Source: Nitrosopumilaceae archaeon (GTDB taxonomy: Archaea > Thermoproteota > Nitrososphaeria > Nitrososphaerales > Nitrosopumilaceae). Taken from it: a stretch of DNA of 64,000 nt. The notes beneath the pieces were generated by a model. It was not told the DNA's origin. It worked only from the letters and a program-made list of their open reading frames with translations, and did no database searches. Of the stretch, positions 1-64,000 are shown piece by piece (the stretch's first letter is position 1; each line of letters starts with the position of its first letter). The stretch lies in contig OZ242274.1 of NCBI GenBank assembly GCA_965207375.1, positions 1,408,001 to 1,472,000 on the forward strand. Reading direction: 5' to 3'. The position numbers were made by a program, and so were the translations under genes.

Positions 1-1
1 A

Positions 2-2884
2 TACGAAGGAGTCATCATAACAAAGAAACCTCAAGCCATACCACAAACAATCAATCTAGCATCAGATAATCGTCATCTGGAAATACCAACTACTGTAACC
101 ATACATCCTGGACAAAATCATGTCATATTCCCAATACACCTGACACATCCACGTACCGATACAGCTATACGTGTACATGCTATCACTCCAGAACACCGAG
201 ACTATACCGATACTACAATCTTTTCAATATCAAACAATCCGACATCACTACACATAATCACACCCGCACAAGATACTCTAACTACCGCTACAGATACATT
301 ACCTGCCAAGGTAATGCTTACAGATGCCGCAGGCATTCCTGTTATAACCAAAAATAATGTAACTGTTCGCCTTACTGCAACTCCAGACATAAGATTCTCA
401 CAGACAATATCTTTTGATCCTTCACAGGTACTAGATGTTATGATCCCTGCAGGTCAATATGAGACAGACTTTATTGCTAGTATCACCGGTGACGGCCAGA
501 TACACGCACATTCTGAATCATTGACCCCAGATTCTGTACAGATAGAGTATGTTGCAAGTCAGGATATCACGATACACATAGCAATAACTCCAATACCTGC
601 GGCTGCCTATTCGTCTGGTAGTTATTTTGTCTGGCTTGAACGAGACGGAATAATGTACGTCCCCCAAGAGGTCATCACAGTAAAGCTTGAATCGAGTGGA
701 CAATCTGTACGGTTCACAAATACTATAGGAGTACAAGAGGTATACACACAGATTCCACCATCTGGCATACAGCAGGGTATAGTGTATTTTGGCCAGCCCA
801 CACAGGGTGAGAATCCAGCATCAGTTACTGCCACGATACCTGGCATCGGGACAGGCTCTGCTCAGGTAATTGTACATGATACCTATAATGGTGCAGCCCA
901 ACTCATCTGCCTTTGGTACTTTCCTCCAATTCCATCATCTATAGTATGGATATCAGCAGGGTTCTATGCAGGAGACGAGGATGCAACATGTGTTGATACA
1001 ACATCAGATATAACCATTGAAGATACAGAAAATCTAACAGTTAGCAACTCGACTGAAAAAGACAAACTAAAACCTATACGCATTCACAATACTAGACTAG
1101 ATGATTTATCATACACATCAAGTATGGGCCATGATGATCATATCGCAATACTTGATACGTTACAAAAAAAATCACCGGCAACCTACATCTCAACTATAGA
1201 TACACCGTTTAAGATTCTAGATCATAGAGAACACTATATCACCGTAACTCCAAGTGAAAATACGGCAGGAGATACGACATCATTTGTATCACTTCCAGAA
1301 TCAGGTTCAGAATATGTTGTTACACTGAGTCCGATTCCTGCAATTCGTGGCATACCGGGGGAAATTGCCTATATCGTAATTACTGACCAACAGGGAATAA
1401 TCAGAAATCCACAATGGGTAACAAACGAAGACATTGCTAATAGTATCGTAACACAATCAGGTAATGCTATCGATAATTTACATATCCAAAACAATTGGAT
1501 TGGCACCACTAGTACCATATCTGGCATATATCAACAGGAGGTGACAACCATATCTGCAGCAATTCCGGGATTACTATCTGATGAACCTTTGTACATGACA
1601 GTTACTGGCGCCAAAACCGGAATATCTGTCTGGATGCCACCTGAAATAAACATTGGTTCAGAATTTCCCGTCACCGTACATGCGTTATCACAAAATAGAC
1701 CATTACAGCGACTCGATGCTGATTCTCTGACCATTACAGGTCAACAAATACACGTATACAATGTGAATCAACAGACACGCAGTATAATCACACAAAGCGG
1801 CAACGGCACTCTAAATATAATCTCATCAGACAGTTACATTTCAAGTGTTGAATTTTCAACATTTCAAAATGAAATACATGATGTAAATGTGCGTTCTGTG
1901 TCACCTGATGTCGTAAGGCTGGGAAGTAACATTTTACTAGAATTTCTCACGGGTTCTGTGTACGATCCCGATGTTTCCATACTCGGCAATATTGACTTTA
2001 CCCAAGATGAACAAACAGGACTATACACTGCAACACCGCAGGAGCCTGGCCAGTATCAGGTTACAGTTTTAGTTGAAAAGGACGGCTGGGATGATTATCG
2101 TCAGAGCTTTGGCTGGGAGGTAGAACACATGGTTACAGCATCTGTTAGCATAATAGCAGATGACGGCGTATCGCTACCTATCGGTATCAACATGACACAT
2201 AGTGAATCAACTAATGTTACACTGCACAACGGTGTACAGGATGATGTTCGTGCAGGTGTTTACACAATTGGTATCCCTGAAATGTACAGTTTCGGCCAAG
2301 ATCGAACCTATGTCCTGCGTGATATCAACATAAACGGTGAAACCCTTACTCCTGTAGGCTCATTTACGTATCTAATTGATTCAGACAGTGTAGTATCTGC
2401 CGTATATCATAGAGAAATAGATGTACAGTTTGTACCCATACTTGATGCACCAGATGATATCATAGATGCAGCATTTGTGCAAGGTAACGGTCTGTACAGG
2501 TATGGTGATACAGTAACGGTGTCAGCAACATCAGTCCCTGAACTGTTTGGTCTGATATGGCATGTACCAGTATCGTATAACACACAAAACGGTATCATCA
2601 AATCAGAATCAATATCCTTTGAAGCAATAACTTCTGAATCTGGTTATGTTGAATACGAGAAAAACTATACCGTAACTATAGCATTTATTGGAATAATTGT
2701 AGCAGCACCCGTAATTGTAATCCGGATAAAATCACCTGAAATAATCTGGGATCTAAAGGATGGGATTCACAGCACCATAAAGAAACTAAAATCAAAAAAT
2801 AACAAAAAATATAACAAAAAACAAAATGTACAAGAGACCAAATCTGGATTATTTGGCAGCATTTTGGGGAGGCTAAAAAAATGA
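2..2884 (+). CDS. Large membrane-anchored surface protein, 5' end outside window
   Basis: Frame of ORF 314..2884 is open back to position 2; Thr/Ile/Val-rich beta-like composition; C-terminal TM (VTIAFIGIIVAAPVIVI) followed by a Lys-rich tail. Confidence 0.7.
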   Translation, partial: YEGVIITKKPQAIPQTINLASDNRHLEIPTTVTIHPGQNHVIFPIHLTHPRTDTAIRVHAITPEHRDYTDTTIFSISNNPTSLHIITPAQDTLTTATDTLPAKVMLTDAAGIPVITKNNVTVRLTATPDIRFSQTISFDPSQVLDVMIPAGQYETDFIASITGDGQIHAHSESLTPDSVQIEYVASQDITIHIAITPIPAAAYSSGSYFVWLERDGIMYVPQEVITVKLESSGQSVRFTNTIGVQEVYTQIPPSGIQQGIVYFGQPTQGENPASVTATIPGIGTGSAQVIVHDTYNGAAQLICLWYFPPIPSSIVWISAGFYAGDEDATCVDTTSDITIEDTENLTVSNSTEKDKLKPIRIHNTRLDDLSYTSSMGHDDHIAILDTLQKKSPATYISTIDTPFKILDHREHYITVTPSENTAGDTTSFVSLPESGSEYVVTLSPIPAIRGIPGEIAYIVITDQQGIIRNPQWVTNEDIANSIVTQSGNAIDNLHIQNNWIGTTSTISGIYQQEVTTISAAIPGLLSDEPLYMTVTGAKTGISVWMPPEINIGSEFPVTVHALSQNRPLQRLDADSLTITGQQIHVYNVNQQTRSIITQSGNGTLNIISSDSYISSVEFSTFQNEIHDVNVRSVSPDVVRLGSNILLEFLTGSVYDPDVSILGNIDFTQDEQTGLYTATPQEPGQYQVTVLVEKDGWDDYRQSFGWEVEHMVTASVSIIADDGVSLPIGINMTHSESTNVTLHNGVQDDVRAGVYTIGIPEMYSFGQDRTYVLRDININGETLTPVGSFTYLIDSDSVVSAVYHREIDVQFVPILDAPDDIIDAAFVQGNGLYRYGDTVTVSATSVPELFGLIWHVPVSYNTQNGIIKSESISFEAITSESGYVEYEKNYTVTIAFIGIIVAAPVIVIRIKSPEIIWDLKDGIHSTIKKLKSKNNKKYNKKQNVQETKSGLFGSILGRLKK

Positions 2885-4722
2885 TTCGTTACATTTTGTA
2901 TATTGCTATTTTTAGTATCATTCCTGCAGCATATGGTTCTTGCGAAAGTATTGAAGAGTGCAAGTTTGCAAATCTGTTTCCAGAACCCGAGGCCAAACTG
3001 TACTTGCCCACTGAATCTGTCACGATATCTCATGGCAAGACTGCACATGTCTTGATTGCAGGCACCCTACCAGAAGAAAAGGTGGCAAAACGCCCCATTT
3101 TGATAGACATAACAGGTCCGGATGAGAAAACCGTATCCCTTGAGATACTCTCTACAGAACAAGGCTATTTCCAAACGTTACATAGTATAACTGCTGACAG
3201 ACATGCAGAGGGAATATACAAGGTAGAGTCATGGTTTGCAGAAACTGAAACAGATACTGATGAGGAGATAATTTCAGAGCTTGCAGAAGGTGAGTTTCAT
3301 GTTACGGTTCTAGGTGATACAGCAGACCACATTGTTATAATTGCTGATACTGTAGGAAGGGCTTGTCTTGAAGATGTCAATACATGTTATGAAAATCCCG
3401 ATGCTCAAATTGTAGTTGGAAACACGATACAGTGGATAAATGAATCTACAGAAGCTCATCATATTCGGGCTACAGCAATTGGCTCAAATGACACAGACAT
3501 GTCTATCGTACAGTCAACATTAGAATCCGGATACTTTGATACTGGTGTCATACCGCCACACATGTCTGAAACGATTCTATTTGATACACCGCTTGTCGCA
3601 ATATACTCTTGTATGTTTCATCCTTGGATGGAAGGTACTATACATGTGGCGACACTACCAGATGAACAAACAGACATCCCAGAAACCATACTTGATGTAA
3701 AACCGGAACGTGAAACGCCTGGAAGTTCTGAACCCCGCATCGTCTTTGATGTTACAAATACACGATACCACAATGCAGGAGATAAGATACAAATTAGTGT
3801 ACACTATGTCAATACAAGGTCATCTAGTGTAAGTGTTGATTTACTAGATTCAGATGGTATTGAAATAGCAGACACATATGCTTCAAGAGAAGAAGACACC
3901 TCCACATTTGAAATCCTCACACAGCCCACATGGGAACCCGGAAAATACACAGTAGTGGTAGACCCGCGTGGCAAAACCAAATCCTCTGAAATTACTATAA
4001 CTATTGATACTCATGATATTGTATGTGTGGAAGACACCATATCCAACATAACAAAGAAACAGCACAGCAAGAACTGTTACGCAGGAATAATTGATAAAAT
4101 CATTGATGCAGACACCTTGTCAATATCAAAAAAATACAACTCACTTAGTGTAGCAAATCCCGGAAACAACGATACTCATCGAGATGTATCAAAACAGTTC
4201 CTTGAAGAAACATGTCCGCCGGGTAGTATAGCTATAGTAGACATGGACAGACAAATGACTGCTGATTCGCGCTCACTTGCAGGAGAGAGATCACAGGGGG
4301 CATATTCTGCTGTATACTGTAATTCTAATCCTACTAGTGTAAACCAGCAGATGATAAATGCTGGACTAGCAGAGATAGATCCCATCGGCTGTCTGACATC
4401 TGAATTTGAGTGGAGTATTTGTCCTGTTATACATGAAATCATAGAAACGATACCAACAGAATTAGAACCAGAAAACAACTGTATGATTGCCCTGGTGTCA
4501 TACGGTACGGATCTTGCATATCCGGTACAATTATTGCGTGAATTTCGAGGTGATATCATAACTGACCCGTTTATGAAAGTCGGTCTTGATTCCATACACC
4601 AGGCATACTATACCGTATCCCCACATATCGTTGATATCATGACTGACATGCCCGAACTAAAGATTGTGGCATATTCGATACTATACGTACCGATATCTGT
4701 GGCAGGTGCATATCTTGAGTGA
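2881..4722 (+). CDS. Secreted multidomain protein: cupredoxin + thermonuclease-like + CFI-box-CTERM
   Basis: Signal peptide; Cu motif YSCMFHPWMEG; GIIDKIIDADTL...SVNQQMINAGLA resembling ORF 58201; C-terminal CMIALVSYGTDLAYPVQLLREFR. Confidence 0.75.
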   Translation: MIRYILYIAIFSIIPAAYGSCESIEECKFANLFPEPEAKLYLPTESVTISHGKTAHVLIAGTLPEEKVAKRPILIDITGPDEKTVSLEILSTEQGYFQTLHSITADRHAEGIYKVESWFAETETDTDEEIISELAEGEFHVTVLGDTADHIVIIADTVGRACLEDVNTCYENPDAQIVVGNTIQWINESTEAHHIRATAIGSNDTDMSIVQSTLESGYFDTGVIPPHMSETILFDTPLVAIYSCMFHPWMEGTIHVATLPDEQTDIPETILDVKPERETPGSSEPRIVFDVTNTRYHNAGDKIQISVHYVNTRSSSVSVDLLDSDGIEIADTYASREEDTSTFEILTQPTWEPGKYTVVVDPRGKTKSSEITITIDTHDIVCVEDTISNITKKQHSKNCYAGIIDKIIDADTLSISKKYNSLSVANPGNNDTHRDVSKQFLEETCPPGSIAIVDMDRQMTADSRSLAGERSQGAYSAVYCNSNPTSVNQQMINAGLAEIDPIGCLTSEFEWSICPVIHEIIETIPTELEPENNCMIALVSYGTDLAYPVQLLREFRGDIITDPFMKVGLDSIHQAYYTVSPHIVDIMTDMPELKIVAYSILYVPISVAGAYLE

Positions 4723-6604
4723 AATTGTTATGCGACCAAAACCTTCAAGCAGATTTCGTACCTGTCTGTCTATATCATGTATCTGTGGCATTGTTATAAT
4801 TATCTTATTTTCCAAAGGCACATACAGTGACGTGGTACTGTCTTGTATCCTTGCGGTATCTGCTGTATCTGCACTACTTGTGCCGACTAGACGGAACAAA
4901 AAGAAATACGTGTCAGCCGACCGCAGGGTAACAGTACGAAAAATAGACTTTCCAAGGGGTTGGAAAATCTTTATCATTTTAGAAAACAAACTCCCCTTTA
5001 TCAAAAAACTAAGACAATACAATGATGGTATCATAAGCAGTATTGCCCCATCTGCAGGAATCCCATATGATACGGAATCTGCTGCCACCAAAAGCACCAG
5101 ATTTGCCATTGTATCAATCATACCCTGTGTGATATCTGGCATATTTTTGACCCAGAATCTACATTTGGGGTTTATAGGAATTGCAGTAGCACCGCTTTTA
5201 GTATTTTTTGCCCCGTTTGTAAAATTAAAATTTGCAGTACAGGAGCGCCGTGGCAAGATAGAAGAAGAGATGGCATACTTTCTAAGTTACGTCAATATAA
5301 TGCAAAGTGTTGGCCGTGGTCTGTATCAGGCATTTGATGAAATCCGCAATCAAAGAATATTTCCTGCAATGGAAAAAGACGCAAGAGAGCTAGTCAGACG
5401 TGTCAACATGCTTGGAAACAGTCAGAAACAGGCACTGTCTGACTATGCCTCACATCATCCATCTGAATCATTTCGTGCCTTTGTATCTGGGTATATGGCA
5501 AAGATGTCTAGTATCGGAAATGTACCTGCATATACAGAAGCCAAGGCAAAATATTTCTTTGAAGAATACATGTCTGCCTGGGAGCGATATGAAAAAAGTG
5601 CACAAGAAATATTTTCAGCAGTTTTGATGATTTCAATTATTTTGCCCATGATGATGGCATTTAATTCCATGATGGGGACCGCTTCTACTGCAAGCATTCT
5701 GATATTTGCAGGCACCCTCATCTCGCCTCTAGTGGCTGCAGTCATGATCTCTGCTTTGAACTCATCACAGCCAGCAACAGGACATCGAATCAAAATGGCA
5801 TGGCCCTCATTTGCAGCAGGTGGTATAGTAGGAATTACATGTATGGTATCAGGACTAGATACTGCCACATCTCTGGCACTAGGCGTTCTAGTTGGTGCAA
5901 TAGTAAACTATGTCACCGTACGCCCACAGCTTGCACAAATCCATGCAATAGATGCAATGATTCCTGAATTTATGCGAGATGTCACTGAAATGTCAAAGAC
6001 AGGTACCGGAATAAACCAGATAATTATAAAACAGTCAGGCAACTATACGGGCGGCTTTAATTCCATGCTACAAGATATTGCAGTAAAAATCCGTGCAGGA
6101 AGAACCTTTGCGTCAGCCGCTCGAGAAATAAAATCAGAATCAACACATGTAAGATTTATCATGTTTTTGCTATCAAAGGCACAAAGTACTGGTGGTGGCT
6201 CACCTTCATTGTACCTTGATATCACAGATTTTGTCACAAAGATACACCAGACAAAGACAAAAATTGTAAAGGGCCTAACAATGCTGTCAGGTATAGTATA
6301 CTTTTCACCGTTTATGATGTTAGGTATCACTCACATGATGGTTGCAATATTTGCAACTGATACTAGTACCAGTACAAATTCTATGGCATTTGACTTGTCC
6401 ACATTTGGTAGTATCGATGAATCAATCATAGACGGGATATCATTAATGGCCGTATGTACTACTGCACCGATGGCAGTAGTTGCCTCCAAGGTGTCTAGTT
6501 TTACTGTCAAAAACACGCTACCTGTGGCTGTAACTGCTGTAACTACCATTTTGGCAATACATCTTACACCTGTAATTATTGCAATGTTTGGGTTTGGTGG
6601 CTAG
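4664..6604 (+). CDS. TadC/ArlJ-like type II secretion F-family pilus platform protein (start probably downstream of 4664)
   Basis: Two T2SSF-like repeats (IEEEMAYFLSYVNIMQSVG; IDAMIPEFMRDVTEMSKTG), each followed by TM helices. Confidence 0.8.
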   Translation: MWHIRYYTYRYLWQVHILSEIVMRPKPSSRFRTCLSISCICGIVIIILFSKGTYSDVVLSCILAVSAVSALLVPTRRNKKKYVSADRRVTVRKIDFPRGWKIFIILENKLPFIKKLRQYNDGIISSIAPSAGIPYDTESAATKSTRFAIVSIIPCVISGIFLTQNLHLGFIGIAVAPLLVFFAPFVKLKFAVQERRGKIEEEMAYFLSYVNIMQSVGRGLYQAFDEIRNQRIFPAMEKDARELVRRVNMLGNSQKQALSDYASHHPSESFRAFVSGYMAKMSSIGNVPAYTEAKAKYFFEEYMSAWERYEKSAQEIFSAVLMISIILPMMMAFNSMMGTASTASILIFAGTLISPLVAAVMISALNSSQPATGHRIKMAWPSFAAGGIVGITCMVSGLDTATSLALGVLVGAIVNYVTVRPQLAQIHAIDAMIPEFMRDVTEMSKTGTGINQIIIKQSGNYTGGFNSMLQDIAVKIRAGRTFASAAREIKSESTHVRFIMFLLSKAQSTGGGSPSLYLDITDFVTKIHQTKTKIVKGLTMLSGIVYFSPFMMLGITHMMVAIFATDTSTSTNSMAFDLSTFGSIDESIIDGISLMAVCTTAPMAVVASKVSSFTVKNTLPVAVTAVTTILAIHLTPVIIAMFGFGG

Positions 6605-9455
6605 CTTGTTTGGAAGAAAACCAAAGATATCAAAACCAAAAAAAGTCAACAAAAAGCCAAAGTATGAAGTAGACTATATCGGATTCAAGTATGCTGACCC
6701 TTTATTGTCATCAAAAAAATCTGATACAAACAAGGCATATGGCATATCCGCAGAGGAACGTGTTCATATGGCAATATTTGGGCTACCGGGCTCTGGAAAA
6801 TCAAGCCTGATAAAACTATTGATACTACAAAACATACAGAGGCAGCAAGGATTCATGGTTATCGACCCACATGGCTCCCTTGCCCGCGATGTAATGGAGA
6901 TGATACCTCCTGAGAGGGCAGAAGATGTAATCTATGTGAATCCAGCATCGTTATACAAATACGGCAAGACAATACACATCAATCCGCTTGAGGTACGTTC
7001 TGAAAATGAACGATATGTAGTTGTAATGGCCTTTGTCAACATGCTGTACAATCTGTACAAAGACACCTGGGGGCCCAGACTGGAGGTGGTGTTGCGAAAT
7101 GCTGCAAACGCCTTGGTTGAAACCCGGGATCACAACAGACTAAACAATATTTCAGCATTGATTACCGATGAGGAGCAAAGAGCAACGATTCTAGCCGATG
7201 TTGCCTCAAAAAATGTAAAACACTTTTGGGAGGAAATATTTGCAAAACAATACAGCAAAGATGCAGGAAGTAGTGCATACAACAAAATCGACAAAATCAT
7301 GGCCACACCTACGGTCAACGCAATGCTTGATGCAACAAAATCATCTATTTCCATGCGTGATATAATGGAGAACCGCAGAATGATTATAGTGGATTTATCT
7401 ACTGGAGCTTCAGATGATATTGCTGAATTTCTAGGCTCAATATTTCTCAACATGCTGTATGTTGAGGCCAAAAAAAGACTGGACATAGAAGGTGAGACAG
7501 GCGACATTTTGGCAAATCCGTTTTACTGTTATGTGGACGAGGCACACATGTTTTCAAACAGTACAATGTCTGAAATGTTGCGTTCTTTGCGCAAGTTCAA
7601 TGTAAAGATGTGTCTTGCAACACAGACGGCAAACGCCTATGAACGTGATTTTGCACAAGAGATAACTGGTATCTGCAAGACAATAGTTACAGGAAGATGT
7701 GATTTTTTTACTGCAAACATACTCCGGGCAGTAATGTCAATCTCTACTGAAGAGATGCAGAGACTACCTGCACATTCTTTTGCGTTATTTTCTGATGAGC
7801 GTGGAGTTCATGCAAATGCAATATTTCGTTCAAGACCAATACCCATGGATGGACAAAAGTGCAGCAACTGGAATGATATTGCAAAAATCTCCTCAGAAAA
7901 ATGGGGCAGAGAAATAATAATGGAAAGATACATTCCAAGCACAGCACTAGGTAATCTTTTGTTTAATCCGCTTGAGACATGTATCATACATATGATGCAT
8001 TTTGATAAACGTGATTGGTATCGTGCAGAAATTATAATGAAAACAAAAATGGTGTTTCCTAGAGTTGTGGAGCGGGCCATAAACGGAGCAATTGACCGAT
8101 TGACCCGAGAAATGTATGTAAAAACAATGTATCCACATACAGACGATGGCGACGAGTTTGACGGCATGAAAAGATATGTGTTACATGACAGGGTATATTC
8201 CACCTACCTGTCTAGGGCATATGGTTCACGCAGAGCCGGAGGCGAGGATCACAATGAGATACTTTTTAAAATTGCTGAACTAAACATGAAGCACCACAGA
8301 TACTGCATACCTGATTTGGGCAACAAGGGGGACGAGGCACCAGACCTATTGATAATAGAGCCTGCCATAATAACTGACAAGGACGGTTATCTTACATTTG
8401 ATCCGCACAAGTGGAGTGAGAAAAACCGACTTGCAGTAGAGGTTGAAACCATGGCAGGAAAACACATGGCACACTCTGTATACAATTATACCAAAAATAC
8501 AGAACGTGGTTATGACGTATGGTTTGTCTGTTTTAATGCAGCAGACAGGGAGAAACTTGAAACAGCAATACGAGAAAAACACGAAAAGTTTGAAAAATGC
8601 AAAATGGATGTAATAGATTACAAAAAGATAATGTCAGGCCAACACCAGATTCCTGATACTGCTGAGGAATCATTTCATGATGTAAAGGTGCAAAACATTG
8701 ATGAAATAAACAAACAGAGTCAGATAGAACAAGATACCAGGACAAAACCAAAATCGACAGTACCACCTGAACAGCTACAATCATACAATGAAACCAAAAA
8801 GAAACAGGCCCAATTCTATCGAAACATTGTAGATGCAAACTTGACAAATTTCAAAAAAATCATAGAGCCACAAAATACAAAGGGTACAGATGAGCCACAT
8901 CTTTCACCACTAGAATGGACACTATTGGAAAATGTACGAAAAGAAAACATTGCAGAATTAAATTATGAAAAGATATGGAAAAAATACGGTCAAGGCAAGT
9001 CACTAAATGACATAAAGTATGCTGTAAAGCGACTCACTTCTTTGGAAAAACTTCGAATCACACACTATACAAAACATCAAAAAAGAGGATCTCTTGATGG
9101 TACAGGTGACCATAAAATAACAACAAAGGTGGCCGTTTTGGAATATGTATATCGGGATGACCCAAAGGCTGACTCTGTAAAAACAACCGATACAGAACAT
9201 CAAAAGGTAAAACCAACAAACACACCAACAAAAATAAAAGATAACACTACAAAAACTATCGATACAGACAGTACAGAATCACAACATGCTCAAGATACTG
9301 TACAAAAACCCAAGACAAACAAGGAAAGAAATCCTATTGTATCACTAGACCTAGAATCTTTAGACAGTGCTAGGTTAAACATGATATTACATGATGACAC
9401 ACAGGCGCCAATACATGAGCAAATCAGGGCAGAATTGGCCAAAAGACAGGACTAA
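6579..9455 (+). CDS. VirD4/TraD-like type IV coupling ATPase with C-terminal wHTH/nuclease-like extension
   Basis: HMAIFGLPGSGKS (Walker A), VIDPHG, TWGPRLE, YVDEAH (Walker B), LRKF...LATQ. Confidence 0.85.
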   Translation: MQCLGLVASLFGRKPKISKPKKVNKKPKYEVDYIGFKYADPLLSSKKSDTNKAYGISAEERVHMAIFGLPGSGKSSLIKLLILQNIQRQQGFMVIDPHGSLARDVMEMIPPERAEDVIYVNPASLYKYGKTIHINPLEVRSENERYVVVMAFVNMLYNLYKDTWGPRLEVVLRNAANALVETRDHNRLNNISALITDEEQRATILADVASKNVKHFWEEIFAKQYSKDAGSSAYNKIDKIMATPTVNAMLDATKSSISMRDIMENRRMIIVDLSTGASDDIAEFLGSIFLNMLYVEAKKRLDIEGETGDILANPFYCYVDEAHMFSNSTMSEMLRSLRKFNVKMCLATQTANAYERDFAQEITGICKTIVTGRCDFFTANILRAVMSISTEEMQRLPAHSFALFSDERGVHANAIFRSRPIPMDGQKCSNWNDIAKISSEKWGREIIMERYIPSTALGNLLFNPLETCIIHMMHFDKRDWYRAEIIMKTKMVFPRVVERAINGAIDRLTREMYVKTMYPHTDDGDEFDGMKRYVLHDRVYSTYLSRAYGSRRAGGEDHNEILFKIAELNMKHHRYCIPDLGNKGDEAPDLLIIEPAIITDKDGYLTFDPHKWSEKNRLAVEVETMAGKHMAHSVYNYTKNTERGYDVWFVCFNAADREKLETAIREKHEKFEKCKMDVIDYKKIMSGQHQIPDTAEESFHDVKVQNIDEINKQSQIEQDTRTKPKSTVPPEQLQSYNETKKKQAQFYRNIVDANLTNFKKIIEPQNTKGTDEPHLSPLEWTLLENVRKENIAELNYEKIWKKYGQGKSLNDIKYAVKRLTSLEKLRITHYTKHQKRGSLDGTGDHKITTKVAVLEYVYRDDPKADSVKTTDTEHQKVKPTNTPTKIKDNTTKTIDTDSTESQHAQDTVQKPKTNKERNPIVSLDLESLDSARLNMILHDDTQAPIHEQIRAELAKRQD

Positions 9456-9531
9456 ACACTAGGGAATTTGTAATGCTAGATCTAGCATCTTACGATCATG
9501 TTATAGTTGCTTTTTAAACAATCTTTTTAAA

Positions 9532-9897
9532 ATGGCGATTAGAAATATGGTTATGCAAAATATGGATAATAATATGATGATATTTTTAAAAATTACTCGT
9601 GATATACTTGTTGATTTTTCATCTTTGGTAAACACTATGATAGAATCTAAGGAAAAATATGGCGTTGGTCTAGATGCTATGAAAACAATTAATTTTTCAG
9701 AACCCAAATCTTTACAGCAATTAGCTGCAAGTATTCCAAATGAAAAATTAGGTATTCTATTAAATGTAGCAGCAGAATTAATATCAACACAAAACGACTT
9801 TTCAAAAGTTATGAAAATGAATGAAAAGGAACTATCCGAATTAAATGATAAACTAAATTCAATAACGACAAAATTAAGTGAAATTGTAGGTAAATAA
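9532..9897 (+). CDS. Hypothetical helical protein (islet)
   Basis: 121-aa ORF tightly packed with the next two. Confidence 0.6.
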   Translation: MAIRNMVMQNMDNNMMIFLKITRDILVDFSSLVNTMIESKEKYGVGLDAMKTINFSEPKSLQQLAASIPNEKLGILLNVAAELISTQNDFSKVMKMNEKELSELNDKLNSITTKLSEIVGK

Positions 9898-9899
9898 TA

Positions 9900-10193
9900 T
9901 TGTCAGCACAAGTAACAGGTCAAAGTATCATAGCGAATATCCTTCAGGCTTTTTTTACTGGAGTACAATTAGGCAAATCTATGATTCCAGACATAATGAT
10001 GTCTTCGTTTTTATATTCTGCACCAGAGGAACAGGGTGTTAAAGTCAAACAAGAAGCAAATAAGGAACATATTGAAATTGATGTAGATAAAATGGATATT
10101 GGAAAATTTTACATGGTAAAATATCATGATGAGGCTTTTATTGTAAGAAAAATCGGTAATGAACAAATTGCGTTTTATGATGTGATAGAATGA
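9900..10193 (+). CDS. Hypothetical protein (islet)
   Basis: 97-aa ORF; stop overlaps next start. Confidence 0.6.
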   Translation: MSAQVTGQSIIANILQAFFTGVQLGKSMIPDIMMSSFLYSAPEEQGVKVKQEANKEHIEIDVDKMDIGKFYMVKYHDEAFIVRKIGNEQIAFYDVIE

Positions 10194-10402
10194 GCATAGA
10201 TACAGTATCAATGCCAGATTTACCATTTAAAAAAATTGAACAAAAATCCATCATTGACATTAGGACATTTCAACCACATCAAATCAAGGAAATAGAAGAA
10301 TGGAGTTGGAAGAAGATGAAAAATGAAAAATGGTTAGTTCAATTGGACTGCGTTACTAAAAAGCTTAAAAAATGGAAGTTAGTAGAAACCATTGATAATT
10401 AG
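10190..10402 (+). CDS. Hypothetical protein (islet)
   Basis: 70-aa ORF, ATGA overlap. Confidence 0.5.
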   Translation: MSIDTVSMPDLPFKKIEQKSIIDIRTFQPHQIKEIEEWSWKKMKNEKWLVQLDCVTKKLKKWKLVETIDN

Positions 10403-10691
10403 TTAATTTTTAGTAACACTTCGACTTTCTAAAGTTGTGTACGTAAAAAACACCAACCATTGAATTTTTACATTTGATTCAGGCATGGCACTTTATAAAA
10501 TCGATCAGTTACAATCTTTATGATTCTTTTGCATCCGGTACAGATAAAATCCTACAGATTGTTTATGCATGTTCCCAGTATGTGCTGATATCATGACCTG
10601 TAAAACACAGTTCCACATGAGCAAATCAGGGCAGAATTGGCCAAAAGAGCCTAACTAATTGCCCTTAATAACAAAATGAAATTTTGTTTCT

Positions 10692-11396
10692 ATGAAAAGC
10701 AAGAACAAAAAATATGGAAATTTTTGCTATCTGTGTAAACTAGTACAGATACCAGAACAACAACTTGCAGTTGCCATATCTACTGCACAAACAGGCAAGC
10801 AGATACAGACAGAAACTCATACGGCATCAAGTGTACAAAGCTATCTAATTACTGTAATAGCAAAAAAAGCAAAAGTAGATGAATATCTGATAAGCATCCA
10901 AAATGCAAAAGACGTCATATTTCAAGGATGGATTCGTCTACACAAACTAAAACGTAGTGGGCGCAAAAAAAATCCTGCAATATCTAACATACTAGACATT
11001 GTGATTCTGTTAGCAATTGCAGGAGCAGCTTCTGGTGCATTTTACTATTTTGCAACTGATAGTTTTGAAACAAATTCAGCAAAAAGTATAGAAATTGTAC
11101 GATTTGATATAACCAAAGTAGGTAATTATTCAGGTAACGGGCTTGCACACGTAATAATTTACACACCTGATGACACAAATGTACGACTCGGAGGTGACAT
11201 TGCAGAAATAAGACTAACAGATGTTGCAGGCAATGCACTAGGCCTAGCTGAAATCCATGCAAGAGCAGACGGTTTTAATGTACACTATGAGGGACTAGTA
11301 AAATTTACAGGTTCAGATGCTGTACAGGGTGAATTTATCCTAGTATCCATACAGTACGGAAATCATCAAGAGGATCATGGCGTGTTGATAAAATGA
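10692..11396 (+). CDS. Type IV pilin-like protein with long N-terminal extension
   Basis: Internal class III signal-like RKKNPA/ISNILDIVILLAIAGAASGAFYYF near residue 92-120. Confidence 0.6.
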   Translation: MKSKNKKYGNFCYLCKLVQIPEQQLAVAISTAQTGKQIQTETHTASSVQSYLITVIAKKAKVDEYLISIQNAKDVIFQGWIRLHKLKRSGRKKNPAISNILDIVILLAIAGAASGAFYYFATDSFETNSAKSIEIVRFDITKVGNYSGNGLAHVIIYTPDDTNVRLGGDIAEIRLTDVAGNALGLAEIHARADGFNVHYEGLVKFTGSDAVQGEFILVSIQYGNHQEDHGVLIK

Positions 11397-11845
11397 GACA
11401 TGCAGCATTATCTGAGATTCTATCTGCCATTGCAATTATCGGAGTCAGTGCAGTAATTGCCACACTCTTGTATGGTACCTTTGCAGAACAAGATGACGGG
11501 CGTGAAAATACCGCAATTACCATAGCAGAAATTGAAAATGCAAGAGCAACAGAGCTTTTGACAACAACTCATGTACGATGCGATGTTTCACTAGAGTTTT
11601 TCCTGCACAATTATGCCCGTGATGTCACAATACACAAACAAAATCTCAAAATGTTTAGTTCTGATATCAACGGTACGTTAACTCTAATACCACAACATGA
11701 CATTACGTGGATGAATTTTGACGGTGTTATAATTGATGCAATACAAGGGTCTACATCTGCTGATGTTACCATATCTCCATTTGATTGCAGGTATAATCTG
11801 ATACTGTTGACACCTGCAGGCGAGATTGTACAGGTCCGGACATGA
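11393..11845 (+). CDS. Archaeal type IV pilin
   Basis: Class III signal MRHAA/LSEILSAIAIIGVSAVIATLLY. Confidence 0.7.
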   Translation: MRHAALSEILSAIAIIGVSAVIATLLYGTFAEQDDGRENTAITIAEIENARATELLTTTHVRCDVSLEFFLHNYARDVTIHKQNLKMFSSDINGTLTLIPQHDITWMNFDGVIIDAIQGSTSADVTISPFDCRYNLILLTPAGEIVQVRT

Positions 11846-14148
11846 TGTATAGAGTATTGTTTGCCATTTTAATTGTAACAGCTATATTCTCACTGGTAGA
11901 AACAGCAGAAGCAGGTGACCGTCCGTGCAGACCATGGGTTACAGGTTCGTTACATTATGATGTGACAGATTCAGATGGAAATCCAAGAAACAACCCAAAT
12001 GAAACACTATACCCCGGCGATGTAGTACGATATGTATTTGATTATGGGTTCAGGGGTACCTGTTATGCCCAAAAGGTTCATCCAGTACAATCTTTTGGTG
12101 CGGTACAATCAATTGGTACTGCACCTACAGGTATAGTCCAAGCTCTAATTGTCCAAACAAATGATTGCCATGGTGGCGGCTCACGTGGGGCATATGGATA
12201 TGGTGGCGATGATTCATGGGTGCGTGGTGATATCCGTACAGATTGTGGCTCGCTTAAAATGAAGGTAACAGCAAAGGAGCGGCACTGCTATCGTACATCA
12301 GAGGGTACCAGATGTATCTACATACCACGCTCTGCAACTGACACAATATATCCTAAAACCACACCGCCCGTAGTTGAGATAAACCTGTACGAGCACGTAC
12401 TAAAAGACGTATACGGATATAATGCAACAAACAAGGACTGGACCAACTATCCCTGGGATCCTATAGCTATAGAACACATTGCAGACTTTGAATATGTAGA
12501 TGAACGCAGTGGTACCATACGGTTTGTTTATGAGCGAACATTTGAGCCACTAGTTGAGGAGGGCGGCTATGAATGTGACAAGCCATGTACAAAACAGTTG
12601 GAGGTAACAGATGGTACACCACTGTCTGCTACAGGTATAGGATTTGTACCATATGAAAAAGAGTCATCAAACGGCGGTGGAATGTATGCATATACTGCAC
12701 CAACACTAAACCATTCTGGAAATCATATGATACGATACGATGTTACAATACTAAATGAGGGTGCCATGATAAACACACATACAAATCAGACAGAGCAACT
12801 TGTGGTAGATTATAGTCCTGTATTTTCTCACTATGAATTTCCTGTACTTGCTGACTTGAAAAAATATGCCTATGATGACAGACAAGGAATGGTAATACTG
12901 TATAATGGCTCTATAGGTACAGGTCCAGATGATGAGTACAAGTTGCATCCGGACAGACGTTCACGAATAAACGCATTTTATGCAAATACGACCTTGTGGT
13001 CAGAATATGTAGGGATTTCACCGGTTGGCATAGATCCTGTCTTGTTGCAATGGGATTCTATCCATCATGTCAACGGAACTGACCCTGACGGCTGGCTCAG
13101 TACGGGCAAGGGTCATGCAATGTTTATACATGACAGTTATGGTGTGCTGTATCTTGACCAGAAAATTGCAGATATTGTAAAACGCCAAGAAAATATAGAC
13201 CTGTGGAGATACAATGTCACAACATACAACGAGATAGCTTCAGACAGGTGGGCAGGTCACGAATCGTATCGCAATTGGAACTATACCTATCAGTATCCCC
13301 ATACACCGTTTGCAACCTGGTATCATGTGACAACGTATCTTGCAGACGGGACACCTGCTGATTCCACACGCCTTGCACTTTATTCAAAAGTTTTTGAACC
13401 AGTACACAGTATACCTGAAACTCTTGAAAATGATTCAAAGGTAATTCTGTACGTGGATGATTACATGTATCACAAAACGATACATGATACTGGAGACCCA
13501 CACTTTGCAACAGCAGTAAGAGATGCAGTATATTTGATACACAACACAGATTATGGTACAGGCAGTATCTCACTATGGTTTGTAAAACCTGCTATAGAAT
13601 TTCAATACGGATATCTTCCATATGACATACTTGATTTGTCCAGATATTTAGCACTTGATTTGGACACACAGGTCGAAACTATAGTTACTGCTGATGATAT
13701 AGATGTAAATCGAATCTTCAAACTTGATTTAGAGTATGACTATACAGAAACTTTTATGATCCAAAATGATGTCGTCATACCCGAGGTGGTACGCCGAAAT
13801 AACAGTCTTGGTGCCACAAATATTGTAGATATTTCAGTACCCAGACACTTTGGTGACATATATCGGATATATGTAGGTGATGTGCCAGTGGATATAACCT
13901 CTGAATGTATCAATACATGTAGTATAGTCACCTCCCTTTCTGGAAATGTTACTGTTCAAAATATCTGGGGTGTAAATTCATCTGATAATGTCATATTAAA
14001 TGAAACAGCACAAATTATACCACCAGATGTAGAACAGACCTACAGGGCAGTAAAAGATTACATCATAATGTCAGCAATTGCAGGCCTTGTAATGTATATT
14101 GTGTACAAGGCCCTCAAATTTGCATATGCTAGATCAATGGAGACGTAA
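11842..14148 (+). CDS. Secreted, C-terminally anchored protein of the pilus operon
   Basis: Sec signal (…ETAEA), Cys pairs, C-terminal TM (YIIMSAIAGLVMYIVY). Confidence 0.7.
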   Translation: MMYRVLFAILIVTAIFSLVETAEAGDRPCRPWVTGSLHYDVTDSDGNPRNNPNETLYPGDVVRYVFDYGFRGTCYAQKVHPVQSFGAVQSIGTAPTGIVQALIVQTNDCHGGGSRGAYGYGGDDSWVRGDIRTDCGSLKMKVTAKERHCYRTSEGTRCIYIPRSATDTIYPKTTPPVVEINLYEHVLKDVYGYNATNKDWTNYPWDPIAIEHIADFEYVDERSGTIRFVYERTFEPLVEEGGYECDKPCTKQLEVTDGTPLSATGIGFVPYEKESSNGGGMYAYTAPTLNHSGNHMIRYDVTILNEGAMINTHTNQTEQLVVDYSPVFSHYEFPVLADLKKYAYDDRQGMVILYNGSIGTGPDDEYKLHPDRRSRINAFYANTTLWSEYVGISPVGIDPVLLQWDSIHHVNGTDPDGWLSTGKGHAMFIHDSYGVLYLDQKIADIVKRQENIDLWRYNVTTYNEIASDRWAGHESYRNWNYTYQYPHTPFATWYHVTTYLADGTPADSTRLALYSKVFEPVHSIPETLENDSKVILYVDDYMYHKTIHDTGDPHFATAVRDAVYLIHNTDYGTGSISLWFVKPAIEFQYGYLPYDILDLSRYLALDLDTQVETIVTADDIDVNRIFKLDLEYDYTETFMIQNDVVIPEVVRRNNSLGATNIVDISVPRHFGDIYRIYVGDVPVDITSECINTCSIVTSLSGNVTVQNIWGVNSSDNVILNETAQIIPPDVEQTYRAVKDYIIMSAIAGLVMYIVYKALKFAYARSMET

Positions 14149-14546
14149 AACTGTCCATTTGATTTTAATCAAAACTGACCAACCTACTAGAGTTATCTTT
14201 GTTTAGTGAATTGGTACTTGTTCACCTATTTTTGAGCATTTCTGGCCCTAAATGTATCGGACCAACTCTGCCAGATAATCCTGTCCTGTATTCTTCCAGG
14301 TGGTAACACACGTATGCAGATTGCCTCTACGCTTCATACTCTTCAGATCTGAGACATCCATGTATTCTCCGGCACACAACATACTCACGCAGACTCTGCT
14401 CTGCAAGATTGCTTGTAGATGATATACAAGTATCTAGGACAAACCGGAACATGTCAGGTATGGCTCGTGACAGTTTTGCTACAAATTTACCCACAATTTC
14501 ATCATTGGCATACCTTTTGACAAGGTTATGTATTTTTTCCAATTGT

Positions 14547-16022
14547 TAGTTAGTGTTATAACCCCTCTCTATTTCCACATGAGGGACATAGTACACCAAT
14601 GTTCAAGTCGTATGTTTATGCTATTGCCCTCCTTTGTACCTGTAACATCTTGTTGTAGATGTGTACCTTGAGATTAATCTCTTGTATGATGTTTTCCCAC
14701 GTTACAACAGATACCGAATCACCAAACAGTCGCTTAATTGATGATATTGCTATCTCAACTATCCATCTTTTGCCATATTGCACCCTTTTTTTCCAGACCT
14801 TCCTGTTTGCCTCGCGTTCTTCTTTTGTCAGATGTGCAAATTTTTTAGGATCTGATACACCACCACCTAGTTGATCAATGGCTGCAAGAGTACGATCCCT
14901 ACTGACACCATCTGAACGCGTATTTGCATTGTGTTTTATTCTGATGCATGGTTTGATTTTTAGCTTTTTACATAATGCAAATATTTTACGCGAGTCAAAC
15001 CCACCGTCTGCCCGCACGACTATTTTTAATTCATCCAATAATTCATTATTCAGAGATTGATATTCTTGCATGTCGTCTTCATCTTTCTGTGAATCTGCAA
15101 TTGGATGTTCTGGGTCATCTGCTTTTTGACATGCTGATTGATCCTCATTTGATTTCTCTGCTTGGTTAATTCTGTCTGCAACATCTATACCGCAGTTTTC
15201 TAGTGCAGTACACGTAAGTTCCTCAAACTGTGGGGCCTCACCTATCCTTTCATCTGTTACGCTAAAGGAGAGTATCTCACGCGTGTCAGTATCTACAACA
15301 ATGACAAACCTGATGAATCCGTGCTGTACTTTGTGCCTGTACCTGATGTATTCGCTTCTCTTACTGGGACTGAGACCAGTACCATCAGGTGCAAGATGAA
15401 GTGCACTCTTTTTGCCTTGTGCCGTAATGAGGCCATCTTTGATTGACACCTTGACGGTTTTCATTCTTTTTTGGATCTGACTAAAGCTTGGAACATACTC
15501 TTGGCCTAGTGCCTCTGTTGCAAAGCCTTCTAGTATGCGATAGGATAATCCACAAAATGCCCTCATTGTTGCAAGAGCTAGTATTGTAGATTCTGCGTAT
15601 CTGTAAGGGTGACCGTTTTTCTTTTTGTTGGCTCTTTTGAGTTCATCGTCATGATCTGGATTTTTTTTGGGATATATCATGCGTCCAACTGCTAGATATC
15701 TTGCATCGTTTTGTGCATTGGTCATCTTTAGACGTGATTTTTGCTTTGGTTTACTCGAAACTTTTTGCTCTGTCAATACTGTGACCTCCTGTAAATCATG
15801 TATCATGCGTTGCCGAAGATTTTATACCTCCTTGGTTTGTATTGTATCAGGATTGTTTGCTCATCTCTTATGTGCAATCTGAGATGAGTAGGCAATCCTA
15901 CTATTTGGATCTGAAAGGTCAAACTTTGTCTATTGTGTGATCAAATTGATTTCTCCCAGACCGAATCTGGCCTGAAAATTGCAAATTTTGAAAAATTCTA
16001 GGCAGGGTTATAACACAAACTA
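14547..16022 (-). mobile_element. IS5-family insertion sequence
   Basis: 18-bp TIR TAGTT(A/T)GTGTTATAACCC; 8-bp TSD CCAATTGT (14539-14546, 16023-16030). Confidence 0.9.
14616..15806 (-). CDS. IS5-family DDE transposase
   Basis: APDGTG, RADGGFD, YGKRWIVEIAISSIKR. Confidence 0.9.
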   Translation of the reverse strand: MIHDLQEVTVLTEQKVSSKPKQKSRLKMTNAQNDARYLAVGRMIYPKKNPDHDDELKRANKKKNGHPYRYAESTILALATMRAFCGLSYRILEGFATEALGQEYVPSFSQIQKRMKTVKVSIKDGLITAQGKKSALHLAPDGTGLSPSKRSEYIRYRHKVQHGFIRFVIVVDTDTREILSFSVTDERIGEAPQFEELTCTALENCGIDVADRINQAEKSNEDQSACQKADDPEHPIADSQKDEDDMQEYQSLNNELLDELKIVVRADGGFDSRKIFALCKKLKIKPCIRIKHNANTRSDGVSRDRTLAAIDQLGGGVSDPKKFAHLTKEEREANRKVWKKRVQYGKRWIVEIAISSIKRLFGDSVSVVTWENIIQEINLKVHIYNKMLQVQRRAIA

Positions 16023-16281
16023 CCAATTGTACAGCATATGATTCTATATACTCAGGCGGTTTGTCTAGTACATGCTTCATGACTCACTTGATACCTCCAA
16101 ATTAGAGACTCCTGCACAGGCATTTGCAAGAAAGATGCCTCCTGAAGACATAGTCGAGGAGGTCACAAAATGACTACCCATTACTGGAGTGGAAATGGTA
16201 CTAGAAATCCAATGACATGTAGAGGTGTGAAATCCTAATGAAATTCAAATTAATCGATTATGGGAGTCTAACGGGGGTGAA

Positions 16282-16731
16282 CTACTTTTGGGATCCTACA
16301 CTTTCTGGATTTGTATCATCAAACCTGAGAATCTTTTTCCCTCCATACATGTTGACATATTCTGAATTAATTATTGTAGCCTTGGCATGTCCTATGTGTG
16401 GATAGCCATTTGGTTCCGGAGGAAATCGTGTGACGATATTTCCATTTATTGCATCCTCTAACTGAGGCAACGGAGTCTTCTGCTTGGGTTTTTCTTTTTC
16501 AACCATATTTGGAAAATCCCTTTGTAATTGCTCTTTTTGTTGTGACATTGTTAAATTATTTACTTCCTCAACTATTGGCGCAATTTGAATTGAAATTTCT
16601 TTAACCCTTGTTCTCAATTCTGGCAATGTGCCTAGGATCTTTGCCAAGATTACCTTGTCTTTGGTCTTACCATCATGCTCTGAGGCATTCTGTAAGGCAA
16701 ACCTTTGTATTTCCTTTTTTATCTCGTCCAA
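16282..16731 (-). pseudogene. gltX: N-terminal fragment of glutamyl-tRNA synthetase
   Basis: [35 protein letters not shown]; truncated at the IS66-like end. Confidence 0.9.
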
Positions 16732-17007
16732 TTTATCTGCAAATCATGTCTATGACGGCTTTTTTATACTAACTACCACGAGTTTGTCAATCAAACAGAT
16801 GAGTAATGTAAATGTAATTCTAGAATCCCGATGATTTTAGGCACAAATTCAAAACATAATCAAAAAATGTTAATGTCACATCTAAACTCTATTTTTTATT
16901 TCGTCATTATCTGAACTATTTAATTTCATGAAAAATATGTTGACACCTGTAAAACAGAATAGAATCTAGGTACGATATCATAGGTTACAAAGAGATGATA
17001 CAAGTGC

Positions 17008-19023
17008 TTAATTTGCAGCCTCTAATTTCTTCAAGGTGTCAGCAATTTGTGCCCAGAGTGAACTAGAATATTTTTGGGTATTGTTTTGAGCCTCTGCTGC
17101 AGTCATTGGATTGTCATGTTCTGTAATGTTAAATGCTGCAAGTGTTCTATTCCATAAATCAGCTTGTTCTTTTACAGCTTCAATCAAAGTTGCATTTATC
17201 GTGTATGTTGGTTCAGGTACTGGTTCTACTATAGGTGTTGGTTCTATTGGTTCAACCTGTGGTGAATCTTGAGCAACGGCTGATGTGTGGTTAATTTGTG
17301 GTATGTGTATTTCCTGTGGTTCTTGCTGTGGTGTATTTTGTGTTGCATTTTGTTGCTGTTGTTGTTGTTGTTGTTGTTGTTGTTGCTGTTGTTGTTGTTG
17401 TTGTTGCTGTTGTTGTTCAATTACAGCCTCACGCTCTTGTAAGATATTTGCAATTTTTACCCATAATGGACTAGAGTATTTCTTTGTATTTGCCTGAGCC
17501 TCTGCTGCAGTAAGTGGATTATCATGTTGTATCACTCCAAAGGCTGCAAGTGCTCTATTCCATCTGTCAACGTGATCATGACCGTGATGTGTCATAGATG
17601 CAAGGTACTTTATATCCTCAATTAGTTCTGGGTCAGCTGTAGGTATTGGTATAGATTCTGGTACAATTATCGGTGTATCTTGAGCAATATTTGATGTATG
17701 ATTAATTTGTGGTACGTGTATTTCCTGTGGTTGCTGTGGTGAATCTTGAGGTTGCTGTGAGGCAGCATCCCTTGCAGCCTCTAATTTCTTTAATTCTTCA
17801 TATACCAAATTCCAAAATGGCACGTTACTGTATTTTTCTACATTGGCTAGAGCCTCTGCTGCAGTCATAGGATTATCATGTTGTATCACTCCAAATGCTG
17901 CCAAAACTCTATTCCATAAATCAACGTGATCTGCACCAAGCTGCGTTTGTGCTGCCATTATCTTTGCACCGTCTATTACTGATGGATCAATTTCATCATA
18001 CGGATTTTCTGGTATTGGAACGCCAGATTTGATGCCACTGGTGCCACCGTCATCATCAATTACTACCACGTCAACTCTGGTCGGCCCGACTATACTGTAG
18101 GAGGAATGAGGATTTATCGTACATGTAACAACACTGGGCGGTTCCTGTACAGAATCCCCCACCGTTCTAACTACTTCAAAATTGCCATTGACTGTTTGGG
18201 ATCCTAGAGAATCACCATCTAGCATGTTTCCAGTTTCGCTAATGGTGAAAAATACTAGGGGTGAGCCGCCGCTTCTATCCCAATGGCATTCAAAGGTTTG
18301 CCCCTCCGTTATCGTGCCGCCGGGTGCAGTGGTTCTCAAGTTACTTATTGTAGGTAGTACAGAGGTAGTAGCACCAAACGAAGCCTCCCAATAATGTTGG
18401 CTGCTTTGTATTATATCTGATGGAGTGTTTGAATTTATCCAGTCATGAAGGTATGGGTTATCTGCAGTGCGTTGTGTTATTGGTGAAACATGGAAAAGTA
18501 GTGATTCACCATTTACTCTATTTGATCCTGTGTTTGTGCTCCATGAGGCAGTACCTGATGTGTCTCCTGCATTGATGGTTATCTTTTTGAAGAGCCAAGG
18601 ATTGTCGCCTCTAAATGTTTCAGTGTCGCTGCTAGTGCCGCCTACTGTGGCCATATTGGAATTATCACATCTATTTGCTGTACCGTGTGGCTTGGAACTG
18701 TGAGATAATTGACAGTTATCAATTTGGGCCCAAAATTCTATTGTTCCTCTTGCTGCCTGATCTAGCGTTACAGTTACTGTGAAGGGGTGACCGTGACCTG
18801 CATTGCTGAATGTGACTTGAGCCTTGTTTGTCCCACCATCATTTCTATAAAATTGAGGGGACATTGACTCGGATGAATCCTCTTGGTGACAGAATTGGTT
18901 AGTCAGTGATTGGGTTCTAATGTCCCAACATAACTCATGCTCGGAGAATGCCTCTGGTGTTTGAACACCAAACAATAATGATATAGAAACTGCCGTAATA
19001 ACTGCAAAGTATAAGGTTTTCAC
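17008..19023 (-). CDS. Secreted protein with three repeated C-terminal helical domains and a Q22 tract
   Basis: Signal peptide; repeat HVDRWNRALAAFGVIQHDNPxTAAEA..N..KYSSPLW; polyQ at 17350-17415. Confidence 0.8.
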   Translation of the reverse strand: MKTLYFAVITAVSISLLFGVQTPEAFSEHELCWDIRTQSLTNQFCHQEDSSESMSPQFYRNDGGTNKAQVTFSNAGHGHPFTVTVTLDQAARGTIEFWAQIDNCQLSHSSKPHGTANRCDNSNMATVGGTSSDTETFRGDNPWLFKKITINAGDTSGTASWSTNTGSNRVNGESLLFHVSPITQRTADNPYLHDWINSNTPSDIIQSSQHYWEASFGATTSVLPTISNLRTTAPGGTITEGQTFECHWDRSGGSPLVFFTISETGNMLDGDSLGSQTVNGNFEVVRTVGDSVQEPPSVVTCTINPHSSYSIVGPTRVDVVVIDDDGGTSGIKSGVPIPENPYDEIDPSVIDGAKIMAAQTQLGADHVDLWNRVLAAFGVIQHDNPMTAAEALANVEKYSNVPFWNLVYEELKKLEAARDAASQQPQDSPQQPQEIHVPQINHTSNIAQDTPIIVPESIPIPTADPELIEDIKYLASMTHHGHDHVDRWNRALAAFGVIQHDNPLTAAEAQANTKKYSSPLWVKIANILQEREAVIEQQQQQQQQQQQQQQQQQQQQQQNATQNTPQQEPQEIHIPQINHTSAVAQDSPQVEPIEPTPIVEPVPEPTYTINATLIEAVKEQADLWNRTLAAFNITEHDNPMTAAEAQNNTQKYSSSLWAQIADTLKKLEAAN

Positions 19024-19300
19024 GAAATTACGGGGGGGGGGGGTTCTAAAAATGTTGCGATTTAGATGATGGTTTATCTACTGATTTTAGTTGATCATTT
19101 ACAAACTAAAGTTACTTCAGAATCGATCTACGAAAATAATGATAAATTTTTACACACAAGTACAGTTTAAAATCACTTATTGTGATAATATTATAACCAT
19201 ATTTAGAAATATGATCGATTACTAGTCAATTTATGATTATTTATATGTCAATAAAAACATTCTTTACAAGATTAAATGTCTTAATTCCTCATGATTATAA

Positions 19301-19855
19301 ATGACAATAGATGTATTTGATGCAATTGCATTAACTATTCATGCAAATGATAATGAGATTATTAGTAAAACCACAGTACAAAAATTAATTTATTTTCACA
19401 CTACTTTGATCAAGAATTTAGACATTTCCGATTATACCCATCATTACTATGGCCCATTTAGTAGAGACGTATCTATAGCATTAGAAGACATGTCTGAATT
19501 TTCATATATAGATCAAAACATTATTTCAGGATATTATGAAACTTATAGATATAGATTAACCAATAGTGGAATCAACTATGCACAAACTACTGCAAATAAA
19601 TATCCTGATGAATTCAAAGAAATTTTGAAGACAATTCAAATATGTAACAAATATTGTAAATTGAAACCTGTACCATTATCATATGCCGCAAAATCTCATT
19701 ATATTTTAGTAAATTCTAAAGATAAACTTGAAAAAACACATTATGCAGAAGATGTAAAAACAATCGCTAAAGATTTTGATTGGAATATTTCTACAAAAGA
19801 TGCAGAAACTGGACTTGAATTACTTCAAAAGCTAAATCTTGTCTCTTCCACATAA
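19301..19855 (+). CDS. YwgA/SocA(Panacea)-like winged-helix protein
   Basis: KTTVQKLIYF, HYYGPFSRDV, YRLTNSG; overlaps HD gene as in the Bacillus ywfO-ywgA pair. Confidence 0.7.
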   Translation: MTIDVFDAIALTIHANDNEIISKTTVQKLIYFHTTLIKNLDISDYTHHYYGPFSRDVSIALEDMSEFSYIDQNIISGYYETYRYRLTNSGINYAQTTANKYPDEFKEILKTIQICNKYCKLKPVPLSYAAKSHYILVNSKDKLEKTHYAEDVKTIAKDFDWNISTKDAETGLELLQKLNLVSST

Positions 19856-20550
19856 TTATTTTCGTTCTAAAGCAATTCGAGATCCTCTCTATGGATTTAT
19901 TGATCTTTCTGAATTAGAAATTAAAGTAATTGACACAGAAATTTTTAGAAGATTGCAATTCATAAAACAACTTTCTCATACTTATGTTGTATACCCATCT
20001 TCATTTCATACCCGATTTGAACATTCCTTAGGAACTTTACATGTGTCCAATATTATGGCAAATGAATTAAATTTTACAGATCAAAAAGATATTGAAAGAA
20101 TAAGACTATCATGTTTACTTCACGATATTGGCCATGGTCCATTTTCTCATTTGTTTGAATCCATAATGGAAAAAATTAATCCCACAATTACCGAACCACA
20201 TGAAAAAATTTCAAAAATTATTATAAAAGAAAATTCAGAATTAGATTCAGTTTTAGGCTCAAAAACAAATGAAATTATAGAATTACTAGAGAAAAAGATC
20301 GATTCCCATAAAGAACCTAAAAAATCTCTTCAAGCAGATATTGTTTCAAGTGGAATTGATGCAGACAAATTAGATTATCTCAGACGAGATTCTTACCATA
20401 TTGGTGTGACATATGGACAATTTGATTTTGATAGAATTCTTCACACTCTTACTACTACTCCAAAAAATTCTCAAATTTGTATTAGTAAGAAAGGAAAAGA
20501 TGCTCTTGAAAATTACAGATTAGCACGTTATTTAATGTACGCACAAGTTT

Positions 20551-21826
20551 CAGTACTTCCGATTATAGATCACAGGTCACTATTTAGACAATATTTTTTG
20601 ACATACAGATCCAAATAACGGAATAATCCTACCCATCTTAACCTTGAGAGAAAAAGATGGGCAAGATATCCCAATAAAATCAGGAACACGAGGGTTTAAA
20701 GTATTTCAATCTGCACTAGGCAGGCTGCCCATTTCGTTTGGAACAGGAAACAACACGAGGTATGGACTCTCAAACGCAGTCAACATGCTACAGGTCATGT
20801 CAGTATACGGCGTGGCTGCCAACAGTGCACACCAATACGCTCCTTCAGGAATAGATATTCCAGGCGGAGACTGGCTTGTACAAAAGATAACCCCAATCGA
20901 TCATGACGACATGATAAAACATGGAGAAAAGATGATACACGATACTGTTGATGTACGCCAAATGAAGCTGGACCGCAGAAACGGCAACAACCAGACGCGC
21001 GTTGCAGCAATAGACAAACACAAGATCCCACACTATGACAAAGACCCTGACATGACAGATATGGTATACTCAAAGCATCATGCAGGAACATACGTCTTTG
21101 AAGCATACATGACTGCCAAGATGGTCTCAGGTGCAAAAGAATTTCATCTTGCAATGGTTCCAGTAACTCGGAACAAGTTTAACCCTGAATTCGTGCGTAA
21201 AACCATACAAAAATGCGATGATTTAGGTGCTGATGTGAACATATACTTGTTGGACCGTGAGTTTTATGCATCTGATGTTATGGATACAATACAGAATCTC
21301 AAAAAACATTTCATAATGCCTGCAGTAAAGAATGCGGGAATCAAAAAGGCAATATTTCAATATGCCCAAGGAAAGCGCGATGCAATATCACAGTATACCT
21401 TTGATAATGGATTTGAATTTAATTTGATCATAGTACCAAATCCCAAAAAACCTGATGCAAAAAATATCTTTGAGAGATATCATGTGTTTGCAACATCATT
21501 GCCGTGTACAGATTCTGATGACATGTTGAAATACATTCCTAAAGCATACAAAACGAGGTGGGGGATTGAGACTGGATATAAACAGGCAAAATCTATACGT
21601 CCATACACCACAAGCAAGAATTCCTCAATGCGGATGTTGATGTTTGTTGTATCTGTAATCCTATCTAACATATGGATAGATTCGCGGATAGAGGTTGCCC
21701 ATCAGACATACAATATTACACTTGTAGCCTTTGTAATGCAGATGGCTCATGCATATTTTGAGTGTCACTCAACTTGGCCGCCCCCCAATAAATCGGCATA
21801 GTCTGGATTTAAAATCGGAAGTACTG
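20551..21826 (+). mobile_element. ISH3-like insertion sequence
   Basis: TIR CAGTACTTCCGATT; TSD AAGTTT (20545-20550, 21827-21832). Confidence 0.9.
20644..21801 (+). CDS. ISH3-family DDE transposase
   Basis: AAIDKH, LLDREFY, YKTRWGIETGY. Confidence 0.9.
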   Translation: MREKDGQDIPIKSGTRGFKVFQSALGRLPISFGTGNNTRYGLSNAVNMLQVMSVYGVAANSAHQYAPSGIDIPGGDWLVQKITPIDHDDMIKHGEKMIHDTVDVRQMKLDRRNGNNQTRVAAIDKHKIPHYDKDPDMTDMVYSKHHAGTYVFEAYMTAKMVSGAKEFHLAMVPVTRNKFNPEFVRKTIQKCDDLGADVNIYLLDREFYASDVMDTIQNLKKHFIMPAVKNAGIKKAIFQYAQGKRDAISQYTFDNGFEFNLIIVPNPKKPDAKNIFERYHVFATSLPCTDSDDMLKYIPKAYKTRWGIETGYKQAKSIRPYTTSKNSSMRMLMFVVSVILSNIWIDSRIEVAHQTYNITLVAFVMQMAHAYFECHSTWPPPNKSA

Positions 21827-22484
21827 AAGTTTATACTCATCATGCTAGATTGGCAGCAGATCAAATGTTTCTTAAAGCATTAACAATTGCAATTTATGAC
21901 GAAAAAATCTTTGACAAAGATTTGTTAAGATTTAATCCAGAAAAAAATAATCCTGAATTTCTAGAATTTTATACATCTCTTGATGACTATTCAATATACA
22001 ACAAAATCATACATCACGAAAATGCAAAAACATCAAAATTAATCCTAAATAATATCAAAAAAAGAAAACTATTGAAACGTGCTTGTGAATTTACTCCTAA
22101 AAATCTAGAAAATGCCGCAGATGTTAATAACATATTAATGAAAATGAAACCACAAGATTTTGACAATGCTGCACTTGAGAGTAGCAATTCTCTTGGTTTA
22201 GAATCTCATGAAGTGCTTTTCTTTAAATCTACTATAAAGAATAAACTATACAAAGAAAGAGAAATTCTTTTTAGAGTTGATGATGACGTTTATGATCTTG
22301 ATGCATTCTCTCCAATATCTGGAACAGATGTGGATAAATTTCTGATCTATGGTCCTAGAGATAAAGAAATTAGGAAAAAAATAGTCAAACAAATATCTGA
22401 AAGATTTGGCATTGACCTTTTAAAAAGAGTCCAAATTCAATAATTATTCTTATGATGAAAAACAATATTTGTTCATACAGTTAT

Positions 22485-23210
22485 TGGTGAGGACCCAGTC
22501 AGAATAGGAACACTTGTTTTCATACATCTTAAGTCAGATAACTGGAGAAATACACTATGAACAGTAGATGGAAATTCACCCCTAACCTGCGCCACCTGCA
22601 TCGTACGGCATTCTGACAATTCTGATATATTGTACAGCACACACCATAACTGCACCGATCATCTGTCTCATTGTAATGTTTGAATGTGTGACCTCATCAT
22701 GTCTAGTCCATGCCCACATGTTGCGCATGAAAACGCAAATAAAAAACAGAAAAATCCGAAACAGATGATTGCGACTAGTTCTAGGTCTGAATTGTTCTAG
22801 ATGTCTGTAACCTGTCTCTATTCCCCACCTACGACGATACGCCTTTGGCAGTATCTCAATTTCTTTGATGGCACGAACATGTGATAAATTGGTGGCAAAG
22901 ACTATTCAATTATTTTAGCATCAGGATCATTATACTTTTTGGATTTTCTGATAACTAGTGTAAAGGTGAATTCTTGTCCATCTTTATTTTTCATAGTATG
23001 AGACGATACTGCATCTGCTTTTCCTTCGTGGAATTTTATAATGCTATTTTTGATTATGGCGTTTTTTACTGCTGGCATAAGAAACGTATGAAGATTTTCG
23101 TACAGTGATTCCATGACCTCTACTGAGAAAAATTCTCTATCTAGCAGCAAAAGGCGTGGATGAATCTTGTATTTTTGTAGACTTTTGGCAAATCTACGCA
23201 CGGAATTCGA
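22485..23210 (-). pseudogene. ISH3-family transposase remnant
   Basis: LLLDREFFS and downstream YRRRWGIETGY separated by a stop; 32-bp segment at 22485 recurs near 30181. Confidence 0.8.
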
Positions 23211-23773
23211 TATATATCTTTGATTTTTGTATCTATATTCGTTAAAATCTGCATCTTGTGAATGGTATTTGTAAATTTCTGCCGTGCAAAAGTTGATTAT
23301 ACATTAGGTTCAAAATTAATCATTAGGTTACTTTGGTACAGGATAGTCAAATGATTAGCCCAACTTTGTTTTTTTAAAAACAGATTTTTTTCAAACTTGC
23401 AAAGAATGATTTCTTCATTATACTGTATGTCATTAGGATATATAAATACAAGAGTTGTTTTGTCATACTTTTTGGTACGTTAATTTCCTAAATGATATCT
23501 TTTGGATATGTCTAGAGTTTTTTCTAATATTCCCAATGCCATTTTTGTGGCATTGGCTTTTTTCAAAATGATACAATTGATTGTACGATAGAAAAACAAA
23601 AATATTTTCTACATGTCTTGGTTAAAATGGTTTAATTTTGTAAGAATCAAAACAAATTTTAAAAGTTAATTGCATTTTTTTATTTGGGGTAAATTAAATA
23701 ATGCAAGTAAATTCAAATACAATTATTAATTTGCTATACTACTAATAAACAAGTCCTGTAGAGAATATGCAAC

Positions 23774-24520
23774 ATGAGAGTAGTTGCAGCAGTTGCATGT
23801 GAACACAAAAACGAACTTGTAAAATCAGACGGTGAATTAATTTGCCCTGATTGTGGTGTGGTAATTGTTGATAAAGAAACAGTACAGAATCAGGAAATGG
23901 AAGTACGTGCAAATAGCAAGACCACTTTATACAACAGACATAAGGTTGGCACAAGGGAACTAGTACCAAAAAACAAATCAACAGAAGGTGTAAGGAGATT
24001 TCTAAAAGGTGGAATAACAAATGGGAAAATTGCAAGAAACGACCAGTTGCTTTCAACGCTATCAAAATGCTGTAATAAATTAGGAATGAGTGAAGCAGAA
24101 AGTGAATATGTTAGAAAGCTGTACAAACGTGGCTCTGATTATACAAAAAAGAAAGATAGCCCATATGTTGCAATGTGGGCCATATACAAGTCATCTAAAA
24201 GACATTCTATACCTATACCGTCTACCAAAATACAAAGAACTGTAATTGAGGAATGGGGACGTGGTCACACCATACACATGACACACCTCCTTTGGAAAAT
24301 GATGGGTGTGCCTTTAGATTTTGATGAAACAAGTGATGAAAGATACAATTTCAGACTATATTTGAACAAAATTCTCAAAGGTAAAAAATTCAAAAAGCAT
24401 GATTATGCCATAATGGAAAGAAACGCCTGGGAGCTATACAAAAATACCTACGTGATAGGTACGAATCCGGCGCGTGCAAAAAGGGCGATCAGTGATGCAT
24501 TCAGGGTGAGGGGCGTATGA
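23774..24520 (+). CDS. Divergent transcription factor B (TFB/TFIIB) paralog
   Basis: Zn ribbon CEH...GELICPDCGVVI, then cyclin-like helices (CCNKLGMS...AMWAIYKSSKRHSIP). Confidence 0.7.
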   Translation: MRVVAAVACEHKNELVKSDGELICPDCGVVIVDKETVQNQEMEVRANSKTTLYNRHKVGTRELVPKNKSTEGVRRFLKGGITNGKIARNDQLLSTLSKCCNKLGMSEAESEYVRKLYKRGSDYTKKKDSPYVAMWAIYKSSKRHSIPIPSTKIQRTVIEEWGRGHTIHMTHLLWKMMGVPLDFDETSDERYNFRLYLNKILKGKKFKKHDYAIMERNAWELYKNTYVIGTNPARAKRAISDAFRVRGV

Positions 24521-25581
24521 GTAAATCATTATCTAGTATGGCAGTATCAAAAATAAACGACCCACTGTATAGACTTACAATTACATCAAAAAAATATGTG
24601 GAATCAGTATGTAAACAAATAAAATCAGGACACATCAATGAAATACCTAATCTTATAGTTGCTGAACTAAAAGGCCAATATTATCCAATAGGAAATTTAT
24701 CAACACTTGATGCAGCACGTATTGCCAATACAAAAACACTAGTCTGTATAATCAAAAAGGCAAAAAGTAAACAAAACGTGATTGAAATGCAAATTATTAA
24801 TTCAAAAAATGAAACATACAATCCCATTGCCATGATTCGACTTGTAAAACAAATAAAAGCAACTGACAACAAAATATCTTCTGTCGTCATTCCTAAGATA
24901 TTTCTCAAACCCTGTAATCTTGAAGAGCCAGTTGAGAAAAAATTTGAACAGTTTATAGAAAATATTACAGCTACAGAATTTACAATTCCAAACATTACTC
25001 ATGTTATGTTTAGCGTATCACGTGTAAAAAAATCAAGACAACTTGATGCGTTGAATCGTGTCACGCACTATTCCAAAAATGGTGAACACTATTCGCCTCC
25101 TGACAACAAAACCCTAGTCGCCATAATGAGTGATTTTGAAAAAGAAGGAGATGAAAAACTTACTTCACATGACTATGTAGAATTTCCAGATGATGAGGAA
25201 TATGAAGAGACTCATAAAAAGGAATATGGTGAGACCAAGATGGATGTAAAATCTACAGGAAAGGATCTTGGTACATGTTTTCCAGCAGTTGGAAACATGA
25301 TAAGTCATGATTGTAAATGTGGAAGAAGATACAATATTAATTTGAAAAACGGTACGATAAAGGAGCTAGTTGACAAGGGTTCAAACATTGCTATAATAGA
25401 TACAGAAGTTGGTATGGTCTATCCACTAGGTGACAAAGAGGCAGAATATTTATCACTTGATATGTCACCTGTAATAAACTCGTACTGTATAGGTTCCAAG
25501 GACATGGGTGATTTTGTTCTGTTATCAAAACGAAAACTGACAAAAAAGATAGTTGATAAAATTCACAAGGTGATACGTTGA
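24517..25581 (+). CDS. Hypothetical protein, weak ParB/Srx-like N-terminus
   Basis: IKSG.INEIPNLIV...YYPIGN...LDAA...IINS...YNPIA pattern. Confidence 0.45.
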   Translation: MSKSLSSMAVSKINDPLYRLTITSKKYVESVCKQIKSGHINEIPNLIVAELKGQYYPIGNLSTLDAARIANTKTLVCIIKKAKSKQNVIEMQIINSKNETYNPIAMIRLVKQIKATDNKISSVVIPKIFLKPCNLEEPVEKKFEQFIENITATEFTIPNITHVMFSVSRVKKSRQLDALNRVTHYSKNGEHYSPPDNKTLVAIMSDFEKEGDEKLTSHDYVEFPDDEEYEETHKKEYGETKMDVKSTGKDLGTCFPAVGNMISHDCKCGRRYNINLKNGTIKELVDKGSNIAIIDTEVGMVYPLGDKEAEYLSLDMSPVINSYCIGSKDMGDFVLLSKRKLTKKIVDKIHKVIR

Positions 25582-26147
25582 AAGGGGTAAATTTGTGCAA
25601 ACCTAGTCCCAAATTTGCTAATTTGGGATATGATTGGTTAGATTGTAGGCTTGTTAAAGACAGCACATCATACTGTGCACTTTATATTTTAGGTGACAGG
25701 AAACTAGCAATTAAAAATTTTAAAAAACTAACAGTCAAAAAGTATCAAAAAGATCCTATTCCCTCATGGTTTAGTCGCATGATACAAAATAAACTAGTCA
25801 AAATCAAAAACAATAAGGTATCTGTAACTACAAAGGGTCACATATTGTATTCTGCCTGTGAACTTGACCTTCCGATAAATGCCTTTTTGATTTTGTCCCT
25901 AGTGTATATGAAAGTGCTCACCTTTGGAAAATATTACAAGTCAGGTGTGGATTTTGTAAATTTTTACAAACTGTCTAATTTTAATTATCATTTATTTGAA
26001 TATAATTTTAAAAAACTCTCAAATAAGAAAATCATCGTACCATACGATCCAAAACACAAGCTAAGATGGACAATTGCAGACATGGTTACCATCAAAAAAT
26101 ACCATAAAGTGCTAGTCGGAATCTACACATACATGGTAAACGCATGA
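25578..26147 (+). CDS. Basic hypothetical protein (wHTH-like)
   Basis: QNKLVKI...VSVTTKG wing motif; operonic overlap. Confidence 0.5.
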   Translation: MKGVNLCKPSPKFANLGYDWLDCRLVKDSTSYCALYILGDRKLAIKNFKKLTVKKYQKDPIPSWFSRMIQNKLVKIKNNKVSVTTKGHILYSACELDLPINAFLILSLVYMKVLTFGKYYKSGVDFVNFYKLSNFNYHLFEYNFKKLSNKKIIVPYDPKHKLRWTIADMVTIKKYHKVLVGIYTYMVNA

Positions 26148-26815
26148 TGAACGAATATCTTTCCTTTGCAGTAACTGTCATCATGCTTGCTCCAATGGCA
26201 TGGAGTGATCTCCGTGAACGAACCGTCATGAACGACATTTTGGCAGTATCTGTTTGTATATCTGCATGCTTTTTTGTGTATACCATACTTGTAGAGTGGT
26301 CCCTTGCAGACATGTCAGTTTTAATTGCAATAGTTATGGGAGGTATCATAACTGGAACCATGTTTGTCATGTATCGTCTTGGTCTGATGGGTCTTGCTGA
26401 TGTTGCAGTTTGTGCAGTTATTACACTAATGCTTCCGGTCCTGTATAATTTTCCACTAGCCATTACAATTATAATTTTAGGATATGGTATCGGCATAGGG
26501 TACACTGTCTGTATAAATGCTAAATGCAATATAGCAGACATGTACCACAAAAGACCCTTTGATAGTTCCATAATTTTGTATCATAAAAAGCGCAAGGGGG
26601 AAAAATTCTGTATTCAGGGACATGTCTCCATAGGAAAGGTAGATGATTCTGGAAAAATACTTGCACGTGACGGTACTAGCTTGTTTGTATGTGAGGGGGA
26701 ATCTGGTCAAAGAGTTACTGTTGCCATACCAATGATTTTTATGTTTTTGATAGCAACTGTTGCCTTATTTTGTCTGGTACAGTCCGGTATTATTCTAGGC
26801 GGATTGTTTTTCTAG
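26144..26815 (+). CDS. Prepilin peptidase (A24/PibD-like)
   Basis: Multi-TM; WSDLRER and MGLAD catalytic Asp motifs. Confidence 0.8.
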   Translation: MMNEYLSFAVTVIMLAPMAWSDLRERTVMNDILAVSVCISACFFVYTILVEWSLADMSVLIAIVMGGIITGTMFVMYRLGLMGLADVAVCAVITLMLPVLYNFPLAITIIILGYGIGIGYTVCINAKCNIADMYHKRPFDSSIILYHKKRKGEKFCIQGHVSIGKVDDSGKILARDGTSLFVCEGESGQRVTVAIPMIFMFLIATVALFCLVQSGIILGGLFF

Positions 26816-27211
26816 TTTTGATATGTTCGAAAATCCATATTTTCATTATTTTCACAAAAATTAGGAATATGCAAGTTCATTGATGATTTTATTTATAGGC
26901 GGATATAACATGCCTAAGATACCACAAAGATATTTTGAGACAAATGTACTATGAATAGGGCAAATCAATACATGAAATAGCCACAAGATATTTTGGTTAT
27001 TTCATTACTATGAAAATTAAGATGTGATATTGAGATAAAACAGCGCAAGATAGCCATATCTCAAGCATCATGTCATCTAGAGTTTTAGGTGATACTAGAT
27101 GGCCACGCCTTGATTCTGAAGGATTGTATGGTTTTTGTCTTGCATGGTCTTGGCTGCAATCACAAAACAAAGACATTGATTTTGATTAGGTTTGGTAAGT
27201 TTAAAAATTTG

Positions 27212-29272
27212 TTAATTACTTTCTAATTGCTTCAAAATCTCTGCAATCTTTGGCCATAGTGGACTAGAGTATTTCTTGCTATTTGCTTCAGCTTCTGCTG
27301 CAGTCGTTGGATTATCATGTTGTATCACCCCAAATGCTGCTAGTACCTTATTCCATCTGTCAACGTGATCATGACCGTGATGTGTCATAGATGCCATGTA
27401 CTTTACATCCTCAATTAGTTCTGGGTCTATTGCAGGTGTTGGTTCAGGTTCTGGCTCAATTTGTGGTATGTCTTGTATTGTATCTGGTATTGAATCTGGT
27501 ATTGAATCTGGTATTGAATCTGGTATAGGCTGCGGTTCTGTTGGTTCTGCGTTAATACCTGTAGGTGTATCTGATTCTAACTCGCTTAATGCTGTTGCAA
27601 TTCTTGACCATAATGGGCCTCCGTATGTATCCGCATTGACTTGAGCCTCTGTAGCAGTCATTTTACCTTGATCCAAATGTCCAAATGCTGCTAATACCTT
27701 ATTCCAAGTCTCATGATCATTAGGGCCATTTGATATTGATTTACCGTGTTCTAATAGAGATTTTGTATATCTTACTTCATTGAGTAAAGGTGTATCAACA
27801 TAACCTGGTACAGCAATTAATGGCTCTGGTGTTATCTCGTTACTCAAGTTACGGTCATATTTTGCAGATGCAGTATCATGAGTGCTGCCGCCTGTTCTTG
27901 GAATCTGACGCTCTAGAAATTCAAAATATTCTGCCCTTATATCATCAGTGCATGTTATTATTGTTTTAGATGTAGTAGCACACCGTTCAGCACCGGTTGG
28001 ATCAATCATGCCGTTGTGAAATATTGAAGTTTGAGTATGTATTGGATAGACAAAGGCATCTGAACTACCAAACGTTGGAATGTTTATCCAGTCATAGTTT
28101 ACAGCAAATCCGATTGTACCAACACGTCCAGCAAAACCAAGATCGGCAAGTCCCTCAGTTACAAATTCATTTGCAAGTTGTCTTGCTTTAGATGGACTGG
28201 CTCCCTCTGGAATTGCAATTGCATTGCTTATACTGTCTGCAATTGCATTGCTTATCTCCTCTGTGTAATGAGTTTTTGTAAAATGCAAACCTTCCATGCT
28301 ATTTTTTACACGTTCTTTAATTTTAGGCTGTATGTTATTTTGGTGATCCTGGTCAGAATTGGCAAAGTTACCTCGAAGTTCATTATATACGAGACTCACA
28401 AGAGTGGGTTTTGAAATATCTGCTATAGTCTGAGGATTTACGAGTTTTGCATTTGAACCGACTACAGTAGCATAACTCCCACCACTGGGGTATGTTTTGT
28501 CATAGTTGACCAAAGTTCCATGTTCATTCCATGTTATAGTCAAGTCTTTACCATCTGGAAATATTTCATAATAACTCTTTTGGATTCCGTTATCATGCCA
28601 TGTAGTTTTATTTTGAGGTAATAGGAAATTACCGTTTTCATCTGTTCTTGTGGTGTTTTCTGCCTTCAAGTCACGTTTGATAACTTCTGTTGCAATGTTT
28701 CCGCCCTCTTTGAATTTTATTTCACTTGTAGATTTACCATCCTCAAGATTGATTATTTCTTTGAGTGTGCCATCTTCATGATGTTCTAGTTTCATAAACA
28801 CGCCTTGATTTGGGTTACTGTTAGGATCATCTTCATCTGAAACACCTAGAATGCTTTTTGCCTCATATAGAATAGATTCTTTTAGAGTGCCATTATGATG
28901 GAAAATGTCAATTCTTTCTATTCCGTCATGGTAATTTTGGCCAGGTGGTACAGTGTATGTGTCTGTAGCTCTGCTATATTGTACGCGTGTAGCAGTATCA
29001 AACTGTAATTGATTGTCATAATAGTTAATGCATGTGTAGGTTATACCATCAGAGTCGGTATAAACACCCAATTGGCCACGTTGTCCTCCTACCATATCCA
29101 AGAAAGTGAAACGTACTGTACCGTCTGGGTTGTAAATTGATCTTGGGACTATTTCCGCTCCAAACTGCGCCATCACTTTGTCACTTTTACATAACCATTC
29201 ATCATCAGTTGGAGAATGGGCCTCTGCAAAGTCTGGTGTAAATAGTAATAACAATCCTGCGGCAGATACCAT
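27212..29272 (-). CDS. Secreted protein with MORN-like repeats and the same C-terminal helical repeats as 17008..19023
   Basis: FHHNGTLKE/HHEDGTLKE/WHDNGIQK; HGHDHVDRWNKVLAAFG...KYSSPLW; 12-bp IPDS repeats near 27483-27525. Confidence 0.8.
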   Translation of the reverse strand: MVSAAGLLLLFTPDFAEAHSPTDDEWLCKSDKVMAQFGAEIVPRSIYNPDGTVRFTFLDMVGGQRGQLGVYTDSDGITYTCINYYDNQLQFDTATRVQYSRATDTYTVPPGQNYHDGIERIDIFHHNGTLKESILYEAKSILGVSDEDDPNSNPNQGVFMKLEHHEDGTLKEIINLEDGKSTSEIKFKEGGNIATEVIKRDLKAENTTRTDENGNFLLPQNKTTWHDNGIQKSYYEIFPDGKDLTITWNEHGTLVNYDKTYPSGGSYATVVGSNAKLVNPQTIADISKPTLVSLVYNELRGNFANSDQDHQNNIQPKIKERVKNSMEGLHFTKTHYTEEISNAIADSISNAIAIPEGASPSKARQLANEFVTEGLADLGFAGRVGTIGFAVNYDWINIPTFGSSDAFVYPIHTQTSIFHNGMIDPTGAERCATTSKTIITCTDDIRAEYFEFLERQIPRTGGSTHDTASAKYDRNLSNEITPEPLIAVPGYVDTPLLNEVRYTKSLLEHGKSISNGPNDHETWNKVLAAFGHLDQGKMTATEAQVNADTYGGPLWSRIATALSELESDTPTGINAEPTEPQPIPDSIPDSIPDSIPDTIQDIPQIEPEPEPTPAIDPELIEDVKYMASMTHHGHDHVDRWNKVLAAFGVIQHDNPTTAAEAEANSKKYSSPLWPKIAEILKQLESN

Positions 29273-29506
29273 GAAAACTATACCGTGTAATGTATGGGGG
29301 GGGGTTCCTAATGTAGCATCTACACGCGGCAGATACCATGAAAACTAGAGATAATGCTTTCACAAAGATTATCAAACAGTACAGATAATTAAGTTATTCT
29401 GTAAAATAACGTAAGATTGTATAACTAATACCTTAGAATTTCTTATATCTGTTAACATTTACAATTTATCTAAAAGTTTTTAGATGATTGTGTGTTATTA
29501 ATAACA

Positions 29507-29574
29507 TCCGCTTCTAGGGAATCGAACCCTAGCAACGACATCTTCTAAGGGCGTGTTGGGTACCAACCAAGCGG
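29507..29574 (-). tRNA. Atypical/degenerate tRNA-like gene, anticodon TAG
   Basis: CCGCTT/AAGCGG acceptor, CTAGGG-TTCGATT-CCCTAG T arm, 3-nt D loop, CT-TAG-AA loop, no long variable arm. Confidence 0.55.
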
Positions 29575-29713
29575 TGATTTTATAATAATACAAACGCTAT
29601 TTTAATAATTTTAATTCATAACGAATAACGCTAAAAATCTGTTTTTTAATGGAAAAATTCTATTATGTCTAATATCTCATAGAGTCATGGGCCTGTTTTG
29701 ATTTTGCCTGCAT

Positions 29714-29829
29714 AAAATTAAGGCTAGATGTTAAACTCCCTCAATTTTTGGTTATTTTGAAAGTTTCTCGATTAAGGAATTTGTGCGATATTAGGCAAAA
29801 AGTAGACCTGATGGGATTTGAACCCGTGA
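29714..29829 (-). repeat. tRNA 3'-half plus ~90 bp, inverted diverged copy of 36109-36224 (att-like remnant)
   Basis: TCACGGGTTCAAATCCCATCAGGTCTA...AACATCTAGCCTTAATTTT on the minus strand. Confidence 0.8.
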
Positions 29830-30253
29830 GATTGAAACAAGGATCTTTAACATCTTCTCAAACACACTTGGAACTGCAGGTATACAATTTGGCACAGCAG
29901 ACAATACAAAATACAAACTAGCAAATTTTACAACAATGCTAACTGAAATGAGTCGTTCTCGCATTACTATATAATCAATAGCTGCAGATTTTAAAACTAA
30001 CAAAGATGCACCATGTGGAAAATGGATACGCAACATGATAAATGGCCTGCGTTATGATCAGACAGAGCATGTCTGCAATGAGATGTTACACCAGACAGCA
30101 CGACCTTGCAATAAAAACAATAATTCACAAAACAGACACACTGATTGCAATAGACAAACATCTCATACCAAGATACGACATGGTGAGGACCCAGTCAGAA
30201 TAGGAACACTTGCATTAATACATAATATTAGTACTGGATGGAAAACTCATGGT

Positions 30254-30331
30254 GTACAAACTTTGGTCGTAAATTTTTCTGACATTAAATTTTCGTGTAT
30301 GTTCAAAAACTATATCATAGAATCAGAGGTG
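30254..30331 (+). repeat. ~78-bp dispersed repeat (copies at 36228-36304 +, 37178-37257 -)
   Basis: GTACAAACT..GGTCGTAAATTTTTC...TATGTTCAAAAACTA...CATAGAATCAGAGG. Confidence 0.8.
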
Positions 30332-30548
30332 TTCTTAGTATGTAATACACACATCGCAGGCAGGTGTCTGATGTCTGGAACTATACATAATTACTTTCAT
30401 CGCCCTAACTCTACATACCATATTTGCTTAGGTGTATACTTTGTCGACTTTGCAAGGCTCAGGCATGGATGTATAGAAAAAGACTCGGATAATTTGTGCA
30501 ATTAATTTTCAAATTTCGTCCTTAAATAGATTTGATTAATTAGACACC

Positions 30549-31427
30549 ATGGTTACACCGGTAGGACTTGATATCGGTACCGGATTCACAAAAGTATCCG
30601 GACTAGGCAAACAATTATCATTTCCATCTCTTTATGCATCACGATATACTGACGGCAGGACGATACACAACATGAATCAGTCAAAAAACATCCTTGAGGA
30701 GTGTGTTGGAAGACATGCTATTCCAATGGGTGAATCGCGTACAGGCACAATGATACGTCCCGTAAAACATGGACTCCCATGTCATGACAAGGGATATTCT
30801 AAATTGACAACAGAGGCCCTATCACTTGTTGGTATAAGCAATATATCTGATGCATATATTGTAGCAGGAGTAACCTTTGATGCAAAATCAGGCATTAAAA
30901 GAATTAAAAGAATAATCAAGTCACTAAAGCCCCATATGATCAAGATTGTACCACAGGCCTATGGAACCATGACATATTGTAACAAAAAAAGTGGAACCGT
31001 TGTAAATATAGGCCATGGAACCACAGAAGTAATCCATATCAAATCAGGAGTTATAGAGGGTAGTTCCATTCCAAAGGCTTCAAACTTTGTAACGGATCAG
31101 CTTGACAAAACACGTGGTTCCTATGTCAATTACAAAAAACTGTTTTCACAAAATGAATCCCTTACACAAAAACTAGTGTATCATTTGGCAGAACACATTG
31201 CAGATGAGGTGACCCGTATAGCATCACATGATAATATCATACTTGCAGGAGGGGGCTCGTTGCTTCCAGGAATGCGCGAAAACTTGGAAAAAATACTTTA
31301 TACTAAAACCATAGTGCCTGACAATCCAGTATTTTCAAATGCCATAGGTCTTGAAATGATAGCCAAAACAATGGTAGAACAGGCAGAACCAAAGACAGAA
31401 CATACATCTGTTGAAAAAATACTCTAA
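30549..31427 (+). CDS. Actin-like partition ATPase (ParM/StbA/Ta0583-like)
   Basis: GLDIGTGFTK, PQAYG, NIGHGTT, LAGGGS, NAIG. Confidence 0.85.
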   Translation: MVTPVGLDIGTGFTKVSGLGKQLSFPSLYASRYTDGRTIHNMNQSKNILEECVGRHAIPMGESRTGTMIRPVKHGLPCHDKGYSKLTTEALSLVGISNISDAYIVAGVTFDAKSGIKRIKRIIKSLKPHMIKIVPQAYGTMTYCNKKSGTVVNIGHGTTEVIHIKSGVIEGSSIPKASNFVTDQLDKTRGSYVNYKKLFSQNESLTQKLVYHLAEHIADEVTRIASHDNIILAGGGSLLPGMRENLEKILYTKTIVPDNPVFSNAIGLEMIAKTMVEQAEPKTEHTSVEKIL

Positions 31428-31707
31428 ATCTCTAAGGTAGGAAATCATCTTACACCTGGCGCATCGTGCCTAAAAATGCGCCAGATAAAACAGCCATTTT
31501 GAGAAAATATTGTATCAACAGCAGATGACACTACATCATCCGGTGTTGATTCTATCGGTTTTTCACCTGTTTATGCATTCTTATTTATTGGTACATATTG
31601 ACTATCAAAACTTGTCAGTTCTGCTACGAATTAGGTGTTGTATTAAAATTTGAACATTTACAATCCGGATTTAAAATCGCACAAGATTTTTCAATTTCCA
31701 CCAAGTC

Positions 31708-32655
31708 ATGTTTTTGATCAAACGCATTTTCCCAACAGTAGCAAATATCAGATTTTTCGTTTTTCACACTGGAACGATGCAACAAATGCTTAAAACCTCC
31801 AAAATGTCTTTATTTCTAAAAAATAATGATACCAGTATGATAAAAGACAGACATGTTATGACATCTGAATTTGGACCAGCGCCTATTGATGAACCAAAAT
31901 CATATCCTGGCAGACGTCCGAATTATTCTTATGTTTTTTGTGGTGATAAAATATTTCCAATTGATATATCATATGGAAAACCCATTGAAGAGTTGTTAAT
32001 TGATACGCCATACGGCAAGGATATTTCACTTGAAGACAAATACGCCGTTTTGGGTTATGGTTCAAATGTATGTCCATCTCAGCTTGGTCAAAAGTTCACA
32101 GACAATACTATGTTTCCAGTTATTCGTGGTGTGCTTTACGGGTACGATGTTGTTTATGCCGCAGGTATTGCCTCATATGGAAGTGTCCCTGCCACACTGA
32201 TAAGATCACCCCAAACCACTGTGGAGGTATGGATAAATATTTTGGATGCAGAACAGCTTTGTACCCTAGACAAAACCGAATCTAGGGGACGGCGATATGA
32301 TATGATATTACTAGATGAAATAATTCTCGAAAACGGTGAGATCTTTAATCCTATCTGTTCGTATATGTTTTCCAAAGGTCCAATGACTTGTATCGAGAAC
32401 AGCCCAATACGCATCAAAAATATACGTTCCAATAAATCACAATTTACACCCATGACACAGGAGGAGGTTTTACAGACATTGCCTGTGGAAAATACCAAAT
32501 GTGTTGCTGATATGCTTACACAGAATCGGTACAATACAGTATCTGATAAATTCAATATTATCCCAGTAGGCAGTACACCCCCTACCATATCTGAGACATC
32601 TAGAAGTTTTGCAAAGCAAAATATAACATCTGTATTTTGCCCACATTTCGCTTAG
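31708..32655 (+). CDS. Gamma-glutamylcyclotransferase-fold protein (start probably later, ~31834-31858)
   Basis: VLGYGSNVCPSQL; LDKTE. Confidence 0.6.
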   Translation: MFLIKRIFPTVANIRFFVFHTGTMQQMLKTSKMSLFLKNNDTSMIKDRHVMTSEFGPAPIDEPKSYPGRRPNYSYVFCGDKIFPIDISYGKPIEELLIDTPYGKDISLEDKYAVLGYGSNVCPSQLGQKFTDNTMFPVIRGVLYGYDVVYAAGIASYGSVPATLIRSPQTTVEVWINILDAEQLCTLDKTESRGRRYDMILLDEIILENGEIFNPICSYMFSKGPMTCIENSPIRIKNIRSNKSQFTPMTQEEVLQTLPVENTKCVADMLTQNRYNTVSDKFNIIPVGSTPPTISETSRSFAKQNITSVFCPHFA

Positions 32656-32666
32656 CTATTCAAGGA

Positions 32667-33938
32667 TCATTCTCTCATCCATTCTGTAGCAAATGTTTTG
32701 ATTTTTGGAAGGTGGATAATCCCAAACATTCTGCCTTTACCGTGTAAATCCCAGAATTGGGGCTGATCGCTTGCAGTAAAATACATTGCCTTTTCAAAGG
32801 GAATACCAGCTCTTTGGTAGTTTTCCAATTTTTTACCAAAATTTTTCATTAGATTTGCAGAATCGGATTGTTTTGTGACTTCAACAATGTATAATTTTTT
32901 GTCATCAGTTATTATACTAATATCAATTTCCCAACCTAATCCTGGTTTTCCATGTGGCATGGGGTGTATTTTTTTATGAACATATACTTTGTCAACAAAA
33001 GGCAATTCTGCCATACATTGGGCAATTATTTCTTCATATAACCAACTACTATCCATAACCAATAATGTGATTAATTCGTCTGGAAAAGTTACGTGTATAT
33101 TATGAATTAATCCACTCTGTCCACATTGTTCACATTGATGAATAAGAGTGATTTTTTTCGTTCTAGATATTTCAGATACAAAAGGATACAATTCATGTTC
33201 AAACCAGCAATCAAGACATAGCGTTTCAGTACCTATTTTGGCATAATTTGCTAATTTTCTTAATGCAGTATTAAACATATCAATATTTTCGGGAAATTTT
33301 AAGAAATCAGATTCAAGTAATTTACTATTTTGATGGGCTAGTGGTGAAATTTCTATGAATTGCTTAGTTTTAGAGATTACATCTACCTCGTGTATGATGC
33401 CAAGAAATTCACTTAGTTTTTTGGAATGATTTTCCATTATATTCGGGTTTTTTTCTAAAGCATTTTTTACAGCACTTGTAATTCTATCAATATTTTTTGT
33501 ATGATCTTTTACAATTCGTGCCAAACCTGGATCGTCAGAAATAGATTCAAACATTTCAATCAGTAGATTTTTTATCATTCCAAACATTACATTGTTTGTT
33601 GAATCTAATGTGGATTCTAATTTTTCATATGCTTTTTGATAATCGGGGCGCGATTTTTTCAACTTTTCAAAATCATAGTCTGGCTGCAAGCAAATTGGAT
33701 ATGTAATTGTGGTCGCTGTTGGGACATCTGCATAAGAGAGTGATTTAATTTTTAAGAAGATAAACTTTAGTAAAATATCATTATTGGCAATTACAGATAC
33801 AACTTGATTCGAAACAGAATCTTTATTTTTAAAGACCTCGAATGCACGCTCATTTTTAGTTGCAGAAATAGTAATTCGATGATCGCATAGATCAATAACC
33901 TGCTGTTGTTCAGATAGATAAGATATGACTTTGTTCAA
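32667..33938 (-). CDS. Protein with Zn ribbon and C-terminal PD-(D/E)XK-like nuclease domain
   Basis: CLDC...CEQC; EIDISII...LYIVEVTK. Confidence 0.55.
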   Translation of the reverse strand: MNKVISYLSEQQQVIDLCDHRITISATKNERAFEVFKNKDSVSNQVVSVIANNDILLKFIFLKIKSLSYADVPTATTITYPICLQPDYDFEKLKKSRPDYQKAYEKLESTLDSTNNVMFGMIKNLLIEMFESISDDPGLARIVKDHTKNIDRITSAVKNALEKNPNIMENHSKKLSEFLGIIHEVDVISKTKQFIEISPLAHQNSKLLESDFLKFPENIDMFNTALRKLANYAKIGTETLCLDCWFEHELYPFVSEISRTKKITLIHQCEQCGQSGLIHNIHVTFPDELITLLVMDSSWLYEEIIAQCMAELPFVDKVYVHKKIHPMPHGKPGLGWEIDISIITDDKKLYIVEVTKQSDSANLMKNFGKKLENYQRAGIPFEKAMYFTASDQPQFWDLHGKGRMFGIIHLPKIKTFATEWMRE

Positions 33939-33944
33939 GTAATA

Positions 33945-34208
33945 TTATTTTCTATTAATTTTTAAAAAAGATTCCCCTGTATCTGTTAATTGGATTTTAT
34001 AATCATCACCCTCTTGATCGCTATATACAGGAATAGTTTTAACAAGACCAAATGCTATCAAACGTCGTAGATTTTGTAATAGTATAGTTAAATTTCCATA
34101 TTTTTTAATCATGGATTCATTATTCAGTATTGTAGAATAACTTACACCATTACCCGATGCATATTCCATTAAATCGTATGATACATCAACAGCATCTATT
34201 GTAGACAT
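33945..34208 (-). CDS. Small winged-helix protein
   Basis: LRRLIAFGLV...IQLTDTG. Confidence 0.65.
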   Translation of the reverse strand: MSTIDAVDVSYDLMEYASGNGVSYSTILNNESMIKKYGNLTILLQNLRRLIAFGLVKTIPVYSDQEGDDYKIQLTDTGESFLKINRK

Positions 34209-34256
34209 GTATTAACATGACAGTAATCACATATTAATTAAACATTCGGTAGGTTC

Positions 34257-35620
34257 TAGACAGTAGCGCAACCCTGCCTAAAATCCTTCAAAATCATACG
34301 AAATGACCCATATTAGACTAATCCATCAGGATTTTTTACATTACGTGCTTTTTGATCATGATATCACTTGTATGCTTGTGCCTAAACTAGCTGATGGAAC
34401 TAAAATTACTCATGCTCAAAACGATGCAAGATACATCGAACGTGGAAGACAGCTTGCATTGACCAACAAAAGTCTTGATGATCCACAAATACAAGAGGAG
34501 TTACGCAGTATGAACAAGAAAAAAAACGGACATCCGTATGAATATCCTGATTCGTTGTTTGTTGCCCTAGCACTAGTACGTTCAATGTGCGGATTGTCAT
34601 ATCGTGTACTTGAAGGATTAGCAGCAGAATCCCTTGGTAAAGACAACGTTCCACATTTTACAAAAATACGCACACGCATTCTAGCACTAGATACAGACAA
34701 GCTTGGAAAGATGACATTCAAAAAAAATGGTAATAACAAGGTTACAATCAGCATACTACCTGACGGTACAGGCCTAGAGCCGTGTACCCGTGGAGAATTT
34801 ATACGTGCCAAACACAAAGTTAGGCGTGGTTTTATCAGATTTACAACAATAATTGATCACGATACCATGAAGATACTTGCCTATGAGATTACAGATGAGC
34901 GTACCGGAGAAGCAATGGGACTAGAGAATATGATTGAAACCGCACTAGAAAATCTGGGTGTACAGGTACAAAAACAAGATACAGAAAAACTAGATACAAA
35001 ACAGGAGAATGTAAAGAGTGGTACAAAAAAACAAGACACAAAACAGGATAAAGAATATGATTCAACAGATACAATTCAGACTCGCTTGGAAGAAAAGGAC
35101 AAAGACAATAATCCAAATATCAGACTGTTAGGTGATGGACTGTATTCAAAATGCAAGTTCTTTGATATGTGTGATTTATTTGGAATCGAGCTGGTATCAC
35201 CAGTAGCTTCTAACTCTGCTGCAAAGGTACGTGGTAGAAAGGGAGGCAGGGCGCGCAAAAAGGCTGTACTAGAACAGCTTGGAGGAGGAGTGCATGCCAA
35301 TACATTTGCAACATTAACTGATGCACAACGTGCAGAAAATATGAAAAAGTGGAAAAAACAGGTAGGATACGGCAGAAGATGGCTAGTTGAGATAATGTTT
35401 TCAGCATTCAAGCGAATGTTTGGAAGCGCTGTAATGGCAGTAAAGATGGAAAACATAGTTCGGGAGATTTCATTTAAGGTATTTGCATACAATAAAATGC
35501 TAGACATAGCGCAGGAGGCCATGGCTAGAGCATAATGACTGTAAACTTTACAGTACAAGTCAATCAGACTTGGATCAAGTGAGTTAGATTTGGACCAAGT
35601 CGTAGTTGCGCTACTGTCTA
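34257..35620 (+). mobile_element. IS5-family insertion sequence
   Basis: 16-bp TIR TAGACAGTAGCGCAAC; 8-bp TSD GTAGGTTC (34249-34256, 35621-35628). Confidence 0.9.
34303..35535 (+). CDS. IS5-family transposase, paralog of 14616..15806
   Basis: PDGTG, GDGLY, YGRRWLVEIMFSAFKR. Confidence 0.9.
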   Translation: MTHIRLIHQDFLHYVLFDHDITCMLVPKLADGTKITHAQNDARYIERGRQLALTNKSLDDPQIQEELRSMNKKKNGHPYEYPDSLFVALALVRSMCGLSYRVLEGLAAESLGKDNVPHFTKIRTRILALDTDKLGKMTFKKNGNNKVTISILPDGTGLEPCTRGEFIRAKHKVRRGFIRFTTIIDHDTMKILAYEITDERTGEAMGLENMIETALENLGVQVQKQDTEKLDTKQENVKSGTKKQDTKQDKEYDSTDTIQTRLEEKDKDNNPNIRLLGDGLYSKCKFFDMCDLFGIELVSPVASNSAAKVRGRKGGRARKKAVLEQLGGGVHANTFATLTDAQRAENMKKWKKQVGYGRRWLVEIMFSAFKRMFGSAVMAVKMENIVREISFKVFAYNKMLDIAQEAMARA

Positions 35621-36063
35621 GTAGGTTCAAGAGCTTTGGCCTAGTTTTGTATACCTTTTATCAAAATTATTTCAACCTTGATTTGGGTGACCTGAGTATG
35701 TACCAACCGAGGCCCAAAACAATACCCAAAAATATTCTAATCCATTATGGCAACAAATAGCTGATGCTTTGGCACAGTTAGTAAGGAATTGACAAATTTT
35801 TTAATATACAAAGTCTAATCAAAGTCAATGTATCGTAAGGCAATGTCTCAAAGAACTGCAAGCAAAGGCAGCACTGGGAGATACACATGCAAAGCACACT
35901 TGCAATAAAATCCTAATACAAACCGCACATGCAAGCAGTTATTGATTTAAAATGAAATGATTAGAATCATAGGCGGAAATTAAAAAAAAACAGGCTAGTT
36001 CAGTAGATAGCCTTATTGACTGAAACTCAACATTATTACGTATAATAAGTATAAAATCTTTGT

Positions 36064-36135
36064 AGGCCTGTTGTTTAGTAGAAGAACGATTGACTGAAAA
36101 TCAATAGGTCACGGGTTCGAATCCCGTCAGGTCCA
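36064..36135 (+). tRNA. tRNA-Phe(GAA)-like gene with degenerate D loop
   Basis: ATTGA-CTGAAAA-TCAAT anticodon arm, ACGGG-TTCGAAT-CCCGT T arm, GGCCTG/CAGGTC acceptor; D loop lacks GG; AT-rich TATA-like upstream. Confidence 0.7.
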
Positions 36136-36577
36136 CGCCTTACCTAATGTCGTACAAATTCCTTGATCAAGGATTTTCTAAAATAACCAAAAATCGAGTA
36201 AATTTAACATCTAGCCTTAATTTTTTGGTACAAACTCAGGTCGTAAATTTTTCAGCCACAAAATTTTCACATATGTTCAAAAACTACATAGAATCAGAGG
36301 TGACCTGAATATTTGCTTGTTTGCATTGGTACTTGGAGAGTGGAATCTTGTAGAACTTGGATTACTGCCATCATCTAATTTACTTGATCGTGGCACATAA
36401 GATTACGTATATTCCCGCCGTGTACTTAAATAATTGATTAAATCAATATGGATATGGAAAATGAAAAACCAAAAGAAATCAAAAAAGCACCAGAACGACC
36501 GTTTTATGGTAGTCAGGAACAACCCACACGTACCGCTCCAGATGGTTCATCTAGCCAAGGACCCATCAAAGGTAAAC

Positions 36578-37111
36578 CTAGACCTTCAAGTAGTTAAAAT
36601 TATTTCTTAATTTTTCAAGTGTGTTTTTAATTTCTTTTTTCAATCTTACTTCGTTGTTGTCCATCCAGTCATAGTATGGATAGGATTTTCTCGGAACCGG
36701 ATCAGTGGGATTTTCCATCTGTATCTCCTGCGTTATTTTTAAGAATTTATTATGCATTTTTATTCTTTTGAATATATCTTGCACTGGCTGTTGTAATTTT
36801 GGCTCTAGACGATTTATTGCTCCTGAAAATATCAAACTATCGTAAACATCATGATTAAAATCCCTGTTGATGAAATATGCCTCTTTATCATTCTGATTCG
36901 AGTCCTTTATTTTAACCATATATGCATCATCTAGATGTTTTTGACCATCTAGACTTTCTAGCGTATCTTTTAACTCCAAGTATAGATTTTTTGATGCCTG
37001 TTTTCTGTCCTTATGTCGGTCAAAGAAATATTTGCCCGCTGAAATACCTATGGCCACAATAGTTACAAGAGATGCGAAAGATTCTATGGTCATATAATCA
37101 AAAAACTCCAT
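36578..37111 (-). CDS. N-terminally anchored hypothetical protein
   Basis: 177 aa, one TM; lies between inverted copies of the 78-bp repeat. Confidence 0.65.
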   Translation of the reverse strand: MEFFDYMTIESFASLVTIVAIGISAGKYFFDRHKDRKQASKNLYLELKDTLESLDGQKHLDDAYMVKIKDSNQNDKEAYFINRDFNHDVYDSLIFSGAINRLEPKLQQPVQDIFKRIKMHNKFLKITQEIQMENPTDPVPRKSYPYYDWMDNNEVRLKKEIKNTLEKLRNNFNYLKV

Positions 37112-37350
37112 TCAAAAATTTCAATTTCCAGTAATATAAAAAAATTCGCAGAATTGTAATCGTACGTACATACTCAAGTCGCCTCTGATTCTATGATATA
37201 GTTTTTGAACATATGTGAAAATTTTGTGCCTGAAAAATTTACGACCAGAGTTTGTACGGTTCTAGATAATAGCATAACCCAAATTTTAGTGGAGTGGACC
37301 CCTTGTTTTAGTACCACTTTTTACACTAATTTCCGAATTGATTTTAACCG

Positions 37351-37611
37351 TCATTTATTTGTCTCCCACCGTGATGCAAATTCAGCAAATGTGATATATC
37401 TCCGAGACGAGTGAATTCTTGTCGTGTTATAATTCTCAAAGGCATCAGATAGGACAGGTTTTGCATCCTGGTACTTTTCAAAATAATGTGGTCAGATGTA
37501 CACTTTTTTGAATGTCTTGTGAAATGACTCTACATGACCGTTTTGTTCGAGTATTCTTCCAGATGAATTCATGCTTGCCGATTACAAGTATAGATACTGC
37601 CTTTCTAAAAA
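37351..37611 (-). pseudogene. rve (IS3/IS481-like) transposase 3' remnant, copy 1
   Basis: HEFIWKNT.EQNGHVESFH...RIHSS; direct repeat of 39612-39872. Confidence 0.75.
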
Positions 37612-37769
37612 GTTGTGCAGATTATGATATATTGTATCTGGATTGCTTGAAATGACGATAACTCAAAATAAACCTATTCGTACTGGTTACAGGATAAACA
37701 AAAACGAATACAGTGTGATAACACACTTGATGGGGATTGAACGATACGCAAAATCTTAGTCACATATGT

Positions 37770-38381
37770 CTAGAAATCAGCAGTCCTGATATTTTTGATT
37801 TGTAACGGAGTTACCTTCTGATGATTTCGAATTTCTTCAAAATCTCCATCAAAAGTCCAAAATTCGTCACATTCCATCTCTTTTGCTAACAACACGTGTA
37901 ATGCGTCATATGATGCAAGAGATTTGTATGATGTGGTAGGTATTCTGCCCTTATTACATTTCTTGCAATAATCATGCGTTTTGATTGTCCCCCTTACCGA
38001 ATCCAAAATTAATTGTGCATCTGTTAGCAGTTGATTCATGTCAATGCTTTTCTTGACCTGAAAGATTATTTTGTTTTCCATGCGTAATAACTCCTCTAGT
38101 ATTTTTTTATACATAGACGAGGATTCTTTAATGACATGGTCTACTCTGTTAGTGACATCTGGAATTGCCAACAGTTTGGATTTGTCCTGCCCTACTCTAT
38201 TTTTAAGTACAGCCATGATCTCGATCAGGACAAGAGCAGAAACTACACCCTCTATATGGCCCTCTTTTATTTTGTCAAATACCTGATCCGCTAGTTTTGT
38301 TTGTGTTCGATTGCTTTCAAACCCAGTAATTTTTGCAAGAAGTATATTGGAATCCAAATATACTCTGATCAATCTAATCAC
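37770..38381 (-). CDS. PIN-domain (VapC-like) toxin
   Basis: VYLDSNIL, LIEI, YDALHV, TFDGDF. Confidence 0.85.
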   Translation of the reverse strand: MIRLIRVYLDSNILLAKITGFESNRTQTKLADQVFDKIKEGHIEGVVSALVLIEIMAVLKNRVGQDKSKLLAIPDVTNRVDHVIKESSSMYKKILEELLRMENKIIFQVKKSIDMNQLLTDAQLILDSVRGTIKTHDYCKKCNKGRIPTTSYKSLASYDALHVLLAKEMECDEFWTFDGDFEEIRNHQKVTPLQIKNIRTADF

Positions 38382-39465
38382 GTCTTATGTCTCGTATAAT
38401 TTCCACAGGGTCAAACTCATCACACTTGATTCTACTGGCTATGATCCCCGTGAGTCTGTTAAAAGAATTGGGATCATATTCAGGTAAATTATCTAGACCG
38501 ATCGATCTGGCTAGATGCATGCGAAATTCTTGATCTTCAGAGCATTTGTCATCTAGACCATACACGTTCTGCTTAATACCCAAATTAGTTTCAATAATTT
38601 GCATCATGGTAATAATAGAAGCGTCAAGTATTTTGATCTTGTCTGAAAACATACTCTTCCAATCTGGGATTTTATCCAAATAGTATTCATCATGCTCCAG
38701 AATTCTTGCCCCATATGCAAAAGTGTTCCATATATCCTTAGACAGGATTTTTAAACTTTTCAACACTATCGTATATTTGGGTTCTTTTTTATTTTTGACT
38801 TCAAACGTTTTTTCTACAGTTTGACAGAATTTGAGAAACAGAATCTTGAAATCAGTAAATATTGGATTGGGTGGAATTGTAAGTATGGATCGTTTCAACT
38901 CTGAAAGAAGGATGGGCTCTGTAAAGATGTTACAACTAGTAGTGTTGTTGATATGATGATCACAATACGACTCAAAATGGGACAAAAAATCGGTCTTGTA
39001 ACTGGGGTAAAACAAGATCGGTGACTCTGCATACACTTCTTTTACAAGTAGCAAGTTTGAAAATTTGGAAGTGTTATTCACTATATCGGATATTGTCTTG
39101 CGTATTTTCTCAAAATCACATTCTAAATGATCTATGAACCTCCTGTCTTGTAAATTTGGATTGTATTTGTACAGTTCATATCTATCGTCCGTATTCAAAA
39201 GAATTTGTTTATTTTTCATCATGCTGATTGTCTGATCTATGACTTCGGAATATGGTCCTTCCAAAAACCAGTAAAATGGAATAGAATTTTTTACAGAATC
39301 GTTTTCTGGAAGTGATTTGTTCAACTTGAACAATATCTTTTGAATCGTCTTCTTTGGAAGTTTGTGCCGGGATTTTTTGATCTTAAAATTATGAAAAATA
39401 AGCCTTATCATTTCTTCAATGATTGGGATCTCAGGTTTTTGCAACATCATAGATGTCCACACCAA
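38374..39465 (-). CDS. SocA/Panacea-like wHTH protein, putative antitoxin
   Basis: KKTIQKILF, PFYWFLEGPYSE; overlaps PIN start. Confidence 0.6.
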   Translation of the reverse strand: MVWTSMMLQKPEIPIIEEMIRLIFHNFKIKKSRHKLPKKTIQKILFKLNKSLPENDSVKNSIPFYWFLEGPYSEVIDQTISMMKNKQILLNTDDRYELYKYNPNLQDRRFIDHLECDFEKIRKTISDIVNNTSKFSNLLLVKEVYAESPILFYPSYKTDFLSHFESYCDHHINNTTSCNIFTEPILLSELKRSILTIPPNPIFTDFKILFLKFCQTVEKTFEVKNKKEPKYTIVLKSLKILSKDIWNTFAYGARILEHDEYYLDKIPDWKSMFSDKIKILDASIITMMQIIETNLGIKQNVYGLDDKCSEDQEFRMHLARSIGLDNLPEYDPNSFNRLTGIIASRIKCDEFDPVEIIRDIRRD

Positions 39466-39611
39466 GCTCCTTCAATACAAATACTTTGCATATATGACAT
39501 GTACAATTTCAGGTACTTAAAACCAAGGCTGGGAATTAATAATTGTTGTTAGATTGGAGTGGACATCATCAAATAGGATCGTTTTTTGCATGATAATACA
39601 TACAGTCGGAC

Positions 39612-39872
39612 TCATTTATTTGTCTCCCACCGTGATGCAAATTCAGCAAATGTGATATATCTCAGAGACGAGTGAATTCTTGTCGTGTTATAATCCTCAA
39701 AGACTGCAGTCGGGACAGGTTTTGCACCCTGGTACATTTCAAAATCATGTGGTCAGACACCTTCTTTTTTGGGTGTCTTGTGAAATGATTCCACACGATC
39801 GTTTTGTTCGAGTATTCTTCCAGATGAATTCATGCTTGTCGATTCCAAGTATAGATACTGCCTTTCTAAAAA
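39612..39872 (-). pseudogene. rve transposase 3' remnant, copy 2
   Basis: Diverged direct repeat of 37351-37611. Confidence 0.75.
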
Positions 39873-39876
39873 TATT

Positions 39877-39958
39877 GTACTTGTTCACCTCACGCCTAAT
39901 TTTTCAATCATTATGTCACCGTTTAGGGACAAATCAATTCCACTATGTGAACAAGTAC
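39877..39958. mobile_element. 82-bp MITE with IS66-like ends
   Basis: TIR GTACTTGTTCAC (same as 14214); TSD AAAATATT; empty paralogous site near 40389. Confidence 0.85.
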
Positions 39959-39977
39959 AAAATATTGAAAAATGGAT

Positions 39978-40319
39978 TTAATCTCCTAATATACTCCTGG
40001 GATTTTCCCACATGTCTTTTACGTCATCATCTAGACCACCATCTGTATCGTCTGTGTCATCAAGTGTTGTTTCTGTCGGTTTTTCACTCGTTTGTGTATT
40101 CATATTAAGAATCCTCATCTCTTCTAACAGCCAAGGTTTTAGTTTGTCCTCAGAATCAAGGATTAGTTTCATCTCATCTAGAAATGATACCATTCTACAT
40201 TTTTCTCTATATCTTGCCTTTGCTCGCTGTTTGGCAGTCATTGTTCCAGGTGATGACAACAATCGCTTTAGTTTCTTGATTGGCATGGTATCATAATAGT
40301 AAATAGTATAAAAGGTCAA
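39978..40319 (-). CDS. Hypothetical protein, tandem paralog 1 (likely start MPIKKL)
   Basis: Near-identical termini to 40408..40752. Confidence 0.6.
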   Translation of the reverse strand: MTFYTIYYYDTMPIKKLKRLLSSPGTMTAKQRAKARYREKCRMVSFLDEMKLILDSEDKLKPWLLEEMRILNMNTQTSEKPTETTLDDTDDTDGGLDDDVKDMWENPRSILGD

Positions 40320-40407
40320 AATTTGATTCGTGTCTAAAAATGCATAGATAAATCAACCATTTTGGAATGAAATGATGGTTATTCTAAAAAAATATTGAAA
40401 AATGGAT

Positions 40408-40752
40408 TTACTCTCCTAATACACTACTAGGATTTTCCCACATGTCTTTTACGTCATCATCTAGACCGTCATCAGAGTCGTCTGTATAATCTGGTGTTGG
40501 TTCTACAAGTTTTGTATTTTTTTGCATGCACATATCCCGTTTATCCATCTCCTCTTTTAGGAATTGTTTTAGTTTTGTATCCTCAGAATCCCGTATTAGT
40601 TGCATGTCATCTAATTCTCTTTTTATTCTACATTTCTGTCTATGTCTAGTTATTTTTTTTTGATGAACAGTCATTGTTCCAGGTGATGACAACAATCGCT
40701 TTAGTTTCTTGATTGGCATGGCATCATAATAGTAAATAGTATAAAAGGTCAA
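40408..40752 (-). CDS. Hypothetical protein, tandem paralog 2
   Basis: Basic N-terminus, acidic C-terminus GLDDDVKDMWENP. Confidence 0.6.
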   Translation of the reverse strand: MTFYTIYYYDAMPIKKLKRLLSSPGTMTVHQKKITRHRQKCRIKRELDDMQLIRDSEDTKLKQFLKEEMDKRDMCMQKNTKLVEPTPDYTDDSDDGLDDDVKDMWENPSSVLGE

Positions 40753-41895
40753 AATTTGATTCTACACTGCCAATTTACACATACGTTGTATTGTAATCAT
40801 CATGTATTGTTTATGTGTAGAATGGACCATTAATGCTTGCAAGTGTCAGATTTTCAACATTTTAGTTAACTGATTTTATAAATGTAAATTCACATGATAA
40901 GTATATCTGAGATGCATCTAGAACTGTAAATATGGGGATCATAAACCTGACTTTTTCACTAATTTTTTCCTAAGAATTAAATACTAATTGTTTGAAGACT
41001 TGTTATGACAGAAACATCATATTCGGAAGATTTTGGTGAATATCAAAAAGAAGAAGATGAGATTTCCTGTACATACAATTCCGCAGAAGAAGCAGAAGAC
41101 GCCGTATTGAAAGAAATACTTGATGAATAAAACAGAGTGAGAATATGGCAGACATCTCATTGTCCAAACTTTTTAAACAACAGATTCATGACGACTGAAT
41201 GAGTAAGATAAATAGAATAAGAATAACTCGTTCTTTCAAACGGGTCGAGCGTATGATTTTGGATCTAGAAAGGCATGGTTTTGATATCGAACAAATGAAT
41301 ATCAGAATAAAGATAATATACAACATACGAGTTATTTTCAAAGTCATGCCACAACAAGACAAAATAATAGTTAAAAAAATCTTATTTCAATGATCGGTTT
41401 AATGATAATCTACATAAACAACTGATTTGATTTCTTTTTGCAAATATGATTAAGTGATTTCGAGATGTAGTATGAAACCCTATCTTCTTCAGCCCATCAT
41501 TCACACATTGTTTTAACTCCTCTTCATCGGAATCAAGTATGGTTCTAAGGACTATAGTAATTAGTTGTATTTTCTGATATGGGTCATCAACTTCATCTAC
41601 CAGTGCTTGCAATGCCTGAGAGATGATTCGTAATTAGAAAACCACGCCTAACAAGAGCAAAAATCTGTGCCCAGATCTAATTACGAATCACGTCTCTGTA
41701 TTTCCAATAACTGTTCATCTGTCATATCATTAGTATATCTAAATAATATAAAAGGAGTAACGTAGATATTTTTCTATGAATAATTTGTAAAAACTTTCTA
41801 TCGTCTATTGTAGTTGTTTGTATCTTGTTGTTTGCTTTTTGTCACAAGGAATTGAATTTTTATTTGTGAATTTAATTTTTTGACAAGATTATTGT

Positions 41896-42143
41896 GGTAT
41901 CATCATATTGATACCTTTACCCTATTATGGTAGTTTAGTATCATTATATTGATACTTTTTTTTGTATATTACTGACTAAACGGGCTAACTTGTTTTGTGC
42001 AGTATAGTAGTGAAAACAAAAAACCAGGAATAAAATTCCAAAACAAATAGCAAATGCATGCGAAAAAACGTACACCCCCTAGATTTTCAACTACCCTACC
42101 AAAATCAACAAATTCAAAAATAAAGTCACGTCATATTGATACC
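41896..42143. promoter_or_regulatory. Repeated palindromic sites RGTATC-N8-GATACY
   Basis: 41896-41915, 41937-41956, half-site CATATTGATACC at 42132-42143. Confidence 0.55.
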
Positions 42144-42205
42144 TTTTTCACCACAAAAATCTTCTGAAATTTTTCAAATCAATTTTAAAAATTACACTAA
42201 ACCAC

Positions 42206-42268
42206 ATGGGCGATGATGAGACCACACATCTGAATCAGTATGATTGATTCCATTCATTCTGAGCCCAT
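42206..42268 (+). ncRNA. Box C/D guide RNA unit 1
   Basis: ATGGGC-g-ATGATGA-gaccacacat-CTGA-atcagt-ATGATTGA-ttccattcatt-CTGA-GCCCAT. Confidence 0.85.
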
Positions 42269-42344
42269 CATAACCTACTTTCACAGAAACATCTTCTGCT
42301 ATTAAATTTGTCCTTTCAGATTTGTAAAAATTCCACTAAACAAC

Positions 42345-42409
42345 ATGGGCTATGATGAAGAACAGTCGTTCTGAAACCAGATGATTCACGATTTGCAATC
42401 TGAGCCCAT
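42345..42409 (+). ncRNA. Box C/D guide RNA unit 2
   Basis: ATGGGC-t-ATGATGA-agaacagtcgtt-CTGA-aaccag-ATGATTC-acgatttgcaat-CTGA-GCCCAT. Confidence 0.85.
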
Positions 42410-42484
42410 CACACCCTTTTCACAAAGAATCATTTTCTCTATTAAATCTGCCGAACAAAACTTGTAAAAATTTCACTAAACAAC

Positions 42485-42555
42485 ATGGGCTATGATGAAG
42501 TCAATCAGCTGAACAATCTACAAATGTAGAGACCCGCGGCTGAATCTGAGCCCAT
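42485..42555 (+). ncRNA. Box C/D guide RNA unit 3
   Basis: ATGATGA-agtcaatcag-CTGA...ATGTAGA-gacccgcggctgaat-CTGA inside ATGGGC/GCCCAT. Confidence 0.85.
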
Positions 42556-42631
42556 CATAACTTGTCTTCACAGTAACATTTTCTATTATTAAATTTGTCC
42601 TTTTAGACTTGTAAAAATTTCACTAAACCAC

Positions 42632-42696
42632 ATGGGCGATGATGAGACCACACAAACTGACTTCTGTATGAAGAATCATCCCTGGTCTGAGCCCAT
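42632..42696 (+). ncRNA. Box C/D guide RNA unit 4
   Basis: ATGATGA-gaccacacaaa-CTGA-cttctgt-ATGAAGA-atcatccctggt-CTGA inside ATGGGC/GCCCAT. Confidence 0.85.
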
Positions 42697-42772
42697 CATA
42701 ACCTCATTTTCACAGAACTATTTCTGCTATAAACTTTCCATAATGAAAAACAATTACAATATTTAATGTAAA

Positions 42773-42863
42773 GTGAGCGGCGATGATGAACGCGTGCAAA
42801 TCATATCCGATGAGAGACGGAAATGTTGATGCCTGACTCGCCGAGAGTCCCTGAGCCGCACAC
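42773..42863 (+). ncRNA. Box C/D RNA unit 5 (long guides, different stem)
   Basis: GCGGC-g-ATGATGA-17nt-CCGA...ATGTTGA-21nt-CTGA-GCCGC. Confidence 0.8.
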
Positions 42864-42919
42864 TTCTCTCAACTTTCATTTCTTTCTTTTTAAACTTTGT
42901 AAAAATTACACTAAACCAC

Positions 42920-42984
42920 ATGGGCAATGATGAGACCACACAAACTGACTTCTGTATGAAGAATCATCCCTGGTCTGAGCCCAT
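42920..42984 (+). ncRNA. Box C/D guide RNA unit 6 (core identical to unit 4)
   Basis: Same boxes and guides as 42632-42696. Confidence 0.85.
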
Positions 42985-43109
42985 CATAACTTGTCTTCAC
43001 AGTAACATTTTCTATATCTAAACCTGCCGCAACCACAGGTACAATTTTCGTTCTTTGCAAGAACAAGCCCAGTGAGGGTTAATTACAAGTCAAACATCGC
43101 AAGCCGATT

Positions 43110-43646
43110 TTGGCTAAATTTACAAAACTTACGCTCATGACTACAAAACGAAACCAAAAAATCACCATTGATGGTAAGGAATACCTAAAACGAGACGTAT
43201 GTAGATACGTCAAGGATTTCTCTGGAGAGATAGATGATCTCATCCTAACACCATGTGGTACAGGTCAGTCAGCCATAAAAAACTACGACGATGAAGTCGT
43301 GGCAACTGTTGACACAGACTGCATCCGAACTTTACTCGGTGATACCATACCGATTGAAGGTTTGGAGAGTATTGATGACAGACGTCAAAGGAAGGAATTT
43401 ACAAAAACGACACAAGTTGCTACAGGGAATTGGCACTCATGCATAGCAGATGAGAAAGGTAATCTACCTGATTGTGACGTGTGTCAATCATATATTCCAG
43501 AAAGCACATGGATAAGCCTACATAACATGTTGGCCGAATCTCTGGAAGATTCTATGATTGTTACCTTGCGCGACGAGTATGTCAAAGGACTAGATGATAG
43601 TCTACGATTCATTATAGAGTCCGAAGCTGACCGACGAGGATTGTAA
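43110..43646 (+). CDS. Hypothetical protein (likely start 43138); N-terminus homologous to 48646..49905
   Basis: KITIDGKEY...VC versus KINVDGKQY...VC. Confidence 0.7.
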   Translation: MAKFTKLTLMTTKRNQKITIDGKEYLKRDVCRYVKDFSGEIDDLILTPCGTGQSAIKNYDDEVVATVDTDCIRTLLGDTIPIEGLESIDDRRQRKEFTKTTQVATGNWHSCIADEKGNLPDCDVCQSYIPESTWISLHNMLAESLEDSMIVTLRDEYVKGLDDSLRFIIESEADRRGL

Positions 43647-43720
43647 AATCCTCCCCCTTTTTTATTTTCAATAATGATTATTTCTTTTTCAAATCAATTT
43701 TCAAAATTTTACTAAACCAT

Positions 43721-43784
43721 ATGGGTGATGATGAACCGGCAGTCGATTTGATCTCGATGATGAAAAGCCAGAGTCTGAGCCCAT
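43721..43784 (+). ncRNA. Box C/D guide RNA unit 7
   Basis: ATGGGT-g-ATGATGA-accggcagtcgat-TTGA-tctcg-ATGATGA-aaagccagagt-CTGA-GCCCAT; same flanks as units 1-4 and 6. Confidence 0.85.
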
Positions 43785-43872
43785 CATAACCTCATTTACA
43801 GAAACATTTTCTGCTATTAAATTTGTCCCTTTATTTTTCAAGAGACTGGTCAAAGCCGGAAATATTTTGCTC

Positions 43873-43962
43873 ATGAAAAAAGAAAAACAGGAAAAAACAC
43901 CATATTTTCCAAGAATAAAACGAGAATTCGAAGATGACCCAGAAGACCGGGAAATCTGGTGA
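43873..43962 (+). CDS. 29-aa peptide MKKEKQ...DREIW
   Basis: Manual translation; followed by a T-run. Confidence 0.35.
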   Translation: MKKEKQEKTPYFPRIKREFEDDPEDREIW

Positions 43963-43974
43963 ATCACCCCCTTT

Positions 43975-44049
43975 TTTGTGACCTGACAAGTCTTTTCAAA
44001 TCTCACAGTATCCCGTATGGGGCTGACAGGCAGGTGAGTGTGGAAAAGA
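43975..44049 (+). ncRNA. Unrecognised structured RNA motif, copy A
   Basis: GTGACCTGACAA-TCTTTTC-AAAT-CTCAC...CTGACAGGCAG-GTGAG-TGTG-GAAAAGA. Confidence 0.75.
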
Positions 44050-44064
44050 TACAACGTGATTCAA

Positions 44065-44229
44065 ATGTACAAAAACAAAGAACTCGTAGCATCTGAGCTT
44101 GTTGAATCTAACATTCTCAGATCAGACTCTGGTTTCCTCCAGGGAATAATCACCCATGAGGAACTCACAGAGATTGACAAGTTGATGGATGAAGCATTCA
44201 TCGACTTTGACATTTTGTGTCGGGAATAA
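44065..44229 (+). CDS. Small acidic protein
   Basis: 54 aa, directly after motif copy A. Confidence 0.55.
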   Translation: MYKNKELVASELVESNILRSDSGFLQGIITHEELTEIDKLMDEAFIDFDILCRE

Positions 44230-44250
44230 TCCGATACACAAACCCATTTT

Positions 44251-44324
44251 TTTGTGACCTGACAAACTTTTCAAACCGGCATTATCTGATGTATCAGACT
44301 GACAGGCAGGCCGGTGTGGAAAAG
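44251..44324 (+). ncRNA. Structured RNA motif, copy B
   Basis: Helix CCGGC/GCCGG replaces CTCAC/GTGAG. Confidence 0.75.
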
Positions 44325-44333
44325 CAAGCAACC

Positions 44334-44744
44334 ATGAAAAAAAGACAAAAAATCAAAATCCCCATCATGGATGCCCTAAAAAAGACAAAAGAACGACTAT
44401 TCAAAATACAAAACGCTGTATTTTGGGGTATCGTTGTAGTCGGTACAGGAATGAGCATAACCGATTCAATGGTCGAAAAACCTATTTTTGTTGACGGCAT
44501 AGCCTTTATTATTGCTGGCTTCGTAGGTTTGATAATGTCTTGGATAACTGCTGATGTTGCAAAAAGTCTTACCGAAAAAATCGAAAAAGTCGGTCAAGAA
44601 ACCAAAGAGGAAATTCGCAAGGTAGGTAAAGAAACCAAAGAGGAAATTCGCAAGGTAGGTACCGCAGTTGAAAAACACATGGAAGTATCTATAAAACAAA
44701 CTGAGATCCTGGAGAAGATCTTGCACAAACTTCCAGACAAGTAG
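44334..44744 (+). CDS. Two-TM plus coiled-coil protein, paralog 1
   Basis: Two TMs; 11-aa repeats EIRKVGKETKE. Confidence 0.8.
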   Translation: MKKRQKIKIPIMDALKKTKERLFKIQNAVFWGIVVVGTGMSITDSMVEKPIFVDGIAFIIAGFVGLIMSWITADVAKSLTEKIEKVGQETKEEIRKVGKETKEEIRKVGTAVEKHMEVSIKQTEILEKILHKLPDK

Positions 44745-44766
44745 GGCATTCCAAAATCCCGTATTT

Positions 44767-44853
44767 TTTGTGACCTGACAAACTTTTCAAATCCGTTAAT
44801 ATCGAGTATAGCGCAAGCTGTATTTGGCTGACAGGCAGAACGGTGTGGAAAAG
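44767..44853 (+). ncRNA. Structured RNA motif, copy C
   Basis: CCGTT/AACGG helix; GCAA-capped hairpin with G-U pairs. Confidence 0.75.
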
Positions 44854-45108
44854 CAAGCAACCATGAAAAAGATTCAAAGAATCCGAAACTCCATCATGGA
44901 TGCCCTAAAAGAAGCAAAAGACAGACTGTTCAGAAAACAAAACACACTATTTTGGGCCATCGTTATAACTGGTCTAGGAATGAGCATCGTGGGTTTAATT
45001 TTCGATGTGCGATTCCTTGTTGACCAGCTAAGCGAAATATGATTCAGATTCTTTGTCACAGTAGATTTTGGCCTATTTTGCCAACATTTCGCTTATGTTT
45101 GACTTGTA

Positions 45109-46269
45109 TCAATCTCTAATTGCTTCAGCTATTTCTTTACATACAAATATTTTACTTTTGTATTTGTTACTTATCTCATCTAGTATTTGTACGTCAATTA
45201 ATCTCTGTACAGCATTTTTTGCCGATGGGTAAGTTATGCCTAAATAATCTGCGGCTTTTGGAATTGTTATGAATGGATTTCCTAACAAATAATCTATCAA
45301 CAAGACCGCACTTCCACTAACACGTTGTTTTTTCAAAGTTTGTTTGTATTTTTTTTGAAGAGTTAACAACCTTTGAATATTTTCAATTGCCTCATCTGCC
45401 GTTACCGTTATCGCATGTAAGAAAAACATCAACCATTCTTTCCATTTACTTTGTTGACTAATGGCCAACAATCCTGCATAATACCTGTCCAAGTTTTTTT
45501 CAAAATATGCACTCAAATACAATAAGGGTTGAGAAAGCAAACCTCTTTCTGTTAAAAGTAAAGGAATCAACACTCTTCCAATTCTTCCATTTCCATCTAG
45601 AAAAGGATGTATAGCTTCAAATTGATAGTGTAGAATTGCACATTGTAGAACTACTGAAAGATTTTCTGGTGGTTTTTGTAGAAATTCTTCTACTTGTTCT
45701 AATAATGATACAACATATTCAGGTGGTGGGGGTGTATATACGGAATTTTCAAGGGTATCACCATATCTGACTATCCAATTTTGAACTGTTCTAAACGATC
45801 CTGGATTTTTATCTCCACCTCTGACCCCCATCATCAATATTTTGTGAGATTCTCTTATCATTTCTAAATCTATTTTTCTTCCATCTTTGATTATCTCCTT
45901 GATTTTTTCTTGTAACACTTTCACATAGTTTCTTACCTCTTTCAACCGTAATCTTTCTTCGTCTTCTTGACGAAAACTTCCTACTACCTCATATTGTAAT
46001 AGATCAGTCATTGATGCTAATGTTCCCTCGATTTTGGAACTTAATACGGCTTCCCGAGTAAGATAGGGTCTAATCAACACATGTGGATTTGGAAGTAAAT
46101 CACCTCTTCCTTTTAATTCCGCCAATTTTCGTTCTGCATGAACAAGAGACATTACTAAATCATCGTCATATTGTATTTCTGGTGGTATTTTATTAGGAAT
46201 AAAGGTCTCATATCCTTTCGTATTTTTTATTATTTTGCCGTTAGGATTGGTAAAGTCACTTTTATTCAT
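45109..46269 (-). CDS. Fic-family protein
   Basis: SSKIEG and HPFLDGNGRIGR motifs; C-terminal HTH. Confidence 0.95.
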   Translation of the reverse strand: MNKSDFTNPNGKIIKNTKGYETFIPNKIPPEIQYDDDLVMSLVHAERKLAELKGRGDLLPNPHVLIRPYLTREAVLSSKIEGTLASMTDLLQYEVVGSFRQEDEERLRLKEVRNYVKVLQEKIKEIIKDGRKIDLEMIRESHKILMMGVRGGDKNPGSFRTVQNWIVRYGDTLENSVYTPPPPEYVVSLLEQVEEFLQKPPENLSVVLQCAILHYQFEAIHPFLDGNGRIGRVLIPLLLTERGLLSQPLLYLSAYFEKNLDRYYAGLLAISQQSKWKEWLMFFLHAITVTADEAIENIQRLLTLQKKYKQTLKKQRVSGSAVLLIDYLLGNPFITIPKAADYLGITYPSAKNAVQRLIDVQILDEISNKYKSKIFVCKEIAEAIRD

Positions 46270-46469
46270 TCACTGCACCGTTTTCTGGTCATTATAGTTT
46301 CTTTAATGAAATATTTACAAATTAAACATATTGCCATTTTTCTTTAATCTAAGATGTTTTACTATTAAAACTTGTTGGCTAAACAGCTAAGCGAAATGTG
46401 GGCAAAATAGGCCAAAATCTACCCCAAAAATGCAAACAGATCAATAGAGGCGGCTCCAGATGATTTTCA

Positions 46470-47606
46470 GTGTCCAAACAAAAAACCAAACAGAGCCGTG
46501 AACTATTAAACAATCCACGATTATATCAAGATGCCGCATCTGGTGCCAAAAACATGCTTGCATGTACTACTTTGTCAGTCAAGGGCAATACGATATATGG
46601 AGTTGATGATCTCAGTACCGGAATGTTGAGGGCTACCATTATGGATTCCTCTGTAGGAGGATGTGCAAATGCGGTAAAACAAAAAAACAGCAATACGCCA
46701 TCAGACAGATGGTATGCATCTGCAATCAAGGGGATATCAGAGGAAACAGTACAGGACGTTTTCCAATTACAGATAGCAAGACAGGTTAAAATTCTCAAAA
46801 AAATGGGAAAGATTCCAAAGAAGGGGCTTACAGTTGCAATGGACCTACACCTCATATGCCGTTATGACAGGACACATGGGGAGGAGTTGACCCGTTCCAA
46901 ATACAAAAACGGCACGACATACTTTGAGCGTTACATGACGGTTCACTGTGTGGATGATACAATGAGAGTCGTTCTAGCTGCAATACATCTCAAAATGCTT
47001 GATTCCGTGCCTAAATCGGTGAATTTTCTGCTCAAAACACTGTCGGATTTGGGGGTAAAAGTTCGTCTGGCATTATGTGATCGTGAGTTTTTCTCAGTGG
47101 ATACAATGCAAATGCTGATTCAAAACGACGTATCCTTTTTGATACCTTGCAGAAATACACCAAATGTAAAATCTGCACTAGACGAGTATAGTCGTAAAAA
47201 ACGTGATGTAACATCAGAGTGCACCCTACAAAACGACTGTCATTCTGTACCGTATACAATGATAATAGAAAGAAGAAAAGGGTCAAAGGATACTGATGTT
47301 GCCGAGGAAAAATACATTGGCTTTGCAACTAACTGTAATACTGTAGACGTTACAGAATATGCAAGTAGGTGGGGGATAGAATCAGGATACGGCAAGATAG
47401 AGGAATGCAGGGCCAAGACACGAATCAAGGATAATGTATCAAGAATGCTGTGTTTTTATTATTCACTGATACTGTACAATGAGTGGATAATTATCAGGGC
47501 TATTCTTTGTGACGATACAGCAAGTCAGAGTATTATGACCATGCTAGTTTTCAAAGTACAAATGGATTTTGAGTTGATGCGTCAGTTCAAGCCGCCGCCA
47601 GGGTAG
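46470..47606 (+). CDS. ISH3-family transposase
   Basis: AMDLH, CDREFF, YASRWGIESGY. Confidence 0.9.
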   Translation: MSKQKTKQSRELLNNPRLYQDAASGAKNMLACTTLSVKGNTIYGVDDLSTGMLRATIMDSSVGGCANAVKQKNSNTPSDRWYASAIKGISEETVQDVFQLQIARQVKILKKMGKIPKKGLTVAMDLHLICRYDRTHGEELTRSKYKNGTTYFERYMTVHCVDDTMRVVLAAIHLKMLDSVPKSVNFLLKTLSDLGVKVRLALCDREFFSVDTMQMLIQNDVSFLIPCRNTPNVKSALDEYSRKKRDVTSECTLQNDCHSVPYTMIIERRKGSKDTDVAEEKYIGFATNCNTVDVTEYASRWGIESGYGKIEECRAKTRIKDNVSRMLCFYYSLILYNEWIIIRAILCDDTASQSIMTMLVFKVQMDFELMRQFKPPPG

Positions 47607-47893
47607 GATTTGGGCTACATTTCGCTTAGCTGTTGACGGCATAGCCTTTATTATTGCTGGTGTCGTAGGACTGATAATGTCTTGGATGACTACCGATGTT
47701 GCAAAAAACCTCACCGATGAGATCCGCAAGGTTGGTCAAGAAACCAAAGAAACCAAAGAGGAAATCCGCAAAGTAGGTACCACAGTCGAAAAACACATGG
47801 AAGTAACTGTGAAACAGACAGAAAAACTAACCGAGATCCTGGAGAAGATCTTGCACAAACTTCCAGACAAGTAGGGCATCAAATCCCGTATTT

Positions 47894-47980
47894 TTTGTGA
47901 CCTGACAAACTTTTCAAATCCGTTAATATCAAGTATAGCGTAAGCTGTACCCGGCTGACAGGCAGAACGGTGTGGAAAAG
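47894..47980 (+). ncRNA. Structured RNA motif, copy D
   Basis: As copy C, GTAA loop. Confidence 0.75.
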
Positions 47981-47989
47981 CAAACAACC

Positions 47990-48379
47990 ATGAAAAAGAG
48001 TCAAAAAATCAGAAACTCCGTCATGGATGCCCTAAAAAAGACAAAAGAACGACTATTCAAAATACAAAACGCTGTATTTTGGGGTATCGTTGTAGTCGGT
48101 ACAGGAATGAGCATAACCGATTCAATGGTCGAAAAACCTATTTTTGTTGACGGCATAGCCTTTATTATTGCTGGCTTCGTAGGTTTGATAATGTCTTGGA
48201 TAACTGCCGATGTTGCAAAAAGTCTTACCGAAAAAATCGAAAAAGTCGGTCAAGAAACCAAAGAGGAAATCCGCAAAGTAGGTACCACAGTCGAAAAACA
48301 CATGGAAGTAACTGTGAAACAGACAGAAAAACTAACCGAGATCCTGGAGAAGATCTTGCACAAACTTCCAGACAAGTAG
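47990..48379 (+). CDS. Two-TM coiled-coil paralog 3
   Basis: Near-identical to 44334..44744. Confidence 0.8.
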   Translation: MKKSQKIRNSVMDALKKTKERLFKIQNAVFWGIVVVGTGMSITDSMVEKPIFVDGIAFIIAGFVGLIMSWITADVAKSLTEKIEKVGQETKEEIRKVGTTVEKHMEVTVKQTEKLTEILEKILHKLPDK

Positions 48380-48400
48380 GGCATTCCAAATCCCGTATTT

Positions 48401-48487
48401 TTTGTGACCTGACAAACTTTTCAAATCCGTTAATATCGAGTATAGCGTAAGCTGTATTTGGCTGACAGGCAGAACGGTGTGGAAAAG
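48401..48487 (+). ncRNA. Structured RNA motif, copy E
   Basis: As copy C; not directly followed by an ATG. Confidence 0.75.
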
Positions 48488-48645
48488 AAATCCGCAATAG
48501 CGGTGCATGAAATTCTACATGTATTATTTGGACGCAAGTTCAATCCCAGATTTTTTGACAAATAATATTCGGATGTGGGCATAGAATTACCACATCGCAA
48601 CGGCGACAGTCGTAAAGAACTCAAACAACAAAGGAGGTTGATAAA

Positions 48646-49905
48646 ATGAGTGTAACAAACAAACCAACAAAAATCAACGTTGATGGAAAACAATATCCGT
48701 TAGCGTTTGTATGTAAAAAAATCAGAACAACCCTAAAACTCTCATCTGCCGTGTATAACCGCGGTAACACATTTTTGTGTGATGGAGATATGGTGGCTGT
48801 TCTGTCTGGAAATCACATAACATCTGTGATAACCGGCAAGAAACTAGACCTTTCACAAAGCCATGTGAAAAAAACACATGAACTAATTGATAACTGCAAA
48901 AAATCAATTGGTGATTTCACAGACTCTGCGGACTTTTATCAAAGAGAACCTGAAGGCTTTGAACCAATCAGCGGCAAAGCATTTGCAATTGGTTGGAAAA
49001 AAGACGGCTTTTACGAGTCGTTACATTTTGCAGATGCAGACGGCACAATGTTAAATGCTATACTAGACAAAGACACAATCGACACTCTAGTAAAACCATA
49101 CAACAGACCTGTAATAGAGCGTAGACATGTAAACTACACACCACGCTCAGAAGAGGTAGCGTTTGCACTAGCAGACATGCAAGGTTCTGACATACTAGTC
49201 CGTACGGAAAACCAATTCCATGGAAAAGTTACAGAACCCATATTTGTCGAGGAGCAACCATCAGAACAATACCAGTTTCTTTTATCTGATGATGGTCAAA
49301 TCTTGACACAAAAGTACACACCGATAAAGGAATGTGACTGCATATCTGTATCATCAATGAGTGATGAGTTCAGAGAAGCATTTGCTGATATTATCGACGA
49401 ATCACAAATGGGTGCAAAAACAGACTATACAACAGAGGCCCAAATATGTGAAGAAATAATAGACATAGAAGATGTGGTACCTTCACACTTTGTAGCAGAC
49501 AAAACAGCAAGAGATGTCAAAAGACAAAGCCAGAGTATACACACAGGTGAGAGAACACACAAGCCAAGAAAACATGACAATAGGACATACAATCCTGCTG
49601 ACATTTTGTCTCATGCCAAAACACTAGACAGCAAATCTTTGATTGTTATCTACAAACCAATGATATCACAATATCATGACCACGGTGAGACTGAACGACA
49701 CTGCAACATCTGTGTCTTTGAAGATGTATCAGAAAATCTTGAAGATACAATGGTGTCTCTTCGTGGCATGGAAGCATCTCAACTAACTGTATTTATCAAA
49801 ACAGTTGAAACCGCAATGGACCAACTACAGGTACCAACACACAAGGAGCCTGTGGAATTATCCATCGCAAAAAGCCTGCTAAAAGCAAAGTCTTCACATT
49901 GCTAA
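48646..49905 (+). CDS. Hypothetical protein
   Basis: 419 aa; AGGAGGT upstream. Confidence 0.75.
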   Translation: MSVTNKPTKINVDGKQYPLAFVCKKIRTTLKLSSAVYNRGNTFLCDGDMVAVLSGNHITSVITGKKLDLSQSHVKKTHELIDNCKKSIGDFTDSADFYQREPEGFEPISGKAFAIGWKKDGFYESLHFADADGTMLNAILDKDTIDTLVKPYNRPVIERRHVNYTPRSEEVAFALADMQGSDILVRTENQFHGKVTEPIFVEEQPSEQYQFLLSDDGQILTQKYTPIKECDCISVSSMSDEFREAFADIIDESQMGAKTDYTTEAQICEEIIDIEDVVPSHFVADKTARDVKRQSQSIHTGERTHKPRKHDNRTYNPADILSHAKTLDSKSLIVIYKPMISQYHDHGETERHCNICVFEDVSENLEDTMVSLRGMEASQLTVFIKTVETAMDQLQVPTHKEPVELSIAKSLLKAKSSHC

Positions 49906-50267
49906 GCGCCCAAAAGGTAGCATCGATTTTAGATGCCCTTGTACTTGCCGGAAACGTTGAAACATCACAGCAATTTTTCAAATGCTGTGGTCCCAACTGG
50001 CAAAAGGTTTACAGTCTTTTGTCCCCGGAGGCACAAAAATCACTCAATCCAGATGTATCACATCAAATAAAGATAGACCCAAAAATTGCAGTAAAGGTGT
50101 TCAATGAACTAGCATCTGCACAGCAATATGATACTATCATCATGATGTGCAATTCTAGGATTGGAAACATTGGACGTATCATGAACTTTTGTTCACCTGA
50201 TGCTGTTCGTGTAATCAGCCGTGTCAGACAGACATGGCAAAAAAATGTACAGATTACCTGTACATAG
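49899..50267 (+). CDS. Hypothetical protein
   Basis: 122 aa, overlapping previous stop. Confidence 0.6.
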   Translation: MLSAQKVASILDALVLAGNVETSQQFFKCCGPNWQKVYSLLSPEAQKSLNPDVSHQIKIDPKIAVKVFNELASAQQYDTIIMMCNSRIGNIGRIMNFCSPDAVRVISRVRQTWQKNVQITCT

Positions 50268-50273
50268 GGAAAA

Positions 50274-50396
50274 TCCCACTGATGAGTTTGCCATAGCGAC
50301 ACCGCATGAAGCAAACGCTGGAGTATTCCAGTTGACTGACTCCATCCCGCAGATACGGGGGTTAGTCGAAACATCCTAGTACCAGGATGTCTGGGA
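50274..50396 (+). ncRNA. Type I hammerhead ribozyme with multibranched stem II
   Basis: TCCCA-CTGATGA-G...C-GAAA-CATCCT-agtacc-AGGATG-TC-TGGGA; predicted cut after C50391. Confidence 0.8.
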
Positions 50397-50511
50397 AAAA
50401 GAAACACAAATCCTTCCATCCCAGACCTGATGATACCTATACCATCTAATGGTATCTGTAATATCAGGTCAATGAGGGATTTACACAACACAAACAACGG
50501 AGGTTGATATA

Positions 50512-50763
50512 ATGAGTTATACAATCACAAAATACCAAGGAAAATTTGAAACAGCAGAAAACATACCAAAGACAGGCAGACTAGTTACTGCAGAATCTTT
50601 GTTCAAAGAAAAGTCCGCACTCAGAAATGTTGCAGCAGTATTCATACAGCAACAAGAAACAGTATATCTTGTCTCACTACGTGAGATGGTACCAGAAGAC
50701 TCGAAAGTCATCGTAGATGATCAACAAAACATTTGTGCCATACCAGCAGTTGCCGGGGGGTAA
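50512..50763 (+). CDS. Small protein with ubiquitin/SAMP-like C-terminus
   Basis: 83 aa ending IPAVAGG; GGAGG upstream. Confidence 0.65.
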   Translation: MSYTITKYQGKFETAENIPKTGRLVTAESLFKEKSALRNVAAVFIQQQETVYLVSLREMVPEDSKVIVDDQQNICAIPAVAGG

Positions 50764-50813
50764 AACCCCTTGGAAACTCGCAGAGTATCCAATACTGATT
50801 CAAAAGGCAGACA

Positions 50814-50948
50814 ATGCTTTCAGCAACCGGCGCAATAACACGCATCGATTCTGGACGATTTTCTGTAGGTTCGGGAGTAATAGTTGACATCCATGGGTGC
50901 AACTGTCCCGGATACACAAAATGTAGAATCTGCTCACACTTGTTGTGA
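50814..50948 (+). CDS. Tiny SWIM-type Zn-finger peptide
   Basis: Manual translation ...GCNCPGYTKCRICSHLL. Confidence 0.4.
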   Translation: MLSATGAITRIDSGRFSVGSGVIVDIHGCNCPGYTKCRICSHLL

Positions 50949-51002
50949 GAAATCTCTTGACACAATACGACACCAACATAATCTAGGAGGAACAACAAGA
51001 AA

Positions 51003-51209
51003 ATGTCCAAAAAAGAACTAGAAAAAATTGTAGAGTTGTACCGCAACTATAACATCGAAAAGATGCACAAACAAAAAATCATAAAGAGTTACACAAATAC
51101 TATCATGGCCATCCTTGAGGTGTGCTCAGAAGAGACCATATCCAAAATCAATGACTGTCTTGAGCAGGAAGAAAAAATACAACCATCACCAATTGGTATT
51201 GTATCATGA
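51003..51209 (+). CDS. Hypothetical protein
   Basis: 68 aa; AGGAGG upstream. Confidence 0.55.
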   Translation: MSKKELEKIVELYRNYNIEKMHKQKIIKSYTNTIMAILEVCSEETISKINDCLEQEEKIQPSPIGIVS

Positions 51210-51781
51210 GTGTAGTATCAACATACAGAAAAGACAATCAAATTTTGGAAATATTTGTAGATGAAGATCCTACAAGTCCAAGAGAATGGGATAATCTAGG
51301 TACAATTATCGCTTATCATCCAGACTATATCCTTGGAGATAAACAAATGGATCTACAGACTGCACAGAATGAATGTAAAAAACATATCAAAACTGCATAT
51401 GTTGCATTGCCATTATACATGCTAGAACATAGCGGTATATGGTTGTCTACTGAAACATTTGTTTGTGACCTCCAGGGCTGGGATACTAGTGCTGTCGGCA
51501 TGATATACTGTACAAAATCAGAGGTAAAGAAAATGCTGCAAGTGGACACCCTAAAATCATCAGACAAAAAAAGAGTAGAACAAATCCTAAAAGAGGAAGT
51601 CGAGGAGTGTGGAGAATATCTAAACGGTGATGTATATGGATACTCTCTAAGTACGGTATCTAAATGCAACCAAGGAATGGAACATCTACATCTTGTCGAC
51701 TCTTGTGGTGGATACTATGGTCAAGAGGGCATAGACTCTATCCTTGAACAAAACGGCGCACAAGATTGGGAGAAGATATAA
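51206..51781 (+). CDS. Mobile-element hypothetical protein
   Basis: DPTSPREWDNLG, LPLYMLEHSG, DSCGGYYG resemble phage/ICE hypotheticals. Confidence 0.7.
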   Translation: MSVVSTYRKDNQILEIFVDEDPTSPREWDNLGTIIAYHPDYILGDKQMDLQTAQNECKKHIKTAYVALPLYMLEHSGIWLSTETFVCDLQGWDTSAVGMIYCTKSEVKKMLQVDTLKSSDKKRVEQILKEEVEECGEYLNGDVYGYSLSTVSKCNQGMEHLHLVDSCGGYYGQEGIDSILEQNGAQDWEKI

Positions 51782-51962
51782 TCATGAGCACCGAATCTCG
51801 GCTCCTTTCACATTCCAAAAAGGAATTGGTAAATCTGCTCATCATGGCAAGTGCCAGGATTTTTACACTACAAAATGAAGTGAATGGGTACCAAACCAAT
51901 TGTAACTGCAAACCAAACACCGGTGACAGATTTGCAGACATTGATAGGGCGTGGAATAAACC

Positions 51963-52175
51963 ATGATTGACCAATATACAATGTATGTAGATCCAAACTA
52001 TTCGTATCTTAAAGTACCTAGAAAGGAACTAATCAAGATGGATGTACTTTCAAAAACCAGCAGTAGGTCATTCAGACGCGGGGCGTGGGTTCTACTAAGA
52101 GAGGGTGCTGACATGAACAGATTCATGAAGCAAAAAGGTCAGGTAGAAATCATAAAAGAGTTCACACTAGTGTGA
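51963..52175 (+). CDS. Hypothetical protein
   Basis: 70 aa in a packed operon. Confidence 0.55.
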   Translation: MIDQYTMYVDPNYSYLKVPRKELIKMDVLSKTSSRSFRRGAWVLLREGADMNRFMKQKGQVEIIKEFTLV

Positions 52176-52312
52176 GGGGGTAAAACCATGGAACAACAAA
52201 TTAAAGAGAAATGTGTATCATGTGGGGATATAGCAACAATCAATATGTTTGGGAGTCACCTGTGTGACACATGTGTTGATTTTGTCAAAATTACCAAAAA
52301 ACCTACAGAAAC

Positions 52313-52615
52313 ATGAATCAACAAACTAGACTGGAAAAACTTGCAAAGTGTCTTGATACTATATTGACAACACCAAAAATCAATGGTACAGTAGACGAGT
52401 TTTACGGATATGAAGAGACACATTCTGGACTCTGGTTAAGTGCTGATGACGGCAACAAAATAGATGACATGTCAGCATTTGATTATCATCTGATGGACTC
52501 TGACGAAAAACAATACGTAATGGGTGTACATAAAAAAATACACGAAATACTTTGTCAACAAAAAGCACATACAGAATATCATGATCCGGCAACGATTATG
52601 ATATATCTGGACTAG
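52313..52615 (+). CDS. Hypothetical protein, paralog of 52817..53296
   Basis: FDY...GVHKK...EYHDPAT. Confidence 0.65.
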   Translation: MNQQTRLEKLAKCLDTILTTPKINGTVDEFYGYEETHSGLWLSADDGNKIDDMSAFDYHLMDSDEKQYVMGVHKKIHEILCQQKAHTEYHDPATIMIYLD

Positions 52616-52623
52616 GTAAAACC

Positions 52624-52866
52624 ATGAAAAACGAACCTACACAAAACACTCAATATGTCAACATGCCAAAGCCACACTCGCTACTAGTATTATCTTGGGA
52701 AGATATTGTATCACAAGCAGATGACATGGACATGAAAATCACAAGAGAGCAATGTATTGAGGTGTTTAACAAAATTATATCATCTAATATGGACTCTATA
52801 ATGGATTCCTTTTGGCATGATATCAGATTTTGGTTGGACACCATACATGACGAAAACAAATTATAA
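52624..52866 (+). CDS. Hypothetical protein
   Basis: 80 aa acidic. Confidence 0.55.
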   Translation: MKNEPTQNTQYVNMPKPHSLLVLSWEDIVSQADDMDMKITREQCIEVFNKIISSNMDSIMDSFWHDIRFWLDTIHDENKL

Positions 52867-53296
52867 AATCACGGAGTTGATGAAATTGAACGGAAAATCA
52901 AAATCCAAACTGGTTGAACCAGAAAGGAATTTAGCAAAACAACGATTGGAAAATCTGAAACAGGATCTAGAAGAGTTTCTAGAGGACCCACAAATTGGCA
53001 TGACCATAGATGAGTGGAGCGGCAGAGCCGAAACATATTATGGTATTGTAATGTCAGGTGAGGGAGGCAATCGGGTTAATGGCATTCCTGGCTTTGACTA
53101 TTATGAGGAATGTGATTATCTGGCAGCAGAGGCTGTAACAGAATTTGGCGGTTCTACACCAGAGACAACATATGACTTTGGAGTCCACAAAAAGCTCAAA
53201 GAGTTTCTTCAAAAAAGAGGAGCAAGTGCAGAATGGTATGATGCAGGGACTGTTCATGTATACTTTGAAGAACCCCGTCAAGCACCAAAAAGATGA
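52817..53296 (+). CDS. Hypothetical protein
   Basis: FDYY...GVHKK...EWYDAGT. Confidence 0.65.
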   Translation: MISDFGWTPYMTKTNYKITELMKLNGKSKSKLVEPERNLAKQRLENLKQDLEEFLEDPQIGMTIDEWSGRAETYYGIVMSGEGGNRVNGIPGFDYYEECDYLAAEAVTEFGGSTPETTYDFGVHKKLKEFLQKRGASAEWYDAGTVHVYFEEPRQAPKR

Positions 53297-53388
53297 ATTG
53301 TAAAACATTCGTAGATAATCTACGATACAATATGTCATGTGAAACATTACTGATATCGGTAGACAATACAAAAAGGAGGTACGATATA

Positions 53389-53649
53389 ATGAACCAAGAA
53401 ATACAAGTGATTAAACCAAAGGTAACATTTGATTTTGATGTACCAGAATCTTACAAAACGGTAAAGGCCTTTACTTTACTGTCTGAAAAAGAATTGCAGA
53501 CATTTAGAGAAAAGGGTGCTGCTCTGATAATATCAGTAGATGGTAAATTCATACCGGTACTGTTACACTCAGATGTACCAACACAAGCAACAGCAGTTCG
53601 TGACACACAAGGAAACCTGTGGGGTATTCCTGCAGTAGCAGGTGGTTAA
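53389..53649 (+). CDS. Second small protein with ubiquitin/SAMP-like C-terminus
   Basis: AGGAGGT then ATG 53389; 86 aa ending IPAVAGG. Confidence 0.65.
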   Translation: MNQEIQVIKPKVTFDFDVPESYKTVKAFTLLSEKELQTFREKGAALIISVDGKFIPVLLHSDVPTQATAVRDTQGNLWGIPAVAGG

Positions 53650-53650
53650 A

Positions 53651-54265
53651 ATGGGATACACCCACTATTATCGCGTTTCAGCAGAGTTTGATGCAGACAA
53701 ATTTTTCAACGTAGCATCTGATTTTAAGAAAATGATAACACCACTCAAACATCTAGGTATATCACTAGGTGACGGTCATGGTGAAAATCATCCTATAATC
53801 ACGCCAAAGGAAATCTGCTTTAACGGCTTGAAAAACTGTGGTCATCAGAAACGACATATTGTGCTGCCATGGCCAGGTGAAAATGCAACAGGAGTTGCTA
53901 CACATGGCACAGATACCAAACTGGTAATAGGAAAAAATACATCATGGTTTGCAGGCCCTCAAATTGAAACTAGGGTATGTAACGGTGATTGCTCCTATGA
54001 GACGTTTTCTCTACAACAGAAATTTGAAAAAATGTACGATGAACAGAGCCCAGAAGCATCCGGTGGTCTATTCTTTGATTTCTGCAAAACAGCCTATAGA
54101 CCATATGACTTGGCAGTAAATACCTGTCTGGTTATAGCACAACATCATTTGGGTCCTGCCATTGAGATATCATCTGATGGAGACATGAATCATTGGGAGG
54201 AATCTATGCAACTTTGTAACCACTTTCTAGGGTTTGGTGCGGACTTTACATTGGGTGGCTCATAA
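53651..54265 (+). CDS. Mobile-element hypothetical protein
   Basis: MGYTHYY...FCKTAYRPYD. Confidence 0.7.
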   Translation: MGYTHYYRVSAEFDADKFFNVASDFKKMITPLKHLGISLGDGHGENHPIITPKEICFNGLKNCGHQKRHIVLPWPGENATGVATHGTDTKLVIGKNTSWFAGPQIETRVCNGDCSYETFSLQQKFEKMYDEQSPEASGGLFFDFCKTAYRPYDLAVNTCLVIAQHHLGPAIEISSDGDMNHWEESMQLCNHFLGFGADFTLGGS

Positions 54266-54753
54266 TGCCAAATTGGTGTTTTAGCAATATTACAATTTCA
54301 GGCACAAAGCAAAGCATCGATGCAATAGCTGCTATCAATCTTGATTTTGAAAAGATTCTTCCTACTCCAAAAGAACTGCTAAAATATAGCAGACACACTA
54401 TAGATGCAGAAATAGAAAAACACAACATTGCAAAATACGGGTTTGTTGACTGGTATGAATGGCGATTACATCACTGGGGTACAAAGTGGTCAGCAGACGT
54501 TCAAGGAGTTAGTAGAGAAGGTGACAAAATCATTCACATCAATATCGTTACCCCCTGGGGGTTACCATATGCAATGTTTAAAAAAATCACAAAAGACTAT
54601 GCCGATGTTACCCTAGAGGTAACTGATTGTGAAGAAGAATCAGGAGCGTTTGTAGGCAATTGCACCTTTAAACGGGGACGGTGTACAATAAACAACATAC
54701 ACGAACCCACAAAGAAGGAACTACGAGAACGTGGTATGTTGGATGAAGAATAA
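54265..54753 (+). CDS. YubB/DUF1281-like protein
   Basis: MPNWC.., WYEWRLHHWGTKW, TPWGLP. Confidence 0.8.
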   Translation: MPNWCFSNITISGTKQSIDAIAAINLDFEKILPTPKELLKYSRHTIDAEIEKHNIAKYGFVDWYEWRLHHWGTKWSADVQGVSREGDKIIHINIVTPWGLPYAMFKKITKDYADVTLEVTDCEEESGAFVGNCTFKRGRCTINNIHEPTKKELRERGMLDEE

Positions 54754-54831
54754 CAACAAAACATGATTGATTGTCTCAAACTCTAAAAACAATATCATTG
54801 TGGTTAACACCCCGATGATGGAGGTGGTACA

Positions 54832-55347
54832 ATGAAAAAAGAAAAAATCAAAAAGGCAGGAGAAGGTATTAAAAAACGAATAATCAAACGACAAAACATC
54901 ATCTATTTCACCCTGATTGGCATCGGTACATCATTTGCTGTTACAACTATATCAGGAACCAAGGATATGACAGGTGAAGCAATAGCCTTTATTATTACCG
55001 GCAGCATAGGTATTATCATGTCATGGACTACAACTGATATTGGTGAGAGTATTAAGGCTGTAATGCGAGAGGTTGGTAGAAATAATCAAAAGATATTGAA
55101 ATCTATAGCCAAATCACAAGATACCCTCGTGTCATGGACTACAACTGATATTGGTGGGAGTATAAGGCAGGAAATGCGGGAGATTAGCAGAGAAAATCAA
55201 ACTATATTGGAATCCCTTACCAAATCACAAGATAGGCTTGCCAAATCTCTTGATGAACTAAAAGAAATTTCCAAAGATGAATTTTCCAAGACACAGCAAG
55301 AAATTTCCAAAGTACATGATGATACAACAAAACTCCTGCAAAAATAG
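54832..55347 (+). CDS. Two-TM coiled-coil paralog 4 (divergent)
   Basis: IAFIITG..GIIMSWTTTD shared with the 44334 family. Confidence 0.75.
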   Translation: MKKEKIKKAGEGIKKRIIKRQNIIYFTLIGIGTSFAVTTISGTKDMTGEAIAFIITGSIGIIMSWTTTDIGESIKAVMREVGRNNQKILKSIAKSQDTLVSWTTTDIGGSIRQEMREISRENQTILESLTKSQDRLAKSLDELKEISKDEFSKTQQEISKVHDDTTKLLQK

Positions 55348-55374
55348 AATCTACAACCAAAGGAGGTAGATATA

Positions 55375-55893
55375 ATGACAGTTCAAAACTGTATAACTAA
55401 AGCCGCCCATAATCTGGGTGTAACATTAGAAGAACACACACCTACGGCCGTTACAGGCCTTATAAGCAAAATAAAACATGGGGGTCAAATGATTGAAAAA
55501 GGCCCATACAAATATGACGTACAGAGTGTAATGACTTTGGGTCATTTACCTGATACTGTACTTGTAGTATCACAGATGAGCGGTGGTGCAGTAACTGGGA
55601 CACAGTATTTCATAAACACCACATATTTGATTGCGCAAAACATGCGAAACGGTCAAAGTGATGCCGGATTGCGCAGAAGCAGGGGATTTTCCATAGATAA
55701 AAATGATCTTGATTCTCTGATAGAGACCCTGCAAAACATACGTGATGGCAAGTGTGGTCACTATTTTGTATGTGCCACCTGCACTGGAGGAAAATCAAAG
55801 ATTGTACTGCATCATAAACAAAATGCAAATGACCAAGAGATTTGTCCAAAAAGTACAGAACAGAGTTCAGGAAGCTCATTTGTGATAGAGTGA
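55375..55893 (+). CDS. Hypothetical protein
   Basis: 172 aa; AGGAGGT upstream. Confidence 0.65.
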   Translation: MTVQNCITKAAHNLGVTLEEHTPTAVTGLISKIKHGGQMIEKGPYKYDVQSVMTLGHLPDTVLVVSQMSGGAVTGTQYFINTTYLIAQNMRNGQSDAGLRRSRGFSIDKNDLDSLIETLQNIRDGKCGHYFVCATCTGGKSKIVLHHKQNANDQEICPKSTEQSSGSSFVIE

Positions 55894-55897
55894 TACC

Positions 55898-56560
55898 ATG
55901 AATCCTAACACGAAAATACTAGAGGAAAGAGAGGAGCTGCTGATAATTGATGACGGCAATGGTATAACCACCATTCCAAAATCTGATTATTACCTACTGC
56001 GAATCAAATACTATAACGGCAATAGAATATTTTACGACTGGGGCACAGATGATGCAACAGTAAAAGAAACATACAATGATGGAATATTCAACTGCTGGCT
56101 TGAAGGCAGACAGGTTCAGATAGCAGATGCAAGTGGTGTATCTAGTGCCATTTTAAATCAGAATGTCAAATCATACAAACAACTCTTTGAGAAATGGTTT
56201 GAGGTGACAGCCCAAGAGGCAGTCATAGACATGCTACTTGAAAAACACATCACCCGTGTAGCCAAGACCAAAGCCGGATACGAGATAGACGGAGTATTTA
56301 TGGTAAACAAACATGGTGTGTCACATTGTATAGAAAACGAAAAGTGGAGACACTTGTGTCTTGTTGCAGTAAGCACACCTTCCATGAGTATAGTTGTCCG
56401 AAATCTGGGTCGCGTCAAAATAAACCCGATAACGTCAACCATAATGGCCAAGATAAACTTTCTGTTAAATCCAAACATGAAAGATAGAGTGTTTACCAGC
56501 CAGCTTACAGAACAATGCAAAAGACATCTCAAACATACGTATCAGGAGGTAAAACAATGA
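55898..56560 (+). CDS. Hypothetical protein
   Basis: 220 aa. Confidence 0.65.
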   Translation: MNPNTKILEEREELLIIDDGNGITTIPKSDYYLLRIKYYNGNRIFYDWGTDDATVKETYNDGIFNCWLEGRQVQIADASGVSSAILNQNVKSYKQLFEKWFEVTAQEAVIDMLLEKHITRVAKTKAGYEIDGVFMVNKHGVSHCIENEKWRHLCLVAVSTPSMSIVVRNLGRVKINPITSTIMAKINFLLNPNMKDRVFTSQLTEQCKRHLKHTYQEVKQ

Positions 56561-57394
56561 ACAAGACAAGAATCAAAAAGACAAAACCGCAAGAATTTAC
56601 CTTTGAGGATGAAACCAGAGACTGTACAGATATTGATGGTACACAAGAGCCGTATGATTGGACAGAGCAAGGCAGAGAAAATCACGCCCTGAAACCATGT
56701 AAAACTTGTAGAGACGAGACAATACAATGAAAACACAATATGTAATTACAGAAATGGATACATTGGAAAATAAAAAATGGTAAAATCACGTCTAGTTTAC
56801 AGTCTTGCCAAAGTTTCAAAATGTATTCAAAATGAAATCTACTATTTGGTATCTGTCAAGGCCAAGTCAATATGGAATGGCTGTGATACCTGATACAAGC
56901 AAGATGATTGGATAGACCCGCCCCGGATACTGGGCCAATCTATACTATACATGATGATATTACATTCATCTCTGGTTTTCATTGTGAAAAAACAGTACAA
57001 AAATGGTTTGACTGGCAATCTAGGAGGTAATTTCAATGGACATCAATGTAACAAACAGAGACATACAAAAAGCAATTGAGACAAAGGCCAAACTTGCAAC
57101 ACTGATATCAAGACACAACAAACTTGTCAGGCTTCAGTATCGCAGGGGCAATTCACAATGATCATCTATAGATGTAATTCTTGTGAATATATCTCCAGTC
57201 AATGGCGCAAGGCACAACACCATGTAAAACACACCAAACATTCTGGATTTTTTGAAGATGTTATCGGCAGTTAATGGAAAATACACAAATCAAAAAGAAA
57301 TTTGCAATGATGCAAAAAATCCAAAAAATGGGGAGGGGCCATATTTGGTCTATTTTGGCCCTTAAATACAAAAGTAATCACTGGAGATGATAAA

Positions 57395-57916
57395 ATGACC
57401 ATAACAACTATAGCACAAGCAAAAGCAAATCTAAAAGGAAGCATAGAGGCAACCGTAATACAAGAGACTCAGATCAAAGAGGGTCAAACAAACGGTAAAT
57501 CGTGGAAAAACAAACGCTACACATTACAGGATGATACCGATACGGTACAAATCACGTTATGGGGAAATGACGTTGACCTGTTAAAAATGAATTACAGATA
57601 CAAACTGACAGGCGGTTGGTGGAAGGAGTTTAGCGGTACAGTACAGTTAGATGCAGGCAAATATCTTAAAATCCAACAGATAGGTGCACCTGCAAATGAA
57701 GCCGTACAGAATATACCAGATATAAAAAACATATTTGCTGATTACTTTGAACCCAAAGTCAAGGGTATAATTGAGGCACAAACAGAAAATCTATACGCCA
57801 TACATTATGCCGTACTAGACAAACTAAAACAGTATGAGCAAGCTCCGGACCCACAACTAGTGCAATTGTTTACCCGAATTATTTACGGTAATCTTGAAGC
57901 TGCAAGACGAAAATAG
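57395..57916 (+). CDS. Single-stranded DNA-binding protein (RPA/SSB-type OB fold)
   Basis: LQDDTDTVQITLWG...WKEFSGTVQL. Confidence 0.8.
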   Translation: MTITTIAQAKANLKGSIEATVIQETQIKEGQTNGKSWKNKRYTLQDDTDTVQITLWGNDVDLLKMNYRYKLTGGWWKEFSGTVQLDAGKYLKIQQIGAPANEAVQNIPDIKNIFADYFEPKVKGIIEAQTENLYAIHYAVLDKLKQYEQAPDPQLVQLFTRIIYGNLEAARRK

Positions 57917-57937
57917 TTTTCCAAAAAGGAGGAGAAA

Positions 57938-58204
57938 ATGAAAAATACAGTAATGAAATTTGTCCATGTAAAATGTATGGACTGCCCGTATGATGACTAT
58001 ATCTGCATAGCACAACCAGGACATTTGGCAGTAGGCCAGATTATACATCTTGGAGAAAAATGCTACTGCGGTTCATATCGAGTACGGGTAATAGGACATG
58101 ATGGTTTAAAGGCAGTAGAACACAACTATGCCAAATGTGGACTGCCATTTGACCGTGAAGAATTTTTAGATAGCATAAAGTCACAGATGCTTGAAAACCA
58201 ATGA
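57938..58204 (+). CDS. Cys-rich small protein
   Basis: CMDC, CYCG; AGGAGG upstream. Confidence 0.55.
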   Translation: MKNTVMKFVHVKCMDCPYDDYICIAQPGHLAVGQIIHLGEKCYCGSYRVRVIGHDGLKAVEHNYAKCGLPFDREEFLDSIKSQMLENQ

Positions 58205-58815
58205 GTACAAGACGTATAGCAAGAAACATTGCAATAAGTGTGGTAATCATGGTCTGCTTTGTTATACTAGCACCTATAATCAGCACCCATGTCACACCTA
58301 CAGTATATGAACTTGTAGAAACAGGCATAAAAGAAATAGACAATACCGGCAGGAACATGACACCAGATGGAACAACACAGATATGGTATAACAGAGCTGA
58401 TGCAACTGAAATATCTGAATCAGTCTCTTCTACAAATCCTGACAAACCTAAATTTGGTAAAAGTACGGCAGGCAGTATAGGGCGTATTGTAGATGGTGAC
58501 ACACTAGATATCAACGGTCAAAGAATACGACTTGCACTAGTTAACACACCTGAACGTGGAGAAGCCGGATATGAAGAGGCAAAAATATACCTCAACGCAA
58601 AGTGTCCGGTTGGAAGCACGGCAATTTATGACCCAGATGATACACAAAAGCCGTCTTATGGCCGAATAGTTGCAAAGGTATGGTGTGTTCATTCAACTAG
58701 TGAAATATCTGTAAATGAGATGCTTGTATTATCCGGACATGCACAAATATTAGATTCATTTTGCAAACAAAGTGAATTTGGTAGAGAATCTTGGGCCCGC
58801 AGCAGCGGTTGCTAG
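58201..58815 (+). CDS. Thermonuclease (SNase) family, membrane-anchored
   Basis: IVDGDTL, IRLALVNTPE, YGRIVA, VNEMLVLSGHA. Confidence 0.9.
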   Translation: MSTRRIARNIAISVVIMVCFVILAPIISTHVTPTVYELVETGIKEIDNTGRNMTPDGTTQIWYNRADATEISESVSSTNPDKPKFGKSTAGSIGRIVDGDTLDINGQRIRLALVNTPERGEAGYEEAKIYLNAKCPVGSTAIYDPDDTQKPSYGRIVAKVWCVHSTSEISVNEMLVLSGHAQILDSFCKQSEFGRESWARSSGC

Positions 58816-58866
58816 ATTCAGGTAAACTATGGAATACAGAATTGTCCTAGATGGGATCACGATATA

Positions 58867-59202
58867 ATGGAATATCCAGACAAACTGAGTGATTCCCAAA
58901 AGCTGGTATTTGTCAAAACCATGTCAGAAAAAATGCATTACAAACTGTCTACAATGACAGTTGGTGACATTAAAAATTTCTGGAATAATACTGACAGTAA
59001 CATAAGAAAACTGTTACTGTATGTGTCACTTGACAAAAAGTTTGTAACGAAGCTCTGTCACAAACATGCCGATTCGCTCAAAGATTTAGTCAGAGATGTA
59101 ACTATACATGATTGGAATGATTCCAAGTATAAAGACGTCTTTGATCTAGATGAGATATTTGGCAAAATAGCGATACAAGACTGCGATTTACCGTACAGGT
59201 AA
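58867..59202 (+). CDS. Hypothetical protein
   Basis: 111 aa. Confidence 0.55.
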   Translation: MEYPDKLSDSQKLVFVKTMSEKMHYKLSTMTVGDIKNFWNNTDSNIRKLLLYVSLDKKFVTKLCHKHADSLKDLVRDVTIHDWNDSKYKDVFDLDEIFGKIAIQDCDLPYR

Positions 59203-59211
59203 GGAGGTATC

Positions 59212-60042
59212 ATGGCACACGAACTAGAAAAATCAAAATCAGCCAACGTAAACGAACAGCTGAAAAAAATAGTAGATGCATTCTCAACTGAGAAATTCCC
59301 AGAGGTCTTATCCACTACATACATCAAATCTATGGGCAAGCCAATTGAAAACTGGAGTTTTGGAAACAAGATGATTGCAATGTTTGAAGGTACTACAGAT
59401 GCTAGAACCTACAATCAATGGCACAAAGTAGGACGACATCCCAAAAAGGGTTCAAAGGCGTTTTACATTCTTGCACCAAATACGTACAGAAAAAAGGAGA
59501 TCAATGCAGAAACAGGTGCAGAAGATACTGTGACTGTAATGAAAGGGTTCAGGGGCATGCCAGTATTTAGATTCGAAGATACAGAAGGTGCGAGTCTTAA
59601 GGTATCAAAGGAGCCAAAATTGCCGCCCTTAATGGAGGTGGCAAAACACTTTGGTGCAGATGTAAGATTTGAGGCAAAAACTGACGGTGCCTATGGCTAT
59701 TTTGCACCGCGTACAGACAAGCCTCTGATTGTACTGTGTAGTGAAGACCCTACAATATTTTTCCACGAATTGACCCATCTGGTACACCATGTGTGCATAG
59801 AAAAACTAAAACCCGGACAGGACCAAGAACAAGAGACAGTAGCACAACTTTCTGCCTGTGTTCTAGGAGCAATGTACGGTATAGACAATATGGCATTTAG
59901 CTGGAACTATATTGCAAACTATGCAAAAACCAACAAACCCGAAGCCGTAGGTAGAGTATGTCTTAAGGTGCTATCTAAGGTACAAAAAATCCTAAAGATA
60001 ATTCTCGAATTTGAAGAAAAGTCAAAGGAGGCGATGTCATGA
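59212..60042 (+). CDS. ardC: ArdC-like ssDNA-binding anti-restriction protein
   Basis: WSFGN, TYNQWHKVGRHPKKGSKA, metallopeptidase FHELTH, ETVAQ. Confidence 0.8.
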   Translation: MAHELEKSKSANVNEQLKKIVDAFSTEKFPEVLSTTYIKSMGKPIENWSFGNKMIAMFEGTTDARTYNQWHKVGRHPKKGSKAFYILAPNTYRKKEINAETGAEDTVTVMKGFRGMPVFRFEDTEGASLKVSKEPKLPPLMEVAKHFGADVRFEAKTDGAYGYFAPRTDKPLIVLCSEDPTIFFHELTHLVHHVCIEKLKPGQDQEQETVAQLSACVLGAMYGIDNMAFSWNYIANYAKTNKPEAVGRVCLKVLSKVQKILKIILEFEEKSKEAMS

Positions 60043-60602
60043 AAACAAAAATTCCAAAAGAAATACCCAAAGTACAACACACTACGACTCAAATTCCAAA
60101 CGATGTTGCCTTAACATGTGCACAATGTGACAAAAGTTTGATAAAAGGAACAGAGCCCATCTATGTTATACAGACAGAAAACAAAGATATTTTCTATCTT
60201 TGCAAACCCTGTGTTCAAATATGTGCAGAGAGGGCAAATACATGAATGTCAAAGAAATCCTAAAACTGACACAAGAGGTAAAAATCAAACCTCGTGCGAC
60301 ACTTGAAGAGGCCGTTATTAATTTAACAATCCAAAATGAAACCTTGAAAAAAGCCTTGATTGAACTCCAACTAAAATTACAGGATTCAAAAAAATGGTTT
60401 AATGCAAAAGAGTTTTCTAATCTGGATGATGAATTGGAGAATGTCAAAGCATGACCTTTGATGAAATTATCGAAGACATTGATTGGAAACTACAGAATCT
60501 ACTAGAGACTCTAGACGGTGCAAAGTTCAAAGAGGAAATAGAAAAGGCAAGAGAGCAACTAGATACCATCTTGGTAAATATTCATTATGGTGACGAGATA
60601 CA

Positions 60603-60809
60603 ATGAGTCATAATTTATCCGGATGTAACGGCAACGCATTTGCAATAATGAGTAGAACGTCTAAACTGTTACGAGATGCAGGTGTATCAGAAAAAGAAAT
60701 TGATGATATTATACAGCAAGCAAAAAGCCGAGACTATGACAATCTGTTAAGGGTCTGCATTGTATCACTTGACAAACACCTGACAGGTGATTCAAAAAAT
60801 GCTAGTTAA
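60603..60809 (+). CDS. Small mobile-element hypothetical protein
   Basis: LSGCNGNAFAIM...DYDNLL. Confidence 0.65.
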   Translation: MSHNLSGCNGNAFAIMSRTSKLLRDAGVSEKEIDDIIQQAKSRDYDNLLRVCIVSLDKHLTGDSKNAS

Positions 60810-61788
60810 TTATACAAAATACTCTTTACTGTCGTAAATGTTCAAAACGACAGGAAAAGGGTATCTGGTGTCCACAATGCAACAGCCGTCTAAGAAATTC
60901 TAGGAGGTTTAAACGAGATGCCCAGTTACGATGATGAATCCTTGCATTCTCGATGCAAAAAGTGGTTTACACCAAAGCGCATGTGGTGTCCTGACTGTAA
61001 ATGTCGCTGTAGAAACGGACCTCGTGATAAATGGAAGAAACAAAAATTTGAGCAGAGAATGTCTCAAAACGACAAGCCAAAATGAGGCAGTAAAATCTGG
61101 AAAAATCAAAATGGAGGAGATATAATGACAAACCATAAAACAACACCAGTGATAACTCTTTGATTCGAGTACTTTCAAGGGAGCCTTTTCGCTCTTGTGG
61201 CAAAGATTATTTCAGAATAGGGGGCCATCTGATTGAGGCTGAATCAATGTCTGATTTGGCAATTAAATTAGATGATACAGATGATTATCCAAAATGCCCC
61301 GATTGTCATGGTAGTGTCATCTGGGCAGAAGCAGGAAATTCATCTGGTACTTGCATGTGCAAGGACTGTGACAGTTACTTTGCAGATTCGGCACATCATG
61401 CAAAAAAAGATAAACTATAATCACAAAGGAGGAAAAATGAACACACAATATCCAGACGAGATCCCAAATGATTGCACATTGTGGGAATCAGGTTGGGACA
61501 AAATAGTCATCATAGATGATGAAAATCTCTCAAACAAAGAAAAGATACAACACATCAAAAAGGCAGCAAAAGAATGTGGTGGTCAGATATATACACTGAC
61601 TGATTTTACAGATGAGACCGACAGCTACCTGTTTTCAAAAGGTATACGGTTTTCAAACCGACTCGATACATACATGGTAGTATACAGACACAACTACACA
61701 GTATGTCATGAATGCTAAAATTACATCCTGTCATGAACCCACAAGTAGAACAAACAATATCCATTATCGAATCTTTTTTTAAGTAGAT

Positions 61789-61935
61789 ATGGACATAAAG
61801 AACATGACAAATGCAGAAGAGATAGATGACTTGACTCTAGAGGAGATCAAGGCCATTGATGACTATTATGCAGACGATACAAACAAGATAGTATTCAATA
61901 CCGCGGAAGAACTTATCCGTTGGTTAAATGAGTGA
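61789..61935 (+). CDS. Short acidic antitoxin-like peptide
   Basis: Manual translation ...FNTAEELIRWLNE, overlapping the RelE-like start. Confidence 0.55.
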   Translation: MDIKNMTNAEEIDDLTLEEIKAIDDYYADDTNKIVFNTAEELIRWLNE

Positions 61936-62206
61936 CACATGAAAGTGGAGATTTAAAATCAAAACACAGTTCAAAAAACAATACAAACGCCTTGATGGTA
62001 CAATCCAGAAAAAAGCAAACCAAGCAATATTAGAGATTCGAAATTCAGAAAATCCAGTATATCTTGGAAAATACAAGCAAAGTAAAGGGGTATTCACATA
62101 CGAGATTGGAACCAAATATCGCATCATGTACAGTATAGACTGGAGTAATCACACCGTAGAAATTCTCTGTGTATGTGATCACAAATCAGTTTATGGTAAG
62201 GATTGA
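61928..62206 (+). pseudogene. RelE/ParE-family toxin with in-frame TGA at codon 5
   Basis: MSDT*KWRFKIKTQFKKQYKRL...KYRIMYSI...VCDHKSVYGKD. Confidence 0.7.
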
Positions 62207-62296
62207 GACTATCCTCTCTGATAAACCTAGACTGATTCAATCCCCGTTAATACCACGAGTAATTCGACACTGAAAAGTTATACTAGGAGGTAGAAA

Positions 62297-62707
62297 ATGA
62301 GCAAACTAGAAACTGACATTGAGGATCTCAGAACACAGGTCCTAACCATTGGAAAAACAATAGAAAAAGGTACAACACACAAACTCGAAAGGCCGTTTAT
62401 TGATAGTATCATATGTACCCTGCAATACTTTGGAGCAGATGATGCACAACTGAAAATGGCATCATTTGATCTGCACTTTGCAAAATACAAGATATACGAC
62501 TGGCTTGCAATGTGCTGTAACGGCCGAATGGGTGATGACCCTGCAGTACAGCTTGTCATATACAATATGGCAAAACTGTACATTACACAAAAAAATGTAG
62601 GAGGTTTTGCATGGTGGCTCCGTGGTCACGACCTAGACGTTGAGGCACCTGCAAGATGTCAAGACTGTATAGAATCATACAAAAACTGGAAGGAGGAGAT
62701 ACAATGA
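62297..62707 (+). CDS. Hypothetical protein
   Basis: 136 aa; AGGAGGT upstream. Confidence 0.65.
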   Translation: MSKLETDIEDLRTQVLTIGKTIEKGTTHKLERPFIDSIICTLQYFGADDAQLKMASFDLHFAKYKIYDWLAMCCNGRMGDDPAVQLVIYNMAKLYITQKNVGGFAWWLRGHDLDVEAPARCQDCIESYKNWKEEIQ

Positions 62708-64000
62708 GTGTAAAAATATCAAAACCCGTAATTAGAGAAGAAAAGGCATGCGAAACAGGCCTTGATGTATCATATGCAGAAAAGCTAAACCAGGCAGTGG
62801 GAACAGACGGACTTATCCCTGTACAACTCGAACAAGACGTCATTATCAGCAGGATTTCACATGACCTGTATGCCAATCCACAGTCAGGTGTAAGGGAATT
62901 ACTTGCAAATGAAATCAGGGCATGTCAGGAGACTGCATCAGAACATGACGCAAAACCACGTATCGAGGTATCTATAAACCATCAAAATCGAGAGTTTGTC
63001 ATACACGGTATAGATTCCAAGGGTATCGAGCAAGAAAGATTCCTAGAAGTTCTAGCAGTCCTTGGACGCAGTGACAACTTTGACCGTAGCAAGCCCGGAC
63101 AATTTGGCATGGGATTTGCCTCATATACCTGTCTGTCTGATATTGTTTTTATCGAGACATTTGCTAGAAACGGCGACAAGTACAGCGTCATGGGAAAGGG
63201 TGGCATGGGATTTCAAATCCTAGACAAGCCAGAGATGACACATTACGGAACAAAACTCCGCATGACTTTGAACAAAAAGGTCGACATTGATAAAATAACA
63301 AAAACCATAGAGGCATGTGCAACGTTACACGGTATACCTACAACACTAAACGTGACAGAAACATCTGGAATCACAAGATGTGTTGTTATACAACAAAGGA
63401 AACTAGAGGACTTTGTAAATACCCAAACTACCACAAACTCTGAGAGAAAACATCGTACACATCATGCAGTAACACTTGAAAACGAAAACATCGCAGCCTG
63501 TATGCGGTTTTCAAAGCATGGTCATTATGGTACACCAAAGATACATACATTTCTAGCAGGTATGCCAATAGAATTTACCTACACTGGTAAACATGGTGGC
63601 ATCGTTGAATTGGCAATCAACGTCAAAAGAGAGGATATTTTTACACCAACACCAGACAGAGAAAGATTCACAGAAGAATCATCAAGCCTGATAAGAAAAG
63701 AGTTAGATGGATTAGTAGATGCAAAAATCTCTGAAATAAAGGTAAAAGGGATTTCAGAGTATATTGAAAATCCAGAGACCATATTGATTGATGGTGCAGG
63801 TGGAAACATTGAGATTGATGAACAAACACTAGACATCTCAAGACTAGTCAATCGGAGCCGTCATACAAATGAGCGTGATAACTGGATACGTCTAAACGAC
63901 ATAAAAGACATACAAAAGTGCCTTGTCACAAAGTCACTTACAGCAAAAAAGATAGCAGCAGTCAGAAACTATGATTCTGAAATTAACGTAGTTAGAGCAG
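62704..64000 (+). CDS. GHKL (Hsp90/rIIA-like) ATPase, runs off window
   Basis: Manual translation LYANPQSGVRELLANE, DSKGI, GQFGMGFAS. Confidence 0.8.
   Translation, partial: MSVKISKPVIREEKACETGLDVSYAEKLNQAVGTDGLIPVQLEQDVIISRISHDLYANPQSGVRELLANEIRACQETASEHDAKPRIEVSINHQNREFVIHGIDSKGIEQERFLEVLAVLGRSDNFDRSKPGQFGMGFASYTCLSDIVFIETFARNGDKYSVMGKGGMGFQILDKPEMTHYGTKLRMTLNKKVDIDKITKTIEACATLHGIPTTLNVTETSGITRCVVIQQRKLEDFVNTQTTTNSERKHRTHHAVTLENENIAACMRFSKHGHYGTPKIHTFLAGMPIEFTYTGKHGGIVELAINVKREDIFTPTPDRERFTEESSSLIRKELDGLVDAKISEIKVKGISEYIENPETILIDGAGGNIEIDEQTLDISRLVNRSRHTNERDNWIRLNDIKDIQKCLVTKSLTAKKIAAVRNYDSEINVVRA

Follow-up and report, generated by a model that had tools for sequence, protein, structure and literature searches.

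A family of GG-tailed small proteins in conjugative-type mobile elements of ammonia-oxidising archaea, with a possible link to the host E1

Ammonia-oxidising archaea (Nitrososphaerales-type) were found to harbour a previously undescribed and unannotated family of proteins of about 85 residues, which, within what was searched, was confined to their conjugative-type mobile elements. Two of its members, designated UblA and UblB, are encoded in the stretch of DNA analysed here (64,000 nucleotides, hereafter the window). Both close with a conserved IPAVAGG that is matched at the end of the host's ubiquitin-like (Ubl) domain, which suggests that both probably plug into the host E1. The explanation that we place first, with a somewhat less than even chance of being right, is that UblA and UblB would be element-encoded modifiers or carriers using this host enzyme. 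Since the host's only E1 bears a Ubl domain ending in LPAVAGG, its hijacking or jamming by the element becomes a concrete hypothesis. If true, this would be the first indication of archaeal mobile elements exploiting or sabotaging the host Ubl/sulfur-carrier pathway, based on a conjugative-element family that has no E1 of its own and copies the tail of the Ubl linked to the host E1.

UblA (P0001) is an 83-aa GG-tailed protein encoded at 50512..50763 on the + strand, with the end ...NICAIPAVAGG-TAA, and UblB (P0002) is an 86-aa protein encoded at 53389..53649 (+), with the end ...NLWGIPAVAGG-TAA. An earlier note on this DNA had claimed that proteins of these lengths ended in IPAVAGG-stop, and both + strand ORFs were confirmed together with their translations. 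As read from the sequence, a Shine-Dalgarno-like GGAGGT site lies 7 nt 5′ of the UblA ATG (50499..50504, +) and a second GGAGGT lies 8 nt 5′ of the UblB ATG at 53389 (53375..53380, +), the arrangement GGAGGT-N(1-2)-GATATAATG being common to the 5′ ends of both genes. The longest UblB ORF opens at an alternative ATG at 53293 and would give 118 aa; since identical GGAGGT sites precede the ATGs at 50512 and 53389, the UblB start was taken as 53389 and not 53293. The two proteins had also been described as 'sharing little', which understated their likeness: BLASTP revealed 33% identity over 70 residues (E 3e-9), and UblA and UblB are therefore paralogues. UblA matched the family profile with E 4.5e-27 and has a 91% identical homologue (P0004) on another contig. 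A six-frame scan of the four contigs of the 4.3-Mb genome for P[PA]V[ASTG]GG-stop or AVAGG-stop recovered UblA, UblB and one 35-codon frame, the first two being the only free-standing ORFs with a MoaD-type GG end. The IPAVAGG-stop pattern is not due to chance.

The breadth of the family was assessed by an exhaustive HMMER profile search, which returned 52 matches at E<=1e-3. Five were dropped as repeat-protein artefacts, namely P0007 and P0047, which were inspected, and P0034, P0042 and P0044, which were dropped on 5-9 short matched stretches only, and 47 representatives were retained. A lack of GG conservation in homologs, named in the earlier note as a refutation, was not observed: GG stands at the aligned end in 45/47 representatives. 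The protein ends exactly at GG in 30 of the 47, carries 2-6 extra residues past it in six (among them SI, SSI, SL, ISQ and QASRHV), and in 11 is fused C-terminally to 32-526 further residues, with the family domain N-terminal; some of these fused forms may be gene-calling or assembly artefacts. GG is retained in 15 of the extended forms, and in 13 of these it is followed by S (10) or A (3). In 56 sequences, the counts at the last eight positions are G 52, [ILFV] 56, P 44, A 49, V/I 54, x, G 55, G 56, whereas mean column identity over the whole alignment is 22%. Judged from these alignments, the family is real and its tail is the part under selection; its range of architectures, from mature through short-tailed to fused, is that of Ubl proteins.

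Twelve intact copies were found in 8 of 201 related genomes, beside two further matches, G038 (a frame of 78 aa that contains an in-frame TAG) and G191:C26 (a 97-aa frame). The few database names seen for members were of the type 'hypothetical protein [Thaumarchaeota archaeon]'. In the genome contigs, 28 loci matched a degenerate DNA pattern encoding GIPAVAGG-stop, all of them by chance and none with a family-profile match below E 0.97; the same pattern without the stop gave one true member (L093) among 29 loci of viral contigs. Metagenome pattern scans yielded no relatives among 596 matches when started from P0014, and one locus (L108) when started from P0039.

UblA and UblB are predicted to have a compact core of alpha/beta type and, C-terminal to it, a flexible tail, G-[IL]-P-A-V-x-G-G. 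The AF2 model of UblB was confident (pLDDT 86.7), an earlier model from a 2-sequence alignment (pLDDT 44.2) having been discarded. When the model was compared with known folds, Ubl matches were weak (Z no higher than 3.0), the top VIA row being the BubA Ubl structure 9eav; the BFVD fold search gave no match at E<=1e-3, and the family profile gave none against PDB sequences at E<=10. A Pfam search with UblA and UblB returned no family at E<=10, hence no ThiS/PF02597, and a six-frame genome scan with PF02597 at E<=1 matched three other loci, not UblA/UblB. In hhalign, the family aligned with the host Ubl over the last 18 columns only (IVRD.sGqLvGIPAVaGG vs lkdgd.vyilpavagg), with a probability of 42%. 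From the 'SAMP/MoaD signature' attributed to both proteins in the earlier note, the MoaD/ThiS-type tail can thus be retained and membership of the family cannot. The core, in turn, showed homology to part of a multi-pass membrane protein of ~250 aa that is encoded on the chromosome, namely to its C-terminal domain (E 1e-12 to 4e-9). The variable tails of this protein never read PAVxGG in the 12 loci checked, most other ~250-aa matches lying outside this check. Since the core is present on a membrane protein without GG, the GG tail looks like an add-on to a domain of other function.

On the side of the host, exactly one ThiF match was found in the genome (C1:267794-268492, E 2e-72), ~1.19 Mb from UblA/UblB. 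Its ORF starts with a ThiS-like domain (PF02597, 35.1 bits) ending in YILPAVAGG|S, and the LPAVAGG tail was also present in four of the five related genomes examined, the fifth having LLPAVGGG-stop. The host Ubl-E1 junctions are GG|S or GG|A, as after GG in the extended family members. A complex prediction of the host E1 (residues 95-440) with UblB scored 0.53 against 0.45 for the control, a result that was counted neither way. The host also has two Prok-JAB genes with intact HSHP...S..D motifs, and its two beta-grasp Ubl domains both lie inside fusion proteins. Ubl domains within fusion proteins, including a Ubl-E1-TBP fusion, were described for Thaumarchaeota by Makarova & Koonin (2010, PMC2948915).

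The claim that UblA and UblB stood 'without visible E1/JAB partners' was borne out as far as the element is concerned. No ThiF, JAB or UBC Pfam match was obtained among 60 window ORFs, 29 flanking ORFs and 24 ORFs of the related locus L059, and host-derived E1/JAMM profiles gave none at E<=0.5 when searched against the 3023 ORFs of 268 kb of DNA from this element and its relatives, the sole row having E 0.75. PADLOC returned nothing for UblA/UblB, and weak unrelated rows only for 29 neighbours.

If UblA and UblB use the host E1, their tail would act as a ubiquitin-like activation handle. On entry or induction of the element, the host's only ThiF/MoeB-type E1 would bind the GG-tailed protein and adenylate its terminal glycine, after which the adenylated protein could be attached to targets in a sampylation-like manner or thiocarboxylated as a carrier, and in extended or fused members a host JAMM protease would first remove the residues past GG. 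Among element-encoded proteins, a GHKL ATPase and the ~230-aa fam1, both discussed below, would be the best candidates for clients or effectors of the protein that tags or is tagged. E1 binding, adenylation, JAMM processing, and any conjugation or target are all inferred. Several observations argue against the use of E1: ThiS/MoaD membership is absent at the sequence level and the likeness to the host-Ubl profile stops at the tail; the core is homologous to a membrane-protein domain without PAVxGG; the genes that travel with the family are those of the GHKL ATPase and fam1, not of an E1, E2 or JAB; and the tails of host and element do not co-vary, those of the elements varying at position -3 and those of the host reading LPAVAGG (4/5 related genomes).

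Directly 3′ of UblB lies fam9 (53642..54265, +; ~205 aa), whose ATG at 53651 starts 1 nt past the UblB stop; it has a homologue in the related element L057 and gave no Pfam, PHROG, NCBIfam or PADLOC match. The conserved partner gene fam1 (55898..56560, +; 220 aa here) gave no family match in Pfam or NCBIfam, and its alignment holds one invariant Cys, no invariant His and no protease or ligase motif. The Hsp90-like GHKL ATPase, fam2, is encoded at 62656..64000 (+) by an ORF of 702 aa that extends 764 nt beyond the window end. Its profile matched the Hsp83 N-domain in the PDB (3h80_A, E 9.3e-7), NCBIfam gave PRK14083 'HSP90 family protein' (E 2.4e-9, far below the cut-off), and the Bergerat-fold positions E81/N85, D120/G123, G148/G151/G153 and T199 are all invariant in an alignment of nine sequences. 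The GHKL gene was found at <= ~10 kb from a GG-tailed gene in 10/12 loci, and fam1 was likewise near one in 10/12, the misses being short contigs in both cases. One or the other often directly adjoins the GG-tailed gene (L065, L061, L057, L093 and L108); the window distances to the GHKL gene are 12 kb for UblA and 9 kb for UblB.

The surroundings, to judge by their gene content, are an integrative-conjugative-element-like region in an AmoA-positive archaeal chromosome. The conjugation/secretion module occupies 4664..9455 (+) and comprises a T2SSF/TadC-like membrane protein (4664-6604, +; Pfam T2SSF, E 7.2e-19) and a HerA/TrwB/AAA_10-type ATPase (6579-9455, +; Pfam DUF87, AAA_10 and TrwB_AAD_bind, E 7e-8 to 5e-7). 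A type IV prepilin peptidase (A24)-like gene follows at 26144..26815 (+; Pfam PF01478, E 2.6e-6), and the related locus L059 encodes a TraG P-loop/AAA_10 ATPase, a HerA/TrwB ATPase and a T4SS-pilin-like gene. Krupovic et al. (2019, PMC6563490) described a thaumarchaeal ICE gene set of VirB4/VirD4-type ATPases, a VirB6/TadC-like protein, prepilin peptidase and a TFIIB homologue. The UblA/UblB region is alike in its VirB4/VirD4-type ATPases, TadC-like protein, prepilin peptidase and TFIIB-like Zn ribbon, the last with E 6.8e-4 only in the window and below the Pfam cut-off, and likewise in a replication module with a D5-like primase-helicase and PolB. Unlike those ICEs, it has no integrase nearby, the genome's only Phage_integrase match being at C1:307448; the element may be decayed or use another recombinase. 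The word 'ubiquitin' has no occurrence in the main text of that paper, which thus contains no description of the GG-tailed family or of its GHKL and fam1 partners.

The region is IS-rich: the window holds four ORFs for DDE transposases, and the flanks hold further ones. The co-directional array of UblA and UblB also holds an SNase-like nuclease (58201..58815, +; Pfam SNase, E 2.7e-5; phrog_452 endonuclease, E 4.6e-14), an ArdC-N-like anti-restriction-type protein (59212..60042, +; Pfam PF08401, E 9.8e-6; phrog_7245 'anti-restriction protein', E 9.9e-14), and OB-fold and DUF1281_C genes; ArdC-N-like homologues adjoin family members in L061 and L063. The earlier note had placed UblA and UblB in an 'early region', which is not supported in the sense of a phage early region: no phage hallmark gene was found, and the thaumarchaeal ICE gene set and the AmoA-positive chromosome were found instead. 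A phage origin was likewise rejected by megablast of 50000-54300 and tblastn of UblA/UblB against 50,697 phage records, which gave nothing or only E>=0.2, the latter rows being an Enterococcus phage protein; PHROG matches for UblA/UblB were insignificant.

The tail of MoaD inserts into a pocket of MoaE, and UblA/UblB might similarly be non-covalent subunits or adaptors that bind the GHKL ATPase and/or fam1, with the tail as a docking peptide in a partner pocket and no E1 chemistry. This explanation is unlikely in our estimation, although it deserves to be taken seriously: each partner gene is near a GG-tailed gene in 10/12 loci, often in direct adjacency, the elements are without E1 or JAB, and the core without GG on a membrane protein suggests a binding domain. 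However, a docking peptide could equally lie away from the very C-terminus, and the 30/47 exact GG ends would be left unexplained, together with the short pro-tails, the GG|S/A fusions and the identity of the tail with that of the cognate Ubl of the host E1; the distances of UblA and UblB from the GHKL gene in the window also speak against it. Alternatively, the tail might be a mimic that fills the adenylation site of the host E1 and blocks sulfur-transfer/Ubl pathways during establishment, UblA and UblB never being conjugated. Such a decoy or inhibitor would account for a heptapeptide identical with the tail in the host Ubl-E1 but borne on a core without detectable ThiS/MoaD similarity, and the array with ArdC-like, SNase-like, OB-fold and DUF1281_C genes resembles bacterial plasmid leading regions, which are described as rich in anti-defence genes (PMC11541004). 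We nevertheless consider it quite improbable, in that pro-forms and cargo fusions are not needed by a decoy, the substrate of the host E1 is fused in cis and should out-compete a free mimic, nothing ties the host E1 to defence, and a leading region of archaeal ICEs is only presumed, relaxases being reported as not detected in PMC6563490.

A further reading dispenses with E1: the GHKL ATPase would activate the C-terminal glycine or otherwise load the small protein, and fam1 would be the ligase or peptidase. The tightly conserved trio, the invariant Bergerat-fold motif positions of fam2 and the lack of an E1 on the elements are in its favour, but to our knowledge no GHKL enzyme activates a carboxylate, fam1 is without a protease/ligase motif, and the match of the tail to the host E1 substrate becomes a coincidence, so that we regard it as very unlikely. 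Improbable, though less extreme, is a composite proposal in which the fold is not beta-grasp: a small fold from the C-terminal domain of the Nitrososphaerales membrane protein would have gained the tail by which the E1 recognises the host Ubl and would constitute, with the linked GHKL ATPase and fam1, a new tagging or E1-subverting module in archaeal conjugative transfer, acting by E1-independent activation or as the first mobile-element tail-mimic hijacker of the archaeal Ubl pathway. If the fold is not beta-grasp, the family would illustrate how a Ubl-type tail can arise by convergence. NHLP/Nif11 or bacteriocin leaders also end in ...AGG, with a double-glycine cleavage site and a linked C39 peptidase or ABC exporter, and the variable extensions right after GG in 11/47 representatives might recall a leader or secretion element whose N-terminal domain directs processing or export of the residues past GG. 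The chance of this is slight: with no residue past GG in 30/47, the family would consist mostly of leaders lacking a core, the extensions of 32-526 aa are beyond peptide size, and neighbourhood Pfam scans of the window, flanks and L059 gave no C39-peptidase or ABC-transporter match. Finally, the IS-riddled region and the absence of an RNA run among 11 listed sequencing runs could fit chance ORFs or decayed remnants, a reading with almost no likelihood left; it is refuted for practical purposes by the conserved length and ends of the 47 representatives, the 12 intact copies in 8/201 related genomes, the SD-like sites of both ORFs and the confident AF2 model.

In archaea, ubiquitin-like tagging has been described for a few chromosomal systems of the SAMP/Urm1 type, and bacterial Ubl operons have recently emerged as weapons of phage-host conflict. 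The GG-tailed protein, the Hsp90-like ATPase and fam1 form a defined and testable trio in elements of still unexplained transfer mechanism. With ThiS/MoaD/SAMP proteins (PF02597), UblA and UblB share the length of ~85 aa, a flexible terminal [ILF]-P-[PA]-V-x-G-G tail and the occurrence of mature, short-tailed and fused forms, and their tail is identical to that of the E1-fused ThiS-like domain of the host. They differ from these proteins in giving no PF02597 match, in an hhalign likeness limited to the tail, in a core common to a membrane protein, and in being encoded on a mobile element, away from E1, MoaE, ThiG, TtuA and JAMM genes. Any beta-grasp fold would be putative, the Ubl matches of the model being weak. 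The bacterial Ubl conflict operons (Bil, Bub and CBASS Cap2/Cap3) encode their own E1, E2 and JAB beside the Ubl, whereas UblA and UblB have no adjoining E1, E2 or JAB and belong to an archaeal host. Sacsin pairs a Ubl domain with Hsp90-like ATPase domains, and the match of fam2 to the NCBIfam 'sacsin N-terminal ATP-binding-like' family was not significant (E 0.063). The combination of a Ubl-like module with an Hsp90-like GHKL ATPase is alike in both cases as an analogy only, the two being separate genes in the archaeal mobile element of UblA and UblB.

UblA (50512-50763, plus strand, 83 aa, C-terminus ...DDQQNICAIPAVAGG) and UblB (53389-53649, plus strand, 86 aa, C-terminus ...DTQGNLWGIPAVAGG), the two small GG-tailed proteins of the window, ended in seven identical residues followed by the stop codon. 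The longest frame of UblB began at 53293, and its start was placed at 53389 because the ATG at this position, like that of UblA at 50512, follows a GGAGGT from which it is separated by 7-8 nt of A/T-rich sequence with GATATA at its end. The proteins shared 33% identity over 70 residues (E 3e-9), by which they are paralogues, and a protein search of the host genome recovered them as its sole two copies. A six-frame scan of the entire 4.3-Mb assembly for ORFs ending in P[PA]V[ASTG]GG or AVAGG returned only UblA, UblB and one 35-codon frame. The scan and the paralogy confirmed the earlier note's observation of two small ORFs with a common GG end, and indicated that it was not due to chance. Since a second pair of paralogous small genes (52313-52615, 100 aa; 52817-53296, 159 aa), sharing ...G[VF]HKK[IL].E[IF]L.Q... 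and without any family match, was located between UblA and UblB, this stretch holds a duplicated gene set. The motif GGTAAAACC was also observed at three gene ends or junctions (50757-50775, 52176-52190 and 52612-52626), being directly followed by ATG in two cases and forming GGGG-TAAAA-CCCC across the UblA stop in the third; it may represent a conserved stop/RBS junction or a small hairpin.

Word-based searches retrieved a single close homologue of UblA and one of UblB, the two sharing a 120-kb contig. When the profile was run exhaustively against 1.84 billion representatives, 52 matched at E<=1e-3. Five of these were repeat proteins whose score was summed from many short stretches (two were inspected), and they were left out, so that the family counts rest on 47 representatives. 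The C-terminus fell exactly at GG in 30 of them, while six carried 2-6 residues and 11 carried 32-526 residues beyond it. The loss of GG among homologues would have spoken against the earlier note; the dipeptide was kept, forming the aligned end in 45/47 representatives, with P0031 (AG) and P0032 (tail lost) as exceptions. In the 15 extended forms keeping GG, the next residue was mostly S (10) or A (3), and no C-terminal extension matched a Pfam family. The N-domains of P0014, P0016, P0018, P0020 and P0021 were 89-99% identical and their C-terminal parts diverged sharply past GG, several pairs aligning over the first 75-90 residues only; these putative fusions come from protein records, and some may be gene-calling or assembly artefacts. 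Mean column identity was 22% over the family alignment, and the last eight positions in 56 sequences read G(52) [ILFV](56) P(44) A(49) V/I(54) x G(55) G(56); constraint within the protein is strongest in this tail. The few member names encountered were 'hypothetical protein', in records of Thaumarchaeota or of names beginning with 'Nitros'.

When 201 genomes of the host's order were searched in six frames with the family profile, 46 gave matches, which fell into two classes. The first comprised small GG-ended ORFs, with 12 copies in eight genomes (two in the host G000, three in G142, two in G184, and one each in G031, G094, G019, G152 and G143), all of which ended in GG-stop. The second was a multi-pass membrane protein of ~250 aa, chromosomally encoded, conserved and without a Pfam family, which was found in 23/40, 10/11 and 5/9 genomes of three families within the order. 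Its C-terminal 60 residues shared homology with the core of the GG-tailed family (E 1e-12 to 4e-9), and its ends, compared at 12 loci (L047:928-1710 and 11 others within L045-L056), were variable and never PAVxGG (GIPKLLDGF, GIPKHPRAF, GISRF and others). Outside the order, none of 257 genomes belonging to the phylum's other families had a match at E<=1e-5; chance matches were all that a tail-pattern scan returned from 185,579 species genomes, and IMG/VR contained one family member. A weak profile match (E 3.3e-6) was also noticed in G038 (C1:546895-547011), within a 78-aa frame interrupted by one in-frame TAG.

The origin of the family core was approached by both sequence and fold. No Pfam match to ThiS/MoaD was obtained for UblA or UblB, and hhalign aligned the host ThiS-like Ubl with the family over the last 18 columns only (RD..G...GIPAVaGG against kdgd..yilpavagg, probability 42%). 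An AF2 model from a 38-sequence alignment was confident (pLDDT 86.7, pTM 0.72) and presented a loose N-terminus, a short strand, a helix at 27-42 in two segments, five strands and a lower-confidence tail. Foldseek searches with this model gave no match at E<=1e-3 in either PDB or BFVD; the few fold-match rows were enriched in GG-tailed beta-grasp proteins, a suggestive pattern, although all values lay below the tool's stated background. The modelled element order would also fit an Sm/SH3-like barrel. Taken together with the GG-less membrane-protein homologue, the sequence and fold data fit either a very divergent beta-grasp or another kind of binding domain to which a Ubl tail was added.

The host genome encoded a full-length archaeal SSU rRNA and archaeal AmoA (E 9e-115), and McrA was not found in it, which identifies an ammonia-oxidising archaeon. 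At 4.30 Mb in four contigs (completeness 99.95%), this genome is unusually large relative to the listed same-family genomes of ~1.1-2.0 Mb; its contigs C2-C4 (0.43-0.93 Mb) had a GC content of 0.367-0.369 versus 0.382 for C1, and might be extra replicons or mobile DNA. The only ThiF match corresponded to a 440-aa ORF (G000:C1:267485-268807; L001:1192-2514), with a threonine-synthase-like PLP enzyme (L001:196-1191) immediately upstream. This ORF started with a ThiS-like domain (PF02597, 35.1 bits) ending in ...GDQIYILPAVAGG, after which SQDL leads into the E1 domain without a break. Four of five related genomes checked had this Ubl-E1 fusion as well, its Ubl tail reading YILPAVAGG and then S or A, and in the fifth the Ubl was a separate ORF ending in LLPAVGGG-stop. 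This type of fusion (Ubl-E1-TBP), along with a Ubl-Cgi121 fusion, has been reported in Thaumarchaeota (PMC2948915); a second host ThiS-like domain (G000:C1:949081-949323, ...IIPIIHGG then SANS), continuing in frame for ~100 or more residues, is probably this Ubl-Cgi121 fusion. The host also carried two JAMM genes with intact HSHP...S..D motifs.

Gene neighbourhoods were compared for 12 family-bearing loci (the window, L057-L065, L093 and L108); several are kin, so they represent roughly six lineages. A gene of ~230 aa (fam1, 55898-56560 in the window) and a GHKL ATPase of 700-900 aa (fam2, 62656-64000 and a further 764 nt beyond the window; also in L093, L108, L057-L062 and L065) each occurred within ~10 kb of the GG-tailed gene in 10/12 loci, often directly adjoining it, and the loci lacking them were contigs of 2.7-7.4 kb. 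The N-domain of fam2 was Hsp90-like, with a profile match to Hsp83 in PDB (E 9.3e-7), invariant Bergerat-motif residues and a match to NCBIfam PRK14083 (E about 1e-9) far below the family cut-off, preceding a large uncharacterised C-terminal part. Fam1 had no recognisable family or catalytic motif, fam2 was always paired with it, and T4SS-type ATPases and a pilin-like protein flanked the module in L059 and its kin; the two genes appear to form a conserved module of their own in thaumarchaeal integrative-conjugative elements (ICEs). Separately, in L057 (G184:C1:1337000-1356999) a gene pair (330 aa and ~170 aa) was repeated in tandem at least four times upstream of two identical GG-tailed gene copies and two GHKL paralogues, which indicates recent local amplification in that element.

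The tail of UblA and UblB is the heptapeptide of the Ubl cognate to the host E1, and in the host cell these two proteins alone present it as a free C-terminus. Our leading, still tentative, reading is that the tail would be a handle of the Ubl type for use with the E1 of the host; host JAMMs would cut pro-forms and fusions after GG, the activated protein would be conjugated or thiocarboxylated, and the linked Hsp90-like ATPase and fam1 would be its likely element-side clients or effectors. The genes, the family with its conserved tail and architectures, the genomic setting and the host inventory are established, each biochemical step of this reading being inferred. The recurrent linkage could also reflect a non-covalent adaptor of the GHKL/fam1 module, a less likely explanation. 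A pure E1 decoy would also display the shared heptapeptide, and seems improbable; the earlier note had raised decoys or hijacking modifiers.

No E1, E2 or JAB was identified on the elements by Pfam (window, flanks and a related locus) or by PADLOC, nor any E1 or JAMM by host-derived profiles over 3023 ORFs in 268 kb; activation by an E1-independent system would accommodate this result, and we hold it more doubtful still than a decoy. The forms extended past GG might recall a GG-leader, which we regard as quite implausible beside the 30 representatives ending exactly at GG, and that the ORFs are not genes at all is scarcely credible for a paralogous pair with so constrained an end.

No phage hallmark was recognised by Pfam among the 60 window ORFs, which encoded a T2SSF/TadC-like membrane protein, a HerA/AAA_10/TrwB-type ATPase, a prepilin peptidase, a weak TFIIB Zn-ribbon match, an actin-like protein, PIN and Fic domains, and four DDE transposases. 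On the 3′ side of the window were found a DNA methylase, a D5-type primase-helicase, PolB, an XPD-like helicase and PriL. Since this surrounding gene set is of the thaumarchaeal ICE type, the "early region" previously suggested, taken as that of a phage, was not supported; no integrase was found near the window. The window spans C1:1408001-1472000, and the assembly had a GC content of 0.37-0.38 across its four contigs. DDE/IS66 transposase genes lay at 14616-15806 (minus strand), 20644-21801, 34303-35535 and 46470-47606, and elsewhere in L097 (4031-5068; 5889-6998, minus strand) and L099 (6751-8121). Pieces of a GlnRS/GluRS catalytic domain (45 residues; 16282-16731, minus strand) and of an F420-hydrogenase-beta-like gene (43110-43646) were also present; with its many transposases and gene fragments, this region is heavily rearranged. 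A tRNA-Phe was located at 36064-36136.

In the ICE catalogue paper (PMC6563490), the word 'ubiquitin' is absent from the text, and HSP90, ubiquitin, ThiS, MoaD, GHKL and HATPase from the supplements searched. In the literature searched, Ubl-like proteins were not described for conjugative elements of archaea; the terms 'E1-like' and 'ubiquitin-like' do appear in an Asgard-virus preprint. What seems new here, as a variation on a known theme, is that archaeal ICEs carry a family of GG-tailed, Ubl-like proteins that has no enzymes of its own. PMC6563490 reports the gene set of thaumarchaeal ICEs, which that of the window and its downstream DNA matches. The genes co-directional with UblA and UblB, namely DUF1281_C (Api92-like; 54265-54753), OB-fold (57395-57916), SNase-like nuclease (58201-58815) and ArdC-N-like (59212-60042), belong to one array (47.9-64 kb) and recall the leading/establishment regions of bacterial plasmids, here on an archaeal element.
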